Source of the DNA: Pelomyxa schiedti
Taxonomy: Eukaryota; Protista; Evosea
Reading direction: 5' to 3'
DNA: 64,000 nucleotides
Assembly (NCBI GenBank): GCA_020536535.1
Contig: JAHLWZ010000381.1
Coordinates: 1 to 64,000, forward strand
Below are positions 1 to 64,000 of the stretch, piece by piece. How positions within the stretch are numbered: position 1 is the stretch's first letter; the number at the start of each line of letters is the position of its first letter. The position numbers were made by a program, and so were the translations under genes. The notes under the pieces are model-generated. The model saw only the letters and a list, made by a program, of their open reading frames with translations, was not told where the DNA came from and searched no databases.

Positions 1-178
1 CTAACCTAAATCCACAACGGTGCTGTTCTCCTCATTCCATTTCCATGTGTACTTCGAACGCAATTTGTACTGAGGGTCTGAATACCTGGCCATTTCCAGA
101 TCCTGGAGATTACATTTGGCATTTAAATCAAATTCGGCCAGATTGTCGTACGAACGACAAAGGGTGCGATAGATCTCC

Positions 179-561
179 ATGGGGAAGTCTCTTCGAAACT
201 GTGAGTGCTTTCTGTCGAAAAACCTGTAAGAGTGACACTTTCCTTTTTTTTTTACAGGGAGCAAAACGGTGAAGACTCCTCGTCGGCCGTTTGAAAAGGA
301 GAGGCTGGACCACGAGCTTCGCCTTTGTGGTATAAATCCATACTTTTCATGGCACAAAGAATTGCAGCGAAGAGACTCACGTGAAACTAGGGGAGTATGG
401 GCTAAGATGCAAACGTGAGGTGTGGCGCGTTCATTATGCCCTGACAAAAATCAGAGGAGCAGCTCGAGAGTTGCTCAAACTTGACGAGATTGATCCAAAG
501 AGAATTTTCGAAGGCAATGCTATGCTTCGGTATATCATCACTTTCTTTTATTTGTCTATTT
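179..561 (+). CDS. RPS9: Partial second copy of 40S ribosomal protein S9 (uS4), truncated by an N gap; probably an uncollapsed allele of the 22637-23570 gene
   Basis: Spliced translation [60 protein letters not shown]. Bases 1-561 match 22458-23041 apart from synonymous SNPs and intron indels. Confidence 0.8.
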
Positions 562-661
562 NNNNNNNNNNNNNNNNNNNNNNNNNNNNNNNNNNNNNNN
601 NNNNNNNNNNNNNNNNNNNNNNNNNNNNNNNNNNNNNNNNNNNNNNNNNNNNNNNNNNNNN
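562..661. other. Scaffold gap (100 N)
   Basis: Run of 100 N. Confidence 1.
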
Positions 662-763
662 TGCACCCCGTGGCCGATGGTCTTGTAGAAAACGCCTTTT
701 TTTTCCGTCTCAGTTCCTCGTCTCTGGACTGAGAAAACTAATAAACCCGATAAAAAGTGTGCA

Positions 764-797
764 CACTTGGGCAGTCCCAACACTTGGGCAGTCCCAA
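764..797. promoter_or_regulatory. Tandem 17-bp dyad motif (CACTTGGGCAGTCCCAA x2) upstream of the eIF2-alpha-like gene
   Basis: Exact direct repeat; each unit contains the inverted pair TTGGG-N4-CCCAA; it ends 24 nt before the ATG at 822. A regulatory role is inferred only. Confidence 0.4.
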
Positions 798-821
798 TCG
801 TGGCGGCTATTTGTTGCGAGA

Positions 822-2459
822 ATGGCGGATGCATCGCCGTCGCGTGGTACCGTCGAGAGTGCGTCCCACAGCAGTTGTACAACCATTATGGGAGAGTCGT
901 CGCCTGATACGCGCACAGCTGTGGAGCCTCAGGGCGACACCAGATTCCGTGAGTGGGCCGAAGAAAACCGCCAACTATTGAATTGTCGTTTCTACGAGAA
1001 CGAGGTTTTGTGTTTTGGTTTTGGTTTTGGTTTTGGTTTTGGTTTTGGTTTTGGTTTTGGTTTTGTTTTTGGGATTCAAAAATATATCTTGAAACAAACT
1101 TTGCTGCAGTGGCCAGAGGTGGAGGAGTGCGTCTTGGCTACTGTTACTAGTGTTACTGATTTGGGTGCATTTGTGGAACTCCCGGTAGTTACCTGTTTTT
1201 TTTTTTTCCCCTGTGTGTTGTCTAACGACGGTTTGGCCAATCTTTGTTAGGAGTACAGTAATAAGGAAGCACTTGTCTTAATTTCTGAATCGGGCCGCAG
1301 GCGTTTTCGGTCGAACCCTTATCATGTTGGGGGTAAATTTGCGGGTTGTGTTCTGCGAGTCGATACAGAAAGAGGTATCATTAACACAGTATTCACTGCA
1401 CTCATTGTGCTTAGGTTACATTGACCTAAGCAGAAGACGAGTCACAGAAGATGATAAAGAACGATTACGGGATAGATATTTCATGTCAAAAATTGTTCTT
1501 GCTCTGTTCTGCGACTTTTCCTGATGATGGTTGTTTAGGTTCGCAAAATATTAGAGAGATTGGTATGTGGTTCATGTGAAATGAATAAATCTCACATTTT
1601 GGAAAGCTGTACTGTATTATCAGACCAACAAAAAGTGTAATTGCATTACTGTGCGGCCAACATCCAAGATGCGGTGCTAGCAGCCCTATCTTTGAGCTTC
1701 CTCTTCTTGTTATGCATCTAATAGCATCTTTTATGGGTCAAAGTAGTCCCTCATGATTCCTCAATAAGATTTTTAAGGTGTCCTTAGGTGGCATTACCCT
1801 TCTCCACATTTACCAACGTCACGTTTGGCCACTGAACACAATTTACAAGAACCCTTTCCTGGCCTTCCAACGAGCCATCATGTAATTTATCATTCAATGA
1901 TGAAGAAACCTAATAATTTTCCAGAGATCCAGCTGCAGCTTTCAAAGGTGTTGAAATCCCTAGTTCAACTCTCAATTCTTTGTCTTTGATACTTGCAGAG
2001 AATAAACGTCTCTTTAGTTCCATGGTATTCGCGTGTCGTTGCTGTTTTTGGCATTACTGTATTCAAGGTTGAGATGGACATTGACGTAACCTGCTTTGGG
2101 CCTACCGGCATTGATGGCCTCAAAGAGATCTTTCTTGCTGGCGAATCCTGCTCAATTCCGGCAGCAACAGTGCGAGTAATTTTACTTCTTATCATCCAAA
2201 ACTGAGTGGCAAAGATTCATATAATTAGCTCCCCTACCTACCGCATGATATCATACTCTCCAGATATTGAGCTGGCAAAAGCAACTCTGCAACGGGCTGT
2301 GGATGTTATGCAGAGTAAGATATACAATTATACACAGTCCAACCTCGAAATTAGGAGTGTATGTCTGTTGTCTACCACAAAAGCAAGATTAACACCATCC
2401 AGAAACCTCGAGTTACCATTATACCTCCAAGACTCTATGACGAGACCATCAATTTTTAG
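822..2459 (+). CDS. Divergent translation initiation factor 2 alpha (eIF2-alpha)-like protein, multi-exon
   Basis: Exons give CRFYENE|WPEVEECVLATVTSVTDLGAFVELP|EYSNKEALVLISESGRRRFRS (S1 domain), GYIDLSRRRVTEDD, IYQRHVWPLNTIYKNPFLAFQRAI and VEMDIDVTCFGPTGIDGLKEIFLAGESCS..KIHIISSPTYRM, collinear with all three eIF2-alpha domains. Confidence 0.85.
1013..1060. repeat. (TTTTGG)8 microsatellite in intron 1 of the eIF2-alpha-like gene
   Basis: Eight perfect hexamer units. Confidence 0.95.
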
Positions 2460-2607
2460 ACTAGATCCAAATTGTGGTGAGAAAAACTTTCTTTTATTTC
2501 CCACATTCTTCTTGGCAGTCAAGTCAATGAATCATCCCTTCCTCCTTCCTTCACTCAATCATGACAATGGTTTGGACCGGTTTAGACTCCCACTCTTCCC
2601 TCACTCT

Positions 2608-2898
2608 CTATGTCTCAACCTTGTCCTTCTCCTCCGTGTCCTTGTCAGCCTCTTTCATTTTATGGACCGCCTCTGAGACCCTCGAACCACCAAGCTTGCC
2701 CCTCTCGTGTGCGGTAAGTGGCTCATGAGCTTTTTGCTTCTCCAATATATCCTCTATAGCATGCTTCTCTCCACCCAACTCCTCTGCCCTTTGCGCCGCC
2801 TTGTAGGCCTTTCCGCCAAGCACCCCAGCTTCCTGTCGGCTCAGGGTCTCTCCAGATTCCTTCTTCTCTAGTATCTCTTGCACTTTTGGATCATCCAT
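2608..2898 (-). CDS. Small hydrophilic stress protein with two KGG/GsiB/LEA5-like motifs (start may lie further upstream)
   Basis: MDDPKVQEILEKKESGETLSRQEAGVLGGKAY...EPLTAHERGKLGGSR; highly charged, with two internal repeats resembling the EAGRKGG motif. Confidence 0.6.
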   Translation of the reverse strand: MDDPKVQEILEKKESGETLSRQEAGVLGGKAYKAAQRAEELGGEKHAIEDILEKQKAHEPLTAHERGKLGGSRVSEAVHKMKEADKDTEEKDKVET

Positions 2899-3337
2899 TT
2901 CTTCCCTACACAGCACCGCTCACAGATTGTCTGATGCTTACTTCTTGGCTGTTTGTTTTGTGGGCTAACTTGCTTGCTTTCTTCTTTACTCTCACCTTCT
3001 TCAACTAGTTGTTTGTCCTTAAGTGGTGTTGTTATTTTTCATTGTCTATTTGTCCCGTCTGCCACACAACCAGTAGTCACGTCATCTGTGCACTTTTTAA
3101 AACGATCAAAAGTTTTAACTGCAACTGATCGTTCCTCGAATCGGTTCTCTTGTCTTGGAAACAAAACAAAAAAAACCCAAGCCGTTCGGCAGTAGGCACC
3201 GCGACCTTCAAAAACAAAAGAAACAAAAAGTGCGTGTGGGTTATATCCGGTTTTTTGGTCCATGTTGTGTTTGTGTTTTTTTTTTTTTTTCCCTTTGAAC
3301 GATGTGACACAAACGGAGGTGACGTACCCACCCATAA

Positions 3338-3442
3338 TGCGCTGGAGATATCATTGCAATCCTCCTGTTCGTGTTTGCCTTCCTTGTTGCAGTTCTGGCT
3401 GTTCTTGGCTACCTTGCCCACCGATTCGCTGGCAAGGCCTAA
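3338..3442 (+). CDS. Candidate single-pass micro-protein (SMIM30-like), not in the ORF track; start unresolved
   Basis: Frame reads CAGDIIAILLFVFAFLVAVLAVLGYLAHRFAGKA*; ~22-aa hydrophobic helix followed by basic residues; preceded by an in-frame TAA. Confidence 0.35.
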   Translation, partial: CAGDIIAILLFVFAFLVAVLAVLGYLAHRFAGKA

Positions 3443-3834
3443 ACTCAAGACAAAACCAATCCCATAAGCACGCCAACCTAGTTGGTGCTGCCTTGTTTAT
3501 GCACTTGTTGGCTAGGGAGTACAACGTCCCTAAACCAGCCAAATGAAAACAAGTGGTACTAATAGATCTATGACAACGTGATAGACCATTGGCTTTTGTG
3601 GTTGGGACCAACGATCTCCGAGCTCGCACTACCAGGGGAGAAAATAGCAATAGCTCCTGCTCCAACTTAGTCATGCCCATTACATAGAACGGTGCACCTT
3701 TTTCAGTGTCGTTTCGGCGGCGTAAAAACGAAGATTCGGGCTACCGTCTGGCGGTTTTTTTAAAAAAAAATTAAGAAAACAAGCAACAAAACAAGCAAAT
3801 TAAACAAAACAACAAAAAACCTCGGCTTCGAAAC

Positions 3835-6800
3835 ATGGCAGCGAGTGAGAGGGGGGTGTTTAGCGACCACGTGTTTTTCCTTCTGGATCTTCCGGCTCCC
3901 AACAAAAAAAGTGTGACGCAAATCATACGAGACTATGGGGGAGAAGTCTCTTCGATGCCGTCAAAGATGGTGAGTGAAACGTTTTGGATTTTGTAGTAAG
4001 TTTTGAGTCTGAGTTGATTTGTTTAGGTTACACATGTTGTGGTTAGGCCTGATGATTTGAGCAGTAATTCATTCAAAGTTCAAGCGATTCTCAAAAAGAA
4101 CCCAGCAATGCAAGCTGTTCTCGAGACGTGGGTGCAAGATAAAACGAGAGGTGCCAGGAAGGTGGCACCAAAGCCAAAAGCTCCACCACCTCCACCTACA
4201 CCTGCCTTTGTTCCACCAGAGGATGACACTATGTCCATGATCAGTGTCAGGACAACTTCGTCAGTGGCTTCTTCCGCGTCTGCTCTTGCACAAGTTGTTC
4301 CAGCGAAACCTGTCCCAGTACCTACTGTAACAATGGTCTTGCCAACTTCAGGTTTTTTGGGAAAATAAACTGTAACCCGACTTATGCTCCACAGGGCCAA
4401 ATACTGGAGATTTCCGGCTTGCTCTTTTTGGTGTACACTTTAGACCAGGGCCAGGATTTAAGCTGAAAATAGGTTCCGTTACAGCAACGGAATACGAGTT
4501 CCATAGTAGCTCTTCTGTTATTGTAAATGTACCTCCTTGCACGTATGTTCCCTTCAATGCAACAATAAGTCTGAAAGTCTTTAGGGTGCCTCCCGGAACT
4601 GTTCCTATACACGCCACAAATGACAATGGGCGCCACTATGGTTTTCCAATGGAGTTCCGTTTTTATGGTATTTTGTTAAAAAAAACCTATTCCTTCCTCA
4701 CTAATGAATGAATAGATGCTGGTGCCGGCCAACTTTCCCAGTCAGTTGAACAAAAGGTTCTTGTGGGTGGTGAGTTCCTTCTACATTAACTTGCTGTCAG
4801 ATTGCCATTCTCCGTGGGCAGCTTACAAACGTCCGAAGGGCCATTTCTAATATCCAACAAACTGAAATCGATTTGAGGACGCAGCTTGCTCAACTCACTG
4901 ATTTGAAACTATTGGAAGAGCTGGAACCCGAGGAGGTTGAATATATCTTTTGTGTGGAGACTTTTTAAGGATTTTAGGTACCTCCTGAGCAAGCTGTGGC
5001 AGCTACAGAGAAACCGGCACCTCTTCGACATGAGGAGTTTGAGAGGGAAATTAGGATCTTCATTTCCAGTCCATTCAGGGACATGAAGGAGGAGCGAGAG
5101 AAGATTGTGTGTTGCTTGTATTTCCTTGTCTCAATTTCCTTACGTTTAACACCATCTACCATAGGTTAAACTTGTCATCCCCAAAGTACGCAAGTTATGT
5201 ATGTCATTAGATGTTGCTGTCAGCTATGTAGATCTAAGATGGTACCTTTTTACTTCTTTATTTTGTCTCACGTTTCTTTTTAGGGGTGTCACTGGGGCGC
5301 AAAGTGAGCAAGCCACTATGCTTTTGATGTGTCTAAGAGAAGTTGCCAAGTCAAATGTATTTGTGGGACTTTACGGGGAGCGTTACGGATGGGCAATTTC
5401 CAATGAGGGTGACACAAGTAACAACGACCTTCTAAGTCGCTCCTTTGATCTTGCTGCACGTGAATTCCCGTGGATTAACGAATACAGGGACAGAAGTGTT
5501 ACTGAACTCGAGATGCGAATGGTACTGGTTTCTATACTGCTTTGCCATGTTCTGATCGTAATCAGCTTCTTGGGCATAAATATGATGGTTCTAATAAACC
5601 TGCATGGTTCTATCTCCGTGATCCGTATTTCATCGAAGAAGTACCCAAAGAGCAAAGACATCTCTTTGTGTCTGAAGGCCCAACTGCAAGTAGAAAGTTA
5701 TCCACACTCAAGACAGATGTGCATAAAGCTGGACATCCTGTAAAGGACTACCTTCGAGCTGATCAGATGGCCGAATTTATGTTTGAGGACTTAAAACAAT
5801 ATGTTGCTAAGAAGTATCCCGAGGTTGACCTACATTTTATCACTCTGAAATTGACCTGTTCCCAGGGTATGTCACTCAGTGACGAAGAACGTGAAGACCT
5901 CCGACATAAGCTCACTTCGCGAAACCTCACCCGTGTATACCTACCAAATGAAAGTAACTTCCTGGAACTTGACAAATTTGTCTCAAGTGAGAAGGAGTTA
6001 CCTATGGTCATTGTTGGAGGGGTAGGGAGCAACAAATCCCTCTCCCACATTTAATATGCACATAGGGTGGCAGCGGCAAGTCTGCTTTGATGGCCAACTG
6101 GGTGATGAGACACAAGGTACTCAAATAATCATTTTCTCGTTAATATGATAAGGAGCACCACCCCGAAGACGTAATTGCATTACACTATGTAGGCTGTTCG
6201 CCAGCATCAACGAATTATGCTTTCTTGCTTGGCAGGCTTATGCGGCTGGTACACGCCACTTTTACCACAGTGAAATTTACTCCATTAGATATCAGAACAA
6301 CTTGGTGCCGCTGTCGATCTTCCATCTGATCAAAGCAAAACCCCTCTTGCATTTGTTACCTGGCTTTCCAACCTTTCAGTAGTAAATGTCAACAACCGCC
6401 GTATTGTGAGTTTTCTTCTCTTGCGCTTTTATCCAACTAAATTATTCAGATTGTGGTTATCGATGGTCTTAATAAGTTGGATGAACGAGATAATGCGCAA
6501 GAATTATTGTGGTTCCCTCAGTAAGCCAATATTGTCATCTTTATATGCGTTCTTAGTTTTCAAAAGAACTTTCCCGAGGTTCATGAGTGTCATAGTAACA
6601 ACAGCTCCGATCCAAAGGATTGCGCATACCCTCAAAGTACCAAAGCCTTCCTTTGGTATTCAATTTACGCTTTGTAGAAACGCAACTGCCCAACAATGGA
6701 CCTTGCTCTACTTGAGGAAGCAGAGCGCAAATCTTTTGTCCGAATGTACTTGAACCAGCGTGCAAAGAAGTTATCTGATCAGCAAGAATTTATGATTGCT

Positions 6801-9565
6801 TCCGCTGAGCAAACAGCTAATCCCAGGTTCGATTTATTTGGAGACTTAGACTTTTTTTTATGCACTGTAGATTCTTACAGACACTCCTTGATGATATTGC
6901 AGTATTCGGGGAGCACGAAGCACTCGAAAAACGGATTAAGCAATGTCTTGCAGCGAAGAACACATCTAAGCTATATGAGCTTCTTCTCAACAGACTTGAA
7001 TCGGACTATGACCCTGCAAAGAAGGGAATAGTGAAGCTATTCATGGCTTTAATTGGTGCATCTAGACGTGGTCTCGATCTAGAAAACGAGGTTTCCGTAT
7101 TGCTCGAGCAGAGTGGGATCACGCCTGATGAATGGTGCCCCTTTCCACTTCCGCTTTGTCTTCTGCCCTCTTACACTTGCCACTGCTAAACTTTTAATTA
7201 CCAATTTAAGGTCCCCTCTGTTTGTAGTCATCGAGGAGCTTTTTATATCTATGAGAGGTATACTGAGCTTCGCAAACGAGGATATTGCTAAGGCTGCAAG
7301 ATCTGTCTTCCTTTGGGATAAAACAATTAGAAACCAATTTCATCTTAAGATAGCAAATTTCTTCTCTGGTATACAAGGCTTTACAGAAAGAAAGGTTTCC
7401 ATCCCAAAAAAAAAAAAAATCAAATTCCTAACTAAAACAAATCAAAAGCTTGAAGAGTTACCTTACCAGTTGGAGATGGCCGAAGAATGGCCAAAATTAG
7501 TTGCTCTTCTCTGTGATGCAACTCTCTTTGATAAACTCTTCACACCTACAACCAAGTTTGACCTGGTACATCTAGAGCCAAAATATTTTGTCTTATTTAT
7601 GATCAATCCAGTTCCATTGGGTTCGACTGTGTGAAGGCAATGTGCCAGGATTTGATATTTGTGCCCCGTTTTTGGATAAAGTGTCTCGGAGTATATTCCC
7701 ACCTGACCTTATCCCAGCTGATTTCTGTTATAAGTAAGTCATTACTGAAACATGACCCGCTAAAAAACATTACCCATAGGGTTGGCCGGTGCTTTGACGA
7801 AATGTCAAAGATTAAAGGAGCCGAGGTAATGTACCAAAAAGCTATTGAGTTATACTATGCCACATCCATGCCTCTTGAAGTCGCCAAAGTCAAACGATAC
7901 TTAGCACAGCTGTACCACATGACCAGCAGGTTTGTCATACCCACCTCGTTTGTTGGTCAATTTTTGAAGGAGCGACAAAGCTGAAGCAATGCTGAAGGAT
8001 CTCACTGAAATTTACGAAAAGGAGAAGGGTCCTGATGATATTGAGATAGCAACTACGTTAAACAGTTTGGGAAGTCTATATGTTGACCTTTGCCAGTAAA
8101 CTGTTCATGACAAGAAGTCAACTATTTACCTTTTTCACAGGGGACCAAGTGCACATCCTGTTCTAGAACGAGCTTTGCGAATATGTAAGTGACCTTTCCA
8201 GGCTTTCTAAGCGTTAAACTACAACAAGGCGAGGCACAAGTCGGTCCTGATCACAATATTACTGCTGATATCGCTTATACTCTTGGTGCTTTATATCATT
8301 ACGAGCGCGACTTACTTCCCAAAAATCTCGAAAAATCGGAAGAATTTCTCAAGGTACCTCTCCACTCACTAATACAAGTCTTACATGTGACTTAGCGAGC
8401 ACTGAATATCAAAGAAAAGACATTTGGCTACTACCACCCAGATGTTGCGTGGGTGCTCAATAAACTGGGGTGTGTGTACATGGAACAAGATCAGTATAAT
8501 GATGCTGAAGAGTGCTTTACTGTATGTGGCACTCCTCATCGAGCCTCAGCACTAACTTCCCTTTAACAGATGGCACTAGAAATTCGAGAAATCTCCCTTG
8601 GACCAAAGCACGCTTCCGTAGCACAATCACTGGAAAATGTACTAACACTATTCGCCCTTCAGGAACGCTACACAACTGCCGAAGACTGTGGCAGAAGGTT
8701 GACTATAATAGTGCAATCAGTCCGCTAATGCTTATCTCTCTATAGAGCACTTGACATTCTCTCTGAAACCTTTGGAGAAAATAGCTTCCAAGTGAGCAGC
8801 ATATTGCTTCGAGTGGGTGCCCTCATGTTTGTAATGGAGAAGAAACCTCAAGGGACACAAGACCTGACTCGCGCAATTGCAATTCGCACAGCGCTTTTTG
8901 GACCAGGTCGGTGACGTGCTCTCCATTTGCTTTACTCAAACCCCCCGCCCCCGCCCTCTTCCAGATCATCCACACACAAAGGAGGCAAAGCTGACCCTGG
9001 AGGAGCTGGTGGCACCACCCAAGCCGGAACCGCCATCGATCAGGGAGCAGCCCAAGGCCCCACCCCCGCCGCCACCCCCGCCTCCTCGCGCCTTCGTGGC
9101 CCCGCCGCCGCCACCCCCAACGCCCGGCGGTGCACCGGGCGGAATCCCGCCGCCCCCGCCGCCTCCACCTCCGCCGCCTCCCCCTCCTTCATCTGGAAAG
9201 CCGCCGCCCAAGACGAAGGTCACTGCTGCTGTGGCCCTGGAGAAGACTGAGAGTGTGTCGCTTGAGGATGCGATTCAGAAACAGACCGGGCTCCACCACG
9301 TCACGGAGGCGAATGATAGGTCCAGCGCCAGGTTGATAATCTCTCTTTCTTCACATATGTATTCCTGCCACTTACGGATATTCACACTAGCCGGAATGCA
9401 GCAGCCATGGCTGGACTCAAGACCCGTAGGATGGTTGAAGTGAAGGGCAAAGCCAAAGCCCCCAGGTCCACACTGGCACAGTTCTTGCAAGCAAACAAGG
9501 CCACAACCCAGTTCACACAGCAACCAGTACTGGATGTCAAGCCGACGATGGACAAGAAGAGCTGA
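3835..9565 (+). CDS. Multidomain STAND protein: BRCT - IPT/TIG - DUF4062 - NACHT-like P-loop - TPR repeats - proline-rich - WH2 (NPHP3/TTC41-like core)
   Basis: BRCT GVFSDHVFFLL..IIRDYGGEVS..VTHVVV; IPT GPNTGDFRLALFGVHF; DUF4062 IRIFISSPFRDMKEER..YVDLRWGV..FVGLYGERYGW; Walker A IVGG|GGSGKSAL; TPRs (DVAWVLNKLGCVY, HASVAQSLEN); poly-Pro; WH2-like SLEDAIQKQTGLHHVTEAND. Confidence 0.8.
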
Positions 9566-9793
9566 GGAATAAAATGCCATGGATTGTATTGTGAGGATTA
9601 ACTACCTAATAAACTCTTGTGTTGCAACCTCAATCCACATGAACAATTACCAAGTTCATTCTTCTCCACGAAAGTACTTCCTCAAGGGAAGTTCCCCAAC
9701 AAAAAAAGCCAACCGCCCATTTTTGAGGTTTTTTCCTGCTACGAAAGTCTTCGCGTTGTTAACAGATTTAATTTGATCGAATTCTGCCCGATC

Positions 9794-12700
9794 ATGGCGT
9801 CAACGGGCGGGTGCTGCGTGCTGCTGTGCGTGGGTAGTGTGGACACAAAAAAGAAGGCAAGGAGTCAACTGCGTGAGTGTGTCAACAAAGTGAAAGGCTT
9901 CACCACAAGTTTCGTCTTCGGCCCAAAGGTCCGTGCGTGCTTTGGTTGTGTTTTTTTTTGGTTTTTTTGTTTTGTTTTTTGTGTTTTGGTTTTTTGCTTT
10001 TGGTTGTCTGTGATCATGTTAATTTTTTTTTCTCTTGGTTGTGTGGACTGCACAGGTGACACACGTAGTCGTTGACGATGTCGGCTGGAGGATATTTTCT
10101 ATTTCTCCAAGGAAGATTGACTTGATAAAGAGATTGCGGATACACGTGGTGAGTTGGATGTTTGAAATTTCCGGAATCTTGTTAGCCACCTTTTTTTTAC
10201 GACTCTATTTGAATTAGGTTACACCTGCCTTTTTAGATGCCTGTACATCAAATAGCAGAATTATGGAATGCTCAGATTTTGTGTATAATACTGTGAAGGA
10301 GGTTGTACTGAGCACAGAACCTCAGATATACTTGCCACCACAAGAACCAGACCCTGTACCTCCTGCGCCTGCTGCCTCCAGGGATACTTATATTCGAAGG
10401 GAAGTCATTGTTCCCTACAAATCCAAAGATGACCCTTTTAATGAAGCGGGTGCCTGGCTCGTTCAACACCATCTACTGCAAAAGCCATCATGGTTAGATC
10501 ATTTTCGTTTCTAAGTATCCCTCTTTTCTAATTCGTTTCTAGCTTGGTGAAACTAGAATTGCATACCCGCAGCTCTTCTGATAATGCTTGGCGTGTGTAT
10601 GAAGAAGTTGTGCCATGCCTTTCCACTGTGCCACCACAGACAAATACTCAGGGGAAATCAAAAAAGACCATCTCCCAACCAACACACAGGAGGCTGAGCC
10701 ATCTCTTAGCCTCGGCCTCAGAGGCTATTTCTGTGTACTCCGCTCTCTATGAGAATTATACCAACGTTGAAGGCTACACCCGCGTTGGAATACCTCCGTT
10801 TTCTTCCTTGGGATCAGATTTGGTATATGCTTCTCCAACGTTCTTTTTTTAACTATTAAAAGATAGGTAATGGATTAAGTCCCGGGTCTGTTCTTCCTGC
10901 AATGATATCACAGCTTGTGCAAGTCATTTTTAACGGTCAGTGATGATAGAACTCTGTTTTCGAATAACATTTTTCAGCTTCATCTTCTAAGTTTGCTGGC
11001 TTGAATACTATGACACTGGATATATCATTAGACACTCTAAATGAGGCAGAGGCTATTCTATGGTCCCTGCAAGAGCTTAGCCTTTCCAATCAACAAGGCT
11101 CTCCGAAATTCATTGAGGTATGGCACTTGAACTCGATCTTTCTCTGTGTAAATTATTTTAACAGCTAAATGATAAACTTTCCTCGTTGCTCCCATTTAGT
11201 GATCAGCACATAACCTCAAATGAAGCATTGCTTGAGAAATATGAGTTCATCCAAACTCTAAAAGATTCTCTTTGCCTGAATGAAGGTACCCACTAAACGT
11301 GCATATTTAAGCTAATTTTCACCAGGGATCACACTTCCAGGCAGTTCTGTACAGTCCAACTCCATCATAGATATGCATTACCGCAGTCTCAATTGTCGTT
11401 TGGAATATACAGATGATCCTGCTGTGAGAGAGCTAACTTCCCGTGTCCAAGCCTCTCTAACATCAGCCCCTACCTTGCTACACGTGGAACATGTGTTTCA
11501 TGTTGCGCGCCCTTCGGAAAATGAAGTCTTTTCTAATGTGGGTAATGTGAAACTTCTATTTCACGGTACCAAAGTGGAGCGGGTAGCTGGTATTCTTTCA
11601 CATGGACTGGTTTTACCAAAGGTTTCCCTCAAAGCAATTCGATCTATTTTCTCAGTGCCTTAGGTTTCTGTAACTAAACTTGGAATCAAGAGAGTGGATG
11701 CTGGCCAACTTGGGGTGCACATTTGTTTCGTTTAGTTTCGTTTTACATGCCCTACAGAATGGTATATACTTTGCAACAGATGCCGCTGTAAGTGCTAAAT
11801 ACTGTAACTCTTTTGGGGAAACGTCGTTCCTATTGGTGGCTTCAGTTTCCTTAGGCAAATCTATGGATACACCAGCTCCACGAGTAGGAACCACTGCCGA
11901 CACTTTACCCAACGGGTATCTGGAAATTCGAAGGGAATTTATTCTCTAATATGTTTCTTCAGATTCCACAGTGTGCACTCCATCCCGAGGCATACCGACC
12001 CCAACTCGGCCTTCGAGGATGAGGAATTCTGTGTACCTCTCCCAATTTGTGAAACTGCATCATGACCACCGACAGGTATTTGATAGCCGACAAATAATCC
12101 TGGAATACATTATCCAACTTACAAAAGCCCCTAAATCAATACCATCAACACTACCAATGCCGTCTTTTCCACAAGTTTCAATCTCTGATCCAACCACCGC
12201 CCCAGACGATCTGAAGTCTATTTTTCTTGCACCACCTTCTCTCAGCGTTTCACCCACGAAAAAGCAATCTCCTGTATACCCGGTTTTGATTGGTCAAGGC
12301 GGAGTACGTTTTTCAGTTGAAAGTACAACTGTGGCAGCCAGAATACTTGATTTAGTGGCTGAAGTTGTAGTTATTCAACATTTTAGCAATACTGGCGTTG
12401 TAGCTTGTGAAGCGAAGTATATATGCCCAATAGATAGCCATGGTTGTATATCTGCCCCCACAATACTCTAACCTCTCCTAGCTGCTGTTTGTGCTTTCGA
12501 ATGTTACATAAATGACAAGCATGTAGTGGCACACATAGAAGAAAAAGGTCTTTTTCTTTTTTTATTGTGCCAATTGAAACAATGTCAAATATTAGGTAAG
12601 GCTCGAAAAGAATACAAAGAAGGTACACGTTTGTGCTTGACTTTTTTGTAACTTATAAGAATACAGCAATTGAGCAAGGGCATGGAGCGTAGGTAAGCCA

Positions 12701-15700
12701 GATTCCTTCTACTTCTTTACCTCTATTAGGTATTTACTCGAAGAAGAATCCCCAGATGCATGGTGCATGTCTCTTGGAAATCTTCCAGGCATATCTTGCC
12801 ATGATGTTCTTACTTCCTCTTATTCTTCAAAGCAAACGCCGAAATTGTTGTTAAAATTACATATGTGGAAGACCTGGCTTTAGCATCTAATGGGGTAAGT
12901 CCGTCAAAAGTAGTGAAATTTGTGTCTAATCAACAATACTCAGATTACCTTTACCTTACCTGCGGCTCTTGCCGGCCGTGAGGACCGTCTCAATAGTGTA
13001 ACAACAACCCAAACGGCAGTTGCAACAGTTATCAAAGTATGCTCCAAACAACTAGGGTAGGTATCTCATTTAGTCAGGCTCATTCCAGCGCGCCGTCATT
13101 CCATTTGGAAGCGGGAATTACTATGCCCTATGACATCACTGGCATCACTTCACCATCTCATTTGAAAGATGTTCAAGTGAAACACACCAACACAAAGGCA
13201 ACTGTCAGGGCTTTAATGACGGAACTTACAGCAGACTTTGTACTACTTATTTCTATCAAGAACGCCCATGAACCCCGAATGTGGTTGGAAGTAAAGGACT
13301 CATCTCTACTGCTTTTTACTTAACACTTTCAGGTGGATGATACACAAAACTGGGCAGCGATGATTTCTATATCCCCAGATTTTCAAAATTATATACAGTC
13401 TGCCTGTCAGAGCAGATCTGAGGTCATATTCGTGGTTGACAGGTCCATAAGCATGGCCTCCAATCTTGCAACTTTACGTTGGGCTCTTCAGGTAATCAGA
13501 TGGATGATTTTGCACTCTCACGAAACTCAGATACTCATATCCCAACTGGGAAGTGAGGATATGTTTAATGTAGTTGGATTTGGATCCCACTTTGAGTCGT
13601 TATTTGTACAGTCGCAATCTGCAACTTCCGCCAAACCTGTCGGGTACAGATATGCCCAAATGTTACAAGCCACCTTTGGGGGTACTTCCCGTCACCATAC
13701 CTCCCTCCCCAAGCTTAATCACCTTTTTCAACAGGCACAAATCTTTACTCTGTTCTCAGAGCAGTGTTTTCTCTTGGTCAATCCAATGACTTCTCTTCAA
13801 GAACAGTAATCCTTCTCACTGATGGCCTTTTTGACATTTTTCCCGTATTGCCCATAGTGAAAAGGTGGAGAGACTCCTTGTATCTCAGTATTAAATCTGT
13901 TTAGTGCCCGGGCTCACACCAAACTATTTACTGTTGGAATCGGGGAGGCATCCAGGCATTCTATTTGCACCCTTGCACGGATAGGTGGGGGATGCTGTCA
14001 GTTCGTTCCATCCAATCCCTCACCCAAACATGAGAAACTGTTGAATCACATGTTAGCACAACGAAATCAAAATGTGGCTTCCCTAAATTTGGAACATTCT
14101 TATACTGTTTTAGACTTTATCTGGTATAAACATCAAGTGGCACACAACACACACAATTAAGCAAGTACCCTCTGAAATTTACAATATGTTTCAGAATCAG
14201 GTTTTCCTCCAAGACTAGTTTTCCTTTTTCTAACACATTAAAGTCTTATACTATTTATGGTCTCCTTAGTGGCATATGTAACCAGGTGTCAATTCAGGGG
14301 AATATCGGAGCACAGTTTTACCCTCACCCAATAAATTAGTGGTAATCGAGAGCAGGGAGTTTTCCACAACAGTGTCATCAAGTGAACTTACTGCTACACA
14401 TGGCACATTGATTCACAAACTGGCAGCCAGAGAGCTTATTCGAGATTGGGGGGAAAATTCTCTCCACGAACAGGATACAGAGCACTTTGTACAAAAAAAT
14501 AATATGGTTTCAGATGTTATTGCTCTAAGTAAAAAGTATGGATATCAAAATACAAAAATGGAGTTAGGATAGTAATATACTACAAAAAGGTATGGCTTCA
14601 TCACTCCTTTTACTTCTTTTGTGGCAGTGGAAGAGAGAAACCGTAATGACGCCTTAGTTTTGAAAGCACCTTCAGTGAAAGAGATTGTATCAGAGTCTAA
14701 ATTTTTGTACTTCCTTTGACTGCCAACAGCTGCAAGGCCATGACGTCGATGAAATCAAAGAAATTGCTTGGGAGCATGACCTTGAACCAGTCCCAAAGAA
14801 GGACGAACTTCAGAAACAACGAGATTCAAATTCCTTTTCCATTGCTCTTTATGGTGACCCACAGACTGGTATAAAAACTCACCCACACTTTTACCTCCTA
14901 AGACATCTCAAGGTAAAACAGCTTGGCTAAAACGCATGGTTTTTCCTTCAAATTTGCAACCCAATCCCCATTTATACAACTACAGCTGAGCGGGGAGTTT
15001 GAGCACAAATACATTGTAACCCAGGAGCCAGAGCAATTCAAACTGACTCTAAGTACAAATCGAGGTGCTATCCACTTTAATTTGTACGACATGCCTGGTG
15101 TAGCTACCAGCACAGCAACCCCTCCTACTGCCCATGATGGTAGTATAGTCTTCTTTGACGTTACTTCTCGCGCGTCATATAAAAATCTGCCCATCTGGTA
15201 CATGAAGGCTGGAAGCACTTCCGGTTCACCTACAAGTCCAGTTGTTGTATTTGTTGGCAATAAAGTGGACTGCTCAGAACGGAAACTTCATGCTCGACAA
15301 ATTGTCTTTCATAAGAAAAAGGTATTGGCTCTCCTTTCTCAAGTGTCTTCCTGATTGCCAATTTAGAATTGCAAGTACTATGACCTAAGGTACCTCCTTT
15401 TATGATATCCACTCTTAAGTATTTACTCTTTAGTGTTAAATCTTCGTACAACCTGGAGTCACCTCTACTAAGTCTTGCCCGGTCCCTTTTATGGTTGTGC
15501 ACAATCCTTCTCCCTGAATTTAATTCTTCTCAGTGACCCACAATTGGAGTTTGTTCAAGAAGTGGCACTTGCTCCACCTGAAGTAACTTTGGATCAGGCA
15601 TTAATAAAGAGGTGGGAACAGGATTTAGCTGATGCAGCATCAATCCCCCTTCCCGATGAGGATGATGACTTTGGAGGCACTGTTCCATCCAGTGCTGTCG

Positions 15701-17971
15701 CTCCTCAGCATGCAGTGCCGTCCAGTACCTTTGATTTCGCTCTCCGACCAAGCAAAGAAAAAAGTGCACCAGGTCCAACAGGCTTTTTCAGTCAATCTGC
15801 TACAGTTCCATCTGTGCAAGCTTCTGTTACCCATTCAGTACCATCTCTTTTTAGCTCTCCAGTTGCACCTTCCTTTAATTTCGCTTCACAAGCCACTACC
15901 TCTCGAGGGTTATTTTCTCCCCAAGGACAAGTGACGTCAACTCAACCTTCTCCTCTATTTGGCGCACCTCTGCCCTCCTATACTCCACCGGCCCCGTCAC
16001 CTTTTGGTAGTTCTTCATCATTGTTTTCTGGCAGTTCGTTTGGATCTCAACCACAACCTTCTACCGCTGCATTTGGCACTGCAAGCACTTCTTCACTTTT
16101 TGGCGGATCCCAACAGGTACCTGCCTCGAGTGGGGGCGCTGTGAGTGCGTTTGGAGCTCTAGCATCTCCTACTTCCGTTTTTCCACAGGCATCATTTGGC
16201 ATGGCAAGCCCTGCAATGTCCACTACAATCCCTGCAGCCACTTGTTGTCTGCCGTCCATCTTTCCTGCAGCCAGTTCTACTACTTCCACTCTCTTTTCTG
16301 CACCACAAATATTTCCCTCGGCCGCATCTTCCACAGCACAGTTGTTCCCAGCGCCTCAATTGTCCTCTTTCCCAACATTCAGTCTACCGGCCACTCCTGC
16401 AGCCAGTTGTACGTCCACCTTCAGTCTACAGGCCTTTCCTGCAGCCAGTTCTACTACTTCCACTCTCTTTTCTACACCACAAGTATTTTCCTCTGCACCA
16501 ACTTCCGTAACGGCGTTGCCGCCGGCGCAGCAATTACCGTCTTCCGCCACTTTTGCTCCACCCACTACTCCACAGCTCAGGTCTCCACATCCTGGGACTG
16601 GAACAATTTCATTTGCAGCTGCCAGAGCGCGAAGCAAGGCATTTCAAAATAGGAAACACTCTGAATCAGATATTAGTAATACAAGCAAGTCTTCAATTGA
16701 CCCTCCCTTGCCTCCGTTCTGCTGCCGTGCTTGTTGCAGCCCCTCCACACTCAGTGATTCCCAATTGCAGTTTGTACTTAAGGGACCTAAGAATACGAAG
16801 AGGATCTGGGGTGTGTGCTGGATGGATGCCGTTCTTGCATTAGCATCAACCTTGTCACCTTTACGTGACTGGGCATGTTGTACTAGGAACGGAGAACCTC
16901 CTATTGGCTATGCTGGCAGCTTACTTGAGTGTATCACATCATTTTTCCGCTGTTGGATGTAAGTAATTCATCAACCTATCAATGTTTCAACCCCTTAAGA
17001 TCTGAGGACGTAGGAAGTGTAACTTACAATAAGTATCTGAATACGACACACAAACGCACAGCAAGCAAATTTTCCGATCTCGGATTCGCCGAAGGAAAGC
17101 CACAGTGCGTTGTCAAGGCACTCAATTGCTTGATTGAGGAAGCTTCACTATTTATTACAGAGGTAGGTAGAACATTCATGCTTTCCCTTACAAGCATGAC
17201 TGTACAGGTACGAGACATTATTACTGTGCCCTCCACAAATCTTGGGGAGATCCTCACACGTAAATTGGAACAAATAATTCCGCAAATAATCACAATTTCA
17301 GAGTTTACTGTTGCAAGTGCACCTCCAAAGTGGATCATATGTATAAATAGTACATGCAGGAAGATACCTCGTACCACTTTATACCAATACAAGCTAGGTC
17401 TAATTTGATTTTGATAGGGATACCAGACGATTGTGCCTATGTTTTGCATTCTTTCATTGTATTTGAACCCATTGGGAAGTATTTTGACATGCCGGTGAAT
17501 CACTTTGTTACCGTATCCCCCGACCAGAAGGGCTACTGGATATACGATGATCTGTTGTGCCTCACTCCTGGAGGTCTGTGCTCCCCGCACCATGCTTTCC
17601 ACACAGTCGATTCTAATGCCGTAACAACAACAGAATGGCAAGGCGGATTCTGTTCGTGGGACTCTCCGGACAGTACCCAAACATTCAAGAAACTCCGTTC
17701 CAAAGTTCCTGTGAGCACTCCTGATCCCAACCAACACCCTTCTCATGCCAACACATATAATGACCAAACATTAGGTTTTCATTCTACGGCACCAAGATGT
17801 CCCTTGGCCACCAACAAGTACCTACCAGGCTCCTCGTTTGCGCTCCGAACAGTTCTCACAGTACTGAACTCCAACATTCTAAGCATAAAACAGAGAAGCA
17901 TAAAGTTTCGTTTTTTTTTCATGTACACATTCCACACGGCCAAGACACAAAATCTGGTCCGTTCAGAATAA
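9794..17971 (+). CDS. PARP4 (vault PARP)-like protein fused to a Ran-like GTPase, an FG-rich region and a USP-fold (USPL1-like) isopeptidase; 3' end approximate
   Basis: BRCT (GPK|VTHVVVDD), PARP (LLFHGT, GIYFA, AFEDEEF), VIT (AEVVVIQHFSN..EAKYICPID), vWA (IFVVDRSISM), PARP4-like FTSFVAVEER..DVDEIKEIAW, then Ran motifs, FG repeats and Cys/His boxes. The domain junctions lie inside exons. Confidence 0.8.
11373..12120 (+). other. PARP catalytic domain with an intact H-Y-E triad
   Basis: KLLFHGT (His), GIYFATDAAVSAKY (Tyr), FHSVHS..NSAFEDEEF|..QIILEYII (Glu); resembles the human PARP4 motif DFEDDEFVVY..VKMKYII as I recall it. Confidence 0.85.
14830..15670 (+). other. Ran-like small GTPase domain including the C-terminal acidic tail
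   Basis: GDPQTGKT (spliced), LSGEFEHKYIVT, TNRGAIHFNLYDMPG, FDVTSRASYKNLPIW, GNKVD, IVFHKKK|NCKYYDLSVKSSYNLE, DPQLEFVQEVALAPPEVTLD..LPDEDDDF; colinear with Ran throughout. Confidence 0.9.
16260..16488 (+). repeat. Internal ~55-bp direct repeat (16260-16314 and 16434-16488) in the S/T/P/A-rich linker
   Basis: CTTTCCTGCAGCCAGTTCTACTACTTCCACTCTCTTTTCT(G/A)CACCACAA(A/G)TATTT occurs twice, 174 nt apart; encodes FPAASSTTSTLFS(A/T)PQ. Confidence 0.9.
16780..17650 (+). other. USP-fold cysteine isopeptidase domain (C19/C98, USPL1-like)
   Basis: Cys box GPKNTKRIWGVCWMDAVLALASTLSPLRDW (Cys 16816); His box YVLHSFIVF..VNHFVTVSPDQKGYWIYDDL (His 17501, Asp 17546); linked by GT-AG introns that preserve frame. 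Confidence 0.65.
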
Positions 17972-18356
17972 CCCGTCCCACAATTCTACCCCCGAAAGGG
18001 ATGTTTATATTCGACGACGCCGAAAATAAGAAGATTAACTTATTTACAAGTGGACATCATTTGTGTCGCAAGACAGTTTATCTAAACTGTTTACACCCGC
18101 GAAGCGTGGTGCGGTCTCCTGCGAACATTCCTTTGCTTGGAGGCCGTTTTTTTGAAACTAAAATAAAATCGTTTCCATACAATCTATGTTTTCTGAGTAT
18201 CGGGAGTCTTCCACGGGCCAAAGAATACACCTCCCTTTACCAAAAACCAAATAACAATACCGTCTATTAATCTCGATCGAAGGGGGCTTAGTGGGGCAGA
18301 TCTGATACGGAAAAAACAATTTGATTTTGGTCTTTCGCATACCACTTCGTTTATAA

Positions 18357-20702
18357 ATGAAGGGCAAAAAGGGTAGCAGCGGCCACAGTGGAAAGACGAC
18401 CAAGTCTACGTCGACTACGTCTACGTCCACAACCACGTCATCGTCGTCCACCACATCCAAGAGGAAGAGGCCGAGACACGACGCTCGCGAGGAGGNNNNN
18501 NNNNNNNNNNNNNNNNNNNNNNNNNNNNNNNNNNNNNNNNNNNNNNNNNNNNNNNNNNNNNNNNNNNNNNNNNNNNNNNNNNNNNNNNNNNNNNNAGCAG
18601 CGGCCACAGTGGAAAGACGACCAAGTCTACGTCGACTACGTCTACGTCCACAACCACGTCATCGTCGTCCACCACATCCAAGAGGAAGAGGCCGAGACAC
18701 GACGCTCGCGAGGAGGAGGAAGAGGAGGATGACATCATGGTCGACACAGACTCCCCTCACTTGAAAAGTGCGTTGTCGTTGGGGTTGTTTGTTTTTTTTT
18801 TTTTTTTTTCCCTTTTCCCTTTTTTTCCCCCATTATTCCCCCCTTTTTTTAACCATCTCAACAAGTATGGTTTGGTTCTCGTATTTTTTTTTATTTACCA
18901 CTAGTACGATGTTCTTAAATATTTTTTCTTTTCCCTATTAATGTAGTTTAGGGTTGATTCAGGAAGAATACAAGTTATGGAAGAAAAATGCCCCATTTTT
19001 GTACGATATTGTGATTACCCATGCTCTTGAATGGCCATCCAACACTATATCTTGGTTACCAGACAAAATTGAGTGCGTTGCATTTTTTTTTTTTTTTTTT
19101 CTCCCTTTCTTGAATAACAAAACCCTCAACAACAGTACGAAAGATCGGGCAATTACCGAGAAAAGATTGCTACTTGGAACTCTTACAAATGGAACAGACC
19201 AGAATTATCTCATGCTTGGCAGAGTTAAACTTCCCAACGAAAGTTTACAAACTGAATCTGACCGGGAAGGTAGGTGCTTTACGACCTCTTTTTATGGTGT
19301 AATTTAGGTTTGTTAGATTACAGAATGGTCTCAGACAGAATTGAAATTTTTCAGAAAATTCGCCATGATGGTGATGTGAACAGGTAGTGGGAGTCTGTTA
19401 ATTGACCTAATCCTTGACCAGAGCCCGCTCTATGCCACAAAATCATCATCTGATTGCAACCAAGTCCTCCCTCTCGGAAGTGACTATTTTCGATACATCC
19501 AAACATACCGTAACCACCGAACCACCAGGGAAAGTGAAACCACAAATACGGCTTGGCGGTCACACAAAAGAAGGGTCTGTTACTGTGGCAGAATTTCTTT
19601 CCTTACAGTGTCAAGATACGGGCTTGCATGGAACCCAATAAGAAGTGGGATGTTGATCAGTGGTTCAGAAGATTGCTTGATTTGCATGTGGGATATAAAT
19701 GCACGCTCTGCAACACAACCAGTATCACCGAGTAACATATTTAAAGGACACTCTAGTGCTGTGGAGGTACTCCTGTGGATTTTTGGCTCCTAACAAACCT
19801 TGATAACATAAATGCAGGATGTTGCGTGGCATGTAAAACAAGAACATGTTTTTGGATCAGTAGGAGACGATAAACAACTTTTAATGTTGGTATTTCCCTC
19901 CCTCTCGCTTAGCATTTCCACCTGACATACCTCCTAAAAGGTGGGACATAAGAGAGCCAAGTAGATTCGTTCAATCTGTAGTGGCTCATAAAATGGATGT
20001 TCATAGTATTGCTTTCAATCCATTTTGTGAGCACCTCCTTGCTACCTCTTCCGCTGATAAGGTTTGAACAGGAAACTTGAACTTATTATTAAACATTCTT
20101 CCAGACCGTTGCTCTTTGGGACCTTCGTAATCTCAAATCCAGACTTTACGAGCTAGTTGGGCACAGCGATGAAGTTCTTCCTATCGCCTGGTCACCTCAC
20201 TGCGAGTCTGTGATAGGTTCTGCTGGTAGAGACAGGTTTATTTCTCTTTACTACTTTACAAGGCTTTTACCGGAATCACCAGACGTTTGCATGTGTGGGA
20301 CCTCAGCAGAATCGGAGACAAGCAAACCGCCGAAGAAGCAGCAGACGGACCGCCCGAGCTTTTGGTAAGAGTGCATTTGTCCTCATTTGTTCTGATTGCT
20401 GTTGCTAGTTCATTCATGGAGGTCACACTGGCTCCGTGGTCGATTTTGCCTTCGACACCCGTGATCCGTGGCTTATGTCATCAGTCGCGGAAGGCAACAT
20501 TCTTCAGACGTGGAAGATGGTATCTCATCCAACCCGTCGCCCTTCTAATCATTCATTCCACTTACCGATGCTCCTACAGGCTGAGACTATTTTTTCTGAG
20601 TGTGCCTTTACCACCCTTTCACCTGCCCCCACATCAACCGCCTCAACAACAAGCACTAGCACCACCACATCAACAAGTGCCGCAGCAAAGAAAGGTACCT
20701 GA
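18357..20702 (+). CDS. RBBP4: Histone-binding WD40 protein RBBP4/RBBP7/MSI1 family, with Ser/Thr-rich termini
   Basis: [59 protein letters not shown]|[29 protein letters not shown]|FIHGGHT. Exon 1 is interrupted by a gap with a duplicated flank. Confidence 0.93.
18376..18715. other. Scaffold gap (18496-18595) with an exactly duplicated ~120-bp flank (assembly overlap artefact)
   Basis: 18376-18495 is repeated at 18596-18715 across the 100 N. Confidence 0.9.
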
Positions 20703-20871
20703 AATCAGTATCACCTTGAGGTTCTTTTTCTTTCTTTCGAGTGTTGCACCAACGTGTGATGTGTTTATGAAGGAACAAAGAAAGGTGGGAAAAAAAAAGA
20801 TTGTTATCTTTTTTTTGGGTGGTTTGGTGACTTTTTTATTACTTAAAGCATCACAAAGGAAACAAGGCCTT

Positions 20872-21922
20872 TTACAGGTCGAACTGAACAATCTTCTTGG
20901 CACCGGTGATTCTGCCAGTCCTGCGGGCAGCAATAAGACCACACTTCTGACCAGCTGGGCAGCTTCTCTTGACTGTGCTGGGCTTTCCGATGTGCTTGTG
21001 GTTACCACCTCCGAAAGGATGGTCCACAGGCTAAGCGGGGAGAGGGTTGGTGAGAAACAGGGAAATCAGGGAGGAGAAACTTACGTTCATACAAACACCA
21101 CGGACGCGGGGCCAGTTGTTGCGCTTGACTTTGTGTTTCCAGAAGGCGTTACCGGCTTTCAGAATGGGCTTGTCGACCCTGCCACCTCCGGCGCACATTC
21201 CGATCATAGCTCTGCAGTTATTGAAAATAGTCTTCTTCTGGCCTGTTGAGTTTGTTGGAATGACAGGAAAGGGGAAATTAGAATCAATACCGGATGGCAG
21301 TTTGACTTTAGTCCTGCCCTCATCTGGGTTCTGAGATACGACGGTACAATAGTTACCAGTGCACCTGCCAAAGCAACCGCGGTCTCCATATTTACCCTCA
21401 AGGTTGCAAACAATTGTACCCTCAGGAAGCTCAGAGACGGGGAGAACGTTGCCAACGCTGAGGTTAGCTGAGGGGCAGGAGTTATTTTTTTGGTGTAAGA
21501 GGCCGGATTGTTTACCTTTCTTTCCGCAGTAAATGAATTGCCCGGTGTAAAGTCCCTCAGGGGCAATAAAGACCTCTTTCTTCAGGGAGTACTTGTATTG
21601 GTGCCTGAAAACAATGCGAGCAAGTGGTCCACCTCTGCCTGGATCGTGAATGATTTCCTGACATATGATCAATATCGGTACTGCATGAAACGCAAAAACG
21701 GGGCGCCGATGTTTGCCCCACACACCCACTCCTCCCAAACAACAAAAAAAGCACCTTGACAAGCCCCTTGACATATCCGTGTCTCTCACCAAAGTCAATA
21801 GCACGGAAGCGTGCTGGCCCCTTCCGGTGGTGCTTTCGTGCTGTGAAGATGGACCCAGCCCCCATCCTTTGTGCTGTTTGTAATAAGAATAGCGAAACAG
21901 TGTAGAAACGAACGGCAACAAC

Positions 21923-21953
<31 letters not shown>

Positions 21954-22087
21954 AGAAAAGAATGACTAAGAAAAACACCTCAAAAGCGAGGCGACACGCG
22001 GCTAAAAAAACTACGATACTGGCGACAACAGGGGCGACATAGAGAGAGGGGAAAAAACGCGACTATACCCCTGATAATCTTGCCCAT
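20872..22087 (-). CDS. RPL8: 60S ribosomal protein L8 (uL2)
   Basis: MGKIIR|[61 protein letters not shown]|[28 protein letters not shown]. Confidence 0.97.
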
Positions 22088-22236
22088 TTCGCCACAGTGC
22101 GGTCCGGTGTACCACTAGATCTTCGGAGACGATCTTTTGTTATTTCTTCTCTTCACGAGGTGAAGACAAAATATAAACGTCAGACAAGTCAGTTGCAACT
22201 GAGGCAGTTGATCTATCGATCTACCACTTTTCTAAG

Positions 22237-22577
22237 CTAACCTAAATCCACAACGGTGCTGTTCTCCTCATTCCATTTCCATGTGTACTTCGAACGCAAT
22301 TTGTACTGAGGGTCTGAATACCTGGCCATTTCCAGATCCTGGAGATTACATTTGGCANNNNNNNNNNNNNNNNNNNNNNNNNNNNNNNNNNNNNNNNNNN
22401 NNNNNNNNNNNNNNNNNNNNNNNNNNNNNNNNNNNNNNNNNNNNNNNNNNNNNNNNNCTAACCTAAATCCACAACGGTGCTGTTCTCCTCATTCCATTTC
22501 CATGTGTACTTCGAACGCAATTTGTACTGAGGGTCTGAATACCTGGCCATTTCCAGATCCTGGAGATTACATTTGGC
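22237..22577. other. Scaffold gap (22358-22457) with a duplicated ~120-bp flank
   Basis: CTAACCTAAATCC...ATTTGGCA occurs on both sides of the 100 N. Confidence 0.9.
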
Positions 22578-22636
22578 AATTTAAATTAAATTCGGCCAGA
22601 TTGTCGTACGAACGACAAAGGGTGCGATAGATCTCC

Positions 22637-23570
22637 ATGGGGAAGTCTCTTCGAAACTGTGAGTGCTTTCTGTTTCTTACGGTTTCGAAAAACCACGAGA
22701 GTGATACTTTCCTTTTTTTTTTTTACAGGGAGCAAAACGGTGAAGACTCCTCGTCGGCCGTTTGAAAAGGAGAGGCTGGATCACGAGCTTCGCCTTTGTG
22801 GTATAAATCCATACTTTTCATGGCACTGTGTCACCACAAAGAATTGCAGCGAAGAGACTCACGTGAAACTAGGGGAGTATGGGCTAAGATGCAAACGTGA
22901 GGTGTGGCGCGTTCATTATGCTCTGACAAAAATCAGAGGAGCAGCTCGAGAGTTGCTCAAACTTGACGAGATTGATCCAAAGAGAATTTTCGAAGGCAAT
23001 GCTATGCTTCGGTATATCATCACTTTCTTTTATTTGTCTATTTTGTTTTGTTCTATTTCTTACTTTGTTTCAGACGGCTGCACAGAATTGGTGTTCTTGA
23101 CGAGAGCAAAAACAAGGTATCTTTATGAAGAATAAAGGAAACCACCTCACAGTAATTTAAAACAAAGCTGGATCATGTTCTGAGTTTGAAAGAACAAGAT
23201 TTTATGGAGCGACGTCTCCAGACACTTGTTTTGAAGCAAGGTCTGGCAAAGTCGGTGCATCACGCACGTGTGCTCATTCGCCAACGCCACATCCGGTTTG
23301 CAACACCTATTTTCACCAAAAGCTTTACTCTTATCTCGTTTCAGTGTCGGAAAGCAAATAGTAACTTCCCCATCCTTCATGGTTCGAGTATCTTCCCAAG
23401 GTCATATAGACTTTTCTCTCACAAGTGCATACGCTGGTGGCCGCATAGGAAGAGTGAAACGCAAGCGGGCCAAAATCGCAAAAGAACTTGCAGCTGTCCT
23501 TGCAGAAACTGGTGAAGCTGCTGAAGCTGAAGGTGAAGCAACAGCTGAACCAGCCTCAGAAGACCTCTAA
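22637..23570 (+). CDS. RPS9: 40S ribosomal protein S9 (uS4), divergent from RPL8
   Basis: [66 protein letters not shown]|[14 protein letters not shown]; acidic C-terminal tail. Confidence 0.97.
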
Positions 23571-23695
23571 GAAGGGTCTCCCCCATCTATCTACCTCCAC
23601 CTTTCACCAATGTTTCCAGACAAGGTAAAGGTCAGGAAACAAAAACCACAAAAATCCCTCTCTTCAAGCACCCAACTTGGTAACCAAACGAAAAG

Positions 23696-23740
<45 letters not shown>

Positions 23741-23745
23741 CGAAA

Positions 23746-25249
23746 ATGAGTGGCGAAACGGCGTGGCCTATTGGGGATGGTAGTGAATATGTTATCAGGC
23801 TAATGCACGAGACTGATGTTCCACCCGCAATACTGATAGAGAAGGAGGTTCCGGAGTGAAACTGTCATTGTGGTGAATGAGTTGTTTGGTGTTTGATGGT
23901 GGCTTGAGTGGTTATTGCCGTGGATTACTTTTTTCCTTTTTTTTCCTTTTTTTTTTTTTGGCTGATACAGGTTGGATGGAATAACTTGGCCTACGAGGCA
24001 GAATGGAGAATTTTCTTTGATAACAACTCCAAGGTACACAGTGAAAATTACACAATAGATTTTTTAAGTTAATGAACTGGTATATGCGTAGTGCTGTCTC
24101 GCAGCTGTAACCAAGAGCGGTGTACTGGTTGGGACTACAGTTGGAGCTATATCTGATGACAAAAAATTTGGGGGCATTGCTGTAGTAATGGTTACTGCCA
24201 CCCACAGGCACCATGGTTTTTTTGCTTTTCCTCTTGTGGAGCTTGCTGATTACCTTAAAGGAATTTGTGAGGCTTTGGTCAGGAAGGCAAATGAAATTTT
24301 AATTTCACAGGGAGTATCCTTGCTAGGGCTTGATGGGTCGGCAATGGGATACCCTATTTATAAGCGTATTGGATTTGTTGATCAAAATATACAAGATAGA
24401 CTTTTCATCGCGGCAAATTTTGCGTTAGTCTCATCAAATTACTGTAAGTGTTAACTCTTTCTACAGAACTGCACTGGATCATTTATCAAGAAGTGAATTA
24501 GATAATGCCAAGTTACAAGTAGCTGTGGCTGGTCTTCCTGAAAGAAAATTGCTTGCGAAGTGTGATGCGTTTTCATTTGGAGCGGACAGAACCAGTGTAT
24601 GGACACTCTGATTTCTGTTGTCTGACAAAATCCTAGATGATTACCAGTACCAGCATTTTCCGCTTTGGTTTCATGATTCCTTCGGCCAATGTGTGTATTC
24701 CTTTATTTGCAGCTGATTAAGTTTACAGCAGACAAGCGGTCATGCTGAAGGACTTCTTTGCAGAGTAGAATCCAAATTCAAATCTCTTATTGGTCTTACA
24801 CTACTAGGAAGGCGCCCAAGCGTTACATATAGGGCCTATCTATGCACATAGCGAACATTCTCTTCGATTATTGCTTGCAGCACTATGCCTCAGTGCTCCA
24901 AAATCCCTAATGAATGGAGTTCAGGTAAGAATTCAACTGTAGCCACACATTGTTCTCTTATCGGCGAAGTAAACACACTGGCAAACACAACACCTGCTTT
25001 TCTCCTATCCACCCAATGATGAGCGAACCCAATTCAACATCACCAACACTTCATTAGGTCTACATTCCAGACACAGCTGCCAGTTATTCCATATCTACAT
25101 TCAAGGAACTAGGATTTGAAGAATGGCAAGGAATCCACTTCAGGAGAATGAGGATGCCTGTGCCCCGTGGGGCAGCATCATCAGATGCAGTTGCACCTGC
25201 GACACCAGCTCCTTTCTGTTGTGCTGTTATTGGTTGTGATATGGGCTGA
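23746..25249 (+). CDS. Tandem-GNAT N-acetyltransferase (YitH-like)
   Basis: YVIRLMHETDVPPAILIEKE|VGWN, GGIAVVMVTATHRHHG, LLGLDGSAMGYPIYKRIGF, DAFSFGADRT, and C-terminal FRRMR..AVIGCDMG*. Confidence 0.7.
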
Positions 25250-25456
25250 TTGGAACACCCAGAACACTGTTTTTCATTATTTGCAATACTGTCTCTTTTT
25301 TCGATACAGAACCCCAAAAAAACCTAACTGAAATCTGGATAGAAGTCAAACAGTGTCCATGTGAGTGCGTCACTTTCCCCACAATCTGCAACTTTTCGAA
25401 ATCAAACCGTCAGTCGCTCAAATTTGAAGAGCAGCGCTGCGTGGGGTAACCAACCA

Positions 25457-27310
25457 ATGATGGGACTGACTACACTGCTCATAGTGCAGAGGTGCGTCTT
25501 TTGGCTCGTTGGTCTCGCGGGCCTGGCCGTGTTTGAGGCGTCGTGGCTGACAAACACGAATTACCTGGGCATCGCCGTGGGGCTGCTTGGCGGTGTGGCG
25601 AGCGCAGAGGCAATTATGGGACAGCTGTGTGCCGCTTTGTGCTTGGCTTGCTCTTTTGCTCTAGATTGGCTCACTCTATTGTATTTTTTTTTAGATACTA
25701 CTTACTGTTGTGGGGACTCTGATTTATGTTGTTTGTTACCATAGTGACCTACATGTCTTTCACATGTTTTAGGGCTTGGAGTGAAGTGGGAGTAGCTTAT
25801 TATCTAGTTCATAACGGGATTTTTGAGAAATCTTTGTGGTTGGGGAAGGCCTCAATTGTATCGTATGCTATTTCTTGGTTTTTCTAATCTTCTAATTTTT
25901 TTCCCCTTTGTGTGATACAGAGCAGTTGCAGGACCCAACTCTATTGATGTCTCTTCTGTAGCATTGCTATTTGGTGTGTGCGGAGTACTATGCCTCATCC
26001 TGGGATTCCAATTTGTGAAATTGGCAAAGAAGGGATTGCTCATAGTAGTTCTATTGGCAATTCACACCTTTCTGGTTAATACCATAGAACTGTTTCACTT
26101 TACTTACATCAAATTCAGATCGTTCTATGCTTAAGACGTGGTTTTCCCTTGAGCGCAGTATATACAGTTGGAGTTAGTGCTTTCGTTACCATTTTAGGAT
26201 CATGGGGACTGAATTCCCGTCTCTACGCCGTTCGCCCTAACATGTATGTGCTCCGTGTAGTAACTTCCTTAGTTCCCTAATCCTTTGCAGGTACTCTGAC
26301 AGAGTAATTGTTATAACTGGATCTGCAGGCGGAATGGGGGCTGAGATGGCTAAACAGTATAATCAATTTTTTCTGGCTTTTTATTTTGATTCTATCAACT
26401 AGATATGCACAAGGCGGTGCAAAACTCGTTTTATTTGATCTCAAAGATGTCAAAGAAACAGTTACTGAGTGCCAGAACCTCACTGGTTTTTCGTCACTTT
26501 TTTTCCCCTAATAATGAACACCCATTAGGGAAAGACAATGTGCTAGGCATAGCTGGGGATGTAACTCGAGAAGAGGACTGTGCCTATGCAGTTGACCAAG
26601 CAATGAACAAGTTTGGGAAAGTGAATACACTTATTCTGGCGGCAGGGATACCAATGCCGCACACAAAGTTTATGGATGTCAAAGATATGAATCGATTCAT
26701 GCGAGTCATGGATGTCAATTATAAGGGCTCCGTAATGGTTGCTTTCTCCATAACTCCTGGCATTACTAACTTCATGAAGATGACAAAGGCGTTCTTGCCC
26801 GGTCTTTTGCAGAATAAAAAATCTTGGATAATTGCCTTCGGTTCAGCCTCTTCTCTTTTTGGCGTTCCCTACATTTCTGGCTATTCTGCATCCAAGCATG
26901 CTGTACTTGGCTTCTTCGATGCGTTGAGAATAGAATTGGGTATGCTTTTTCTCTCTCTCTCTCGTTTGTCCTCGGTTAATAATGTATTCCAAGCACATAC
27001 TGGTTGTTCCATCACTGTCACATGTCCGCACTTTGTATCCACTGAAATGTTCAATCACTACAACACCGGCCTTATGCTCACGTGAGTATTTCATTCCCTC
27101 CCCTTACAGTGAAAACTCTAAATATTACGGCTTAGTACCCGCGATGTTGTATCACAAACGAGGTTTGGAAGTGATGAAGGAATTGGAACCGTCATGGTGG
27201 GGGAGCTTCTATACAAATTTGGAGTTCTAGTAAATACAAGGAATCTTCTGCCTGGCCTCAACGACTTCCTCCTGGCACGCAATATGCAAAAGTACAGTTC
27301 TAAAAATTGA
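25457..27310 (+). CDS. Classical short-chain dehydrogenase/reductase with a multi-pass N-terminal membrane region
   Basis: VIVITGSAGGMGAEMA (TGxxxGxG), GDVT, LILAAG, DVNY, GSASS, YSASK (YxxxK). Four upstream exons encode several hydrophobic helices. Confidence 0.8.
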
Positions 27311-27804
27311 AGAGTTGTGGAAATGTTTCTTGCACTAAAATAACACTTTGCTCCATCACTTTTCTAGTAATCTTACATTATTGGCATCAGTGGAGCCAAT
27401 CATTAAATCACGCTAGTAAGTGCGAAGCCATTGACCGTTTGGTGCAGCAGTTGATGTGGTGAACAGAGCCACTGAGATAGCCACGCCTGGAATTCGAATA
27501 AGATGAGCACAGCAATCAGAACAATGAAAATGGGAGATAGATTCCAATGAGGGTCTCCTGCAACAAGCATTTCAAGCATAGGAGAATTGAATTGGTTAGA
27601 ATTTCCAGTTCCCTTTCCGCTCTTTATCGCCAATGATAGTGTCTTTCAGAAAGTGTATTGTGGTGTTGCTTTAGTTCTTGGTTTTTTCTTTTCTTTTTAC
27701 TTCAACCATTACATGGTACTGGTGAAACATCGACATGTTGCTCATTTAGAAACACCAAAAGAAACCAACAACCAAACTGTAATAAAAAAGAGAAAGGATA
27801 ATGA

Positions 27805-29124
27805 ATGAAGTCCAAATCACCAGAGTTGAAGCACGTTGAGCTGAAGGATGTTGTAGTAGTTGACAACGAGGACCCAAAAGATGGAGGAGATTCAGGAAGC
27901 GCAAAGCAACAAGAACGACCAGAATTCTCTTTGGTTCCCTCCACTGAGTGGGAAAAGGCATCCGTGCTATTCAATGCTCTCCCAAAGGGAAAAGGTTCGC
28001 GGGTTTGTTATCTCGAGGTGAACTCACACAGCACTCACCAGGAGAAACGGACCTGGTGTCAGTGGAGGATGTGAAGAAAAAATGGAAGACTGACCATGAG
28101 GAAGCTTCACAGTTTCAAATTGACAGGATTGTCAATATGGTCCAACAAGAAAAGAATGGGATGATGACCCTCAACGGCTTTGCATTGGGATCCCTCCTGT
28201 TCTCTGCCGTGCTTCCAGAATCATGTTCTGTCAAAGAATATATTGCCACGTAGGTCTTTCTCTCCTTCCCACTTACTCCTTGCTGAAGTGAGTCAAATTC
28301 AAATTCATCATGTTGCAGTGGTTTCAGAGGTTCATCAACTCTGTCAACGTGGTGTGAATCCCAACAGAGGAAACGCTCTGCAATCTGTTTATGGGTGTTT
28401 CTGCTGATTTCTAATTTGGCCCTCTCGGTGTGAATATCTCCCTGATTTGCAGTGTATGTTCACGGAACTCACTGCTGTGCCATCAGGTTGTGTCAGTGGC
28501 TTATTGGGCGACATGGGCTTTGGGTGTGATCACGGTTGTGATTTCCGTTTACTTACATTGGTTCTGGCATTCCGTGTTTCACATGGGCGAATGAGCACCT
28601 CACAGGTCCAAATGTCCACCATCAATCAGCACTTAATTATGCCTCAAACAGGAAGTTCTGTTACATTTGCAGTTTTAGGCTGCTTGGACCTGGCAGTTGG
28701 GTTTCTCATGGCTATGAGGGACAACTATGAGCGGGATGGAGATTGGTATCTTGTGTGGTACTGCTGGTGCTTGATGCAGGTGATTTACATGGTTTTGAGC
28801 ACGATTTACCTTGTAAATGTGTTGAGATTGCTCTGCAACATGTCACATGACACCACTGTCCCAGTACCGAAGGTTGGTTTTCCTCACTTTTTCTTCCTCC
28901 CAAGTAATCAACAACACGTCAGTACACTGTGTATACATCACGCATAGTGCCTTATTTTTGTGTATACAGCCATCCTTGTTTTACTTACTGTTGTGGGGAT
29001 TATCGCCGATCATCTGCACATTATGCCGTTCTGTGGAATTTTGACTTTCCTTGTTGCGGCATCAATTGCTGCTGTGATTGCGTTCAAGTACACAGGGCAC
29101 TGGATGCCTCTTGACTATGACTGA
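27805..29124 (+). CDS. Uncharacterised multi-pass membrane protein with an N-terminal EF-hand-like region
   Basis: Spliceable exons: charged N-terminus, VQQEKNGMMTLNGF (EF-hand-like loop), then hydrophobic segments (VAYWATWALGVITVVISVYL, YLVWYCWCLMQVIYMVLSTIYLV, AILVLLTVVGII, GILTFLVAASIAAVIAF). Confidence 0.5.
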
Positions 29125-29380
29125 TTGTAAAAGAAGAATTGATTGTTAAATAGACATGATAGTTTTATGTGATGTGAGTGCTCTTTCTCTTTCTTCCTCT
29201 TCACTTCGAAAAGATTCAAACCGCCTGTGGTTCGGATGCCAACTGCTTGAACTGCTCCAAAACAATCGTCCTTTTGTTGCGGAGTTACAACTCAGCCGGC
29301 GTTTCGCTCATCGTTTCCAGCTTCAATCGGCTTTTCTGATCCAGAAACCACAAACTCGGAAAAAGAAATACAACAAAGAG

Positions 29381-30812
29381 ATGCCTTCGACATCGGTTGT
29401 GCTAGCGACTGCGTCGTACGACAGTCTGATACGGTTCTGGGAGGCACCCACGGGAATGTGTTTGAGACAGATTTCCTTTGCCGAGTCCGTACGTGGAGGC
29501 CCCCTTTTTTTTCCAAAACTATATGTTATTATAAAAATTGTTGTTGTATACAACAGCAACAATTCGGTACTAATAAAATTTCAAGCAAGTGAACAGAATG
29601 GCCATATCACCTGATAAATTGTGGTTAGCAGCAGCGGGCAATCCCCATGTCAGAATTTTTGACATTGCCAACGCCAAGTCAACAGCACCGGTTCTTATTA
29701 CACAATTACATTGTTAATAAATAATTCTATATTAATGTGTCTAACCCTCAACCACTCCCACCTTTAGGTATCCAGTTATGACGGGCATAAGGGTAATGTT
29801 ACTGCTGTGGGCTATAGGAGAGACGGCCAATGGCTCTACAGTGGTTCAGAGGATGGCACAATTCAGATATGGGATATGAGGTTATAATCTTTCTTTAAAT
29901 AAATAAACGTAACGAGGTAAAAAAAATAGGTCTGGTCGCATTGCAAATTATCACGTGCCAGTACCGGCACCTGTTAATTCTGTGGCACTCCATCCTGATC
30001 AAGTTAGTACGCACCCTAAGTGCAATCTCATTCATCGTGCTTTTCTAGCTGCATGTCTATTGTGTAGATCAAGATGGAAGATTACAGGTATGGGATCTCA
30101 TGGCTGCCAAGTGCATGACAGAGGTACTCCACTCGCAAATTCCTTATCTCACACTTATACGAGTAGATTGTCGTTGACAAAGAAAGTGCGGCAAGAGCTG
30201 TTTCTGTAAGTAATGACGGTGAATACTGTGCTGTGAGCACCTCCAAAGGTGAATGCCATGTGTTTGCCTTGGAAAGAGCACCATCCCATGCAGCAACGCC
30301 AACAACCACTGCCACCACTAGTACTACTGCGACCGCTTCCACTAGTACCAGCGCAGCTGCCCCACCGGATCACAGTAAGCGGTCAGGAGAGTTCCCGATG
30401 TTGGTCACAACCATCAAAGCTCACGATTCGCACATTCTTCAGACTTTGTTCAGTCCTGACTCACAGTATGTAAATTGAACGTGGCGGAAGTGTTGCTCAT
30501 TCCAACTAGGTACCTCGCAACAACATCGGCAGATAGGAACGTGAAACTGTGGGCCGTAAACAGGGAATTCCAGCAGCACAAAAATTTACAGGGGCACCAA
30601 CGCTGGGTCTGGGACTGTGCATTCTCGGCCGATTCCGCTTATTTAATCACAGGTTGTTTACCCCCACACTAAGCTTCCCAATCCCCAACATAAACACAGG
30701 TTCATCTGATGCATCGGCCCGGCTTTGGGACCTAAGCAATGGAGAAACACTGAAACAGTATTCCTGCGGAAACAAGGCAGTTTCTTGCGTGGCCCTCAAT
30801 GATTGTAATTAG
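29381..30812 (+). CDS. LST8: TOR complex subunit LST8 (WD40)
   Basis: [113 protein letters not shown]. Confidence 0.95.
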
Positions 30813-30967
30813 AGAAGTCCGGCAAGTACTGTAAAATACACCGCCAAGTTGGGATTTTTTTTGTTTTTTTGTGATGGGTGACCCGGCACATTTGTCACTT
30901 TCCTTGTAAAACCGGCGATCAAACAGAAAAATTAAAAAACAACGGTGAGACAGTACAGTCAAGATCT

Positions 30968-33745
30968 ATGACGTATGTCAATGAGGGGCAGTTGGATGCG
31001 ATTATAGCTGACGCTCTCATGGCACGGAGTATGGTTAAAAATGTGGTGTTGGGGATTGATCCGGATCTACGACTGCCTACTGCCGCGTGCCCAGCGGTCG
31101 TGGAACGCCCTTTGAGCGCAGATACTGATTGGTCTTCATTTCCGATGTTCAGTCTCTTCATGGAGGTGAAATCGACTCATCTGCACACCCCTGTAGCTAG
31201 GAAGAAGTTGTCCCCTCAATGATTACAGTGGCTCAACTGACTTTTTTTTTCCCCCCAATTGCAGACTACATTTTGTCGTCGAGTTTTGTGGCAAACTATT
31301 TTTCTCCAGTAAAAAGTTGGGTTTCCACTCCACCGCCGAAGCTCTTATCTGGAATGAAACTCTGGAGATACCTTGTTTAGATACCAGCACAGTGCCTAAA
31401 ATTGTCCTTAAACTGCAATCCAGTACTACTATTATAGGACAGTCCACTATTTCTTTGCAAGTTTGATTTTCTCGTCCATCCTTTTTCCATTCAACTTGAA
31501 CCATGTAGGGTTTGAAACCAGATGAAGGCACTTTCATTCAGAGAAACTTGGAGAACGGTGAGAAAGTCATTGGGTTTCTATCCCTGACACTGTGGGCATG
31601 TCCTTGCTTGGCAGGTTTTTTTTCTCTTCCTTTTCTTTCCTTTTGCTTCCTCTCAGCAAGGTACCCTTGTTTGCTTCAAGAGAAAGCACCAAGTGGCCAT
31701 AAGTGACAAATCTGTTTTCATGTGGAAGGCAAATGATAAATTTCAAATAAAATTAGAACTTACATACTGTCTTCTTCAGTTGAAGGACAAGGAAGAATTA
31801 CCTTCCAAGCCAGATTTGGCGATTTCAACAGAAAAATGTAAACTTGTTCTAGCAGATCTTCCAGACTGCTCCTTTGCACTTTTGAAGACTGACACACAAG
31901 AAAAAATCATGCTTAGTGCTTCTTCTACCATCGAATGTAAGTTTGTGTGGCATATTGTGCGCACTTCCAATATTTTAGGTGAAAAATGGATCGCCTTTGG
32001 CAAATTGCACATACCCCTGCTTGATGATTGTAATTACTACGGTGTTAAGCTTGAAACGTTGATGCAAATGCAAGCTACTAAATATCCTCATGAAACAATA
32101 CCGTTTTTCCTTCGTGATATTTTTGGTATGTGTTCAGCACTATACCTAGAATGAAGTTAATTATCAAAGATTTTATACGCCAGAAGGGGTTGAATACCGA
32201 AGGTATTTTTCGAATAAGCTCAACGGCAGCAATAATATCAAGTCACAAAAAGCGGTTGAATCTTGACTCAAGGTAATACTTGACGTTTTCTCTTCGTCCC
32301 TCTTATTTGGGTGTTAAGAACTTGGTTGGAGAGTGCATGTGTGCATACAGCCTGCAATCTATTGACAGATTGGCTCCGCAAGCTCCCTGAGCCTTTACTA
32401 ACATACAAACTCTATGAAGAATTCCTCTCTCTTGCAGGTATTGAACTACCCAATCTTAGTGGTCTTACCTCAATACAGAGGACCCGACGATCATTTATAG
32501 AATTATCCCAAAACTACCTCAACACAATACTCGTGTGTTGGTTTCGATTCTCCAATTGCTGAATGAAGTTGTGGCTCACAGTGATGTAAATTTAATGCAC
32601 GCGAAGAATCTCGCTCGCATTTTTGGTATAAATTTATTGGGTGACAGAGAAAGGTACAACTTCCTTTCTTGCCCATTCTTATACTACTAGAAACCAAATG
32701 AAGACAATACAGCACCTACCAGCCATCAATTCTTGTGCTGAAATCCTTATTTCAACTTGCCAAACAATTTTTGATTTTGACACACTATCCCTGCGCGTAG
32801 CATCCACACTTCCCGATGCGGTTTCGAGCTCAACACTGACAGATTCTTCAAGTTCATCAGATTCTCAAGATGACACCACCCCAATATCACCGCCAACACC
32901 TGTGACAGAACCAACAGTAATGGCACCTACCCAAACTACTGATACTGAATCTTGCCCGCCAAGTCAGCAGTTACCTCAGCCTCAAGCGGAGTTGGAACCA
33001 GAAGCAAGTTCAGAAATAACTCTTGAAGCAACCCAGCCATTGTTGGTCTTAGGTGTACCAAGACATATTGTACCATTAACACCAATAACCGCTGCAATAC
33101 CCGACGAAATTTCCACCCCCACGGATGTATATACAACAGCTTCTATTGCTCCACCAACAGAGCCTGCCACTACTACAACCACAACCACAACTACGATGCC
33201 ATCACACCCAACGGCAACTCCCTTAAGTGCCGCACACAAACCAAGATCATACGGAGTTGTTGGACGCAAAAAGCGTCACCAAGAGCCTCCCACAACCCCA
33301 GCTATTGCCAGGGAGCCTCTTGCAAATCCGTTTATGGCTCAAATCCCACATTCCTTACTGCATCCATCTTACAACAAAACACTCACGGCAACAACAGAGG
33401 AAGCCGAAGCTATGCATGTCTTCATGTAAGATGATAACACAGACACCAAACTTACTAACCAATATAACCTAGGGAAATAGACCAAAACCAGAATGGCAGT
33501 CTCGACTATGAGGAGTATGTCGCTTCTGTTGTTCAGTGTCCCCACTAACACCCTTTCAACACAGATGGCAAACTTTCCTGCTTCGAATGCTGGAGAGCTC
33601 CTGGCATGAAAGCCTGTCCCTTGAAGAACTGGTTACTATGATGCAACTACATGACCCCACAGAACATATTACATTCGACCAATTCCTGGAATGGTGGCGC
33701 CAACACATGATGAAGAAGACCCAGATACAACAGCAACGATCCTAG
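30968..33745 (+). CDS. C2 - PH-like - RhoGAP protein with a low-complexity linker and C-terminal EF-hand-like segment (start uncertain)
   Basis: C2: FVVEFCGK..IWNETLEI..IIGQSTISLQ. RhoGAP: YYGVKLE, GLNTEGIFRIS (Arg finger), WLRKLPEPLLTYKLYEEFL, VNLMHAKNLARIFG. C-terminus: HITFDQFLEWW. Confidence 0.8.
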
Positions 33746-33999
33746 TTGAAATACCAGATAGCTGCGGCTCCGATTTTCGCTCACTCTTACACAATCAAGT
33801 ATTGTAATATACTATTTGTACCTCTGATTGCCAGCACACCCAACCCAAAAAGCGCCTTGCCTTGTTCATTAAAACAAACCCCAAGGCCCAACAAAACAGC
33901 ACCAATCGAGAAAACAACTTCGCCTAATCGGACATCCACCCCGATGAAACGAAAACAAAAAAAAAACCAAGAAAGAAGATCATCATCAGACACACAAAC

Positions 34000-35013
34000 A
34001 TGGCAGCAACGCCAACAGCGCCGGCTTCGACGGGTGGTGACAGGATAAAGTTAGTAGTTGTTGGTGACGGTGCCGTAGGCAAGGTAATAAACAACAACAA
34101 AAAAAAATCGCCCTCACCGCCTCCGCATTTCCTTTTTTTTGTGTGTGTGTTGTGGAGTTGTGCTTTATTTGACTGGATTCTTTAGACGTGCCTTTTGATA
34201 TGTTACGCCAAGAACGAGTTTCCGGAAAAATATATTCCCACTGTATGTTCACGTTCCATGGGGACTGTGGTAAAAGTGACTTTTTGCTTAACTACACTAA
34301 AACTAGGTATTTGAAAATTATGTCAAAGTAGTAAACAGACCCACGGTACCTTTTTTTTTTTTTGTAGCACTGTGTCAGTTTTAACAGTTCCGTGCAGGGT
34401 GAATTATGTTTCGAACTGTGGGATACTGCTGGTTTCTTTCCTTATCCCTTTCCCTTTCAAGCTCAGGAGTCCTTTAGGTCAGGAAGATTTTGACCGCCTT
34501 CGCCCCTTGTCGTATGTGACTTAACCTGCAAATATTCCGTTAATTCATTCCAGCTATCCCGACACAGACATCGTATTAATTTGCTTCAGTCTTGTAGCAA
34601 GGAAGTCCTTTGATAACGTTAAGGTAAAATTAGTCTCTCATTTTGAATGGGAATTTACGTTGATAGGAACGGTGGTACCCAGAAATCCGACATTATTGCC
34701 CAGGTATAAGATAACCAAACAACTATCCCGTCCTTATTTCCACTATGCAGATGTTCCATCACTTCTTGTAGGATTAAAGGTAGACCTGCGTGACGCAAAT
34801 GCCGCGGATGCTATGACGGGGAAAGTGGACCATGTAACAACTGAGCAAGGCCAGCAACTCGCCACAACGCTGGGTGCGCAAAGATACATGGAAGCAAGTG
34901 CAAAAACTAGGAAAGGGCTGGAGGAAGTATTTGCTGCAGCCATTGATATCGCCATGGCGAAAAAGAAACCCGCCACACCGCCAGAGAAGAAGAAGCGGTG
35001 CAGTATTCTATGA
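34000..35013 (+). CDS. Rho/Rac-family small GTPase with CAAX
   Basis: IKLVVVGDGAVGK|TCLLI, YIPT|VFENY, LWDTA|GQEDFDRLRPLSYP, LLVGLKVDLR, YMEASAKT, KKKRCSIL*. Confidence 0.95.
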
Positions 35014-35298
35014 TGTGTTTGTTTGATAGTTAAAAAAAACAGAAACAACCGTTTTTTACTTTGTTTCTGTTGTACTTTTTTTTTTCCCACTAAAAAGGGC
35101 AAATCTGCAATTGGAAATAGCACCGAACGACAGGCCGATAGAAATAGGAACGCAATTGGAAATTACATCAGCGGCAATCTAGACAGTTGCACAAAGACAA
35201 ACAAATATTGTTTCAAACCCGATAAACCACAAGCGCCGCCAGCGGTCCTACCGCAATTTTTTTTTTTTTCGTGAGCACTCGGCAGAGTCCACAGATCC

Positions 35299-36233
35299 AT
35301 GAAGTAAACGATCAATACAAAAAACAACGATCACAACGACCACAAACTCCATACCGTCGTCATCATTGGTTTTTTTTCCGCACTGCACGTTCTCCCTGAC
35401 GTGACCTTTTATTGCTTCCCTGCGAAACACATTAAACGGCCAAAACCCATGACACCGTTTCAATATTCAATTTTAAAAATGCCGGTTGGTAATGGTGCTA
35501 ATTGCACTGCAGGACACTTACTTGCTCGTTCAGCGGCTTCAAAATATTCCCAGGCAGGGGTATCAAGTACGTCAAGGCTGATTGCAAGGTTGGTATAAGC
35601 TTCTATTTTTCCCCTCTTCTTTACCTCTCACAATGCTCTAAAACAACAATAATTTCAACCGAAATTCAATAACCCCACCCAAACAGGCCTTCGTATTTTT
35701 CAGCTCAAAGACAAAGAGAGCTTTCCTTCACCGCGCCAATCCTCGAAACCGCAGATGGACCCAGCAATACAGAACAGTCAACAAGAAGGGACAACAAACC
35801 GAGGCTGTTGCTCACCAACGCCGCCGCAAAACACACAAGGTCGAGAGGGCCATTGAGGGCGCATCATTGGATGAGATTAGACAAAAAAGAATGCAGCGAC
35901 CTGAGGCCCGCGCTGCCGCCCGCGAAGCCGCTCTCCTGTACCCCTCCTCCCTTCTTCCCAACAAACTTATTCACCCCAATTTTCTGCCAACAGGAAAATC
36001 AAACAAAGCAAGCAGGCTAAAGCCAAGCCCACCTCGGCTGCCCCCAAGAAGCCCGCCGCTCCAGCTGCCGCTGAGAAGGCAGCAAAGCCCGTCAAGGTAC
36101 TATTGACCCTATTTCGTTTTATCTTGGTTCTAATCAGGGTGTATTACATTTACAGGCAGCAAAAGCCAAAAAGGCAGCACCAGTGAAGAGTGTACCCAAA
36201 CAAAACCCCAAGACCCAACAGAAGGGCAGGTAA
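35299..36233 (+). CDS. RPL24: 60S ribosomal protein L24 (eL24)
   Basis: MK|TLTCSFSGFKIFPGRGIKYVKADCK|AFVFFSSK..NPRNRRWTQQYR..KVERAIEGASLDEIRQKR; K/A/P-rich tail. Confidence 0.93.
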
Positions 36234-36366
36234 AAATGTGGACAGGTGCAGTGAACAACATAAATAATCGAAAAATCCTTCTTGTTCTGTTACTGGTTCA
36301 CCTCCTTTCTTTGGTTTTGGGTTTGTAGTTGTTTTTGTTGAACAATACACGTAGAGTTCAATCAAA

Positions 36367-37090
36367 TCACGCTTCTTCCACCCTTGATGGCCTTGTTTCC
36401 TTGTGCCCAAGCCAAACGGTGATGTATTCAACGCTGGTCTCCTCAATTTCTACAGCACTAAGTACGTGTTCGCCGGAAGCAGAAGTGTTTGGGTCGTTGT
36501 AGTACTGTGCGTCATCTGGGGGTTCTACTACGCAATGCTCAGCGTGTGCAACCAGAGCAGTGGGAGTTAGGAAACCCCGATTGCAGTGCGGGCACCACTG
36601 GAGTGATTCAGAGGGTGGGGTGCTGTTTTGGGGCTGTGGTCGGGTGTGAAATTCTTCTATAAAATTCCCTCCATCCCAATTTATTGGTTATAGGTGTGAA
36701 TAATTACATAAATTTATGTACGGTACGGAACACCAAGTACTGGGGAAAGAAAAGGGCATACGGCTCTGTCTCATCTGGCTCTTCGTAGAGCGGCGTTGCG
36801 GAGTAACTTTCACGATAGTTCCTGTTCATGTCCTCGAATGTATGTACACGTGGGTGATCAGGCAAGACTCCAAACTGTGGAGGAGACTGGTAGGCACGCG
36901 CGCCGCCAAAAAAGTCGCTGCTGGCGTAACCAAACATCGGCACCCCACCAAAGCCAAAAGGGTCACTTCCAAGCATAGAGAATAGGGGCGAAGCAGAGAA
37001 AAATGCTGTTTGCGGATATGCGTGCTGCCTCTGTGCCGCCCCGTTGCGAGAGGGAAAAAAAGCGTCGAATGGATCAAACCCCCACGACAT
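36367..37090 (-). CDS. Uncharacterised protein: F/G/P-rich low-complexity N-terminus plus a C2HC (UBZ-like) zinc finger
   Basis: MSWGFDPFDAFF..SDPFGFGG; exon 2 WCPHCNRGFLTPTALVAHAEHC. Confidence 0.55.
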
Positions 37091-37414
37091 TGGCACCACC
37101 AAGAATAATGTTACTGTGGACTCGCAGCACGGTTATATGTGTCTTCTTAGCTCTCTTTGTCGCTGTTACGGTACGCGCGATCTCCGGCTGCTGACTCTGT
37201 AGTTTCTAATTTAACTGAAATTCAGACAAGTTTCCAGGCAGGTAACTCGAGCTCAGATCTGATCAGAACTGACCAACGTGGCCCACTAGTGTCTCACACT
37301 TCCTCCCGAATGTAGTATCCCAGAAAGATTGCCCTTGCGGCCTGTCCATCATGGGCCCTATCGCCCTTCACCGAATGCAGAAAAACCCGAACAACCAACA
37401 ACAGCCACGATACG

Positions 37415-38861
37415 ATGGCAGACAACCAACCCCAACCGCCACCACCCCCGCCGCCGGCAATGGGAGGGGGCCCAGGGGGGCGAGGCCGCGGTGGGGGCCG
37501 CGGCGGGCGCGGGGGAGCCGAGGGGGCGGGCAAGCGGCGGGCGTGGGCCGACCCCACCGCGGCGCTGGGCGGCGGGGCCTGCGACCAGACCGGGGTGCCC
37601 CCGCTGCCCCCCGCGGTGGTCGCCGCGGAGCCCAGGGAGGGGCTCGACGACGTGGACGCCTTCTGGTCCGCGGTGGCCTCGGTGAGGAAGAGCCAGGCCG
37701 GCAGCGGCGGCGTGTGGTTCGTGCAGCTCACTCCCCCTGGTTTACAGGTTCCCTTTCCTTTTCTTTCCTCCGCTCCTGCTCTGTTGGTGTATTATGGGAA
37801 TGAATTTTTTTTTTTTTTTGTTTGTTTGTGTGAATGGTGTGTACTAATGGGATGTCGGGATAGACGGGAATAGTTGTTCTCAAGACATCAAATAGTATAG
37901 CTTCTGATTGGTTTTGCTTGGAACTTGGAAAGATTCTGGGTGCTCCTATGCCTGTGATGCGTATACTAAAACCGGAATCCGCTGAAGTATTGTAAATTCT
38001 TTCCCCAGTCACAACTCTTATCTCTAATGTGGCAACAGTGCAGCCACTTACGCTTGCCTCGAACGCCTTGCCATACAAACACATGGAGCAATACCTCAAC
38101 AGGCTAGGGGCCCACGTAACTTGAACACTCTTCTTCAACTCAGCTTGTGTGTCCCTGGGGCTGGAAGTTTTGCAAAACCTTATGCTCAACTCATGGAATT
38201 TTTACCATGCATGACTGGAGACCTCATGTTAGATTCCGCCATGTCCGCGGAACCCAATCCCACATCACCTGCAACAAAGTGCACAAATACCCAGGAAGCG
38301 CTGCAGCGGATCGGAAGACTGCTAGCTCTAGATGTGTTGACAAATAACTCAGATAGACTACCAGTTGGGCAGTTGTGGAAGTATATGGAAGGAGTTGAGG
38401 CAAACCTGCAAAACATCGCTTTCAGCCTCAGTGATTGTATGCCCTATGGCTTAGACCAGGCACTCAATTGCATATCCCCAACCCGGTCACATCAGAGATA
38501 TGAGGAATACCTCCAAGAGACCCAAAAAATCGTTCATGCAGCCCGAGAGGCTTGTTCAACAGACTCCATTCCTTCATACCGGCCATTTCAAACAGCAGCA
38601 TCCCTGTTGCAAAAAATGTTGGTTCTTACTCCCGGAGAAACTGCTCCACTGGAAAAATACATAGCAATTGGCTTCTGTGCTGCCCTGGATGAAGCAAAAC
38701 ACAAAATCTCCAGCCGGTCTGTTTTGGAGGAAATAAGGCAGAAAGTATGCACACCTTTTGAAAGGGTGGTGGAGATGTTTATGCTGACAAATGAATCAGT
38801 GGGACTCAACCGCGTCAACACTGACTTCCTTTGGGAATTGCTATCTGTCACACTTCACTAA
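37415..38861 (+). CDS. Actin-fragmin kinase family protein with N-terminal poly-Pro/RGG region
   Basis: GSGGVWFV..GIVVLK, QLMEFLP, RIGRLLALDVLTNNSDRLP..ANLQNIAF..LDQ (atypical PI3K-like kinase motifs of AFK). Confidence 0.75.
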
Positions 38862-39105
38862 ACGAGCCATAAAACAGTGTTTTGGCTTAGTGGGAAACTC
38901 TTTCGGCGTTCTATGAATAGCCATATTCATTGTGCACTTGTTTAAGATAAGTTTGGTTTCCTCATGAGGTCTATTCGACGAAATCCAAAAATGGCCTGTG
39001 ATCGTTTTTTCTATCCCAGGAGGGCGGTTAACACAAACTTTGTTCATTTTCCTTCACCAAAAACCAACGAAGTACGACGGGGATTCCCCTTCATTCACTA
39101 CGCGA

Positions 39106-42100
39106 ATGCACCTGTCCCACGACGACGCCGAGAACGACGCGAACGACACCCATAATGCCGCTCAGAGCACATCGCCTACCCCTCCACTAAAGCCAGGGAA
39201 GACTGAGGTACAAGGCCCAAGAGCGACTGTGACTGGGACTGGGACCAGGCCCGGACGGCGGCGCCGGAGACTGGACGCCATTGTGGGAATCGGTGTTGCT
39301 GTGGGCCTCGTCGTGGTCACGGCTGGATGTGTCTGGGCCACGTGGTTTTCGCTTCTGAATCAGTCTATTGACACAATGACAAATGAGGAAATGAAGTACT
39401 CTTCTGATTGTGTGCTTTGCTTTCTTTGTTCCCATCTCTATGGTTGTTGATCTAGTGATAACTTTGCTGTAGTGATTGAGACTGAGATATCTGCTGCCTT
39501 TCAGGTTTAAATGTGAATTTCTCTTTGGAAGAAGTCTTACCCATTGAGACAGGTCTTGACCACACAGGTTGATGTTTTGGCAGCTGGCATGATATTCAAT
39601 CCTCAGACCGCAGACTCAAGTCATGTATCCCAAATATGGCCAGAGCAAATAAGCCTTCTCGTTTCTGTAACTTCCGCTGTTCTGCTTTCAGTTTGTTCAG
39701 TTTTTACCAGGGAAAAAATCACATTTCGTTTGTTGCTATTCCATTGCATCCTGAAACCTTTGACCCATACATTGAATTTTGTGAGGCTTCAAAAGTTGAT
39801 ATTGTACGAAAATTTTTTCTCCCTCAGTACCTAGTGACCTATGTGAAAAGATTATGAGTGTTGTGATACCCTTCGCTGATGGAACAGGAAACCTTCTGGT
39901 CACCATCAAGGACAACTCTACAGGCGGCCTAATGTTAGGATATATCGTTTCCTCCACCACCCAGGAGCGCTTACAGATATTTCTTGCTGATGGTAACATA
40001 TCGTGGCCTCTACTCTTGCAACCTGCATTAAATGCAACTGGTGGTGTTACCTTCATTGGACCCGCATTTCTGAATTTATTGTACGTAATATGAAGATTCT
40101 ATATAATTTTCACTCAAGTTTCCAGTGGGACTTTAGACTCGATGATCTTCATGGAAAAAGTACCTCTGTTATCCTTAGTATTGTAGCTTAAAGGCGAAAG
40201 GTTATTTTTTCTCCCCATGGCTATCCTCTTGGGTGGGCAATCAGTGGCACAAAAACACTATTGGTGTGGGATGACTGCTTTGTTTCTTATCTGATTCGTT
40301 TAGCTTTCTGATATGTTAGGTTCGATTGAATTTCGGGATGGGAGTTTTGGCTATATCATTGATTCCGTTGGGCTGATAGTGTGTGCAATGGGAGCTGCAA
40401 AGACTATGGATGCCGAAATTGGGTATGAAATAATAAACAATCATTTTATTCAACTCAACTGTGGTTACCACAAGAACTACAACCCCAGACAAGTGCAACG
40501 ACACAAAAATTTCCAATTCGATGGAGAAGATTAATAGGCACATAAACACAACTTCTCTTTTGGAATCTGTATACTTGTCAGCCACTTTCGACCACAAAGA
40601 ATACCAAATGTGACCATCACTTCTCCTTCACACCTATTTTCGGAAAATTCACACAATTATAAAACAAAAATCAGAGCGGGTATCTGAGTTTGATCCCTCT
40701 TTCTATGATTAATTATATCGTGTAGTGAGCCCCATGTATCCCCATAAAACAGCAAAGTGGACACTTGTTATTGCTATATCTGCAGAGTATTCACATCCCT
40801 TTGTGGATTCTACTCACTTCTCCAAGGGTCTACAAGAAAGAAGCAAATTTTTCTTCCCGTATTATCATCTCCATTGCCATAACTCTAGGACTGGCCCTAC
40901 TTCTGGTGGGAGTTGCGTATGTCAGCTCTATTACCTAGAAACCATTAATAAATAAAAGGACCTTCTCTTCAATAAAGTTGTCATCCAATTCCCAGAGTCA
41001 CAACCCACAGACCCTGGACCTTGAATCAGGAATTACGAAGGTGAGATACCTAAGCCTTTGACATTTCCATAAATAGTGAATACAGGTGATTTCAGCATTA
41101 CATTCTTTGAAAGAGTCCAGTGATAAAAGAAGCAAAAAACTGATAGCAGAGATCATTATGAGCCTTACTCAAACAACATCCTTATTCATGCCCGACTTGA
41201 AGAATCAAGCTGTACTATTTGATAAAGACATTCAAAAATGGTATTTTCGGGCTGTCTGTTGAAAGGTTAAAACGTTTAATGACACCCAGGCTGGATGAGG
41301 AAATAGCACCCACTGGCTTTAGTGGTCCCACGGAAAGCCACAGCGTGGCTTCATCACAATGTATTAGTTTGAAAGGATCCCGCCCAGAACTACAGAACAT
41401 GGATTTGGGATCCCTAGATTTCCCGGTCAGTAACCTTTCCTAACTTTTCTTCTTATGCTTTGTGTTCAGCTATTTGATCTTCCAAGTGAAGGTATTCTGG
41501 AGAATATCTCTATGCAGGTTTTGGAAGAACTGGATGTATTAAAACCTTTGAACATCCCTACGGATGAAGTTAGGGCTTATATCAATGAAATTGAGCACCT
41601 ATATCAGGTTGGAAAGGGGGTGGGGCAAATTTGTAGTTTCTAAGCCTATTTAACGCCTTTTTTCTCAGCCAAATTACTACCACAATCAAGTTCATGCTGC
41701 CGATGTAGTTCAGTGTTTGTACTACTTGCTTGTACATGGGTTATGGGAAGCCATTGGCGTGAATAACTACCTTGATGTCTTTATCCTGATAATATCTGGG
41801 GTGGTGCATGACGTTGGGCACCCTGGGGTCAACAATGTAGGGATGAGGGCGTTTGAACTATGACTAACATAATTTCAGGCATTCCTCATTGCTACGGAGG
41901 ATGAATTGGCGATGCGTTACAATGGTATTGACCTATCAAATATTTGTTGTTAATATACGTTAGACAAAAGTGTGCTGGAGAACTTTCATTCCAGTGTAGC
42001 TGTAAAACTATTCCTCACAAAGTATACAACTCGTTGGAATCTGACAAAAGAGCAAATAAAACAAGGTATTGCTCCCGAAAATCATAAATTGTAATAAAAT

Positions 42101-42712
42101 CACGTCTGTGGGATAGTGAGGACAGGAATTATTAGCTTGGTCCTATCGACTGATGTATCACAGCATTTTGAGATTATTTCTAAATTCAAGGTTTGGAAAT
42201 AGTTCCCCTCAATCTCTTTTGTTTAGTTGTTAAATAATAGGTTTTAATGGAAAATCCCACCCGAGATTTTCAGAACAACAGAGACCATAGGATGCAGTTG
42301 ATGTGTATAGCTATCAAAACGGCAGATATATCCAATGTAACGTTACCACCATTTCACTAATATGAACAAGAAAACTTAAACTTATTTCTAAAAATAATGA
42401 ACGAGCATAACCCTCATCTCGTAGGTAATGAGACCACACGATATAATGCTACAGTGGGTGAAAAATCTCACACAGGAATTCTTCGCACAAGGAGACCAGG
42501 AACAAGCACACCATCTTCCTTTGAGCCCATTTGCTGACAGATCCTGCGGCACCGGAAAGCTGGCCAAGTTGCAGACTAATTTCGTTGGTCTAGTGGCAAA
42601 GCCCCTTGCTGCGATCTTGAATCTCGCCAGCCCTGCTGCCGGTTTGTTAAGCAATCTCGAGGCAACTAACGACTACTGGTCTGACAATCCCGCACCACTA
42701 GAGCTCAACTGA
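39106..42712 (+). CDS. Receptor-type class I 3',5'-cyclic nucleotide phosphodiesterase (TM - extracellular Cache-like domain - TM - PDEase)
   Basis: TM1 IVGIGVAVGLVVVTAGCVWATWF; TM2 IIISIAITLGLALLLVGVA; catalytic YHNQVHAADVVQ, HDVGHPGVNN, VLENFH, LSTDVSQH, IKTADISN, EFFAQGD, LQTNF. Confidence 0.88.
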
Positions 42713-43535
42713 AACCCTTCGGCGTTCCGGCGTAAAAAGGATAGGCGTAGCTTTGCTAGAGGAGAACAATAGAGAAGAGAAAAGGAATTTTTAATTTCCG
42801 TGTTTGTTGGATCAGTCTTCACTGTCAGTGGAAGCGTCCTTGCCTTCAGCTTCAGCCTAGCGGTAATGGAGGCATTCAACTGAAGAGTTGCCTCCGGTGG
42901 CATGCTGCGTGATCTCCGAGTGTGTCATCGACGGGCTTGCAAGCCATCGTTTACGAGATTTCTGATAACCTCCAATCTCTGGAGGGTCAGTGCTTAGCGT
43001 ACTACTCAAGAGTAGGGAGTACCCATTGGGTATGTCAATCCCGATCCCCACTCATTTCACATTCCAAACACACCCACTCTGAAGAAAGGATTTTTTTTGT
43101 CCACAAACACACGGAAAGCAACGTGTGTGTTGTGGATTTTGGAGGCTTGTTGGACCTGTGTCTTGGTCTTCTGGATCCATCACCTTCATCTCCAGTTCTC
43201 AACCAGTCACATCAGAACCCTGAGGGAGATTCCCCACCGTCTTCGCAGTTGGCCATGCCTCCCGACACTCAACAACCACAGGTGCCCACACAGACAAAAA
43301 CAAAAAACCCAGTCAGTCCCCGAGTGGGACTTTCCCCCTGTGCACGAACGATGAAAAAGAAAAAAAAATTAGGTTTCAATTACAAAAACCAGAAAGAAAC
43401 AAACAATCAAGGCAAACAATAGAAGAATCCTTTTCCTTATCTCGTTCTTGTTATCCGGTGTGTCTCACACCACGAACTACATCCCACACACATAAGTATG
43501 CATGGGGAGGGGGAACAGGATGGCATCATCAGGAA

Positions 43536-46500
43536 TCACGGTCGCTGTTCGTCATGGTCCGCCTTTTCCTTCCCCTTGTCTGCCTTTGCCCTCACTGCAC
43601 CGAGGGAACCACCATCCTCGTTTTCTTCTTCTTCCTCCTCCTCCTCCTGCCCCTTGTCATTCTCATCCTCATCGTCATCCTCGTCGTGGTGGTGGCGATT
43701 GCTCCTTTGCACCCCCCTGGTGCCGGACGATGACTTGGCGCCAAAGGGCAGGGGCCTTGTGCAGCACCCCACGTGCACCACCATGTTGGGGCACTTTGTG
43801 CACCTGTAGTAGTGCTCCTGGCCGCCCTCGATCAGCCCAGAGCACTGGGCGCACCGCAGTTCCTCGTTGTCTGTCCCTTCCTCCTCGTCGTTGTTGTCGT
43901 CGTCGTCTTCATCTTCACCTTGTGGTTTTGGAGGCGCGGCTTCCTTGAGCTCCAGGGGGTGCTTGTGAGTCCTGACGTTGATCATCGGCGGGAGCGGGGT
44001 CGATGCGCCCGAGCACCCGACGTGGCAGAACGCATGACAGGAACTGCAGAAATAGACTCCGCCTTCTTTGCCCTCACCACCATCGCCACAAGCACAGCAC
44101 ACGCCGCTGAGGTCCTTGGGGGCCTTGCCGAACTGGAGCGGGTGCTTGTGCTTGCTGTTGAGGATGATCCACTTCTGCGGGTTCTGCGGGTTCTCGAGGC
44201 ACTCGACGTGGAAGAAAACGTTCTCGGTGTGGCACTTGTACGCCCACGCGGGTCCCGGTTTTGGCTTGTTGCAGTGGTGGCACGTGAACTCGCCGCTGCT
44301 CAGGACCAGCTGCACTGGGTGTGTGTCTTGGTTGCACTTCTTCCACGTCAGTGGCTTCCCCTCGACGTCGGGAAGTTCCGTGGCTGACAGACAACACCCC
44401 ACGTGGAGAGTGTGTTTATCCAGCTTGCAATAATAAAACTGCTCCTGCCGGATGGCCTCGCATTTGTTGCAGGACTCCTCACAACGGCGAGACTTGAGTG
44501 AAAGTGGATGAGGGTGTGCCGATTCACCTGATTCGAGTACCCACTTTGGGAGTTCATGAGGCTCTCCGGCACACTGTGGGTGGAAATAAACACCTTCCGG
44601 TTTGCACACTTTGCACTCGAGTGCCCAACATGATCCCGGTTTCTCGCACTGGCAACACTGGAAGTCCTTCATGAACACCATTTTCAACAGGTGTGGATGT
44701 TCTGCGAATTTCTTCCAGTTATTTGGCTCTGATACGGGATCGGGAAGTGTCTCATAGGATTGCTTCATAATGCATTCAACCTCCACAAGGTACGCATCTT
44801 CACCTTCACAGACAGGACAAGCATAATTTTGCCCGGAGAAATATTTACTGCAGAGACTGCACAGAACGTTGCTCTGGGAACCTCCAAGTTTGAGAGGGTG
44901 TTTGTGTACTTCAACCTTCACCCACTTGGACAAGCCGTGAGGCTCACCAATGCAGGAAGGCTCAAAGTACAGGCCTCTCTTGGGACAGTGATAAACCCAG
45001 CCCCCTTGTTCTTTTTTCTTTTTGCACTGCCCACACTGATAAGAGCCGCTCTTGAATACCAACTGGAGTGGTGTTTCATGTCCGTCAAACATGCTCCATG
45101 AGAATGGAGTGTTTGGTTTTGGTGGTGGCTCTACTTCAGGAGAGTCGAGGCAGACTTCGATCACAAACGTGGAAGAGCATCGTTTGCAGGTATACCCAAT
45201 GCGGGGACTCTCCCGGTCCAGACGAACTGGGTGCTCATCACCTTCGTATAAAATCCATTCTGGCAACTCATAGGCGCCTGATGTGCACCGTGGATGGAAG
45301 TCCAGACTGTCCAATTCACAGTGATATTCCAATCCCGATCCAGGCTCTGAGCATTCCGAACAAACGAACTGTGGGCTTGACCGCAACTCGAGAGGGTGTT
45401 TGTGTGACTTAAACCTCATCCACTTGACAGAGTCGACGGACCATGGGAACTTGAGGTGGGCGAAAGCTTTGAAGAGAACATGAAGAGAATGTTTGGCCAC
45501 CACCTCACCTTGTTGTGGGTTAAGAACCACGATCGTGGGTTCACCTGTTTGAAGAGAGAAAGAAAAAAACGAATGTGAGGAGGGTCAATAATGAAACAAG
45601 AAAGGAGGGAACAGACATGGAGTGACATCAAACAGATCCACGAGAGTCTCTTGCAACTCCCTTTCGTCAAACTGGAGATGTGACCATCCATTGACATCCC
45701 TTGGGGCATTGGTTTTGAACAGTCTTGCGGAGCGATCACAGGAGATCTCAATGATGGAGAACGTGTTCTTTGGTTGTTCTTGAATGAGAGATTCATACTG
45801 CTCTCTTAGAGTTGTTGTGCATTTTTTGCCCCTTGGATTGGAATAATTCGAGAAGAACAAACCCAGGAACTTGGGCATCTGCTTTGGTTTGCTTTGTGCT
45901 GAAGTCCACACTACGGACTTCAGTTTTTCAACTTGTGCAAGAACGACGCTGGGATCTACCTCCCTCTCCATTTTGAGTGCCCCAATGATTGCACGTGACT
46001 TCAGAAGGCTTTTGCTTTCCACAGTGAGGCCTTTGACTGTTTGCACGCTTGCATAAGCAGCAACAAGAGGCTGCATCGTGTGGCCTGTTCTGTGAACCAA
46101 AGTGACATCGATGTCTCTCCAGACTCCAGGTTCAACACGAATAAAGTGGATGTCCCTTCCAGCAACAACAACAAGCATGTTGTCACCTGCTGCTGTGAGG
46201 GAGAATATCTGTCCGGAAAATGGACCCAACGTGAGGACGCACCTCCTTGGATATACCAACTGCCAGAATAAAATCGTTGAGTTTACTGTGGCGATGGCTG
46301 CCACTTCACCCTTCAACAACAGGCACCATGGCCCATCTTTCACTATGGTAATCAGCTTTTTCTCGAAATAGCCTATTTCTTCCCTGGGTTGTTCCTTAAG
46401 AAAGTTAATATTAATTTCAGGATCACAACTGTTTGCTATTAGCCCCCCACCCAGAACCAGGTTGAGGTCTAATGCGTATAAAATGCGCTCAGTCAAGAAT

Positions 46501-49500
46501 AGCTGAATTCGACTTTCACTGTTGGGGAAACCGATTTTGTCGGTCAGATGTTTCCTCACGGAATCATATGAAAAACTGTAGTGCAAAATCTCAGGAGAAA
46601 TTAATCCATCGGCAGTAACTTCTGGAAAAATAAAAACAGGTGAGGGATTGGACTCCACTCGTGTAATTGTGTGTGCCTCCTGGTCAATGATCATGGTAAT
46701 GTTGGATTCCTGGTTGGGGTTGGTGGTGAGGAGTATCACTGATTTCCAAGACGGGGAGACAACAACCGAGTTCCAATCCACCCTTTGCAGTGGAAGCTTG
46801 ATTGGTTGCTCTGCTACCAAGTTTGGTGTTGAAACGCCCCCAGTTTCCATTGATGATATATCATCACCCTCCCTCTCAGGCCCACGGTTTCCTCCAAAAA
46901 TCAAGTTCAGTACGCAGAACAGATTGTGTGGATCCATCGGGATGTCTTGGTCAGAGAAAACAACAAACCTTTCTTCACCAGTTGTGTCTGAGCCTTTGGT
47001 GTTGTTCTCTTCAGCTGTACCTTTCTTTCTTGTGAGAGCAATACCAAGCTTCACAGCCACCTCAGCTTCCTTTGATGGGAAGAAAGCTAAAGCTTTGATG
47101 TCGTGCCCGGTGAGTGTATTGTTGTGCTGGACGACTGCACCGCTGTTTAAATCCCAAACAAAGACAGTGGAGGAGTCACACCCAGCAAGGAACCTTCCAT
47201 CAGAGGAGAAGCATAGATGTGAATTAAGCGTGTTTGCCATGTCGAAGCCATTTGGAAGGGGCAACTTTTTGAGACCATCACTTGTCCACATCTCATGCAC
47301 AAAACCCCACTCGGGCGATGTCTCGGCATCCTCCACGTGTTCCCCTCTTTCTTCGTCTGAAGGTGGGTGTTTCCCAGGCTCGGAAGTACCCTTTTCTTTT
47401 GACTTGGCTGATGACGAACGGGAGTGCCGCTTACTGTCAGTTTCCTTTGCTTTTGCTGGCCTCCTTGTGGCTGTCAGTACTTTGGATTTGCAAGCAGCAA
47501 TACAGTGGCAAGGCCAACTCTCAGTGACCTGCAGATTTCTGGGCAACGCTTTGATCTCATAAATCTGGGAGTCTCCCAAATAACCAAGTGTGTCTTCACC
47601 AGTGAAGAAGCACTTTTGTGCCACGTCGCAGTTTACACTCTGCGACTCGACGTGCAGCAACTGTGTCCCAGCAAGAAGCCATGTCCCTTTGGGTGAGAAA
47701 GAGAGGACAGAGAAGAATCGAGGATCACTGACTTGGTGCTCAAAAAGCATGTGGAATGAATGCAAGTCCTTCTCAGAGAACTCCCACACCGTCACCTTTC
47801 CTGTTTGTTTGGAAAATCCGGCCAGTTTGTTTCTTGTTGGTGACACAGCAAACATTGAAATTCCACTCCCAATGTTCGTGGGTGTGTCTTTTAGTGGCGG
47901 TGGGGTGCTTGAGAGTTCCCCCGGTACCCCCCAGAATGGAGGACTCTTGTTCGTTGTCAGCAAAAGAGAAGACCCAATGAAAAAGTGAGCAAAGCAACCA
48001 TCGAGGACGTGCTGTGGAAGTACAACCACCCCTGCCTGTGCACTCTCTGTAACTGCTGTTGTGGTCTCTTTTACTGAGCCATCAGGTGAAGCTGGGGCGG
48101 GCAGGGAAAATATGAACGTTGCCGAACGTTCTTCCACTTCTTTTGAAATCGTGAGAACAGTGGAATCTGATGAGAAGCAAATGCTTTTGATTACGGCAGC
48201 TGACGAACCACATAGAGCTGATGATATTCCAGTCTTTGATGATGCCGAACCTTTTTTCAGTTCCATGGATTTCGGAAGGTCGACATTGACGCAGGTATTG
48301 GAGGGAATGTCCAGAACCAACACAGATTGATGATGCTCTTCATGCACAACCAGGCATATTTTCTTTCCATCAGGAGAGAATTTGCACTGGTCGCACTTAA
48401 CTTCGGGGCCCACTTCTTTGAATTCTAGGTCCTCGTCATTGACATCACACAACAGTGGGTGGCCTTTGTTGCGTGGGCATGCACACAACCTCGTTCCGTC
48501 CACAGTCACATCAACGCAGGCAAGGCCCACACCAAAATCGAAGGCAACCCTCTCATTGAAGCTCACGCCTGTCATGTTGCAGTTTCTGAGGTCGGCACCA
48601 CACAACCACACCTGCCCCATTTTGCAGTCACTGAAATCGGCCCTCACCAAATCTGCACCACCAAATATTCCACTGCTCAGGTCTGCACTGTTGATGTGAA
48701 TGCAACGCAAGTCCACGTTGGAGAAGTTTTGTTTTCCTTGAATAAGAAGCATCATCGCAGTTGATGCTGCTCTGTCAGCCCTGTCTAACCTCGCTTTGTT
48801 GTTGCCGTTGGAACGGTTTGTCCACTTTGAGTTCTCAACGAGGAGGAGGAGTGCTTTTCGCAGACTGAATGCATCTTCCACTGCGTCATCCCTCCTCATC
48901 ATCTCCAGTAAAAATCTGATAACGTCGTTGACTTTGACAAGCGTATACTGATTTATAAGGAGTTCTTTTGGATATTTCACAACCTTCGTTCTTCTTCCCT
49001 GCTCTTTTGCAGCTTGCATCTTCCTCAACCTCCTTCGAAGGTCGATAACAACGCTCAAGCTTGGTCTGAAGTTATTTTTTGTGACTGTGTAGTCGACCTC
49101 TTCTTCAAGGTGCATCTCAGGCTTCAGTGTTCTGGAGAGAACCGATTCGCAAGCCTCTTTAACACTGCTGACTTCAGTGGTTCTGCTAGAGCTCATTTCT
49201 TCCAGGATGTCAGCTATGACTTTTTCCTTGTCAATAGAGGAACCCTTCTGTGCCTCAGGGTGGGAGTGAGCCTCTTTGATCTTCTTCATCCATTTGTCAA
49301 GACGTTGCCTTCCCCCAATCGCAGAAAGTATCTTGGCCAAAATTTCTCTGAGTCTCTTGAAATTTTCCTCCTGTTGCTGGTCCGAGGTGGCAGCAGTAGA
49401 GGCTGAATCGTCTGTGTTTGTGGCAGTAACTGTGGAGCTGGTTGCAGCCTTACCAGAAGAGGTGCTTTCGGGTGGGATTTGTTGCTTGGCAACCGCAGTT

Positions 49501-52500
49501 TCTTCATCACCAGAGGTGGTGCCGACAATCGGCGTTGCAGAGTTGCTCTCACTTGGTGTGCTGGTGCTTGGTGGCAACACACGATACTCCAAAAAGCAAT
49601 CCTTGCAGATCTTAAAGTCGCATTTGTAACAATACCAACCATTGGCATCAGGATTCCAAGACTCACGTACAGCTTGACAGCAGTCACATGCCCAACAGTA
49701 AGACATGCCCTGAGTAGCCCAGTCACAGGCGAATTGTGGCATGTATTCCATCTTGTGGTCATGGATAGACACTTCGGCCAGGACAAGAGGAGGGGGATGT
49801 GCCATCAGGAGGAGTGCGTCTTTGTGTTGCTTGAAAATCATTTTAACCCCATAAAATGGATCATCAGCCGGCTCTGAAACATTGTCAGTTGGACCCATCA
49901 TGGTTTCAAAGAACTTTGTGTACTCATCGTGACCTTCCACTGCTGGCAACCACTGGACTTTTTCACTGATTTCCTCAACAATCGCACTCACAATCTCGTG
50001 AGCTGTCTCGCGGTAGTTGCTCTGCATGAACTTTATTGTCTCCCTGCACTTCACTTGCGGAAAGTTCGAGAATGGCATGCTGGAACAGAGTTGGATCTCC
50101 TTGTAAATCTTGTAAGCAATGAAGTATTCCTGAAGCGACTTGTGGAGGAACATGAACGTGTTGGCTCCCTTCTTCTGAACAGGACACCCAGACAGGACGA
50201 GTTGGGTGCTCCTGTTCGTGGGGCTGAAGAACCTCTCGAGTGGGTTGTTCTGATCGATCACCTCGACACCCTGGCTGTTCAGTGTCCACACGGGACTGTA
50301 TTGAAGTGCTGTCGCTCCCTTCGTGAACATGAAGATCGCGAGGTTCTCGGAGAACGACCTGAAGTCCTCGATGATGTCACCACCAACCTGGAAGTTGAAC
50401 TTGACCTCCTCGACGTCGTCGGTGAGGTGCTGAGTGCACTGTGCCATCCTCTCTGGTGTGATCTTCGACTTTTGCCTCTGGAACCACTGTTCCACGAACC
50501 TGTCATAAAGTTCAAGCCTCGTCAGGTTCGTTGACAGCTCCATCGACAATGCCGGCGCACTGTTTCCGCTGTTGCTGCTGTCGTCGAACCTCTTCCTGCT
50601 CCTGTCCTGCTCCATCTGGTCGACGAGGGTGGGGAGGATTTCCATGAACATTGTGAGGATGAACGGAGTCCTCAGCAGCTCCTCCACACCTTTCAGGAGT
50701 TCCTTGTGTTGGTTGAACAGGTCCGCGCTTCTCTTGCCCTGAGACCCTCCAAACGTGGAGTATTTTTCGACGTATTCCTTGATTTTGTGCCGTGTGAATG
50801 GTTCGATAAACCAGCACAGAACTTCTGGCTGCTCGGCAACCTGTATGGTTGTGTCTGATGACTTGCCAAGAGGACCACCAACAGAAGGAGGGACTCGCCA
50901 GTCAGTTTGAGCGCTTCCACTTGCTCCTGCCACTGTGGTTGTCGCAGCAGATTTTCCATGCTTAGTGCCGCTGGAACCACCAAGGCAACAGAAACTCTGG
51001 AAGAAATTTTGCCCAATCTTCTCAGGCCTGCTGGACACCAAGACCTGAGAGTGTTTCCAGTCACCAAGTTTGTTGGCTTGGCAGATGTTCACACCAACCT
51101 CGAGGGTGATCTCGTCATAACCATCGAGGATGAACAACACACGCCTCCCTTCCTTGATTTCATCAATGTTGCTCTGCGAGAACCCAAGTGATGTCAATGC
51201 CTCTTGCTTGGGTTCTTGATTGTTGCAAGTGAGATGAAGATCGGGATGACGTGGCACCTGTCATACGACTCCCACAGGAGTTTTTCCACAAAGTGCCCGA
51301 ATGTTGACTTTCCAGTTCCACCAGGACCAACAAGGACAAGTGTTTTGGTTGGCGGTGGGGCTGCGGCTGCTGTGCTTGTTGTCTCTGTTGTTGTTGAAGA
51401 CGAGGATGAGGAAGAGGAGGAATGAGACCTCCCACTGTGGTGGCGATGAGACTGTGACGTGACTGGAGGATCCAGTTTCAGTAATTTTTTGAACAGGGTG
51501 TCAGTCAACGGTGGTGTAGCCTTGTCAAGGACGCCCTCCCTGCAATTGCTTTCAACGTATGTCTTGAGTAGAGTATCGAGCTGTGGATCTTCCAAAGTGC
51601 GCTTCCTGAGATCCATCACCTGGTCATCAACAGAGTCTTTGAGTGTTGCCAACACCTCCGCCTTGGCTTTCATGAACAGTTCTGATGTGCACAAAGAGTC
51701 TTCTGCTACCGCGGTTTGCGGTTTGGTGGGTGGAATCAACATCTTGAACTGGAAAATTGGGTGTATATCGTTGTTGGCACTTACTGGTACCGGCAGTGTG
51801 GGAGGAATTGGGTGGGTTTGGAGGAAAAACAGGAAACTGAGTTTCACCGGGCTCAAGTGTGCCTTTGCCTGTGCTGAAAAGTGTGCATCGCTCTTGTTCA
51901 ACTTGTCATCAAAGCAACTGATCACTTCTGCTGTTGGTCGCTCTTTTGGGCGTGGAGCAGCAAGAGTTTTCTCGGAAAGGAGGATGCGTTCTGCTGGACC
52001 AGTTTCCTTGGGTGCAACGTACCACCATTGTCCCTTTTCTGAAAGGTAAATCAGTGCCGGGCAATCAATATCGGAGCACGAACTCTCAAACTGGCTCTTC
52101 CGAGGGTAACACGCCAACCCAAAGTTGAGCCCGTTCTTGGTGTCTCTATTTGTCTGGTGTCTTGCCTCCTCTGTTTGGATGAAGTCCATCACTTCTTCCA
52201 GGATCTGCCAGGCAGTGCTTCCGATCGGAGGAGGCATCGTTGAATACTCACGAAGCTTGATGACCACCATCATCAATCCAACCTCCGAGTTGAAGAACTT
52301 CATCAGGGTGCTGTCGCGATAATCCTCACCAACAAGAATTCCCTTGAGCTGCGCCAGTGCCCAGTTCTTCATGTCGACGTTGTCGTGGAGCGGTTCAGAT
52401 TTGATTACGTTGTCGAGGAGATTGACGTATCCAAGGCTGAAGTCATGTTCACCTTCAATGATCGCATTGAGCTGGCTTGTAATCTCACTCGCTTTCCTTT

Positions 52501-53848
52501 TGAGAGTGTGTGCTGTGGTTAATATTGTATCCTTCACCTTGTTGCCTGCTTTAGCCAGTGTACCCATGATCACACCGGGCTTCGCCGAGTCACCAGAGGT
52601 TGATGGTGGTTCTGCCGTTGTTGCCTCCTCTTTTTTTGCCGCATCGGCTTCATCACGCAACTCTTCACTGTGACGAATGCCAACTTTCCTGGACTTGGAG
52701 TAAAGACGTTCGATGGTGCTCTTCAATTCCTTCTGTTTATCTGGATGCAACGGTTTGAGCTCCTTCGAACCGACAGTGAGCTGCCACAACATCAAGTCAA
52801 TGAAGAAAAGAACATCCATCCAAGACTTCTTGATGTAAATGTCGGCAACGCACTCCTTCAGCTCTGAGACACAGTTGAAAACCTCTCTGATGTCGTATTG
52901 CATGGCCAGATTTGCAATTGCGCCGACGGCCATGTACGCGTGACCAAGACGGGCGGCGACGTCGGCGAGGGGATCACCGTCATCTTGAATTCGCTGAAGA
53001 TTCTGCTTGGCAACTTCGGCCTCTGCGGCGACGTAACACTCGAGGCTCTTGTAATTCGCGTATCGGTCCTTCATCGCCTGGAGGATCCCGAGCGACTTCT
53101 TCTTGTCCTCCTCGTCGAGACCCCTCACGCCCGATGCCCACATCGCTCGGAGCAGCTTGTTGAACCCCTTGAGTATCTGAAACACCCTGTCTGCGTTCTG
53201 CTGTTGCGAGTGAAGTGTCTCGATCTTCGCGATGAGCATTCGATAGATCACGACGAGGTTCTCCACCGGAATGTGCCGCGACGAGCACTGGAAGAGAACC
53301 TCCGCCAGTCCCTCGATCATCGGAACGTCGAACAGCACGTTCTGGTCGATGGTGTTCGCGAGTGCTGTCACGAGCATCTGGACAACTTCCCCGTCGTCCA
53401 CCCTCGCAAGCTGTATGATCTCGCGGATGAGGGCAGGAGTCTTGCTTGGTGTCGAAACGAAGTTGTCGATCATCTTGATTGCCAGACTCTGAAGTGCCCT
53501 TTGGCCTACCTTGTCGTTGACGACCAGCGAACACATGAACTGTTCATCGGCATCGGAATTCTCCAAATCAGCTTTCGCACCCAAAACAGCCTGGGATGTT
53601 GGCACTGGAAAATACTCCGAGACGAAGGACTTCGTAGTGTCGAACATCCTTCTGAGGATGTTCTTCTTCACCTCCGCTTTGCCTTCAGGAGCTGGAGTTG
53701 GCACAGTTCCGCTTCCCATGGGCGGAGGTTGCTCGGCGGCCCTCTGGTGCTCAGCAGTCACGAAACACTCGAGCTTGTTGAACCTGTCCTCGACGAGTTT
53801 CTCTCGGTTGTATGCCAGTGCTGCTACCAGTTGTGCTCCTGATGTCAC
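43536..53848 (-). CDS. Giant STAND protein: helical N-domain - NACHT - DC1 insert - pentapeptide repeats - WD40 - nucleoredoxin-like Trx - ~9 DC1 zinc fingers; frame break at ~51200; true ATG not located
   Basis: Walker A LVLVGPGGTGKSTF; Walker B VLFILDGYDE; FLHKSLQEYF; pentapeptides ADLSSGIFGGADLVRADFSDCKMGQVWLCGADLRNCNMTGV; WD-like repeats; Trx FLGLFFS..IIEISCDRS..FDVTPC|EPTIVVL..FPW; repeated HxHPL..CxxC..YxC..FHxxC. Confidence 0.75.
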
Positions 53849-54072
53849 GTTTTGAACTCGCTTCGCGCGAGACTCTTGTGGAGCACTTGGATGTTCTCCT
53901 CCTTTTTCATGCGAGCTGCTGTGATGGTGGCTTGACGCAGTGGAAGACAGAGCAGTGGACGTTGTGGGGGTGCCTCCCCCATCCGTTGGTTTTTACCTCG
54001 TTTGGGATAGGCAAAACGGACACATCTGGAGAAAAGGCGACAACAGCTGTATTGGACGTTTTATTTGACTGA

Positions 54073-54920
54073 ATGTCCAATAAAGAAACTAGTGAAGATG
54101 TCGGTCTGTGGTTTTTTTTTATTCGCTTAGGATCGGAATTTCGTTGGACTTCATTTTCGTTACTCGAGGAGCTCACAGGGCGTTTGTTTTGTTTGACGAG
54201 GATGGGGACGACAGGCTCGATGCCGAGGAGCTCACAAAGCTAATGCGCTCCTTTGGTGTGTACCTTTGTGTGGCTTAAAGTAATCCAGTCTTGGTACACC
54301 ATCAGCCCCTCCCTGGCTGAATTAAAAAAACACACAGCACAGGACCCATCGTCGAGGGACATCAGAGCGATGCTGGATGGTTGAGAGCTGAAACCGCATA
54401 ACACTAACTCAGTCACAGAAAAAGGGAAACTGACATTTGAGAGCTTCATCAACGTGATGAGGGACAAAATTTCGAACACCAACACTGAGCTCGCCATCAA
54501 GCAGGCCTTTGATGTGCGTGTGGCCAGTCTTCCCCTTCACTTCCCCCATCATCACCATATCACCATTCTTTTTTAACCATCTTTTTCTGATGCAATTTAC
54601 AGTTCTTTGACAAGGATGGAAGCAGGACAATCGATGCGGAGGAATTCAAAAAGGTGAAACGGGTTGCCCCAATCTCCTTGCCTTGTCCTCTCTGACATCA
54701 CAAAACCATCAACACACACGCTCAGGTCATCACATTCCTTGGACAACACCTTGAAGACGAAGCAGCCATGGACCTCTTCAATGATACAACCACGATGGTG
54801 GGGGCAGTGACACCTGGGTGGGACCTATGCTGCAACAGCACGACTGGATCCCAAAACCAACTTTTTCCCAGTCTTTCCTCGGGGAGATGTGGAGGAGCTG
54901 CACTCACAAAGCTCTTTTAA
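54073..54920 (+). CDS. Calmodulin-like EF-hand protein with a degenerate fourth EF-hand (ends approximate)
   Basis: AFVLFDEDGDDRLDAEELTKLMRSF|G, LTFESFINVM, ELAIKQAFD|FFDKDGSRTIDAEEFKK|VITFLGQHL. Confidence 0.7.
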
Positions 54921-54992
54921 AACAAAATTCTTGTATTTTTGTTCTGGAATTAAAAAATAAGTTACAGGAATGTGGCACAGTGTCATGTAATT

Positions 54993-57900
54993 TTATGGCT
55001 GATGTGGAATATTGGCTCTTTCAAACCCCACTTGCCATTGTGCTCTTTGGTCAGAAGGAACATGAAATTCAATAGTGCGCTTTTGGCCAGAGTCTTTGTA
55101 GTCTGTGTAAAAAGTTAGGTTTGTCAAACTTTTCAAAGGAGGCAAGGTACCAATGCGAAGTGTGGAGCCTGCCATGTGACAGCAAGTTATGTCTGTTGTT
55201 GGAATTTCAAGACCCTGTGCCAACAATTTATAATTAGATAAATGTGGAAAGAAAAAAGCGTACCTTGAATCCAGAGGCTGATTTGGTAGTGAATTTATAC
55301 TGAGTTAGTTTACATTTCACTTGTTGTCCCGTGGAAAATGTCAGCTTTCCTGTGAGATCTCTTTTAACCAAAGGAGGAAAAGAAAAGCCATACCAGAGAC
55401 TAACTTTCTGCTGAACAACGCTCGTGAAAGCGCCGAAACCGGAGTACTTGGAGCCTTGGTGACAACAATTTCAGTGGGTGGTGGAATTGAAGTGTTGGGA
55501 AGAAGAAATTCAATTGGCTCGAATGATGATCGCGAGGCGCCAGTATCGAATTGTTGCAGAACGAGTTTGAAGCAACACACCATCCTTGGGCCACTTGTGG
55601 TTATTGCCCACAAATATCCGGACTTGCTCGAATCACTGTCAGGCCAGAAGTGCATATCTCCCACAAGTGGGATGTCACAGTGCCGGATGGCGGTTGGTGG
55701 GTTTGACTGGGTGAGAGTAGAAACTCGGGCACTGGCAAACTGCTGAGAGCGGGCTTTTTGGACCATACAGCCGTAGGCAATGGGGATTGGCATTAGTGTT
55801 GTCTGGAGGAAAGGCTCTGGTTTGCAAGCGGATTTGGTTAAGCCAGCAGATGTAAAGATTGTAGAACAGTCCTGAGCCGAAAAAGTGTCTGCCTTATGTG
55901 CTGTGCTTACAGCGGAAGAAAGCTCCACAAGTAGTCCTGAAAAATCCCACCCTATAATGTCACCTGTGTTATCACCTGTCCACACCTTATCCAAGCCAAT
56001 GCAAATAGCGCTAAGAACACCCTGTGTGCCTTTCCCAACAGGTCCGCTGAGATCTATCCTGCACAGCCATCTGAGTGTACCACAGTGCCAAATATGAACA
56101 AGAGTAGATTTTTGAAGAAGCGCGAACACAAAATCTCCAATATGGGCTAATTTGCTCACTTTGCCATCAGATGGAATAATATTCACTACAGAACTGTCTA
56201 TGTTGATCACACACAAGCAGTTTTTGGCCGTACCAACCCACACTTGATTGGCACATTGCAAAATGCACACAGGTATCATGCCTGGTCCTAGAGCTATTCT
56301 TCTGATGAGGGTTCGTTTCACTACGTCGATGCCCAGTACTTCCGGTGAGCCATCACAGCAGCACCAAAGTTCATGTTGTCCATTGAATGTCACATCACAC
56401 ATTGCAATGATGAAGGAGTGAAAGCCTTCAAGTGTCAGGCTATCTTCCAGACTAAGAGTCAGCTGTTGCGGGGATGAGCAATGCCCTTCAACTTGGTTTT
56501 CTGGAAGGAAATATATTCGCCCATCAGAGGTACCAATGCAAACTCTTCCAGAGACAAATGCACTGCAGAGTGGTTTCTTTGTTGTGGGAGCAGCAACTGT
56601 CTGAGAGGCAGACTGAAACAAAACTTTCCTTGATGAAAATCCAGATGAAGTGGCAGTCTCATAAGGAATAGGAGATAGAGATTTTTCTGGGAATGACGGG
56701 CACCTCAAAATTTTCCCATCATCTAACGTTAAAACAACAAAGCCCTTTGTGTGAACAGAGCATATTGTCCTAATCTTGTTCTCTGGACTACATTCTGCAA
56801 TCAGCTGTAGATCATACATATCAATTATCTGGTTAAGTGCACCATCCAACTCTTCCTGGTAACGCACTAGTGATGTGTTACTGAAATTTTCTTTGCTGTG
56901 GTTAGTGGATGGGGAATACGACCTGCAGTTGTAAGAAGCTGAACCAGAGCCTGGGCATCTGGGCGCAGTGCTTCACGTTCCCAGCAGTTCAGTATCAAGG
57001 TTCGTAGTGCCAAAGGACAAGTAGTTGGTATTTCTGGGCGCAGTCCATTAATAATAAGCTCCTTTGGTCCTTGTTCATTTACTCTAGAAATCTCCCTCAC
57101 AACTCTTTCTGCTGTCTTTGTCACTGTGATTATATTTTGTGCATGGTCCAAAATTCGTGTGAGGAGAGTTCTCTTCCATTCTAGAACACTAATCTTGCCT
57201 TCCAATTTGCTCTTTTCCTCTATCAAATCTGTGGAGGCACACAATGGGTCGTGTTCTTTTGCCATCATTTGGCTCCTTATCTGTGTTATCTCCTTCTCAA
57301 CTTCTGGAAGTTGAGGCCCGAAGGACTGGCAATCAGCTCTGGCATCTTTAAGATCCTCCTCAGAGTATGTTTTGGTGGGAGTCATGTAAACCTCCTGTGG
57401 TACAGTTTTAGAGTATCCAGGTTTGTGGTCTAATTCCCAGAAGGGCTCATGTGGTGGGTTAACGAGTTCCAGTAGTATCATTCCAAAACTATAAATGTCT
57501 TCAGCACAATAATGATTAGTCTCGGAAACCATGAAGAAGGCGGTACCTGAGGCAAGACCATAATTAGCATTTTGTGAGAGAACTTCAGGTGCAAGCCATC
57601 TCCATGTGCCCAAAGTGGTGGAAGTGGTCATAATAGATCTTGTGGTCAGGCCATAATCGCCAACCTAGAAAAATCAGATTTCAGACAGGAGATATCAATA
57701 ACCTTTGCACAGACACTGGCATGAATATCCTTTGATATTATAAATATATTTGGTGAACGCAGATCCCTACTCGTATGAAAAAGGGATGGAAAATATTGGA
57801 ACTGACCTGTGAATGAACCCATTTGGTGGGACGTTGTGCAGAGCATGGAGACCTTTGGCAACATCCAAAGCTATCCGGTAAACCAGAGCACTACTGATCG

Positions 57901-60900
57901 GTTCAGAAGAGTTGAGTAAGCTGCGCAAGTCGCCGTGCTGGGCGAACTCCATTACCCTGCAACCAAGTTAAGTTTTTTTTTTTCTGACAGTGGTTCTACA
58001 TCATGATAACAGGTTGTATAGAGACACCCAATAAGGGAACCAAGTGTGGGTTGTCTGGGAGCTGTGCCATTACCTTGGTAAACAGTGATTAAAAAAAAAA
58101 AAAACAACGAAAAAGAAAACCTCGACTTCTTGACGGAACTCTGTCAAAGTTTGTGAAATGTCTGTATTCCGCCAAATCTTAACAGCAGTTGTTGTTTTTT
58201 TCCCATCAGGGTGCTTAAGTTCAGCTTTGAACACAGTACCATACCCTCCTCTTCCTAAGAGATTTGTGATCTCAACATCAGTGCATGCCAGCTTAGTTTT
58301 GGGAGCAACTCCAGCACACAAATCTGGAGCTAAAGTAGATGGCTTCTGCAACGAGTTGCACTTGGTGCAAGTGAAGTGCTGCTTATGGCTGAAATTGGTA
58401 ATGATATCGTTGCTGTCGTACCAACTGGCAGAGTCAGGACTTTCTCCGTGATGGAGACATCCTAAGCAGCAAATACTGTGCTGTGAAGGATAAATTGGAG
58501 GATGTATTGTGGACAAAATTTGTATGATTGAATCCATTGCCAAGCACAGTAGTGTGGGTGTGCTCGTCGGCTCGTAGGCGTAAATCTTCAAACCCTCAGA
58601 GGACTCAATGTTACACACGGTGATATGGATAGCCTCATCAGGGTCTGGAGTACCAGATTGTGTGGAAATCATGGCACCACTTTTCCACAAGAATTCAGAT
58701 GTCCTTCTTTTTGGAAGCTGTAATAAAGCAGCTTGTATTTGCGAAACAAAACAAGAAGGAAGTCTGTCAAAGAGCAGTAATCTGCAGTGAACATGATATT
58801 CAGGGGTGTGTAATTTGGCAAGGGCAGACTGGACACCTTCTGGCTCACTCTCCATCAAGTTACTTGGTATCAAGTAGCCAGGTCCTGGGTCAACTGGTCC
58901 TTGGATTTCAATTGGTATTATTACATTGAAACGAACGAGGAGGCTGAGAAATTGACGGTGCAGGGTATGATGAAATACCCGCCACAATTCGCGTTCCAGA
59001 ATGTTCTGTGAAACACATGGTTTATTGGAGGCACTGAGTGGAGCAAATAAGATAGCTGCAAGATGAGCAGGGTTCATAAAGATTGTATTCCACTCCTTGA
59101 TATCAGCGAAATATGAAACTTGCCCAACGTTGTGGAGAAAAATTATAGCATCAAGGAGTGTGTCAAGCATGTCAGTGCCTGCTACAATTCGTCTGGCGAG
59201 ATGAAGCAAGTCTCTCCATAATATAATTTCTTGTGAATCTAATTGTGTAATAGTCCGTGCCAGAACAGGCCAGAGACCAGGAACAACTCTTTGCATGCGA
59301 CAAGCCCCTTTATATAGGAAGTCCTTGATCTTATCAAGAAATTCAACTTCAACATTTGTGGTTGGACTTGGCCAGAAGACATCATGTTCTCCCCAGTTCA
59401 ATCTTGGGTCCCAGTCAGTAGAATTGGCCGCCAAAAAAAGAATGGCACGATTTGGTGTATAGCAGTGTGTGGCTGAGGTTACAAGACGGCTCCAGTGATT
59501 GATTGATTGTGGATTCACACTTGAGCCATCAAATGGAAAAATAAAAATAGTTTGTGGAGTCATGAAGAACTGAGGGATATCCCTATTGATAGCTTTTCTG
59601 GGTTAGTGTTTTTGTATATGGGGTTGTCTACCTTTCTGGGAAAAATTGAAGATCTGAAAATGGAACTGCTTCAAATCAAGAGTAGAAACCGTAAGTAACT
59701 CTGAATAAAATGATCAGTAAGAAAAGTGTTCAGATTTCCTGGAAAAAAGGGAATGGCACCAGAACTATACAGTGGCTGGGCACCTAAAGCACTCAACACA
59801 GCAGATTTATTATCTTGATACTTTGGTTGTAAATAAAGAAGATTTAGTGAAGAGAAGTCCTACATCTCCCAGTAACATAACCCTGAATGACACCCACAGA
59901 TGAGTTTTGTTCAGGGAAACAGACTTTTCCAGTATTGTCTCAAGTGGCACGGACGGTTCTTTGCACAGCTCAGACAGATTATTATTTGAATAGTTCACCA
60001 GTGTTTGATCCTTCATCAATGCTGCAATTCCAGAAGGTAAATCCTCCAACTAAAATACCATATTAAACTTACTCAAAAAAGCAAATTGAGTGAACCCTAT
60101 TGTGAGAAATGTTCAAAGTTTTTAGGCAGGTAAGTAACCCAATCTCTGAAGAAACAGTTGTTAAGCAATTGCCTGAAAGCTGCAGGGTTGTGAGTAGGTA
60201 AAAAGATATTAACATGCTCTACATCAAGGGTTGCGAGTTTGGAAAGTTTTGAAAATTGAGCTATATCCTTGGTCACACAACTTATTTTGTTCTCTTTTGA
60301 GTGTTGGTTACACCTTTGAGTATGTGAAACATACTGCTTAGATTCAAAACTTGGAGATCCAGCAGGTTAGCAAGATTGTAAGGAAATTCAGAAATGAGAT
60401 TCATTGATAAATCAACAGTCTTGAGAGCTTGAAATTTGGAATTGGTGGAATTGATGGGCACAAAATCAGGGGATGTCATCAGCTTTAGCTCTCGTAGGAC
60501 AATTTTTTCACCAGTGCTTTCTCCAAGTTTCTTTTTCAAGTCTTGCTTGAGCTCTGTTTAAACAATGTAAACTAATAATCAGAATTTTGAAATACCAGAG
60601 CTCCTATTCAATGTGGAAAGTATTTTTCTTTCATTTCGTGCCAGACCTGTACCATGAACCAAAAGTAAGGAGAGGCAGGAGTTGGCCTCAAGCATGTTGA
60701 GAAGGTTTGGAACATTTCGTTCTTCTATTGGATTTCCTGCGTGAAAAAAGTTAACTAAGAAGACACTATGGAAATATACTATTAAGGTTTAAAGATTGTA
60801 GACTGTGGTTGCGTTCCAGCCCTGTGAAAATATGTTGGATACCATCTTCGATTTTGTTTCCTGTTCTCAAGGATTATTGTAATGGAGACAATCTGAATGT

Positions 60901-62605
60901 TAAAAACCTGACAGATCCAACTTCAGAAGAGTACAATTACGAGAAAGCATCTGCCCAATAACACTGGCACCAATATTACTTATACAATTTCCTGGGTTTT
61001 GGTTGTGACTTTTTTGTTTGGGTGTTCAACAATTTGTCAAAGTGGTGTACCTGAAAGGAGTAATGTGGAGAGTTGACTGAACTCATGAGACATTAGAGGC
61101 ACAATTCCTTCATCGTTGATTTCATTGTCTTTCATTAGTATTAGGAATAGTGGGGGAATGTCCCTAAATGGGAGGGAACTTGAAAGGTCAAGAGTCAAGA
61201 GATTCCGAAGTAAAGGAGAGCTCGAGAGGATATCACAAATTTCATTTCCAAGATTGTTTCCTGGTTAAATAAGCAAACTTTGATGTGACTAGTCGTGTCA
61301 CCTGCAAGAGAGATATTATTAATGCCATGTGTGACAAACTGGTCTACAAGACTGGTCAAATGTGTTTTTTTCAACTGAATTGCTGCAACAGTCAAATTAA
61401 TATGAACCTTTCTCAAGTAGCACTTACATGATAAATCCAGGAAAATGAGAGAAGATTGGAGCGCCTTGAAAAAAGGGTCCAAAAAATCTTCACTTATGTG
61501 GCAGCCTATGCCCAGTTTAAAGCCAAGAGAGAAGTGCGAGTTGATACCTGAAAACCTGACACTTTTGACTTTGTTTGTTTTGATATATGCTGCAACCTGT
61601 CCTGGAGTAACAGGTAAAAAGACAGTCCCTGCAATTTATTTGTTGGTCACAGTGATGCACACAAGTGGGGTGAGTATAGTGAAAACCTGTCAGATTTAAA
61701 TCGACAATATCCATTTCCTGTGAGTCACAAAATTGGTCTACAGAAAGTTTAAAAAATGAGCTGTCCCGCAATTCTCTTAAGGAGCTGCCAGGTCTAAGGG
61801 CTTCCAGTATTGGGGATCCCACAGGGCGCCAGTCCAAATCAATTTGTGAAGAAATTTCTACTCACTGGTTATACAAGAAGGAAAGGGTGATACGGAGTTA
61901 AATTTTTGTTACTATCGTCACAAAGAGCAACTAAAACTAGATACACCAGCAAGTCATACTTGTTAAAGCATTCCTGGAAGACTGAAGTGATGTTTTATTT
62001 GCCAAAAACACCAAACCAACTTGCCCACCCACCCTCCTGGTCAGCCCCCAGTCCTCAGCCTCAAAAGACGCATCACCACTCTCATCACTAACTTGGTCCT
62101 GGTTGCTACTGACACCATGGCATTGACAGTGACACTTACAGGTGATTCTCACATCCCTAGCCAATGAAGATTTCACTGGCTTTGATGTCGAATTTGCAGT
62201 TGCATTTGCTGCTGTGGTCGTGGTAGTTGTAGATGCAACTGCAACTTCAACTGTACTTGCAGATGCGAGTGGTGACGAATGTGACACGGGTGGGTCAGTG
62301 GGGTGGGAGCAAGAGTCGCAGCCCTGGTGCTCGTGGTCTTCGGTCTCGGGCGTGGTGGCGGCCTCCTGGAAGCGCAGCTGCTCGTAACTTTGGTTGGCGA
62401 CACTGGCGTGGTGGTGATGGTGGTGGCCGCGATTATTATGGGTGTGATCAGGGTTGTGCCTGTGGCGGTTCGGGTCCAGGGACTGGTTCTGCTGCCGGTT
62501 GGACTCGCGGCTCTCCGATATCATCGCTACGAAGTCCTCTACGGCCGAGGACCCACGTTCCCCGACGTGGTCCGCACTCATTCGGCGCCCGCGTCGGTCC
62601 GTCAT
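54993..62605 (-). CDS. Roco/LRRK-like kinase: low-complexity N-terminus - LRR - degenerate ROC - COR - TKL kinase - beta-propeller - PH-like tail (ends approximate)
   Basis: LRRs (LKTVDLSMNLISEFP, LIFLDLSC); ROC/COR (QFFMTPQTIFIF, AIIFLHNVGQVSYF, YLIPSNL); kinase LLGRGGYGTVF, AVKI, FIHR|DLRSPN, AK|VGDYGLT, GTWRWLAPE, DIYSFG; propeller QVWVGT, VWTGDNTG. Confidence 0.82.
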
Positions 62606-62748
62606 TGCGTGGGGTTTTTTTTTTGTTGTTTTCTTTCCTTTTTGGCCAAACTCGAATTCCAATAAAAGAAGATGGCCTGAATTTGATAATTGCTTGTTTT
62701 GTCGTGTGGGGTGGGGGGGGAAGATCTTGGGGGTGTGCGGTGCCGTAA

Positions 62749-63856
62749 CTAATAAGTTACCAAGTCAAGTATCCAGGCCTTCCCATTTACGGCTTCTATG
62801 GCCTTGGCCACCCTTTGTTGTGCTTCGGCAGAGTCACAGAGCGCCACCATGCAGCCGCCGCCGCCGGCGCCGAGTTGCTTGGCACCGCAGGCACCAGCGT
62901 CGCAGCAGGCGCGGCATAGCTCGTTCAATCGGGCCGTTGCTGCTCCCATGAGGTTTTCCTGCTCAAACTGCTGGCACATAAGGCTGCCCACGGTTCTCAA
63001 GTCGCCACGGGTGAGTGCTTCGCTGCCGGCGTAGAGGTACTCGGTGATTTTCTTGAAGCCCTCTAGTACGATAGGATCGCTGTCGGCCAGTCTTTTGCGG
63101 AATGCTGTCAGCATGGTCTTGAGCGGCCTAGGTTCCATGGTGTCACCGACTACAACCGGAAGTGACCGTACACTGAGCGGGGTTACACTGGGTGATTCAC
63201 CAGTCTGTATCAGAGTAACACCGCCATGGGAGATGGCATACTGATCCATTCGCCCACATGGAATTCCCAGCTCATTATGCTCGGCATCGTAGGCCATTTC
63301 AGCGATTTCGTCCTTCTTCATTCCCAGCTCATACAACGTGTCTAGAGCCCTTACAAGAGCAACAGAAACGGCACCTGACGAGGCAAGGCCCTTGCCAATC
63401 GGAATGCGTGAGTCCACGGATGCCTCAAAGCCACAGGTCAAGCGTGGCCTCAATAAACGGGCAGCAGCACACCAATATTTGAGAGGGTGAGAGTACTGTC
63501 GCAATTTGGTTTCTTGCGTGTCATCGTCGAGGCAGTAATTCAAGTCGCCGGGGAAATTTTCCGAGTGGAGAACAACGTCGCGACTTCCGTCCAGCTTCTT
63601 CGCGGTGATAGTGAGGGTGCCTTAACACAGTACAAATTTAATAAATCATGGAGACAGGCATTATATGAAATAGAAGAAAGCGAGAAAAAGGTAACGACAT
63701 ACAAGTAACCGTAGCGGCAATGACGGGAAGTCCGGCGAGGTCGGTCTTGTCACCAAACAAACATATCCGGCCAGGGATGTCGGCTTGGAAGATCCGCTTA
63801 GAAAGAGCCGGGTCACCCGTTGTAGTCCTTGTGTCGGTGGCTGGTGTCTGCGACAT
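62749..63856 (-). CDS. GHMP-family kinase (galactokinase/mevalonate kinase-like); last codons uncertain
   Basis: IPGRICLFGDKTDLAGLPVIAAT, SRIPIGKGLASSGAV (PxxxGLxSS), GRMDQYAI, GAKQLGAGGGGCMVALC. Confidence 0.85.
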
Positions 63857-64000
63857 CGGCAGTGAGTGAGAGTGGTGGCGATTAGATAATCCCGAGTAAA
63901 AAATGTGGAAACAAAGAACCAAGATTTCGGAGCAGGGGATTTCAGTGATGACCTGTCAAACTGTGACAGCAATGCCCTGGAACAGTAAGCTCTTCGGGGT

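Follow-up and report, generated by a model that had tools for sequence, protein, structure and literature searches.

A divergent eIF2-alpha paralog of Pelomyxa schiedti with glycine at the Ser51 position, and divergent second copies of eIF2-beta, eIF2-gamma and eIF5 in the same genome

Phosphorylation of eIF2-alpha at Ser51 is regarded as a universal brake on eukaryotic translation. The only ways around it known to us so far are mutations made in the laboratory, which remove it, and viral mimics, which evade it. A gene near the beginning of contig JAHLWZ010000381.1 of Pelomyxa schiedti (assembly GCA_020536535.1) encodes an eIF2-alpha-like protein with glycine at this position, named here alpha', which raises the question of whether the missing serine is a real exception and what such a protein may be doing in the cell. 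The window, to which all coordinates refer, is the whole stretch of 64,000 nucleotides that was analysed. The features of the alpha' gene are the following:

822..2459, + strand: coding region, 11 exons, 374 aa (gene model, RNA junctions, PF07541 match)
822..1004, + strand: exon 1, 53-aa N-terminal extension and start of the S1 domain, NCRFYENE (homology to canonical NCRMYENK)
1005..1109, + strand: intron 1, 105 nt, with a GTTTTG microsatellite; not present in the canonical gene (homology only)
1110..1184, + strand: exon 2, first half of S1, WPEVEE...GAFVELP (Pfam S1; 13-letter RNA overhang to exon 3)
1251..1374, + strand: exon 3, second half of S1 with the regulatory loop VLISESGRRRFRS (phmmer alignment; RNA contig)
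1290-1292, + strand: TCG, Ser at the Leu50 position, directly before GGC (translation, alignment)
1293..1295, + strand: GGC, Gly at the Ser51 position (translation, alignment; DNA and RNA contigs agree)
1311..1325, + strand: S-N-P-Y-H, with Pro/Tyr/His as equivalents of Leu61/Ile62/Arg63 and 58-59 deleted (alignments)
1371..1425, + strand: R-G-Y-I-D, interrupted by intron 3 at 1375-1414 (model, alignment)
1415..1494, + strand: exon 4 (RNA junctions 1372/1413 and 1494/1539)
1539..1562, + strand: exon 5, 8 codons (RNA contig with a loose end resuming at 1607)
1607..1742, + strand: extra exon in the helical domain (two RNA contigs; junction 1742/1788)
1788..1881, + strand: exon 7 of 11, helical domain, ...VWPL... 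(RNA contigs)
1925..2024, + strand: exon 8 of 11, linker RRL(T/A)PQ replaced by NKRLFSS (RNA contigs, alignment)
2068..2175, + strand: exon 9 of 11, start of the C-terminal alpha/beta domain, VEMDIDVTCFGPTGIDGL... (PF07541 on the exon alone; RNA contigs)
2215..2358, + strand: exon 10 of 11, remainder of the C-terminal domain (RNA contigs, alignment)
2403..2459, + strand: last exon and TAG stop (RNA junction 2358/2403)

The alpha' gene is expressed and spliced. All ten introns are GT-AG, eight of them with a length of 39-45 nt, and nine of the ten splice junctions are backed by RNA contigs, with low RNA depth over the gene. Exon 1 and intron 1 alone lack RNA support. In the model, translation starts at the first ATG past a scaffold gap, and the DNA contigs break at the GTTTTG repeat of intron 1. 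A preliminary description of this DNA had proposed an N-terminal extension of about 50 aa, and the model indeed places 53 residues before N-C-R-F-Y, in the part without RNA support. This extension is not distinctive of alpha', because the canonical copy carries one too, which is longer (about 95 residues). At the other end, the protein finishes 18 residues past the C-terminal domain and has no acidic tail. A model with 1563-1777 as a single intron, giving 332 aa and a loop of canonical length, was discarded because the RNA contigs show the exon 1607-1742 and the acceptor at 1788; this shorter form was not seen in the RNA contigs and may exist as a minor isoform. Spliced protein models were used in pairwise alignment, in local BLAST against fetched proteins and in the tree, and exons or open reading frames were used in the database searches.

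Translation of 1251-1373, which begins with EYSNKEALVLISESGRRRFRS... and reads in full EYSNKEALVLISESGRRRFRSNPYHVGGKFAGCVLRVDTER, was aligned end to end with eIF2-alpha S1 domains by a phmmer search against PDB. In the HMMER alignment with the yeast eIF2-alpha of the PKR complex (PDB 2A19_A, residues 37-79), residue 15 of the query, Gly, lies opposite Ser51, Ser14 opposite Leu50, and Ser12/Glu13 opposite Ser48/Glu49, which bears out the preliminary assignment of Gly to position 51 and Ser to position 50. Read support for the codon was also found: GGC appears without a differing letter in the Logan contigs assembled from two DNA runs, with depths of 38.5 and 19.9, and in one spliced RNA contig covering 1250-1372, so that a sequencing error is discarded. 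The Ser51 position was occupied by Ser in 148 and by Thr in 1 of the 149 proteins scored among the best 150 of 1403 library matches to the S1-exon profile (the remaining one lacks the RRR anchor and was left unscored), and by Ser in 26/26 eIF2-alpha loci of JGI metagenomes. Gly51 of alpha' is thus a real exception among eIF2-alphas.

Other residues of the loop have changed as well. Ser or Thr at position 51 is what the phospho-switch requires, and alpha' has Gly; among the phosphate-holding residues Arg53 is kept and Arg63 is replaced by His. Arg63 and Ile62 (R64 and I63 in the numbering of that paper) have been described as parts of the phospho-switch (PMC6513899). At position 50 the canonical proteins have Leu, Phe or Val and alpha' has Ser. 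The basic loop is retained (Arg52-54, Arg56), and so is most of the kinase-docking patch, with Gly30, Ala31 and Gly80-Tyr81-Ile82-Asp83 kept, Tyr32 changed to Phe and Lys79 to Arg. The resulting RGYID corresponds, with Lys to Arg as sole change, to the KGYID element, the docking site of kinases, eIF2B-alpha and uS11 (PMC6513899). The alignments also place a deletion of the Ile58-Asn59 equivalents just after RFRS (after Ser57), a feature that was absent from the preliminary description.

Membership of alpha' in the eIF2-alpha family is supported along the protein. Exon 2 matched Pfam S1 over a 25-aa fragment (E 0.0018, 19.1 bits), exon 3 aligned end to end with the S1 domains of yeast and human eIF2-alpha, 18 of its 19 PDB matches being named eIF2-alpha, and PF07541 was found at 2062-2265 in a six-frame search with 30.7 bits (cut-off 22.8) and on the exon 2068-2175 alone with 21.9 bits (E 0.00018). 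The term paralog, used in the preliminary description, proved appropriate, since a canonical eIF2-alpha with the loop LILQSEFSRRRIKS and Ser51 kept is encoded elsewhere in the genome (contig C851); the possibility that alpha' is the only eIF2-alpha of the organism is thereby ruled out. The two proteins show about 39% identity, and all the introns of the canonical gene (7/7) are common to alpha' in position and phase. Among the residues invariant in canonical eIF2-alphas 39/53 (74%) are kept in alpha' and 14/53 are changed, the losses including Ser51, two loop residues, the Arg63 equivalent, the RRLxPQ linker and the acidic tail. A tree of 24 eIF2-alphas, suggested earlier together with the search for the canonical copy, left alpha' unplaced on a very long branch (3.45 changes per site versus 0.69 for the canonical copy), and the duplication cannot be dated because of this lack of resolution. 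Alpha' is not a dead copy, because it is expressed, spliced and open in frame at about 39% identity. Judged by its sequence, it is a fast-evolving eIF2-alpha paralog with S1, helical and C-terminal domains that appears to have lost the phospho-switch.

The exon 1607-1742 is absent from canonical eIF2-alphas and provides about 46 residues in place of a short loop of the helical domain. This insert carries an 'ALLCGxHPRCGAxSP...LP' module, and the same HPRCG/LP module is encoded at about 70 other places in the P. schiedti genome; the exon itself is no repetitive element at the DNA level. An F-box consists of about 45 residues folded in three helices, and the sole likeness of the insert to it is an LPxxLxxxI stretch at its end, similar to the first F-box helix. 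The exon gave no match to the Pfam F-box families (PF00646 / PF12937) at E up to 10, a profile of the HPRCG module (27 family members) gave no match in PDB, and one family member reached an F-box match of E 0.15, below the cut-off. An F-box identity of the inserted exon is thus unsupported by Pfam or PDB.

Relatives of alpha' were searched for in several collections. A loop-exon profile built with alpha' and the canonical copy gave 1403 matches among 1.84 billion representatives, the best 150 of which were all canonical; no relative of alpha' was found in viral contigs scanned with the loop exon or in the JGI metagenomes, where the 26 eIF2-alpha loci were all canonical. Word searches with alpha' exon 1 (within ORF 381-1247) and with the exon 2215-2358 (within ORF 2206-2673) gave no match, both being weak searches due to a length filter and, for exon 1, to a model apparently absent from the database. 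The word search with the eIF2-beta reading frame described below retrieved the P. schiedti protein alone. Within the limited reach of these searches, no ortholog of alpha' or of this eIF2-beta was found in other organisms. In the literature searched, neither a cellular eIF2-alpha paralog lacking Ser51 nor a second, diverged eIF2 trimer was found to be described.

The P. schiedti genome contains intact divergent second copies of eIF2-beta (beta', C505), eIF2-gamma (gamma', C146) and eIF5 (eIF5', C526/C609), which are new here. Their identity to the canonical copies is 40-44%, so that they are about as divergent as alpha'. Gamma' has a counterpart for every canonical gamma exon, intact GHVAHGKT, DCPGH and NKVD motifs and zinc ribbon, and best PDB matches to eIF2-gamma. 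Beta' corresponds to the NCBI-annotated 260-aa protein P0169, listed as P. schiedti, and has one K-box, the gamma-binding helix DYNYDKLLQRL and an intact C2-C2 finger. In eIF5' the FYRY arginine finger and the W2 domain are kept. The divergent duplication does not reach the other families checked: no divergent extra copies were found in the genome for the eIF2B-alpha/beta/delta family (4 loci) or eIF1/SUI1 (3-4 loci), the RPS9 copies are 98-100% identical, and eIF1A is present as two equally conserved copies. With a narrow search pattern, one kind of initiator tRNA was detected, encoded by two identical canonical genes on C533, and no second kind was found in the genome; one set of eIF2B regulatory subunits was found. 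Neither result suggests a dedicated client or exchange factor.

In canonical eIF2 the C-terminal domain of the alpha subunit binds eIF2-gamma. The retention of this domain in alpha', together with the presence of equally divergent beta', gamma' and eIF5', favours a stress-insensitive eIF2-alpha over a free kinase decoy. Alpha' may accordingly serve as alpha subunit in a second eIF2 that is blind to the kinases, an interpretation whose chances we judge to be evenly balanced. Alpha' would join gamma' and beta' through its C-terminal domain in a second eIF2-like heterotrimer, which would load the ordinary initiator tRNA and would have eIF5' as its GTPase activator. With neither a phospho-acceptor nor the phosphate-holding Arg63, alpha' would be unable to become an inhibitor of eIF2B, and initiation through the second trimer would therefore persist when kinases silence the canonical factor. 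Against this interpretation, alpha' might pair with the canonical gamma or with nothing, the changes in invariant residues, including the RRLxPQ linker, may impair the classical function, and the searches, in which no ortholog of alpha' or beta' was found, give no sign of conservation over time.

The retained docking residues, together with the lost acceptor, would also suit an endogenous pseudosubstrate, with an S1 domain that docks to eIF2-alpha kinases and/or the eIF2B regulatory pocket, cannot be phosphorylated and so damps the stress response. KGYID is a common interface for kinases and eIF2B-alpha (PMC6513899), and two eIF2-alpha kinases are present in the relative Entamoeba (PMC5179133). 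This role is compatible with that of subunit in a second eIF2. Nevertheless, a working factor is expected to retain the docking patch as well, since uS11 is contacted by it in the initiation complex, and the matching beta', gamma' and eIF5' point to a complex. Viral decoys such as K3L and vIF2-alpha reportedly consist of S1 alone or S1 plus the helical domain, without the gamma-binding domain; alpha' falls outside a class so defined (S1 with or without helical domain, no gamma-binding domain) by its full C-terminal domain, needless for a free decoy. An eIF2-alpha kinase of P. schiedti was not identified either, since a genome search for GCN2 (PF12745, RWD, HisRS-like) yielded no locus joining RWD with a HisRS-like domain, a result that does not show absence of eIF2-alpha kinases. 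On balance the pseudosubstrate role appears unlikely. A more speculative form, in which the HPRCG/LP module would bring a ubiquitin ligase to the bound partner, draws on the F-box-like LPxxLxxxI and on the sub-threshold match of one family member, and is weakened by a module without Pfam or PDB match. It is also improbable that the switch has been shifted by one residue, with kinases phosphorylating Ser50 and regulating alpha' near-normally: this Ser adjoins the lost site and the docking patch that positions the loop is kept, but the phosphate readers are altered (Arg63 to His, Ile62 to Tyr, the two-residue deletion) and a phospho-Ser50 could thus not strengthen eIF2B binding in the canonical manner.

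The long branch (3.45 versus 0.69), the 14/53 changed invariant residues, the low RNA depth and the lack of orthologs found could be expected from a duplicate drifting to loss, in which case alpha' and the other second copies would be transcribed leftovers under relaxed constraint and without distinct function. Little credence is given to this explanation: a neutral copy this divergent would not keep 374 open codons, 74% of the invariant residues and correct GT-AG ends in ten introns, and four partner genes show the same pattern, all of them intact. Hardly credible is an origin of the divergent genes in a second eukaryote, parasite or prey, co-assembled with the picked cells, even though the micromanipulated cells used for the assembly harbour other organisms (PMC8887013). 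Other conserved genes are without divergent copies (RPS9, the equal eIF1A pair, normal counts of SUI1 and eIF2B), intron sizes and signals of alpha' match those of the canonical gene, the family of the inserted module occupies about 70 places in this same genome, beta' is listed by NCBI as a P. schiedti protein, and a foreign sole eIF2-alpha would be expected to keep Ser51.

If alpha' is indeed a subunit of a second eIF2, the cell may possess two parallel systems, the canonical one controlled by kinases and a full diverged set (alpha', the single-K-box beta', gamma' and eIF5') whose delivery of initiator tRNA would not depend on the integrated stress response. This wider proposal is tentative and somewhat doubtful. 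If true, it would represent a naturally occurring bypass of eIF2-alpha phosphorylation, encoded in the genome, and the insert of alpha', from a large amoeba-specific family, may link the second system to a further regulator. In a free-living eukaryote with a normal and a serine-less alpha, and with matching copies of beta, gamma and eIF5, one could study in a natural setting the purpose of the brake, which eIF2 parts must co-evolve for a separate complex, and how initiation can be divided into regulated and unregulated channels. A question also arises for anaerobic amoebae with permanent endosymbionts and frequent stress, and four genes are available to be expressed, paired and assayed. Under the decoy interpretation, alpha' would be a cellular counterpart of K3L, and we know of no earlier one.

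Among the known systems close to alpha' is canonical eIF2-alpha (EIF2S1, yeast SUI2, and the C851 copy), with which it has in common the S1, helical and C-terminal alpha/beta domains, all seven introns, the CRFYE start, the RRRxR loop, the GYID patch, the WPL motif and the VTCF..GID C-terminal core. It differs in Gly51, Ser50, the deleted 58-59, Arg63 changed to His, the lost RRLxPQ, the 46-residue insert in the helical domain, the absence of the acidic tail and a branch about five-fold longer. As generally known for the PKR pseudosubstrates K3L of poxviruses and vIF2-alpha of ranaviruses, alpha' has an eIF2-alpha-type S1 domain with GYID kept and no phosphorylatable Ser51; unlike them, it is cellular, contains introns and a full C-terminal domain, and has beta, gamma and eIF5 copies in the genome. 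Archaeal aIF2-alpha is a subunit of an initiator-tRNA carrier without the Ser51/eIF2B switch and without acidic tail, and alpha' resembles it in lacking both the Ser51 switch and the tail. However, the best matches of alpha' are eukaryotic eIF2-alphas, its spliceosomal introns are common with the canonical gene, and the sequence nearest to it is that of the canonical P. schiedti eIF2-alpha. The yeast and mammalian S51A proteins are engineered non-phosphorylatable eIF2-alphas, and an S59A eIF2-alpha of Entamoeba histolytica has been expressed beside the endogenous protein (PMC5179133). Kinases cannot switch these mutants, which probably applies to alpha' as well. The mutants differ from the canonical protein by one residue exchanged in the laboratory, whereas alpha' arose naturally, diverged long ago and is altered at further sites inside and outside the loop. 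The multiple eIF4E/eIF4G paralog complexes of trypanosomatids offer a precedent for parallel diverged initiation factors in one protist (PMC3559699); they concern the cap-binding complex, and the proposed second set of P. schiedti concerns eIF2.

HMMER has aligned the loop exon of alpha' (the divergent eIF2-alpha paralog of the window, 822-2459, forward strand) over its full length to the S1 domain of solved eIF2-alphas. The translation of this exon (window 1251-1373) is EYSNKEALVLISESGRRRFRSNPYHVGGKFAGCVLRVDTER. With yeast eIF2-alpha out of the PKR complex as reference (2A19_A, residues 37-79), Ser51 corresponds to Gly15 of the exon (GGC, 1293-1295), Leu50 to the Ser just before this Gly and Ser48-Glu49 to a Ser-Glu pair, so the Gly at the Ser51 position and the Ser at position 50 given in the preliminary description are correct to the base (yeast numbering). 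The codon was also borne out by Logan contigs from a single study (two DNA and two single-cell RNA runs), which showed no differing letters across window 700-2600; the DNA depths at alpha' were 38.5 and 19.9, and the Gly codon is covered by one RNA contig.

The RNA contigs contained seven full spliced junctions (1372/1413, 1494/1539, 1742/1788, 1881/1925, 2023/2067, 2175/2215 and 2358/2403), and a 10-exon model based on homology and GT-AG signals was replaced because RNA revealed an extra exon (1607-1742) and a next exon starting at 1788. In its final form the model comprises 11 exons that encode 374 amino acids:

Exons 1-4, 822-1004, 1110-1184, 1251-1374 and 1415-1494, forward strand, from homology and GT-AG signals, with RNA from exon 2 on
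Exons 5-8, 1539-1562, 1607-1742, 1788-1881 and 1925-2024, forward strand, from RNA contigs
Exons 9-11, 2068-2175, 2215-2358 and 2403-2459, forward strand, from RNA contigs

All introns are GT-AG and 8 of the 10 measure 39-45 nt; the published P. schiedti genome (52.4 Mb, 5337 scaffolds) has 7.4 introns per gene (PMC8887013). The junctions of exon 2 with exon 3 and of exon 5 with the exon at 1607 are backed by loose RNA contig ends, the former by 13 letters that overhang behind a template-switch primer tail. RNA support is absent only for exon 1 and intron 1, which are based on the match of NCRFYENE/WPEVEE of alpha' to NCRMYENKYPELEE of the canonical copy. Expression of alpha' was directly observed, and the gene, an expressed variant within a known family, looks functional and is not an artefact.

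In the helical domain, exon 1607-1742 puts about 46 residues in place of a short loop between two helices. The DNA of this exon occurs nowhere else in the genome, but its peptide matches about 70 other places (for example C167:6294-6401, C1014:18454-18558 and C821:97237-97350, on other contigs). An alignment of 26 fetched family members shows a common motif, ...ALLCGxHPRCGAxSPxxxLPxx..., in which His, Arg and Gly are invariant, as part of a module of roughly 35 residues. Six members were fetched together with longer flanks, and in 5 the motif stands close to the beginning of an open frame (500-750 residues long) in which no Pfam domain was found. An F-box identity, proposed earlier for this exon, is not supported, the exon itself giving no F-box match; its LPxxLxxxI stretch resembles the first F-box helix and one family member reached an F-box at E 0.15. 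Since the family profile gave no match in the PDB either, the exon is recorded as a copy of an uncharacterised, amoeba-expanded module.

DNA contig depth at window 700-800 is about 1600, compared to 38 at the neighbouring gene (30-40 times), and many short DNA contigs stop at 779-785, which points to a high-copy repeat directly upstream of the alpha' start codon. Of the words sampled from 700-2600, 9% are present in run X5 of a different study, which may reflect a relative or only the 700-800 repeat. The RPS9 (uS4) exon is present twice in the window (384-539 and 22866-23021, 100% identity) and a third time at G000:C312:5694-5837 (98% identity; G000 is the whole assembly). The 384-539 copy stops at a run of N (562-661) that lies directly upstream of alpha', where the joint may be an artefact of scaffolding or of duplication.

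The paralog status of alpha' has been confirmed by the finding of a Ser-bearing canonical eIF2-alpha on contig C851, the one further locus detected both with Pfam EIF_2_alpha and with the loop exon in the genome (5337 contigs, 52,367,397 bases). This gene has 8 exons and encodes 521 amino acids, including an N-terminal extension of 95 residues, the loop LILQSEFSRRRIKS, KGYID, RRLTPQ and an acidic tail. Its 7 introns all match alpha' introns in position and phase, alpha' having three extra. Alpha' and the C851 protein share 39% of 303 aligned residues, and in a local comparison alpha' scored best with the canonical copy of its own genome (166 bits, other fetched eIF2-alphas up to 138 bits). With these other eIF2-alphas the canonical copy shares 46-73% identity. 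In a 24-sequence tree that does not resolve the position of alpha', its end branch carries 3.45 changes per site versus 0.69 for the canonical copy.

Alignment with nine canonical eukaryotic eIF2-alphas, of which one is the C851 copy, three are library proteins and five come from metagenome contigs as full-length open frames, shows that alpha' retains 39 of the 53 columns in which they are invariant. The eight that remain without the C851 copy have 56 invariant columns, and the C851 copy agrees with 53 of these. Conserved in alpha' are CRFY, Gly30-Ala31, Glu49, Arg52-54, Arg56, GYID (with Lys79 changed to Arg), WPL and the C-terminal domain core VTCF..GID. The alterations are Ser51 to Gly, Tyr32 to Phe, a two-residue deletion after Ser57, Leu61 to Pro, Ile62 to Tyr, Arg63 to His and the loss of the RRLxPQ linker and acidic tail. 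In eIF2-eIF2B structures Arg53 and Arg63 (R54/R64 there) turn to the phosphoserine, Ile62 (I63 there) is a site of regulatory mutation, and KGYID is a common contact of kinases, eIF2B-alpha and ribosomal protein uS11 (PMC6513899). From these roles, the phospho-switch of alpha' is dismantled at several points and the surface that a working factor and a decoy alike would need is kept.

The reading of alpha' was changed by divergent second copies of eIF2-gamma, eIF2-beta and eIF5, whose existence and intactness were directly observed:

G000:C146, about 20000-21800, forward strand, gamma', divergent second eIF2-gamma with a PF09173 match
G000:C505:28525-29450, reverse strand, beta', divergent second eIF2-beta (protein P0169)
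G000:C526 end (160500-160842) and C609:1-1230, also C5111 and C3853, forward strand, eIF5', split across contig ends
G000:C1187:11100-12200, forward strand, third, more divergent eIF5-N-like gene

PF09173 (eIF2-gamma C-terminal domain) has two loci, on C843 (97.8 bits) and C146 (42.8 bits). Each canonical gamma exon has a counterpart in gamma', with about 44% identity over aligned pieces; the G1, G3 and G4 motifs (GHVAHGKT, DCPGH and NKVD) are intact, as is the zinc ribbon, an insert of roughly 10 residues precedes the G5 motif, and the closest solved relatives are human and yeast eIF2-gamma. PF01873 (eIF2-beta/eIF5 domain) has canonical loci on C213 (eIF2-beta) and C892 (eIF5) and divergent loci on C505 (eIF2-beta) and C526/C609 (eIF5, also C5111), besides the weak C1187 gene, in which the tail is rich in lysine and a W2 domain was not detected. 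Beta' (260 aa, 'translation initiation factor 2 subunit 2 [Pelomyxa schiedti]' at NCBI) is 40% identical to canonical eIF2-beta. It has one K-box where three are usual, its gamma-binding helix is present, its C2-C2 finger is intact, and 14 residues are inserted in its central domain; P0169 was the only match of its word search among 5.8 billion proteins. In eIF5' the FYRY arginine finger and a W2 domain are retained.

The other families checked have no divergent extra copies: eIF2B alpha/beta/delta with the usual four loci (related isomerase included), SUI1 with three to four, eIF1A with two equally conserved copies, and the RPS9 exon adjoining alpha' with near-identical copies only. Divergent duplication is therefore restricted, among the factors checked, to the eIF2 trimer and its GTPase activator, which argues against a contaminating second eukaryote as the source of these genes. 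One type of initiator tRNA was found (two identical genes, A1:U72, GGG/CCC anticodon stem), so a separate tRNA client for a second trimer is not indicated:

G000:C533:13300-14700, tandemly duplicated tRNA cluster, Met-initiator, Glu-CTC, Gly-CCC, Met-initiator, Glu-CTC

The D123 family, to which the eIF2 assembly factor CDC123 belongs, has 34 matches in the genome (about 20 or more loci), one of them a classical CDC123 (141 bits) and the rest weaker:

C104:42530-43309, strongest D123-family locus; others lie, for example, on C455, C796, C733, C941 and C870

Fast-evolving, multi-copy CDC123-like genes are known from amoeboid organisms (PMC4431377).

Membership of alpha' in a complete second eIF2 set is probable, which raises its significance beyond what could be seen in the preliminary description. 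In the most economical reading, to which roughly even chances are given, alpha' serves a second eIF2-like trimer as its alpha subunit, and kinases would be unable to turn this trimer into an inhibitor of eIF2B: alpha' would assemble with gamma' and beta', the trimer would deliver initiator tRNA, and kinases would not act on alpha'. A role as kinase pseudosubstrate, compatible with the trimer, is suggested by the retained docking patch and is considered improbable; a genome search for the combination of PF12745, RWD and HisRS-like domains identified no eIF2-alpha kinase of P. schiedti. Ser50 is a possible shifted phospho-acceptor, but it would be without the canonical read-out. A drifting duplicate is unlikely, given that the frame is open, that splicing is correct and that four genes are in a parallel state.

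The change at position 51 is rare. Database searches were run exon by exon for alpha' and gamma', and the loop-exon profile matched 1403 proteins among 1.84 billion representatives; in the best 150 of these, positions 49-51 read ELS in 147, EVS in one and ELT in one, and one further protein was without the RRR anchor. Ser was also present in all 26 metagenome eIF2-alpha loci, and a literature search found no description of a cellular eIF2-alpha paralog without Ser51. The library match P0059 (252 aa) is an otherwise canonical eIF2-alpha fragment in which Thr replaces Ser at 51, ILLSELTRRRIRS. Thr occupies position 51 of eIF2-alpha in trypanosomatids.

Follow-up and report, generated by a model that had tools for sequence, protein, structure and literature searches.

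Does a single gene of the anaerobic amoeba Pelomyxa schiedti join a PARP4-type ADP-ribosyltransferase to a Ran-like GTPase, and what would the joined parts do? The question arises from a preliminary description of contig JAHLWZ010000381.1, according to which one polypeptide may combine ADP-ribose writing, a Ran-like switch, karyopherin binding and the removal of ubiquitin-like modifiers. Analysing the first 64,000 nucleotides of this contig (the window), we find that a PARP4 core, a Ran-like domain, an FG-like tail and a Cys-rich end are encoded in one frame at the genome level. The single frame and a 2087-aa GenBank model agree with the proposed fusion, which we infer to be expressed as one polypeptide; the suggested removal of ubiquitin-like modifiers rests on two short motifs.

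The gene and its model

9794..17867, + strand: whole gene, PARP4 fusion; 39 coding exons, 2087 codons plus stop; GenBank KAH3763470.1
17573..17867, + strand: final two predicted exons with the stop codon, aa 2032-2087; model uncertain here

The GenBank record KAH3763470.1 (2087 aa), named ‘protein mono-ADP-ribosyltransferase PARP4’, spans 9794-17867 and is reproduced exactly on translating the exon map that we rebuilt from the window. The model was obtained with Augustus and improved by PASA/EVM with transcriptome data, and the underlying genome assembly was made from single-cell DNA amplified by multiple displacement. The 38 introns measure 39-69 nt, except for one of 127 nt, and none is longer; splice sites are GT-AG throughout, except for one GC-AG intron, and no N-run gaps are found inside the gene. 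The annotated stop codon lies at 17865-17867 and not at 17971, where the preliminary description had placed the gene end and where the unspliced ORF ends. The last two exons carry no codon-usage signal, and the true gene end may differ, because intron 37 (17574-17633) contains no stop and keeps the frame. Three annotated ‘introns’ that are in frame and without stops are uncertain, as are the last exons. Intergenic gaps on the contig measure ~150-230 nt.

The PARP4 core

9815..10244, + strand: BRCT, aa 8-85; Pfam BRCT, E 8.1e-5, 23.2 bits versus a cutoff of 21.3
10887..12120, + strand: PARP helical (regulatory) and catalytic domains, aa 270-579; Pfam PARP; PDB 8sx1
11553-11570, + strand: triad His in LLFHGT, aligned with the human PARP4 His
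11761-11778, + strand: triad Tyr in GIYFAT, aligned with the human PARP4 Tyr
12021-12081, + strand: triad Glu in EEFCVF, split by an intron, aligned with the human PARP4 Glu
12319..12864, + strand: VIT, aa 646-755; Pfam VIT, 1.6e-31; human PARP4 alignment
13420..14004, + strand: von Willebrand A (vWA), aa 897-1047; Pfam VWA_3, 7.2e-14, and VWA, 1.6e-7; human PARP4 alignment
14005..14789, + strand: remaining ITIH-like region, aa 1048-1235; human PARP4 alignment; last part in exon 28

A genuine PARP4 core makes up the first 1235 aa, with BRCT, helical, H-Y-E catalytic, VIT and vWA domains. The PARP4-type core of the preliminary description is thus borne out, both by Pfam (BRCT, PARP, VIT and VWA) and by PDB matches to human PARP4. 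The Pfam PARP match covers aa 411-579 (E 2.8e-22), and the best PDB match of the helical and catalytic part is human PARP4 (8sx1; 2.5e-33), with PARP1 at 6e-15. The VIT, vWA and ITIH-like regions align continuously with human PARP4 618-1217 (E 1.7e-103), an alignment that takes in FTSFVAVEE and DVDE..IAW of the Pelomyxa protein. With both the H-Y-E triad and a catalytic domain of PARP4 type intact, ADP-ribosylation by the fusion protein appears plausible on the basis of its sequence.

Human PARP4 (vault PARP, clade 5) has the same domains in the same order, with VIT and vWA in an ITIH-like region, and its residues ~257-566 and 618-1217 are alignable to the Pelomyxa protein. The two differ in what follows: human PARP4 ends in a disordered linker and an MVP-interacting domain (1570-1724), with which it docks to vaults (PMC10450202), whereas the Pelomyxa protein has, at this very position and as previously noted, a Ran-like domain, an FG-like tract and a Cys-rich domain. 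A search of the Pelomyxa protein for the human PARP4 C-terminus and its MVP-interacting domain gave no match.

The junction exons

14730..14868, + strand: exon 28, PARP4-to-Ran junction; PARP4-homologous codons, 14-codon linker, Ran strand 1 and P-loop start
15534..16958, + strand: exon 33, Ran to FG to Cys box; 475 open codons, by far the longest exon of the gene

The PARP4-Ran join does fall within one exon, as had been proposed, with bounds at 14730-14868 rather than a start at ~14719. Codons 1-20 of exon 28 align with human PARP4 ~1199-1217, while its final 12 codons encode, in the same frame, strand 1 of Ran and the beginning of the P-loop. No in-frame ATG occurs in the open frame 14679-14927, nor between the upstream stop and the P-loop, and the first Met of the Ran frame comes after the P-loop. 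At 43 and 44 nt, the flanking introns 27 and 28 resemble others in the gene; at this size, and with no intron above 127 nt, there is no room for a separate promoter. Retention of intron 27 (14687-14729) would end the protein at the stop 14717-14719.

Exon 33, which lies within the ORF 15475-16962, likewise unites in a single exon what the preliminary description had joined there, namely the Ran C-terminal helix with the DEDDDF tail, then the uncharged FG-like tract and then the Cys box. An open frame as long as its 475 codons would arise by chance with a probability of ~2e-8. In codon usage the coding frame scores +0.23, above each of the five remaining frames, of which four are negative.

The Ran-like domain

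14832..15672, + strand: Ran-like GTPase, aa 1250-1456; exons 28-33; PDB Ran, Pfam Ras, AF2/Foldseek
14913-14938, + strand: microexon of 26 nt, remainder of the P-loop
15367-15389, + strand: microexon of 23 nt

The Ran-like domain is divided among six exons (28-33), whose splicing exactly recovers the motifs GKTAWLKRM and NCKYYDL. Since five short GT-AG introns and two microexons preserve the frame and restore motifs, this part appears to be a maintained spliced coding sequence. The full Ran-like GTPase of the preliminary description holds up: the domain matches human Ran residues 10-215 in a PDB sequence search (E 1.4e-54) and also Pfam Ras (1.9e-17), it is 47% identical to a canonical Ran, and its AF2 model (pLDDT 88) has top Foldseek matches that are all Ran. 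Its motifs include GDPQTGKT, DMPGV, GNKVD, LSVKS, FHKKK and DEDDDF, and the P-loop (G1), the Mg/gamma-phosphate Thr, DxxG and NKxD (G4) are present. The likeness to Ran/Gsp1 thus extends over the full length and the fold, including the basic patch and the Ran-specific C-terminal helix and acidic DEDDDF tail; these three elements are the best-kept parts of the domain, with 9 of the 10 columns that are conserved at >=90% in Ran.

Besides being embedded in a 2087-aa protein and having SVK in place of SAK, the domain differs from Ran/Gsp1 in its catalytic Gln69, which is replaced by Val, and in switch II, which is swapped for an unrelated Ser/Thr/Pro loop that matches the Ran consensus at 4 of 16 positions. 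The PDB chain that it matches best in sequence is a Q69L Ran, RanQ69L being a GTPase-deficient mutant. In Ran, switch II is the contact region for RCC1, RanGAP, NTF2 and importin-beta and accounts for most contacts to importin-beta, NTF2 and RCC1; its loss therefore weakens the case for canonical Ran-pathway binding. Against the ‘Ran-like switch’ proposed earlier, these replacements suggest that the domain is probably a nucleotide-binding module and not a regulated switch.

The FG-like tract

15673..16704, + strand: FG-like tract of low complexity, aa 1457-1800; enriched in S, A, P, T and F

The tract contains 30 Phe and seven FG dipeptides, the latter clustered at aa 1552-1632 (15958-16200), a count reached in only 11 of 20000 shuffles. 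It includes a 224-residue stretch without D, E, K or R and has gene-like codon usage; a search for tandem repeats at the DNA level found none. For a domain of nucleoporin type, seven FG dipeptides is a low number.

The C-terminal Cys-rich domain

16747..17572, + strand: Cys-rich end domain, aa ~1815-2031; USP-like Cys box and His box motifs
16816-18, + strand: Cys box, Cys1838; USP-like motif
17501-03, + strand: His box, His2008 followed by Phe; USP-like motif
17546-51, + strand: Asp2023/2024, +15/+16 from His2008

As in USPL1 (C98) and USP (C19) proteases, a Cys box is followed by a helical stretch and a His box, and His2008-Phe with its Asp at +15/+16 parallels the residues His456, Phe457 and Asp472 of USPL1 (PMC8983731). 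The Cys-His spacing differs (170 aa in the Pelomyxa model versus 220 in USPL1), and the four-Cys zinc ribbon conserved in USPL1 is absent. The Cys box motif of the preliminary description is present, but it may be a chance occurrence, and whereas Pfam assigned PARP, BRCT, VIT, VWA and Ras elsewhere in the protein, it gave no match for this domain even at E 10, including C98 and C19. No homologues were found in searches with the domain, structure prediction yielded no usable fold, and a PDB sequence search returned no USPL1. A weak PDB match (E 0.5, i.e. at noise level) coincides with the USP21 catalytic Cys box, and unrelated proteins also give chance matches at equal E-values. Codon usage backs the reading frame at aa 1885-2031. 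Judging by its motifs, this Cys-rich domain of ~220-270 residues may be a USP/USPL1-like isopeptidase.

Relatives of the fusion

We found the same PARP4-Ran-FG-end-domain architecture in no other protein, nor did we find a description of it in the literature, in keeping with the preliminary description, which knew of none. No fragments of KAH3763470.1 were found among 5.8 billion sequences, and its sequence cluster has one member. Amoebozoan PARP4-like proteins, however, are known to bear varied C-terminal add-ons, such as 14-3-3, actin and ubiquitin-related domains, and a link to the ubiquitin system has already been noted for Acanthamoeba (Perina et al. 2014, PMC4245714). They share the chassis with a lineage-specific module after VIT/vWA; by their description, Ran, FG-like and USP-like add-ons are not reported among them (PMC4245714). 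Given these precedents, the Pelomyxa fusion extends a known habit rather than representing a wholly new kind of protein: it is a real, lineage-specific instance of amoebozoan PARP4 C-terminal module swapping.

The protist proteins P0004, P0005, P0006 and P0008 also contain divergent Ran paralogues whose switch II is non-canonical; each is a larger protein with two tandem Ran-like domains, and some have FG-like low-complexity ends. Unlike the Pelomyxa protein, they have neither a PARP4 part nor a Cys-rich domain, and the Pelomyxa domain resembles canonical Ran (47%) more than it does their Ran-like domains (38%).

Proposed explanation and alternatives

We lean towards the view that this is one lineage-specific fusion gene in which the vault-docking end of PARP4 has been replaced by a partner-binding ‘address’. 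Pelomyxa would have kept the PARP4 chassis and exchanged the linker and MVP-interacting domain of animals for three parts: a divergent Ran paralogue, an FG-like disordered tract of ~340, nearly all uncharged, residues and the Cys-rich domain. The Ran-like domain would bind guanine nucleotide but hydrolyse it poorly and, uncycled by RCC1 or RanGAP, would offer a fixed binding surface instead of a switch; Ran-binding-domain proteins are candidate partners, via the acidic tail and basic patch. Weak, multivalent binding of nuclear transport receptors could come from the FG-like tract; together with the Ran-like domain it would bring the catalytic core of PARP4, perhaps along with a deconjugating activity, to the machinery of nuclear transport rather than to vaults. 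What the sequence establishes is how the gene is built, which domains its PARP4 and Ran parts represent, the state of their motifs and the make-up of the FG-like tract. Nucleotide-binding behaviour, partners, location and protease activity are all predicted here, as are karyopherin binding and a location at the nuclear pore, where we hypothesize that the protein has a role.

There is an appreciable, though smaller, chance that the fusion is real but has no link to the pore, with a pseudo-GTPase scaffold, an ordinary linker and a novel non-protease end acting, for instance, in the cytosol, at vaults or in signalling. The replaced switch II and Gln69, the low FG count, the failed protease family assignment and the unrelated add-ons (14-3-3, actin) of other amoebozoan PARP4-like proteins (PMC4245714) would all fit; yet it is precisely the C-terminal helix, the basic patch and the acidic tail that are best preserved, which suggests that an interaction of the Ran type has been kept, and FG enrichment with a 224-residue charge-free run would be unusual in a plain linker. 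That the Ran/FG/end part is instead a recently captured, decaying appendage without function seems quite improbable to us: the losses in the GTPase, the orphan end domain and the failure to find orthologues stand against ~870 codons that remain open over 11 introns and two microexons, intact G1, G4, Mg-binding Thr and C-terminal tail, and gene-like codon usage in the FG tract and at aa 1885-2031.

The locus itself might have been over-merged, since automatic models of draft protist genomes often fuse adjacent genes. A PARP4-like protein would then stop at 14717-14719, immediately upon retention of the 43-nt intron 27, and the Ran/FG/end part would rarely or never be joined to it, or would have another start. 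We consider this unlikely, as a separate Ran product, lacking an ATG before the P-loop in exon 28, would be without strand 1 and P-loop, as exon 28 still codes for PARP4-homologous residues, and as introns 27 and 28 are typical of the gene whereas the contig's intergenic gaps are of ~150-230 nt. An assembly chimera of unrelated loci, for which the amplified single-cell DNA is the argument, is very improbable: each junction falls within an exon, in frame and with correct splice phase, PARP4 and Ran homology are at most 14 codons apart across the junction, and the gene has no N run and introns of uniform size and style.

For the favoured reading, a replaced vault-docking end, the giant pore protein RanBP2/Nup358 offers a functional analogy that carries no homology, as it combines contacts to the Ran system with FG repeats and an enzyme of ubiquitin-like modification. 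It differs in having Ran-binding domains rather than a Ran domain, a SUMO E3 region rather than a protease, and no PARP. Separately, the Foldseek matches of the Ran-like model included the structure of a RanBP2/Ran/RanGAP1-SUMO/Ubc9 complex.

The fusion gene and its gene model

The fusion gene lies on contig JAHLWZ010000381.1 of assembly GCA_020536535.1, where window and contig numbering are identical. Its annotated product, GenBank KAH3763470.1 (2087 aa; P0001 in our searches), is named 'protein mono-ADP-ribosyltransferase PARP4 [Pelomyxa schiedti]'. The following parts of the gene are discussed below:

9794-17867 (+), fusion gene
14687-14729 (+), intron 27
14730-14868 (+), exon 28, in which PARP4 passes into Ran
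14913-14938 (+), annotated 26-nt microexon of the Ran part
15534-16958 (+), exon 33, with the end of Ran, the FG-like tract and a Cys box

The P. schiedti genome was assembled with SPAdes from single-cell amplified DNA, using RNA-seq read pairs for scaffolding, and its gene models, with 7.4 introns per gene, were predicted with Augustus and then improved with PASA/EVM on the basis of transcriptome data; the genome paper is silent on both PARP and vaults (PMC8887013). Translating the exon map that we rebuilt from the window reproduced P0001 exactly. The gene comprises 39 exons and 38 introns, 37 of them 39-69 nt long and one 127 nt, which follow the GT-AG rule throughout with one GC-AG exception. 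This very short, uniform intron style is common to the PARP4, Ran and C-terminal parts. Exon 33 measures 1425 nt and the remaining 38 exons 22-367 nt; the disordered tract within exon 33 may have expanded internally without intron gain.

Three predicted introns of the C-terminal domain (17163-17207, 17260-17301 and 17574-17633) are stop-free and have lengths divisible by three. They may be coding, in which case the annotated protein would be short by 49 residues. Since, in addition, the last two exons carry no coding signal in their codon usage, we regard the annotated protein end as provisional. An ORF antisense to the C-terminal exons (17024-17767, minus strand, 247 aa) has neither a Pfam match nor a codon-usage signal and is probably not a gene.

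The PARP4 core and its junction with Ran

In Pfam searches, P0001 matches the PARP (E 2.8e-22), VIT (1.6e-31) and VWA_3 (7.2e-14) families, and its isolated N-terminus matches BRCT (E 8.1e-5; 23.2 bits against a cutoff of 21.3). Among solved structures, human PARP4 is the best match to the helical and catalytic part (2.5e-33; PARP1, 6e-15), and the H-Y-E triad, consisting of His (LLFHGT), Tyr (GIYFAT) and Glu (EEFCVF), is in register with that of the human enzyme. Residues 640-1235 align continuously to human PARP4 618-1217 (E 1.7e-103), and VIT and vWA, which form the ITIH-like region, follow the catalytic domain, as in clade 5 PARP. The PARP4-type core (BRCT, H-Y-E PARP, VIT and vWA) proposed in the preliminary description is thus borne out by both the Pfam matches and the alignments to human PARP4 structures.

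The two proteins differ in their C-terminal parts. In human PARP4, a disordered linker and the MVP-interacting domain occupy this position (PMC10450202), whereas the 631 residues 1457-2087 of P0001 show no similarity to the C-terminus of the full-length human chain in the PDB; a Ran-like, FG-like and Cys-rich module stands in its place. The transition occurs within exon 28, which encodes the sequence 'DVDE..IAWEHDLEP', into which the alignment to human PARP4 passes from FTSFVAVEE. The exon closes, still in this frame, with 'SFSIALYGDPQT', at which point similarity to human Ran sets in from Ran residue 10 onward, about 14 codons after the PARP4 homology. With both homologies in one frame of one exon, the preliminary reading that the PARP4 core runs into Ran within a single exon proved correct.

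The Ran-like domain

Likewise, the assignment of a full Ran-like GTPase domain stands. The domain aligns to human Ran 10-215 (E 1.4e-54), including the C-terminal helix and acidic tail found only in Ran, and is 47% identical to a canonical fungal Ran. Its AlphaFold2 model, based on an alignment with 56 Ran relatives, reaches a pLDDT of 88, and the top 50 Foldseek matches to this model are all Ran (TM 0.7-0.8).

The domain retains GDPQTGKT (G1), the Thr in YIVTQ (switch I/G2), DMPG (G3, DxxG) and GNKVD (G4), and G5 shows a single change, with SVK in place of SAK. Ran-specific features are retained too, namely the basic patch FHKKK, the APPEV helix and the DEDDDF tail, together with nine of the ten highly conserved columns of the C-terminal extension. 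The position of the catalytic Gln69, however, is occupied by Val (DMPGV), and in place of switch II there is a Ser/Thr/Pro-rich loop that agrees with the Ran consensus at 4 of 16 positions. Of the 'Ran-like switch' envisaged at the outset, the Ran identity, G1-G4 and the acidic tail therefore hold, whereas the catalytic Gln and the canonical switch II do not. Gln69 is required for GTP hydrolysis by Ran, and switch II provides much of its contact surface for RCC1, RanGAP, NTF2 and importin-beta. Given the changes at both sites, we read the domain as a module that would bind nucleotide, hydrolyze it poorly and be unregulated; the state of switch II in particular appears to speak against canonical regulation by RCC1 and RanGAP. 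Contacts to Ran-binding-domain proteins may be made via the tail and the basic patch.

Five introns interrupt the Ran-like domain, and two of its exons are microexons of 26 nt (the rest of the P-loop and helix 1) and 23 nt ('NCKYYDL'). Splicing of the P-loop via a donor at 14912/14913 was considered and rejected: it yields a broken G-I-K-T, and the annotated 26-nt microexon restores GKT and helix 1. Preservation of the frame across such small pieces points to a coding sequence that has been maintained and not to a decayed retrocopy.

In a quick and poorly resolved tree of Ran domains, the fusion domain falls amid long-branched Ran paralogues. Separately, we observed four unlabelled protist proteins from metagenome/Logan data (P0004, P0005, P0006 and P0008) with two tandem Ran-like domains each, one per protein with a non-canonical switch II. 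FG-like low-complexity sequences form the ends of P0004 and P0006, and a histone-H2A-like segment that of P0005, whose first domain is 38% identical to the Pelomyxa domain and shares with it 'AWLKR' and a Thr/Ser-rich switch II. These tandem proteins may represent a class of Ran paralogues that has not been described before.

The FG-like tract

Across all its 475 codons, exon 33 stays open in one frame (chance about 2e-8), in which the Ran C-helix is followed by DEDDDF and then by a tract spanning aa 1457-1800. Codon usage scores +0.23 in the annotated frame and lower in the other five, four of which are negative. Ser, Ala, Pro, Thr and Phe are abundant in the tract (30 Phe), which includes a charge-free stretch of 224 residues but no tandem repeats at the DNA level. 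Its seven FG motifs, a number reached in 11 of 20000 shuffles, cluster within 81 residues (1552-1632). A nucleoporin anchoring domain was not found by Pfam in P0001. The tract is reminiscent of nucleoporin FG domains of the cohesive, uncharged kind; because its true FG motifs are few, a low count for a nucleoporin, we refer to it as FG-like.

The C-terminal Cys-rich domain

Downstream of the tract, exon 33 also contains a Cys box around Cys1838, while a His box (His2008-Phe, with Asp2023/2024 at +15/+16) lies in exon 37. The preliminary description had joined the Ran tail, an FG-rich tract and a protease Cys box in one exon. The first two are confirmed, the second as FG-like, and the Cys box is present as a motif, but a protease profile is not: aa 1780-2087 of the spliced product and the unspliced ORFs match no Pfam family even at E 10, including C19 and C98, so that the anticipated USP-type profile assignment failed. 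Among proteins of 358-1137 aa, the domain has no homologs at E 1, and its single-sequence AlphaFold2 model (pLDDT 36) gave meaningless Foldseek output. One PDB sequence search placed the Cys1838 box exactly on the catalytic Cys box of USP21, at a noise-level E of 0.5; other cuts of the domain matched unrelated proteins with similar E-values, and a narrower Cys-box query matched nothing in the PDB. Altogether, five cuts, spliced and unspliced, yielded noise-level matches only, and USPL1, which is present in the PDB, was never among them.

USPL1 has a catalytic triad of Cys236, His456 and Asp472; Phe457 is also important for its function, and a zinc site of four Cys is conserved in it (PMC8983731). 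Its His-Phe pair and His-to-Asp spacing are reproduced by His2008-Phe and Asp2023/2024 of the Pelomyxa protein, in an alignment backed by no database match. By contrast, the Cys-His spacing is 220 in USPL1 and 170 in the Pelomyxa model, and in place of the four-Cys zinc ribbon, both P0001 and the unspliced ORFs have one Cys-x4-Cys pair between the boxes. We tentatively consider the domain a candidate USP/USPL1-like isopeptidase, with the balance tipped slightly against this assignment. Were it correct, enzymes of the USPL1 type would be known from far beyond animals.

Occurrence of the architecture

With the Ran-like exon as query, HMMER returned one near-identical protein from 1.84 billion representative proteins, P0001 itself (Ran match 1267-1382). 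Among the best 150 matches, P0001 alone exceeds 672 aa and alone falls below 1e-30. A full-length word-based search with P0001 yielded no more than two PARP proteins, both unrelated, as its candidate list was swamped by low-complexity words. Two metagenome scans, one with the Ran-to-end part and one with the PARP4 core, found no related loci, and a search of aa 1130-1500, which cover both junctions, for transcript-derived fragments found only canonical Rans (44-47% identity). Elsewhere within the window, neither the Ran nor the FG nor the end part has a paralogue, and our literature search found no description of a PARP4-Ran-FG-end-domain architecture. With no other case found in these searches of proteins, metagenomes and literature, the suggestion that the architecture was previously undescribed holds. 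As far as these searches show, P0001 would be the sole large enzyme into which an entire Ran domain, acidic tail included, is built. In Amoebozoa, clade 5 PARPs have undergone expansion and bear diverse additional domains at the C-terminus, namely 14-3-3, actin and ubiquitin-related domains (Perina et al., PMC4245714), and the Pelomyxa fusion thus extends a known pattern.

Interpretation

The best-supported reading of these observations, made in one species with a draft genome from amplified DNA, is an 'address swap', in which the PARP4 enzyme core would have been retained as a chassis and the vault-docking end exchanged for the Ran-like, FG-like and Cys-rich module. Its parts differ in strength. 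An assembly chimera is one rival reading; we consider it highly probable that the fusion exists in the genome. The locus could also yield separate or truncated products: retention of intron 27 leads to a stop at 14717-14719, so that a shorter, PARP4-only isoform is possible. A separate Ran product is at odds with exon 28, as the open frame containing it (14679-14927) has no ATG and no Met occurs in the Ran part until after the P-loop; the Ran domain can therefore not be made alone from this exon. Expression of the fusion as one polypeptide appears likely.

It is also conceivable that the added parts are a decaying appendage, against which the in-frame Ran microexons speak, or a scaffold unrelated to the nuclear pore. 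That the exchanged module of the 'address swap' would target the nuclear-transport machinery is, in our view, possible and rather unlikely. A more specific version seems improbable: the GTPase-dead Ran and the FG-like tract would together form a bivalent trap that captures receptors of the importin-beta type or proteins with Ran-binding domains, and would thereby station a PARP4 ADP-ribosyltransferase, along with a USPL1-like isopeptidase for ubiquitin/SUMO, at nuclear pores. If true, it would make the protein a counterpart in function to the RanBP2/Nup358 hub, assembled from other parts, and a 'Rosetta stone' between the enigmatic PARP4/vault system and nucleocytoplasmic transport.

A link between vaults and nuclear pores was proposed long ago, and natural gene fusions often unite proteins that work together. 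Given the latter, the exchange of the vault end for a Ran paralogue and an FG-like tract provides a testable lead, namely that PARP4, whose cellular role is still unclear, may act on or with the nuclear-transport machinery. Furthermore, the fusion offers a natural test of what the body of Ran can still bind when switch II no longer works.

Neighboring genes and other features of the window

The genes around the fusion are unrelated to it: upstream lies a 1455-aa proline-rich protein, and downstream there are ribosomal protein genes, an RBBP4-like gene and, spanning a scaffold gap, a small Ser/Thr-rich ORF. No Rfam family or tRNA was matched anywhere in the window. Other features are:

179-732 and 22637-23570 (+), two Ribosomal_S4 (RPS9 type) genes
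18357-18764, Ser/Thr/Lys-rich coding sequence around a 100-N gap (18496-18595)
18954-19307 (+), ORF with an RBBP4/CAF1C histone-H4-binding N-terminus (Pfam CAF1C_H4-bd, 1.6e-24)
19432-20702, annotated WD40 gene
43536-53848 (-), three very long uninterrupted ORFs (664, 1890 and 884 aa)
55341-59563 (-), long ORFs matching COR-A and protein kinase

The same Ser/Thr/Lys-rich sequence is found on either side of the 100-N gap, where contig ends seem to have been joined at an overlap; the RNA-seq read-pair scaffolding described in the genome paper would explain this gap. The CAF1C ORF lies upstream of the WD40 gene, whose model is probably truncated at its N-terminus. In a genome averaging 7.4 introns per gene, the three ORFs at 43536-53848 contain five C1 domains, pentapeptide, WD40 and thioredoxin-like matches and an ARM-like repeat, at a GC content of 0.48-0.52 compared with about 0.42 near the PARP4 gene; they could represent a single giant gene poor in introns, or else DNA of foreign or mobile origin. 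The COR-A and kinase matches suggest a ROCO-type kinase gene. Finally, the two Ribosomal_S4 genes are 22 kb apart on the contig, and the first, which is short (83 aa) and adjoins an N run, may be a fragment or duplicate.

Follow-up and report, generated by a model that had tools for sequence, protein, structure and literature searches.

Introduction

Ran is normally a free, diffusible protein whose meaning derives from GTP/GDP cycling across the nuclear envelope. One altered form, RanQ69L, is a GTPase-deficient laboratory mutant (PDB 3NBY and others) with native switch II, helix alpha3 and P-loop. The Rnd proteins and RhoH are constitutively GTP-bound via substitutions at the Ras 12/59/61 positions, and Rap naturally lacks the Gln, the catalytic residue being supplied in trans by RapGAP. 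RanBP2, in turn, brings together Ran-binding domains (RanBDs), FG repeats and a SUMO ligase.

Several of the surfaces through which Ran is read have been described. HEAT repeats 1-3 of karyopherins read parts of switch I and switch II and tell GTP from GDP (PMC7930572), RanGAP contacts the P-loop and both switches, and the basic patch and switch I contribute to karyopherin binding, a role of the tail having been described as well (PMC7930572, PMC7264121). Pseudo-GTPases of class i, such as AAGAB, are wholly devoid of G motifs (PMC12490416). Amoebozoan PARP4-like proteins often gain varied extra C-terminal domains, among which no Ran domain is described (PMC4245714), and our literature search found nothing specific on PARP4-Ran fusions or Ran pseudo-GTPases. 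Here, we describe a Ran-like domain that lies inside a PARP4-like protein of the amoeba Pelomyxa schiedti.

A Ran-like domain within a PARP4-like protein

The window, a stretch of 64,000 nucleotides from one P. schiedti contig, carries on its forward strand a gene whose spliced product (P0002) is identical to NCBI KAH3763470.1, recorded as 'protein mono-ADP-ribosyltransferase PARP4 [Pelomyxa schiedti]'. Its 38 introns are all GT..AG, with a median length of 43.5 nt, and the domains follow each other in the order BRCT-like, PARP, VIT, vWA, Ran-like, FG tract and Cys-protease-like tail:

9794-17867, + strand: whole coding sequence, 39 exons, 2087 aa; exact match of spliced P0002 to the window
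11439-12120, + strand: PARP catalytic domain, residues 411-579 (Pfam PF00644, E 2.8e-22)
12319-12864, + strand: VIT domain, residues 646-755 (Pfam PF08487, E 1.6e-31)
13420-14004, + strand: vWA domain, residues 897-1047 (Pfam PF13768 / PF00092; VWA_3 E 7.2e-14)
14829-15672, + strand: Ran-derived G domain plus Ran C-terminal extension, residues 1249-1456 (phmmer, BLASTP, AF2, Foldseek, tree)
15673-16224, + strand: FG tract, seven FG dipeptides plus one FG at the junction
16762-17864, + strand: C-terminal tail, Cys-protease-like (GVCWMDAV, NHFVTV..WIYDD) by the look of its motifs and Atlas features

The PARP-VIT-vWA part matches PARP4 / vault PARP (clade 5), in which BRCT-like, PARP, VIT and vWA domains stand in the same order; the N-terminal BRCT of KAH3763470.1 scored 17-19 bits, under the Pfam cut-off of 21.3, and no MVP-binding region was recognisable from the protein sequence. 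The Pelomyxa protein differs from PARP4 in that the Ran-FG-protease-like tail occupies the C-terminal part.

That a Ran domain is fused to a PARP had been proposed from the DNA letters before any database search, and this held, Ran ranking on top in the sequence and fold comparisons for a domain of one gene model that also encodes the PARP. A single 112-aa exon, compared with PDB chains (HMMER/phmmer), retrieved RanQ69L chains first (E 3e-19), followed by Rab as the next family at 4e-5. The whole spliced domain, spread over six exons (..14868, 14913-14938, 14986-15321, 15367-15389, 15434-15493 and 15534..) with five in-phase introns and an open frame, aligned with vertebrate Ran over 214 residues at 47% identity (BLASTP, E 8e-65). 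AF2 predicted a confident G domain (pLDDT 89), and the top 50 Foldseek matches to this model were Ran without exception (50/50). Likewise, in a careful tree of a 35-row subset the domain fell within the Ran family (100/99 versus a Rab-like outgroup), at the end of a terminal branch of 0.76 changes/site, compared with 0.03-0.14 for canonical Rans; a quick 98-row tree placed it in a polytomy with a branch of 1.13 changes/site. Neither tree yielded a supported sister group, and the AU test on the 35-row subset neither supported nor rejected a grouping with the second Ran domain of each of two tandem-Ran proteins, P0074 and P0005 (p-AU 0.49). Together, alignments, predicted fold and phylogeny support the domain as a genuine Ran-derived module inside a PARP4-like protein.

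A retained nucleotide pocket with replaced catalytic positions

The motifs of the domain are, in order along the window:

14853-14920, + strand: G1 P-loop GDPQTGKT (Ran GDGGTGKT), in exon parts 14853-14868 and 14913-14920
15019-15021, + strand: Thr aligned with Ran T42, switch I, Mg2+ ligand, in the context HKYIVT
15088-15105, + strand: G3 motif DMPGVA (GAC ATG CCT GGT GTA GCT), which replaces DTAGQE
15100-15141, + strand: rewritten switch II VATSTATPPTAHDG, S/T/P/A-rich; the Ran counterpart QEKFGGLRDGYYIQAQC is three residues longer
15202-15240, + strand: rewritten second half of helix alpha3 and next loop MKAGSTSGSPTSP; Ran counterpart RDLVRVCENIP
15259-15270, + strand: G4 NKVD, the same as in Ran, by alignment
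15310-15321, + strand: basic patch HKKK (Ran 139-142 HRKK), by alignment
15388-15440, + strand: G5 SVK (Ran SAK), split by intron 15390-15433
15655-15672, + strand: acidic tail DEDDDF (Ran 211-DEDDDL-216), internal; the same exon continues directly into the FG tract

With canonical Ran/Gsp1 (human RAN; PDB 1I2M, 1IBR, 1RRP, 1K5D) the domain shares the fold, the G1 frame, T42, DxxG, NKVD and S-x-K. Indeed, the G1, switch-I Thr, G4 and G5 elements that the sequence-only reading listed as kept are all present, G1 and G5 each being interrupted by an intron (in G1, a 44-nt GT..AG intron at 14869-14912). Relative to human Ran, the nucleotide and Mg2+ residues K23, T24, T42, D65, G68, N122, K123, D125, S150 and K152 are retained.

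The position of the catalytic Gln is a different matter. Re-reading of the window confirmed DMPGVA and, within it, the Val codon GTA at 15100-15102 that had been singled out at the outset and that encodes residue 1309 of the protein, and both HMMER against PDB chains and BLASTP align this Val with the Q69 column of Ran orthologs. Two to three base changes separate GTA from the Gln codons CAA/CAG, so a single-base sequencing error does not account for it. DNA contigs of two runs, X3 and X4, also carry GTA here, in agreement with the window; over 12000-16289, X3 shows zero differences and X4 a single other letter, at 15802. In addition, both P-loop glycines are replaced (G19P and G20Q). Pro at the position equivalent to Ras G12 is compatible with intrinsic hydrolysis in Ras, and the P-loop changes alone are no proof of a dead enzyme. 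From Ras/Ran biochemistry we may reasonably infer a nucleotide-bound domain with poor hydrolysis, the loss being plausible because Val replaces Gln69, and Pro and Gln replace G19 and G20. In G5, the change A151V, at the Ras A146 position, was given little weight as a sign of fast exchange, since Val is common in this column (23/133 Ran-like representative domains).

Divergence concentrated on two surface elements

Departures from canonical Ran, besides Q69V, G19P and G20Q, cluster in two segments. As the sequence-only reading had noticed, switch II is rewritten: 2/16 residues of Ran 65-80 are kept, namely D65 and G68, the segment is three residues shorter, and AF2 models it as coil without helix alpha2. 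The second half of helix alpha3 (Ran 106-116) has 0/11 identical residues and is three residues longer than in Ran. The remainder of the domain is ~51% identical to human Ran, versus 47% overall, and the hypergeometric probability of finding at most two identities across these two segments, 27 positions in all, is 6e-6, for segments that were picked after inspection. We discarded the idea that a compensated frameshift gave rise to the new switch II and alpha3 sequences, since the other two frames, read by eye, do not resemble Ran; similarly, a copy of the S/T/P-rich loops from the downstream FG/ST-rich tract was dismissed, blastn-short having returned only chance matches of 7-9 nt. Relaxed constraint, instead of a new function, could account for the S/T/P-rich replacements.

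Conversely, the basic patch, the C-terminal helix and the acidic tail are alike in the Pelomyxa domain and canonical Ran. The Ran-specific extension (DPQLEFV..ALAPPEV..LPDEDDDF) aligns with Ran 171-215 (E 3e-10) and is identical to human Ran at 22/40 positions (55%), above the domain average. Of the three positions mutated in PDB entries 5yro, 5yst and 5ytb, L182 is unchanged, and M189 and Y197 show conservative substitutions, to L and W respectively. What survives of the Ran surface, as judged from the alignment, is switch I, the HKKK basic patch and the C-terminal extension, acidic tail included. Two differences of context go along with this pattern: canonical Ran is a free 25-kDa protein, whereas the Pelomyxa domain comprises residues 1249-1456 of 2087 aa, and the acidic tail, a free C-terminus in canonical Ran, is internal in the Pelomyxa protein. 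The G19P/G20Q changes, the rewritten second half of alpha3 and the retained Ran C-terminal extension with DEDDDF had gone unmentioned in the initial reading of this DNA.

A putative pseudo-GTPase docking module

We consider it the most likely reading, at an even chance, that the domain is a nucleotide-binding pseudo-GTPase that serves the PARP4-like enzyme as a fixed docking surface instead of a switch. Its G fold is predicted, its catalytic positions are replaced and its intact motifs suggest nucleotide binding. It thereby resembles the Rnd proteins and RhoH, which likewise combine a G fold, an intact pocket (whose use in Pelomyxa is suggested by the motifs), replaced catalytic positions and a fixed interaction module, but which retain a structured switch II. 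It is unlike AAGAB, as its G motifs are present.

Under this pseudo-GTPase reading, the domain would take up nucleotide a single time, probably GTP given its cellular excess over GDP, with little or no hydrolysis afterwards. Neither RCC1 nor RanGAP would be able to address it any longer, and it would act as a fixed docking surface whose partners, RanBD-type or new, more likely read the conserved surfaces than make the canonical switch II contact of importin-beta. What emerges is a Ran module hard-wired into a large enzyme: the catalytic Gln is lost, as are the face formed by switch II and presumably the regulator contacts, and the pocket and tail are preserved.

A possible decaying relic among divergent Ran paralogs

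Of the competing explanations, the one that survives best, unlikely as we judge it, is that a Ran module was fused in and has been drifting since, having ceased to bind nucleotide and being a folded spacer at most. The long terminal branch (0.76-1.13 changes/site, tree-dependent) fits such decay, as do two surface elements that are now low-complexity S/T/P-rich loops and the failure to find either an ortholog or a supported sister group. An exhaustive protein-library search and a search of long proteins recovered neither an ortholog of the Pelomyxa gene nor another PARP-Ran fusion; the only long protein with a similar Ran domain was a Ras/Ran-ankyrin-kinase protein of Bathycoccus, and the Ran exon, submitted to an insensitive and length-limited word-index search of proteins, returned one canonical Ran only.

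The survey of relatives cuts both ways. Gln occupies the Q69 column in 121/~157 representative Ran-like domains and is missing in about one quarter of the divergent ones in the protein library. Among 31 complete Gln-less domains, 19 additionally lack one or more of the nucleotide-contact residues, in line with decay, and 12, Pelomyxa among them, keep all nine of those tested. Divergent protist Ran-like paralogs, including the tandem-Ran proteins (P0003, P0005, P0007, P0008 and P0074, the last being Physarum polycephalum EP00026 P006974), have naturally lost Q69 too, with S, N, V, R, K, F, L and others in its place, a rewritten switch II and, often, a kept NKxD and acidic tail. In P0074 and P0005, FG-type low-complexity sequence is also joined to the Ran domains. 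Canonical Ran is at least as close to the Pelomyxa domain as any of these paralogs, none of which is fused to a PARP.

Against a relic stand the complete set of nucleotide and Mg2+ ligands, the open frame across five in-phase introns, the confident AF2 fold, and a strongly non-uniform divergence in which the C-terminal extension is better conserved than the domain average.

A possible constitutively GTP-bound mimic, the FG tract and the protease-like tail

Quite unlikely, in our estimate, is the proposal with which the sequence-only reading began, that is, a permanently GTP-bound, RanQ69L-like mimic that constitutively holds importin-beta-family receptors (and RanBDs) and so tethers the PARP to the transport machinery. 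Part of it stood: the domain is Ran-derived, its ligand residues are kept and the Gln is lost. As in RanQ69L, the catalytic Gln has given way to a hydrophobic residue, and RanQ69L chains are its best PDB sequence matches. Together with G19P and G20Q on an otherwise intact set of nucleotide motifs, the Q69V change speaks for a locked state, and HKKK and most of switch I, which both aid karyopherin binding, persist. The FG tract, the other classic ligand of karyopherins, follows directly in the same exon.

The importin-beta analogy, by contrast, found no support. Effector surfaces are retained in RanQ69L and rewritten in the Pelomyxa domain, so the binding behaviour of the mutant is not transferable. 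With switch II shortened and nearly replaced, and alpha3 106-116 fully replaced, the surface used by karyopherins, RCC1 and RanGAP is gone; RanQ69L-like importin-beta binding is thus not supported. The switch parts sensed by HEAT repeats 1-3 (PMC7930572) are native in RanQ69L. Concerning the suggested tether to karyopherins or RanBP domains, the kept switch I, HKKK and tail suit the RanBD half better than the karyopherin half.

The sequence beyond the Ran tail bears on a broader version of this idea. Residues 1456-1640 hold 7-8 FG dipeptides within an S/A/P/T/F-rich stretch (residues 1456-1790; Phe 9.3%, charged residues 4%) that resembles an FG nucleoporin-type domain in composition only, and more ST/F-rich repeats follow up to ~16674. 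No pore-anchoring domain was identified in KAH3763470.1. For the protease-like tail, searches against Pfam (down to an E of 10) and against PDB sequences gave no match, and the word search gave no relative; its Atlas features lean to UCH/papain-like protease clusters (0.90-0.96), and a single-sequence AF2 model was unusable (pLDDT 34).

A doubtful possibility, to be placed behind the mimic, is that the protein is a self-contained docking enzyme in which a GTP-like frozen Ran and the FG tract capture karyopherins or RanBD nucleoporins, placing the PARP and a ubiquitin/SUMO-type isopeptidase at the nuclear pores (or vaults) of this multinucleate anaerobic amoeba. Read this way, the Pelomyxa protein would be the mirror image of RanBP2, which has RanBDs instead of a Ran module.

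Transcripts and the single-gene model

The next explanation, an improbable one, is an artefact of the gene model, either by the merging of a PARP4-like gene with a separate Ran-FG-protease gene or by the inclusion of Ran exons that lie outside the mature mRNA. The model was built with Augustus/PASA/EVM from a single-cell assembly (PMC8887013), which leaves room for such an error. The RNA joints listed coincide with introns of the public model in 15/15 cases, and spliced RNA contigs cover 12323-13227 (VIT region) and run from 13527 to ~14630 (vWA region; end by the depth table). None covers 14786-15780, that is, the Ran exons and their join to the vWA exons; contigs resume at 15857 in the FG exon, and a spliced one reaches poly(A) at 17906, behind the protease-like tail. 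Moreover, retention of intron 14687-14729 would bring a stop at 14717.

Several observations argue against a merged or spurious model. From 14679 to G1 there is no in-frame ATG, every ATG of this interval being out of frame. The vWA-Ran junction introns, 14536-14589, 14687-14729 and 14869-14912, measure 54, 43 and 44 nt and are of typical size, GT..AG and frame-preserving. A single open exon, 15534-16958, encodes the Ran tail, the FG tract and the Cys box, and RNA starts in it at 15857, more than 100 codons 5' of the first Met of that exon. Finally, the DNA contigs of the two runs are continuous across 12000-16289.

Very improbable, lastly, is a working switch with private regulators, such as a GAP that gives the catalytic residue in trans: the intact pocket and switch I and the Rap/RapGAP precedent would by analogy permit it, but switch II, needed for any switch output, is now a shortened S/T/P-rich coil, no candidate regulator is known and the domain is tethered within a 2087-aa protein.

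Implications for Ran surfaces and ADP-ribosylation

If the pseudo-GTPase domain proves to be nucleotide-loaded and to bind RanBDs or transport receptors, nature would have provided a separation-of-function Ran, of use in learning which of the Ran surfaces are enough for a given partner, and the machinery of nuclear transport would be connected with ADP-ribosylation by a PARP4-like enzyme. Loss of the residue at position 69 recurs among unstudied protist Ran paralogs, which makes the substitution alone less remarkable than the combination of fusion and surface loss seen in Pelomyxa.

A Ran-derived domain in a PARP4-like protein

Searching 1.84 billion representatives exhaustively with HMMER recovered a 2087-aa protein of 100% identity, NCBI KAH3763470.1, named 'protein mono-ADP-ribosyltransferase PARP4 [Pelomyxa schiedti]'. 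It fits the window exactly, with 39 exons running from the ATG at 9794 to the stop at 17865-17867 and a median intron of 43.5 nt. For the published annotation, a single-cell assembly was processed with Augustus, PASA and EVM, aided by transcriptome data (PMC8887013).

Domains and motifs of KAH3763470.1 (+ strand)
N-terminus: BRCT (Pfam, below threshold)
Residues 411-579: PARP (Pfam)
Residues 646-755: VIT (Pfam)
Residues 897-1047: vWA (Pfam)
Residues 1254-1408: Ras-family (Pfam)
Directly behind the Ran acidic tail, same exon: FG tract, 7-8 FG dipeptides
C-terminal tail, after the FG/S/A/P/T/F-rich stretch: Cys-box-like and His-box-like motifs

The S/A/P/T/F-rich stretch that holds the FG tract (residues 1456-1790) is 4% charged, and Pfam, PDB sequence and word searches assigned no family to the C-terminal tail. 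By-eye reading of the PARP domain (11439-12120; residues 449-566) indicates an apparently kept H-Y-E-type triad context (LLFHGT, GIYFAT, EEFCVF). Shortly before the ATG, a long poly-proline, FH1-like tract (9000-9440) closes an upstream + strand gene.

The window is eukaryotic with very short GT..AG introns, and the G1 motif GDPQTGKT, noted in the sequence-only reading, is present only once a 44-nt intron (14869-14912; splicing confirmed) is removed. Ran chains alone topped the PDB sequence search with the longest of the Ran exons (14986-15321, 112 aa; E 3e-19), RanQ69L chains being the best matches and Rab the next family (E 4e-5), while the next exon aligned with Ran 171-215, including LPDEDDD (E 3e-10). 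After splicing, the domain shares 47% of 214 aligned residues with vertebrate Ran (E 8e-65). AF2 modelling with a 43-sequence alignment predicted a G domain of high confidence (pLDDT 89) in which a coil replaces Ran's switch II helix, and Foldseek returned Ran structures only among the matches listed.

Integrity of the fusion gene

All splice joints in single-cell RNA contigs (15/15) agree with the gene model, and the 3' end, on the + strand, is placed by a poly(A) tail at 17906. RNA contigs span 12323-13227, about 13400-14630 and 15857-17906; none from the single-cell runs lies on 14786-15780, a span that takes in the Ran exons, and transcription of the Ran exons and their joining to the vWA exons are therefore predicted. 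The case for a single gene, though indirect, is good. Scanning the frame from 14679 to the P-loop gave no in-frame ATG; the introns at the junction, of 54, 43 and 44 nt, have typical sizes and preserve the frame; and DNA contigs of two runs cross the vWA-Ran junction. Moreover, exon 15534-16958 is a single open frame carrying the Ran tail, FG tract and Cys box, with RNA coverage starting >100 codons before the exon's first Met. PARP4, Ran and FG tail very probably form a single gene, and a gene model merged from separate genes is quite improbable.

Between-run differences comprised, in DNA run X4, A>C at 15802 and an intronic 1-nt deletion at 13528; in RNA run X1, C>A at 15994; and, in both X2 and X4, G>A at 17105. 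None touches the Ran domain. ST/F-rich coding repeats at 16270-16473 (AASSTTSTLFS.PQ.F) break up the contigs of all four runs, DNA as well as RNA, into pieces of 194-204 nt, and some records fit two places; the assembly's copy number there may be uncertain. Three runs of exactly 100 N (562-661, 18496-18595 and 22358-22457), all outside the gene, agree with the assembly's described RNA-based scaffolding (PMC8887013).

Valine at the Q69 position and conservation of the Ran surfaces

Nucleotides 15088-15105 read GAC ATG CCT GGT GTA GCT (D-M-P-G-V-A), with Val encoded by GTA at 15100-15102, and the PDB alignment of the Ran exon places this Val in the Q69 column. Reaching GTA from Gln requires 2 or 3 base changes, and contigs of two public DNA runs carry GTA rather than a Gln codon; across 12000-16289 these differ from the window at no position (X3) and at one, 15802 (X4). 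The reported substitution thus stands, as does the retention of the switch-I Thr, G4 NKVD and G5 S/K residues in the alignment to human Ran.

Kept and changed parts of the domain (human Ran numbering)
G1 frame GxxxxGKT with K23, T24: kept
Switch I: kept, 8/16 identical, with F35, K38, Y39, T42
D65, G68: kept
NKVD: kept
S150, K152: kept
Basic patch: kept, HKKK for Ran HRKK
Helix alpha5: kept, 12/19 identical
C-terminal extension: kept, 22/40 identical
Acidic tail: kept as DEDDDF
G19P, G20Q, Q69V: changed
Switch II: changed, 2/16 identical, 3 residues shorter, reads VATSTATPPTAHDG
Alpha3 residues 106-116: changed, 0/11 identical, 3 residues longer, reads MKAGSTSGSPTSP

Of the three positions in the C-terminal extension probed in PDB 5yro, 5yst and 5ytb, L182 is retained and the other two, M189 and Y197, show conservative replacements. 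Identity beyond switch II and alpha3 106-116 is 51%; the hypergeometric probability of <=2 identities in those 27 positions is 6e-6, for segments picked post hoc.

Q69 loss in other Ran-like proteins

Among Ran-like domains of the best 150 cluster representatives, 121 carry Gln at the Q69 column and about 36 another residue (S, N, V, R, K, F, L and others); natural Q69 loss thus recurs in uncharacterised protist Ran paralogs. Twelve of the 31 complete Gln-less domains, the Pelomyxa one included, retain all nine tested nucleotide-contact residues. A tandem-Ran metagenome protein (P0003; JGI, 416 aa) has Q69F in copy 1 (DIAGFETL) and Q69L in copy 2 (DIAGLETL), the latter, with a switch II otherwise fairly Ran-like, being a natural counterpart of the laboratory mutant. 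Two further proteins, P0074 (Physarum polycephalum EP00026 P006974, 538 aa; FG-repeat/FG-type) and P0005 (JGI metagenome, 611 aa; FG-type), pair a low-complexity N-terminus with two Ran domains. Their first domains are near-canonical (DTAGQEKFGGLRDGYY and CCAGQEKFGGLRDGYY, respectively) and group at 98/98; the second carry Q69S and Q69E, respectively, a rewritten switch II and a kept acidic tail. These features suggest a family, not yet described and possibly amoebozoan, that combines FG sequence with tandem Ran domains.

Canonical Ran is at least as close to the Pelomyxa domain as any of these proteins. In trees the domain sits within Ran on a long branch (0.76-1.13 changes per site) with no supported sister group; grouping it with the second domains of P0074 and P0005 finds neither support nor rejection (p-AU 0.49). 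Neither the exhaustive protein search, nor a search of long proteins with a similar Ran domain, nor the literature yielded another PARP-Ran fusion. Amoebozoan PARP4-like proteins gather varied C-terminal domains (PMC4245714), and this one holds a Ran-derived module, seen in one species only, that appears pseudo-GTPase-like.

Predicted function of the domain

RanGAP touches the P-loop and both switches of Ran; karyopherin HEAT repeats 1-3 read parts of switch I/II and HEAT 7 the basic patch; the acidic tail serves RanBP1/RanBP2 and stabilises the GDP form (PMC7264121, PMC7930572). Set against these contacts, the switch II, alpha3 and P-loop changes argue that the domain has lost the face used by regulators and by the karyopherins' state-sensing part, with the nucleotide pocket and RanBD-facing parts retained. 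The noteworthy feature is this selective loss together with the fusion, and not the single Q69 substitution.

The reading we favour, at about even chances, is a nucleotide-binding pseudo-GTPase that would take up nucleotide (probably GTP) with little or no subsequent hydrolysis, ignore RCC1 and RanGAP, and serve as a fixed docking module of the PARP4-like enzyme. A drifting relic devoid of nucleotide is unlikely, all nine nucleotide-contact residues tested being in place. The sequence-only reading had proposed an always-on, RanQ69L-like mimic tethering the PARP to karyopherins or RanBP domains. Its hydrolysis deficiency is a reasonable suggestion; constitutive importin-beta binding is an unwarranted transfer, because switch II is native in RanQ69L and rewritten here (2/16), which leaves the karyopherin tether unlikely and a RanBD-type partner the more plausible half of the proposal. 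A switch with private regulators is very improbable.

Follow-up and report, generated by a model that had tools for sequence, protein, structure and literature searches.

Most, though not all, USPs carry a CxxC...CxxC zinc ribbon in the fingers subdomain. USPL1 (Peptidase_C98, PF15499; PDB 7P99 and 7ZJU) employs a Cys236-His456-Asp472 triad and possesses a four-Cys zinc finger in its fingers that is essential for activity; both blocking loops are deleted, Tyr is found at position 451, and the hallmark residue Phe457 follows the catalytic His, in contrast to the Tyr at this position in ubiquitin USPs (PMC8983731). The SUMO contacts of USPL1 involve Arg324, Phe335, Met330, Ser332, Asn398, His421, Tyr451, and His493 (PMC8983731). 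The USP-like DUB TssM of Burkholderia pseudomallei (PDB 8PZ3 and 8SSI) is a bacterial effector with a different domain context, and its sequence is unrelated to that of the Pelomyxa family described here. With regard to the remainder of the protein, clade 5 (PARP4-like) PARPs have expanded in the Amoebozoa, and amoebal members possess appended 14-3-3, actin, or "ubiquitin-related" domains; this survey was based on SMART and Pfam and did not report a protease domain (Perina et al. 2014, PMC4245714). For Pelomyxa schiedti, an assembly of 52.4 Mb and 5337 scaffolds has been published; the number of introns per gene is 7.4, and 98% of the introns are of the GT-AG type (PMC8887013).

The window analyzed here is a stretch of 64,000 nucleotides from P. 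schiedti, an anaerobic amoeba (contig JAHLWZ010000381.1, positions 1 to 64,000, forward strand). The deposited model P0001, a spliced product of 2087 aa, was aligned with the window by tblastn and establishes the structure of a gene for a predicted PARP4-like protein at 9794-17867. The order of domains is BRCT-PARP-VIT-vWA-Ran-like-FG-rich linker-USP-fold domain. Pfam matches were obtained for the PARP catalytic domain (E 2.8e-22), VIT (E 1.6e-31), VWA_3 (E 7e-14), a Ras entry that corresponds to the Ran-like module (E 1.9e-17), and, weakly, BRCT (E 0.0055), with zero Pfam matches in the last ~650 residues. [quoted passage not shown] This BRCT/PARP/VIT/vWA core is shared with the amoebozoan clade 5 proteins, whereas the survey of these proteins describes no Ran-like plus FG-rich insertion like that in Pelomyxa (PMC4245714). 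The linker between the Ran-like module and the USP-fold domain is FG/Ser-Thr-Pro-rich, and it shares a single unbroken exon (ORF 15475-16962) with the end of the Ran-like module and with the Cys box of the terminal domain.

The C-terminus of P0001 is probably a compact, highly divergent, and putatively active cysteine isopeptidase domain with the USP fold, belonging to a small PARP4-linked family. It would span the last ~270 residues (about 1815-2087) and be of the thumb-palm type in clan CA. The features of the gene and of this domain in the window are as follows.

9794..17867, + strand: whole gene, deposited spliced model P0001 (2087 aa), located by tblastn of P0001 on the window.
16747..16958, + strand: domain exon 1, the 3'-terminal portion of the long exon with the Ran-like end and FG-rich linker; Cys box LQFVLKGPKNTKRIWGVCWMDAVLALASTL.
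16816-16818, + strand: codon TGC (frame 1) of the putative catalytic Cys1838, in GVCWMDAVL of domain exon 1.
16959..16999, + strand: intron of 41 nt, GTAAGT...TTAAG; split codon AT/A encodes Ile1885.
17000..17162, + strand: domain exon 2, thumb helices, SVTYNKYL...KFSDLGFAEGKPQCVVKALNCLIEE.
17163..17207, + strand: intron of 45 nt, stop-free and in frame; its removal yields a gap-free alignment with the relatives.
17208..17259, + strand: domain exon 3.
17260..17301, + strand: intron of 42 nt, stop-free and in frame; split codon C/AG encodes Gln1957.
17302..17370, + strand: domain exon 4, FTVASAPPKWIICINSTCRKIP.
17371..17417, + strand: intron of 47 nt.
17418..17573, + strand: domain exon 5, His box YVLHSFIVFEPI...VNHF and Asp box GYWIYDDLL.
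17501-17503, + strand: codon CAC of His2008, in VNHFVT of domain exon 5.
17546-17548, + strand: Asp2023, in WIYDDL (frame 2).
17549-17551, + strand: Asp2024, in WIYDDL (frame 2).
17574..17633, + strand: intron of 60 nt, stop-free and in frame, containing LCSPHH (17577-17594).
17634..17710, + strand: domain exon 6, (E)WQGGFCSWDSPDSTQTFKKLRSKVP, with the family-specific QGG loop and then a helix.
17711..17774, + strand: intron of 64 nt.
17775..17867, + strand: last exon, VFILRHQ..., the final beta strand of the domain followed by a short tail.
17865-17867, + strand: stop codon TGA, the end of the gene with the USP-fold domain.

Comparison of P0001 with the window reveals that the domain is interrupted by six short introns (41-64 nt) that have GT-AG ends throughout. 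Their placement was taken from the deposited model, and each split codon was checked against the genomic sequence. The original prediction had assumed two introns and a domain that ended at 17650; instead, six introns cross the domain, which continues to the stop codon at 17865-17867. A layout with two introns at 16959-17065 and 17350-17417 is ruled out by the deposited model and by the relatives, according to which the introns are shorter and two more are present. The Cys motif GVCWMDAVL (Cys at 16816) and the His/Asp motif NHFVT...WIYDDL (His at 17501 and Asp at 17546) are located where they had been described, are joined by GT-AG introns, and are in frame in P0001, with the His box retained by splicing and not frameshifted. 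This in-frame joining did not extend to LCSPHH, which had been proposed as a third coding motif and lies within the 60-nt intron. Since 17574-17633 is stop-free and in frame, its status as an intron is decided only by the relatives and the deposited model. The spliced Pelomyxa sequence across this junction reads ...YDDLLCLTPGEWQGGF..., and that of the relatives reads ...YDDLL.L.PGG[WYF]QGGF..., with an insertion in none of them. Elsewhere in the domain, exon 2 aligned with SIYFRKEL...KFDSLGFVKGASQCAIEGFECLLQK of the relative P0004, and VP[IVL]FIL, encoded in the last exon, is conserved among the relatives.

When the last large exon alone was used in a HMMER search of 1.84 billion proteins, P0001 and 10 true relatives were recovered at E ≤ 1e-3 (E 1e-6 to 1e-3), and the Pelomyxa domain as a whole matched L005, L006, and L007 by tblastn with E values of 1e-33 to 1e-42; the resemblance is more than chance. 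The three relatives containing the whole domain are P0008 (316 aa), P0010 (439 aa, with an FG-like N-terminus), and P0004 (504 aa, with an N-terminal 14-3-3). The Pelomyxa domain is 32-36% identical to the three full relatives over ~275 residues. Further members were identified by profile search (P0013-P0018) and by a metagenome scan (L009-L011). All relatives derive from Logan, JGI, or ENA assemblies in which annotation is absent or "hypothetical", and the GC content of the family contigs ranges from 26 to 59%; none of the contigs appeared to be human. The family signature comprises LTHVL.GP.N....G[TSV]CW[LM][DN]A.L, then [FY][RN]K...W..F...GF..G, and finally Y.LHS.I.FE.I....NH[FY]......GY.IYDDLL.L.PGG[WYF]QGG[FY]......VP[ILV]. 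The putative catalytic Cys is retained in 6/6 family sequences that cover the position, and both NH[FY] and YDDLL are retained in every sequence that covers those positions. The residue after the catalytic His is Phe in Pelomyxa and most members and Tyr in P0002, P0005, and L010. No conserved cysteine other than the catalytic one was found in the family alignment. Directly after the catalytic Asp is an invariant, flexible loop, PGG[WYF]QGG, that is specific to this family. As judged from these alignments, a small unnamed family with invariant Cys, His, and Asp residues is demonstrated. The expected combination of an intact triad with a PARP was borne out, in that Cys1838, His2008, and Asp2023 are all kept and spliced in frame in the PARP4-like P0001.

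The fold was assessed by using AlphaFold models of two relatives, P0008 and the P0004 domain (from L007), that were generated with the family alignment; thus, it is the relatives rather than the Pelomyxa domain itself that were folded, and the model alignments were shallow (11 and 18 rows). The P0008 model had a pLDDT of 74 and a pTM of 0.76, and the corresponding values for the P0004-domain model were 81 and 0.82. Foldseek comparison to the PDB provided 78 matches for P0008 and 191 for the P0004 domain at E ≤ 1e-3, and those among the matches listed were all USPs. In a scan of 48,161 representatives that was independent of Foldseek, the first 36 rows were USP-fold proteins for both models, with USP12 (16.8), USP5 (16.7), and USP14 (16.5) recorded for the P0004-domain model. 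The predicted thumb-palm fold of the relatives superposes on solved USP catalytic domains over about 215 residues with an rmsd of 3.4-3.9 Å. At the level of these models, the USP fold of the two relatives is established, and the route of structure prediction followed by Foldseek that had been suggested for the locus pointed to USPs.

The predicted positions of the triad residues resemble those of USPs. C43 of the P0008 model opens a helix (residues 43-53), H220 lies within a strand (216-227), and D237 follows the next strand (232-236); C35, H213, and D228 are placed likewise in the P0004-domain model. In both models, then, helix alpha1 begins with the Cys, the His falls within a beta strand, and the strand that follows ends in the first Asp, 15-17 residues further along. 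This combination of a helix-initiating Cys with His and Asp on consecutive strands is the USP arrangement. Canonical USPs (C19, PF00443; e.g., USP12/USP46, USP14, USP18, and USP5) share with the family a Cys that opens helix alpha1, the adjacent strands with His and Asp separated by 15-17 residues, the Y.L.S.I preceding the His, and the W/Y..[YF]DD..L surrounding the Asp. The family differs from them in its Cys box (CW[LM][DN] rather than C[YF].N), in its His box (NH[FY] rather than GHY), in the presence of the PGG[WYF]QGG loop after the Asp, and in a gap between Cys and His of only about 170 residues. Furthermore, the absence of conserved Cys at the place of the USP zinc ribbon points to reduced fingers that lack zinc.

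The reduced fingers and missing zinc site, together with our inability to locate the oxyanion-hole Asn, are features that might be expected of a USP-fold module that lacks catalytic activity, as in PAN2 or USP39/Sad1, and whose sole role would be to bind a partner protein, ubiquitin, or a Ubl. We consider such a role unlikely, as the Cys, His, and Asp-Asp residues are found in every member at 30-40% overall identity, which would be unexpected for a pseudo-enzyme, and the triad residues occupy the canonical structural positions in the predicted models. Such strict retention speaks for catalytic activity and against a pseudo-USP. Two loops of the models were poorly predicted, namely the one that precedes the catalytic Cys and the one that contains QGG. 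The latter, an invariant and flexible Gly-Gly segment adjoining the active site, and the Gly-rich linkers upstream would suit a PLpro-like processing protease that acts in cis to cut the giant protein itself, for instance at Gly-Gly in the FG/Gly-rich linker or in the GG[WYF]QGG loop; we regard this function as highly improbable. An active isopeptidase that would remove ubiquitin or a ubiquitin-like modifier is the reading we favor, and ubiquitin is the default guess for the modifier because the nearest structures are USPs that act on ubiquitin or ISG15.

Sequence comparison provided no link to any USP. Neither Peptidase_C98 (PF15499) nor UCH (PF00443) matched any of the domain exons, searched separately, or the proteins P0001, P0004, P0008, and P0010 at E ≤ 10, and no Pfam protease model matched full-length family members at this threshold. 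The comparison of these two HMMs had been put forward as a check of the USPL1 reading, and neither model matched the exons or the four full-length members. In six-frame searches of the genome (52,367,397 bases in 5337 contigs), PF15499 missed the locus and had its sole match (E 3.3) on another contig; PF00443 also missed the locus, yet provided 130 matches elsewhere in the genome. When the exons were searched against PDB sequences, the sole match was an insignificant one in which exon 1 aligned weakly with the Cys box of USP21 (E 0.87), with its Cys on the catalytic Cys. PDB sequence searches using P0008 or the clean family profile A4 found no USP, nor did a search with profile A2, which was dominated by the 14-3-3 part of P0004. 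The profile-profile alignment (hhalign) of the family with three canonical P. schiedti USPs was not significant (probability 0.2%). A word-index protein search returned nothing for exon 1 and only itself for P0008; with profile A4, the matches were confined to members of the family and to fragments, each annotated as "hypothetical". For exon 1 and exon 5 examined separately, UCH was the sole named family among ESM-Atlas features, a weak lead toward USP identity. No paralogue of the domain was found in the P. schiedti genome, the sole match being an 850-bp haplotig, and no relative was found on giant-virus or other viral contigs. By these sequence criteria, the domain is not a demonstrable member of either the Pfam UCH (C19) or the Peptidase_C98 (USPL1) family. 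We regard it as a new family of the USP fold, divergent in sequence, that occurs in a new PARP4 fusion.

The domain had originally been described as USPL1-like, of the SUMO isopeptidase type; its USP fold is upheld by the models of the relatives, whereas the USPL1 and SUMO assignments are not supported. A true relative of USPL1 would imply a SUMO-specific USP that is older than animals. Several features resemble those of USPL1: the Cys box contains CW after a glycine, the domain is similarly compact, and Pelomyxa along with most members has Phe after the His in the manner of Phe457 in USPL1 (PMC8983731). In addition, USPL1 chains ranked fifth for the P0008 model and second for the P0004-domain model by Foldseek E-value, and USPL1 gave the best target-normalized TM-score (0.54) for the P0008 model. 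USPL1 is, however, not the nearest solved structure to the models of the relatives, and PF15499 was unmatched on the exons, at the locus in the genome search, and on four full-length members. The family also lacks conserved cysteines for a four-Cys zinc finger, and by simple spacing no Tyr is situated five residues ahead of the His. The NHY of P0002, P0005, and L010 indicates that Phe after the His is not fixed in the family, and LCSPHH, the supposed third shared motif and counterpart of the His493 region, is intronic in Pelomyxa. The missing PF15499 match, the His-Tyr of three members, the absent zinc-finger cysteines, and the intronic LCSPHH together indicate a separate and very divergent branch of the USP fold, and we consider a true USPL1 relationship very unlikely. 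For the Pelomyxa domain, the results support neither a particular closeness to USPL1 nor specificity for SUMO.

The neighborhood of the domain is also found outside Pelomyxa. Within 4.5 kb of a single strand, L007 (Logan SRR25885115) encodes PARP, VIT, VWA, 14-3-3, and finally the USP-fold domain. In L008 (JGI metagenome), VIT-vWA and the USP-fold domain are encoded on the same strand, the latter lying 3.7 kb downstream, and the intervening stretch is low-complexity coding sequence. These two layouts show that a PARP4-type core with a C-terminal USP-fold domain recurs, and that the adaptor between them is variable: Pelomyxa has the Ran-like module plus FG-rich linker at this place, L007 has 14-3-3, and L008 has a tract of low complexity. 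An appended 14-3-3 is known from amoebozoan clade 5 PARPs (PMC4245714), as it is in L007. Because the USP-fold domain is invisible to Pfam, the Pfam- and SMART-based survey of those proteins would have been blind to it (PMC4245714). Family members probably lie at the C-terminal end of PARP-VIT-vWA proteins in at least three unrelated eukaryotes that are uncultured or poorly sampled.

The best reading of P0001 is a predicted ubiquitin or Ubl isopeptidase that is tethered to an ADP-ribosyltransferase. Such a tether could direct both activities to the same substrates or to the protein itself. The recurrent location at the C-terminus of PARP4-like proteins would represent a hard-wired link between ADP-ribosylation and the removal of ubiquitin or a Ubl, assuming the predicted activity. 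A more specialized role, which we view as rather unlikely, is that the family is a dedicated partner of PARP4 acting on a modifier coupled to ADP-ribosylation, or that it represents a second, independent case of a USP turning to a modifier other than ubiquitin, such as SUMO. A dedicated partner might act on ubiquitin or a Ubl attached to ADP-ribosylated targets, or on ubiquitin esterified to ADP-ribose, and in Pelomyxa the Ran-like and FG-rich modules could bring it to nuclear-transport or vault-type assemblies. With the tethered isopeptidase as our preferred reading, the domain bears on the function of PARP4 and vaults and on the crosstalk between ubiquitin and ADP-ribose, an active topic, and the tempting reading of a SUMO-specific USPL1 in Amoebozoa is corrected. 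The enzymes of the USP fold belong to the most thoroughly catalogued protein families, yet the Pelomyxa family escapes both Pfam USP models as well as profile searches and is recognizable as a USP only by its fold. A Pfam model based on this family would allow the domain to be annotated in other protist proteomes. As a separate observation on gene content, the P. schiedti genome also encodes the major vault protein and many VIT proteins.

The USP-fold domain of the PARP4-like protein P0001 is interrupted by six short introns, of which three have a length divisible by three and lack a stop codon:

17163-17207, + strand, intron of 45 nt
17260-17301, + strand, intron of 42 nt
17574-17633, + strand, intron of 60 nt

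Retention of any of these would add 14-20 residues with the frame intact, and the ORF track is therefore misleading across the domain. Immediately after the catalytic Asp lies an invariant, family-specific loop, PGG[WYF]QGG[FY] (window 17568-17650; residues 241-250 of the relative P0008), that was predicted with low confidence in both structures (P0008 and the domain of the relative P0004).

A eukaryotic, AT-rich contig (L007:1-4515, Logan SRR25885115) encodes PARP, VIT, VWA, and 14-3-3 domains followed by the USP-fold domain, all on one strand. This arrangement is of the PARP4-like-14-3-3 type described for amoebae (PMC4245714), but possesses an additional protease-like end not seen before. 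In the relative P0010, an FG-repeat-like N-terminal tract (L005:191-700; Nucleoporin_FG, E 0.2) precedes the domain, echoing the FG-rich linker of P0001. The short motif ILSPFGF is located directly upstream of the domain in P0004 (residues ∼235-245) and P0010.

Vault components coexist with the P0001 gene in P. schiedti, as indicated by the major-vault-protein shoulder domain at three loci of the assembly (G000):

C352:7606-7944, shoulder domain
C810:40381-40783, shoulder domain
C516:26265-26676, shoulder domain

VIT domains were found at 25 or more P. schiedti loci. An 850 bp contig (G000:C3323, L003) is 96% identical to the 3′ end of the P0001 gene (window ∼17624-17932), and most likely represents an uncollapsed haplotype rather than a paralogue.

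Downstream, 100 Ns are flanked by a perfect direct duplication:

18375-18495, first 121-nt copy
18496-18595, N-run
18596-18716, second 121-nt copy

The whole (window 18375-18716) has the appearance of an overlap artefact of scaffolding, and falls in exon 1, rich in Ser/Thr, of the gene that follows on the + strand. The later exons of that gene, starting at window ∼18954, appear to encode an RbAp48/RBBP4-type WD40 histone-binding protein.
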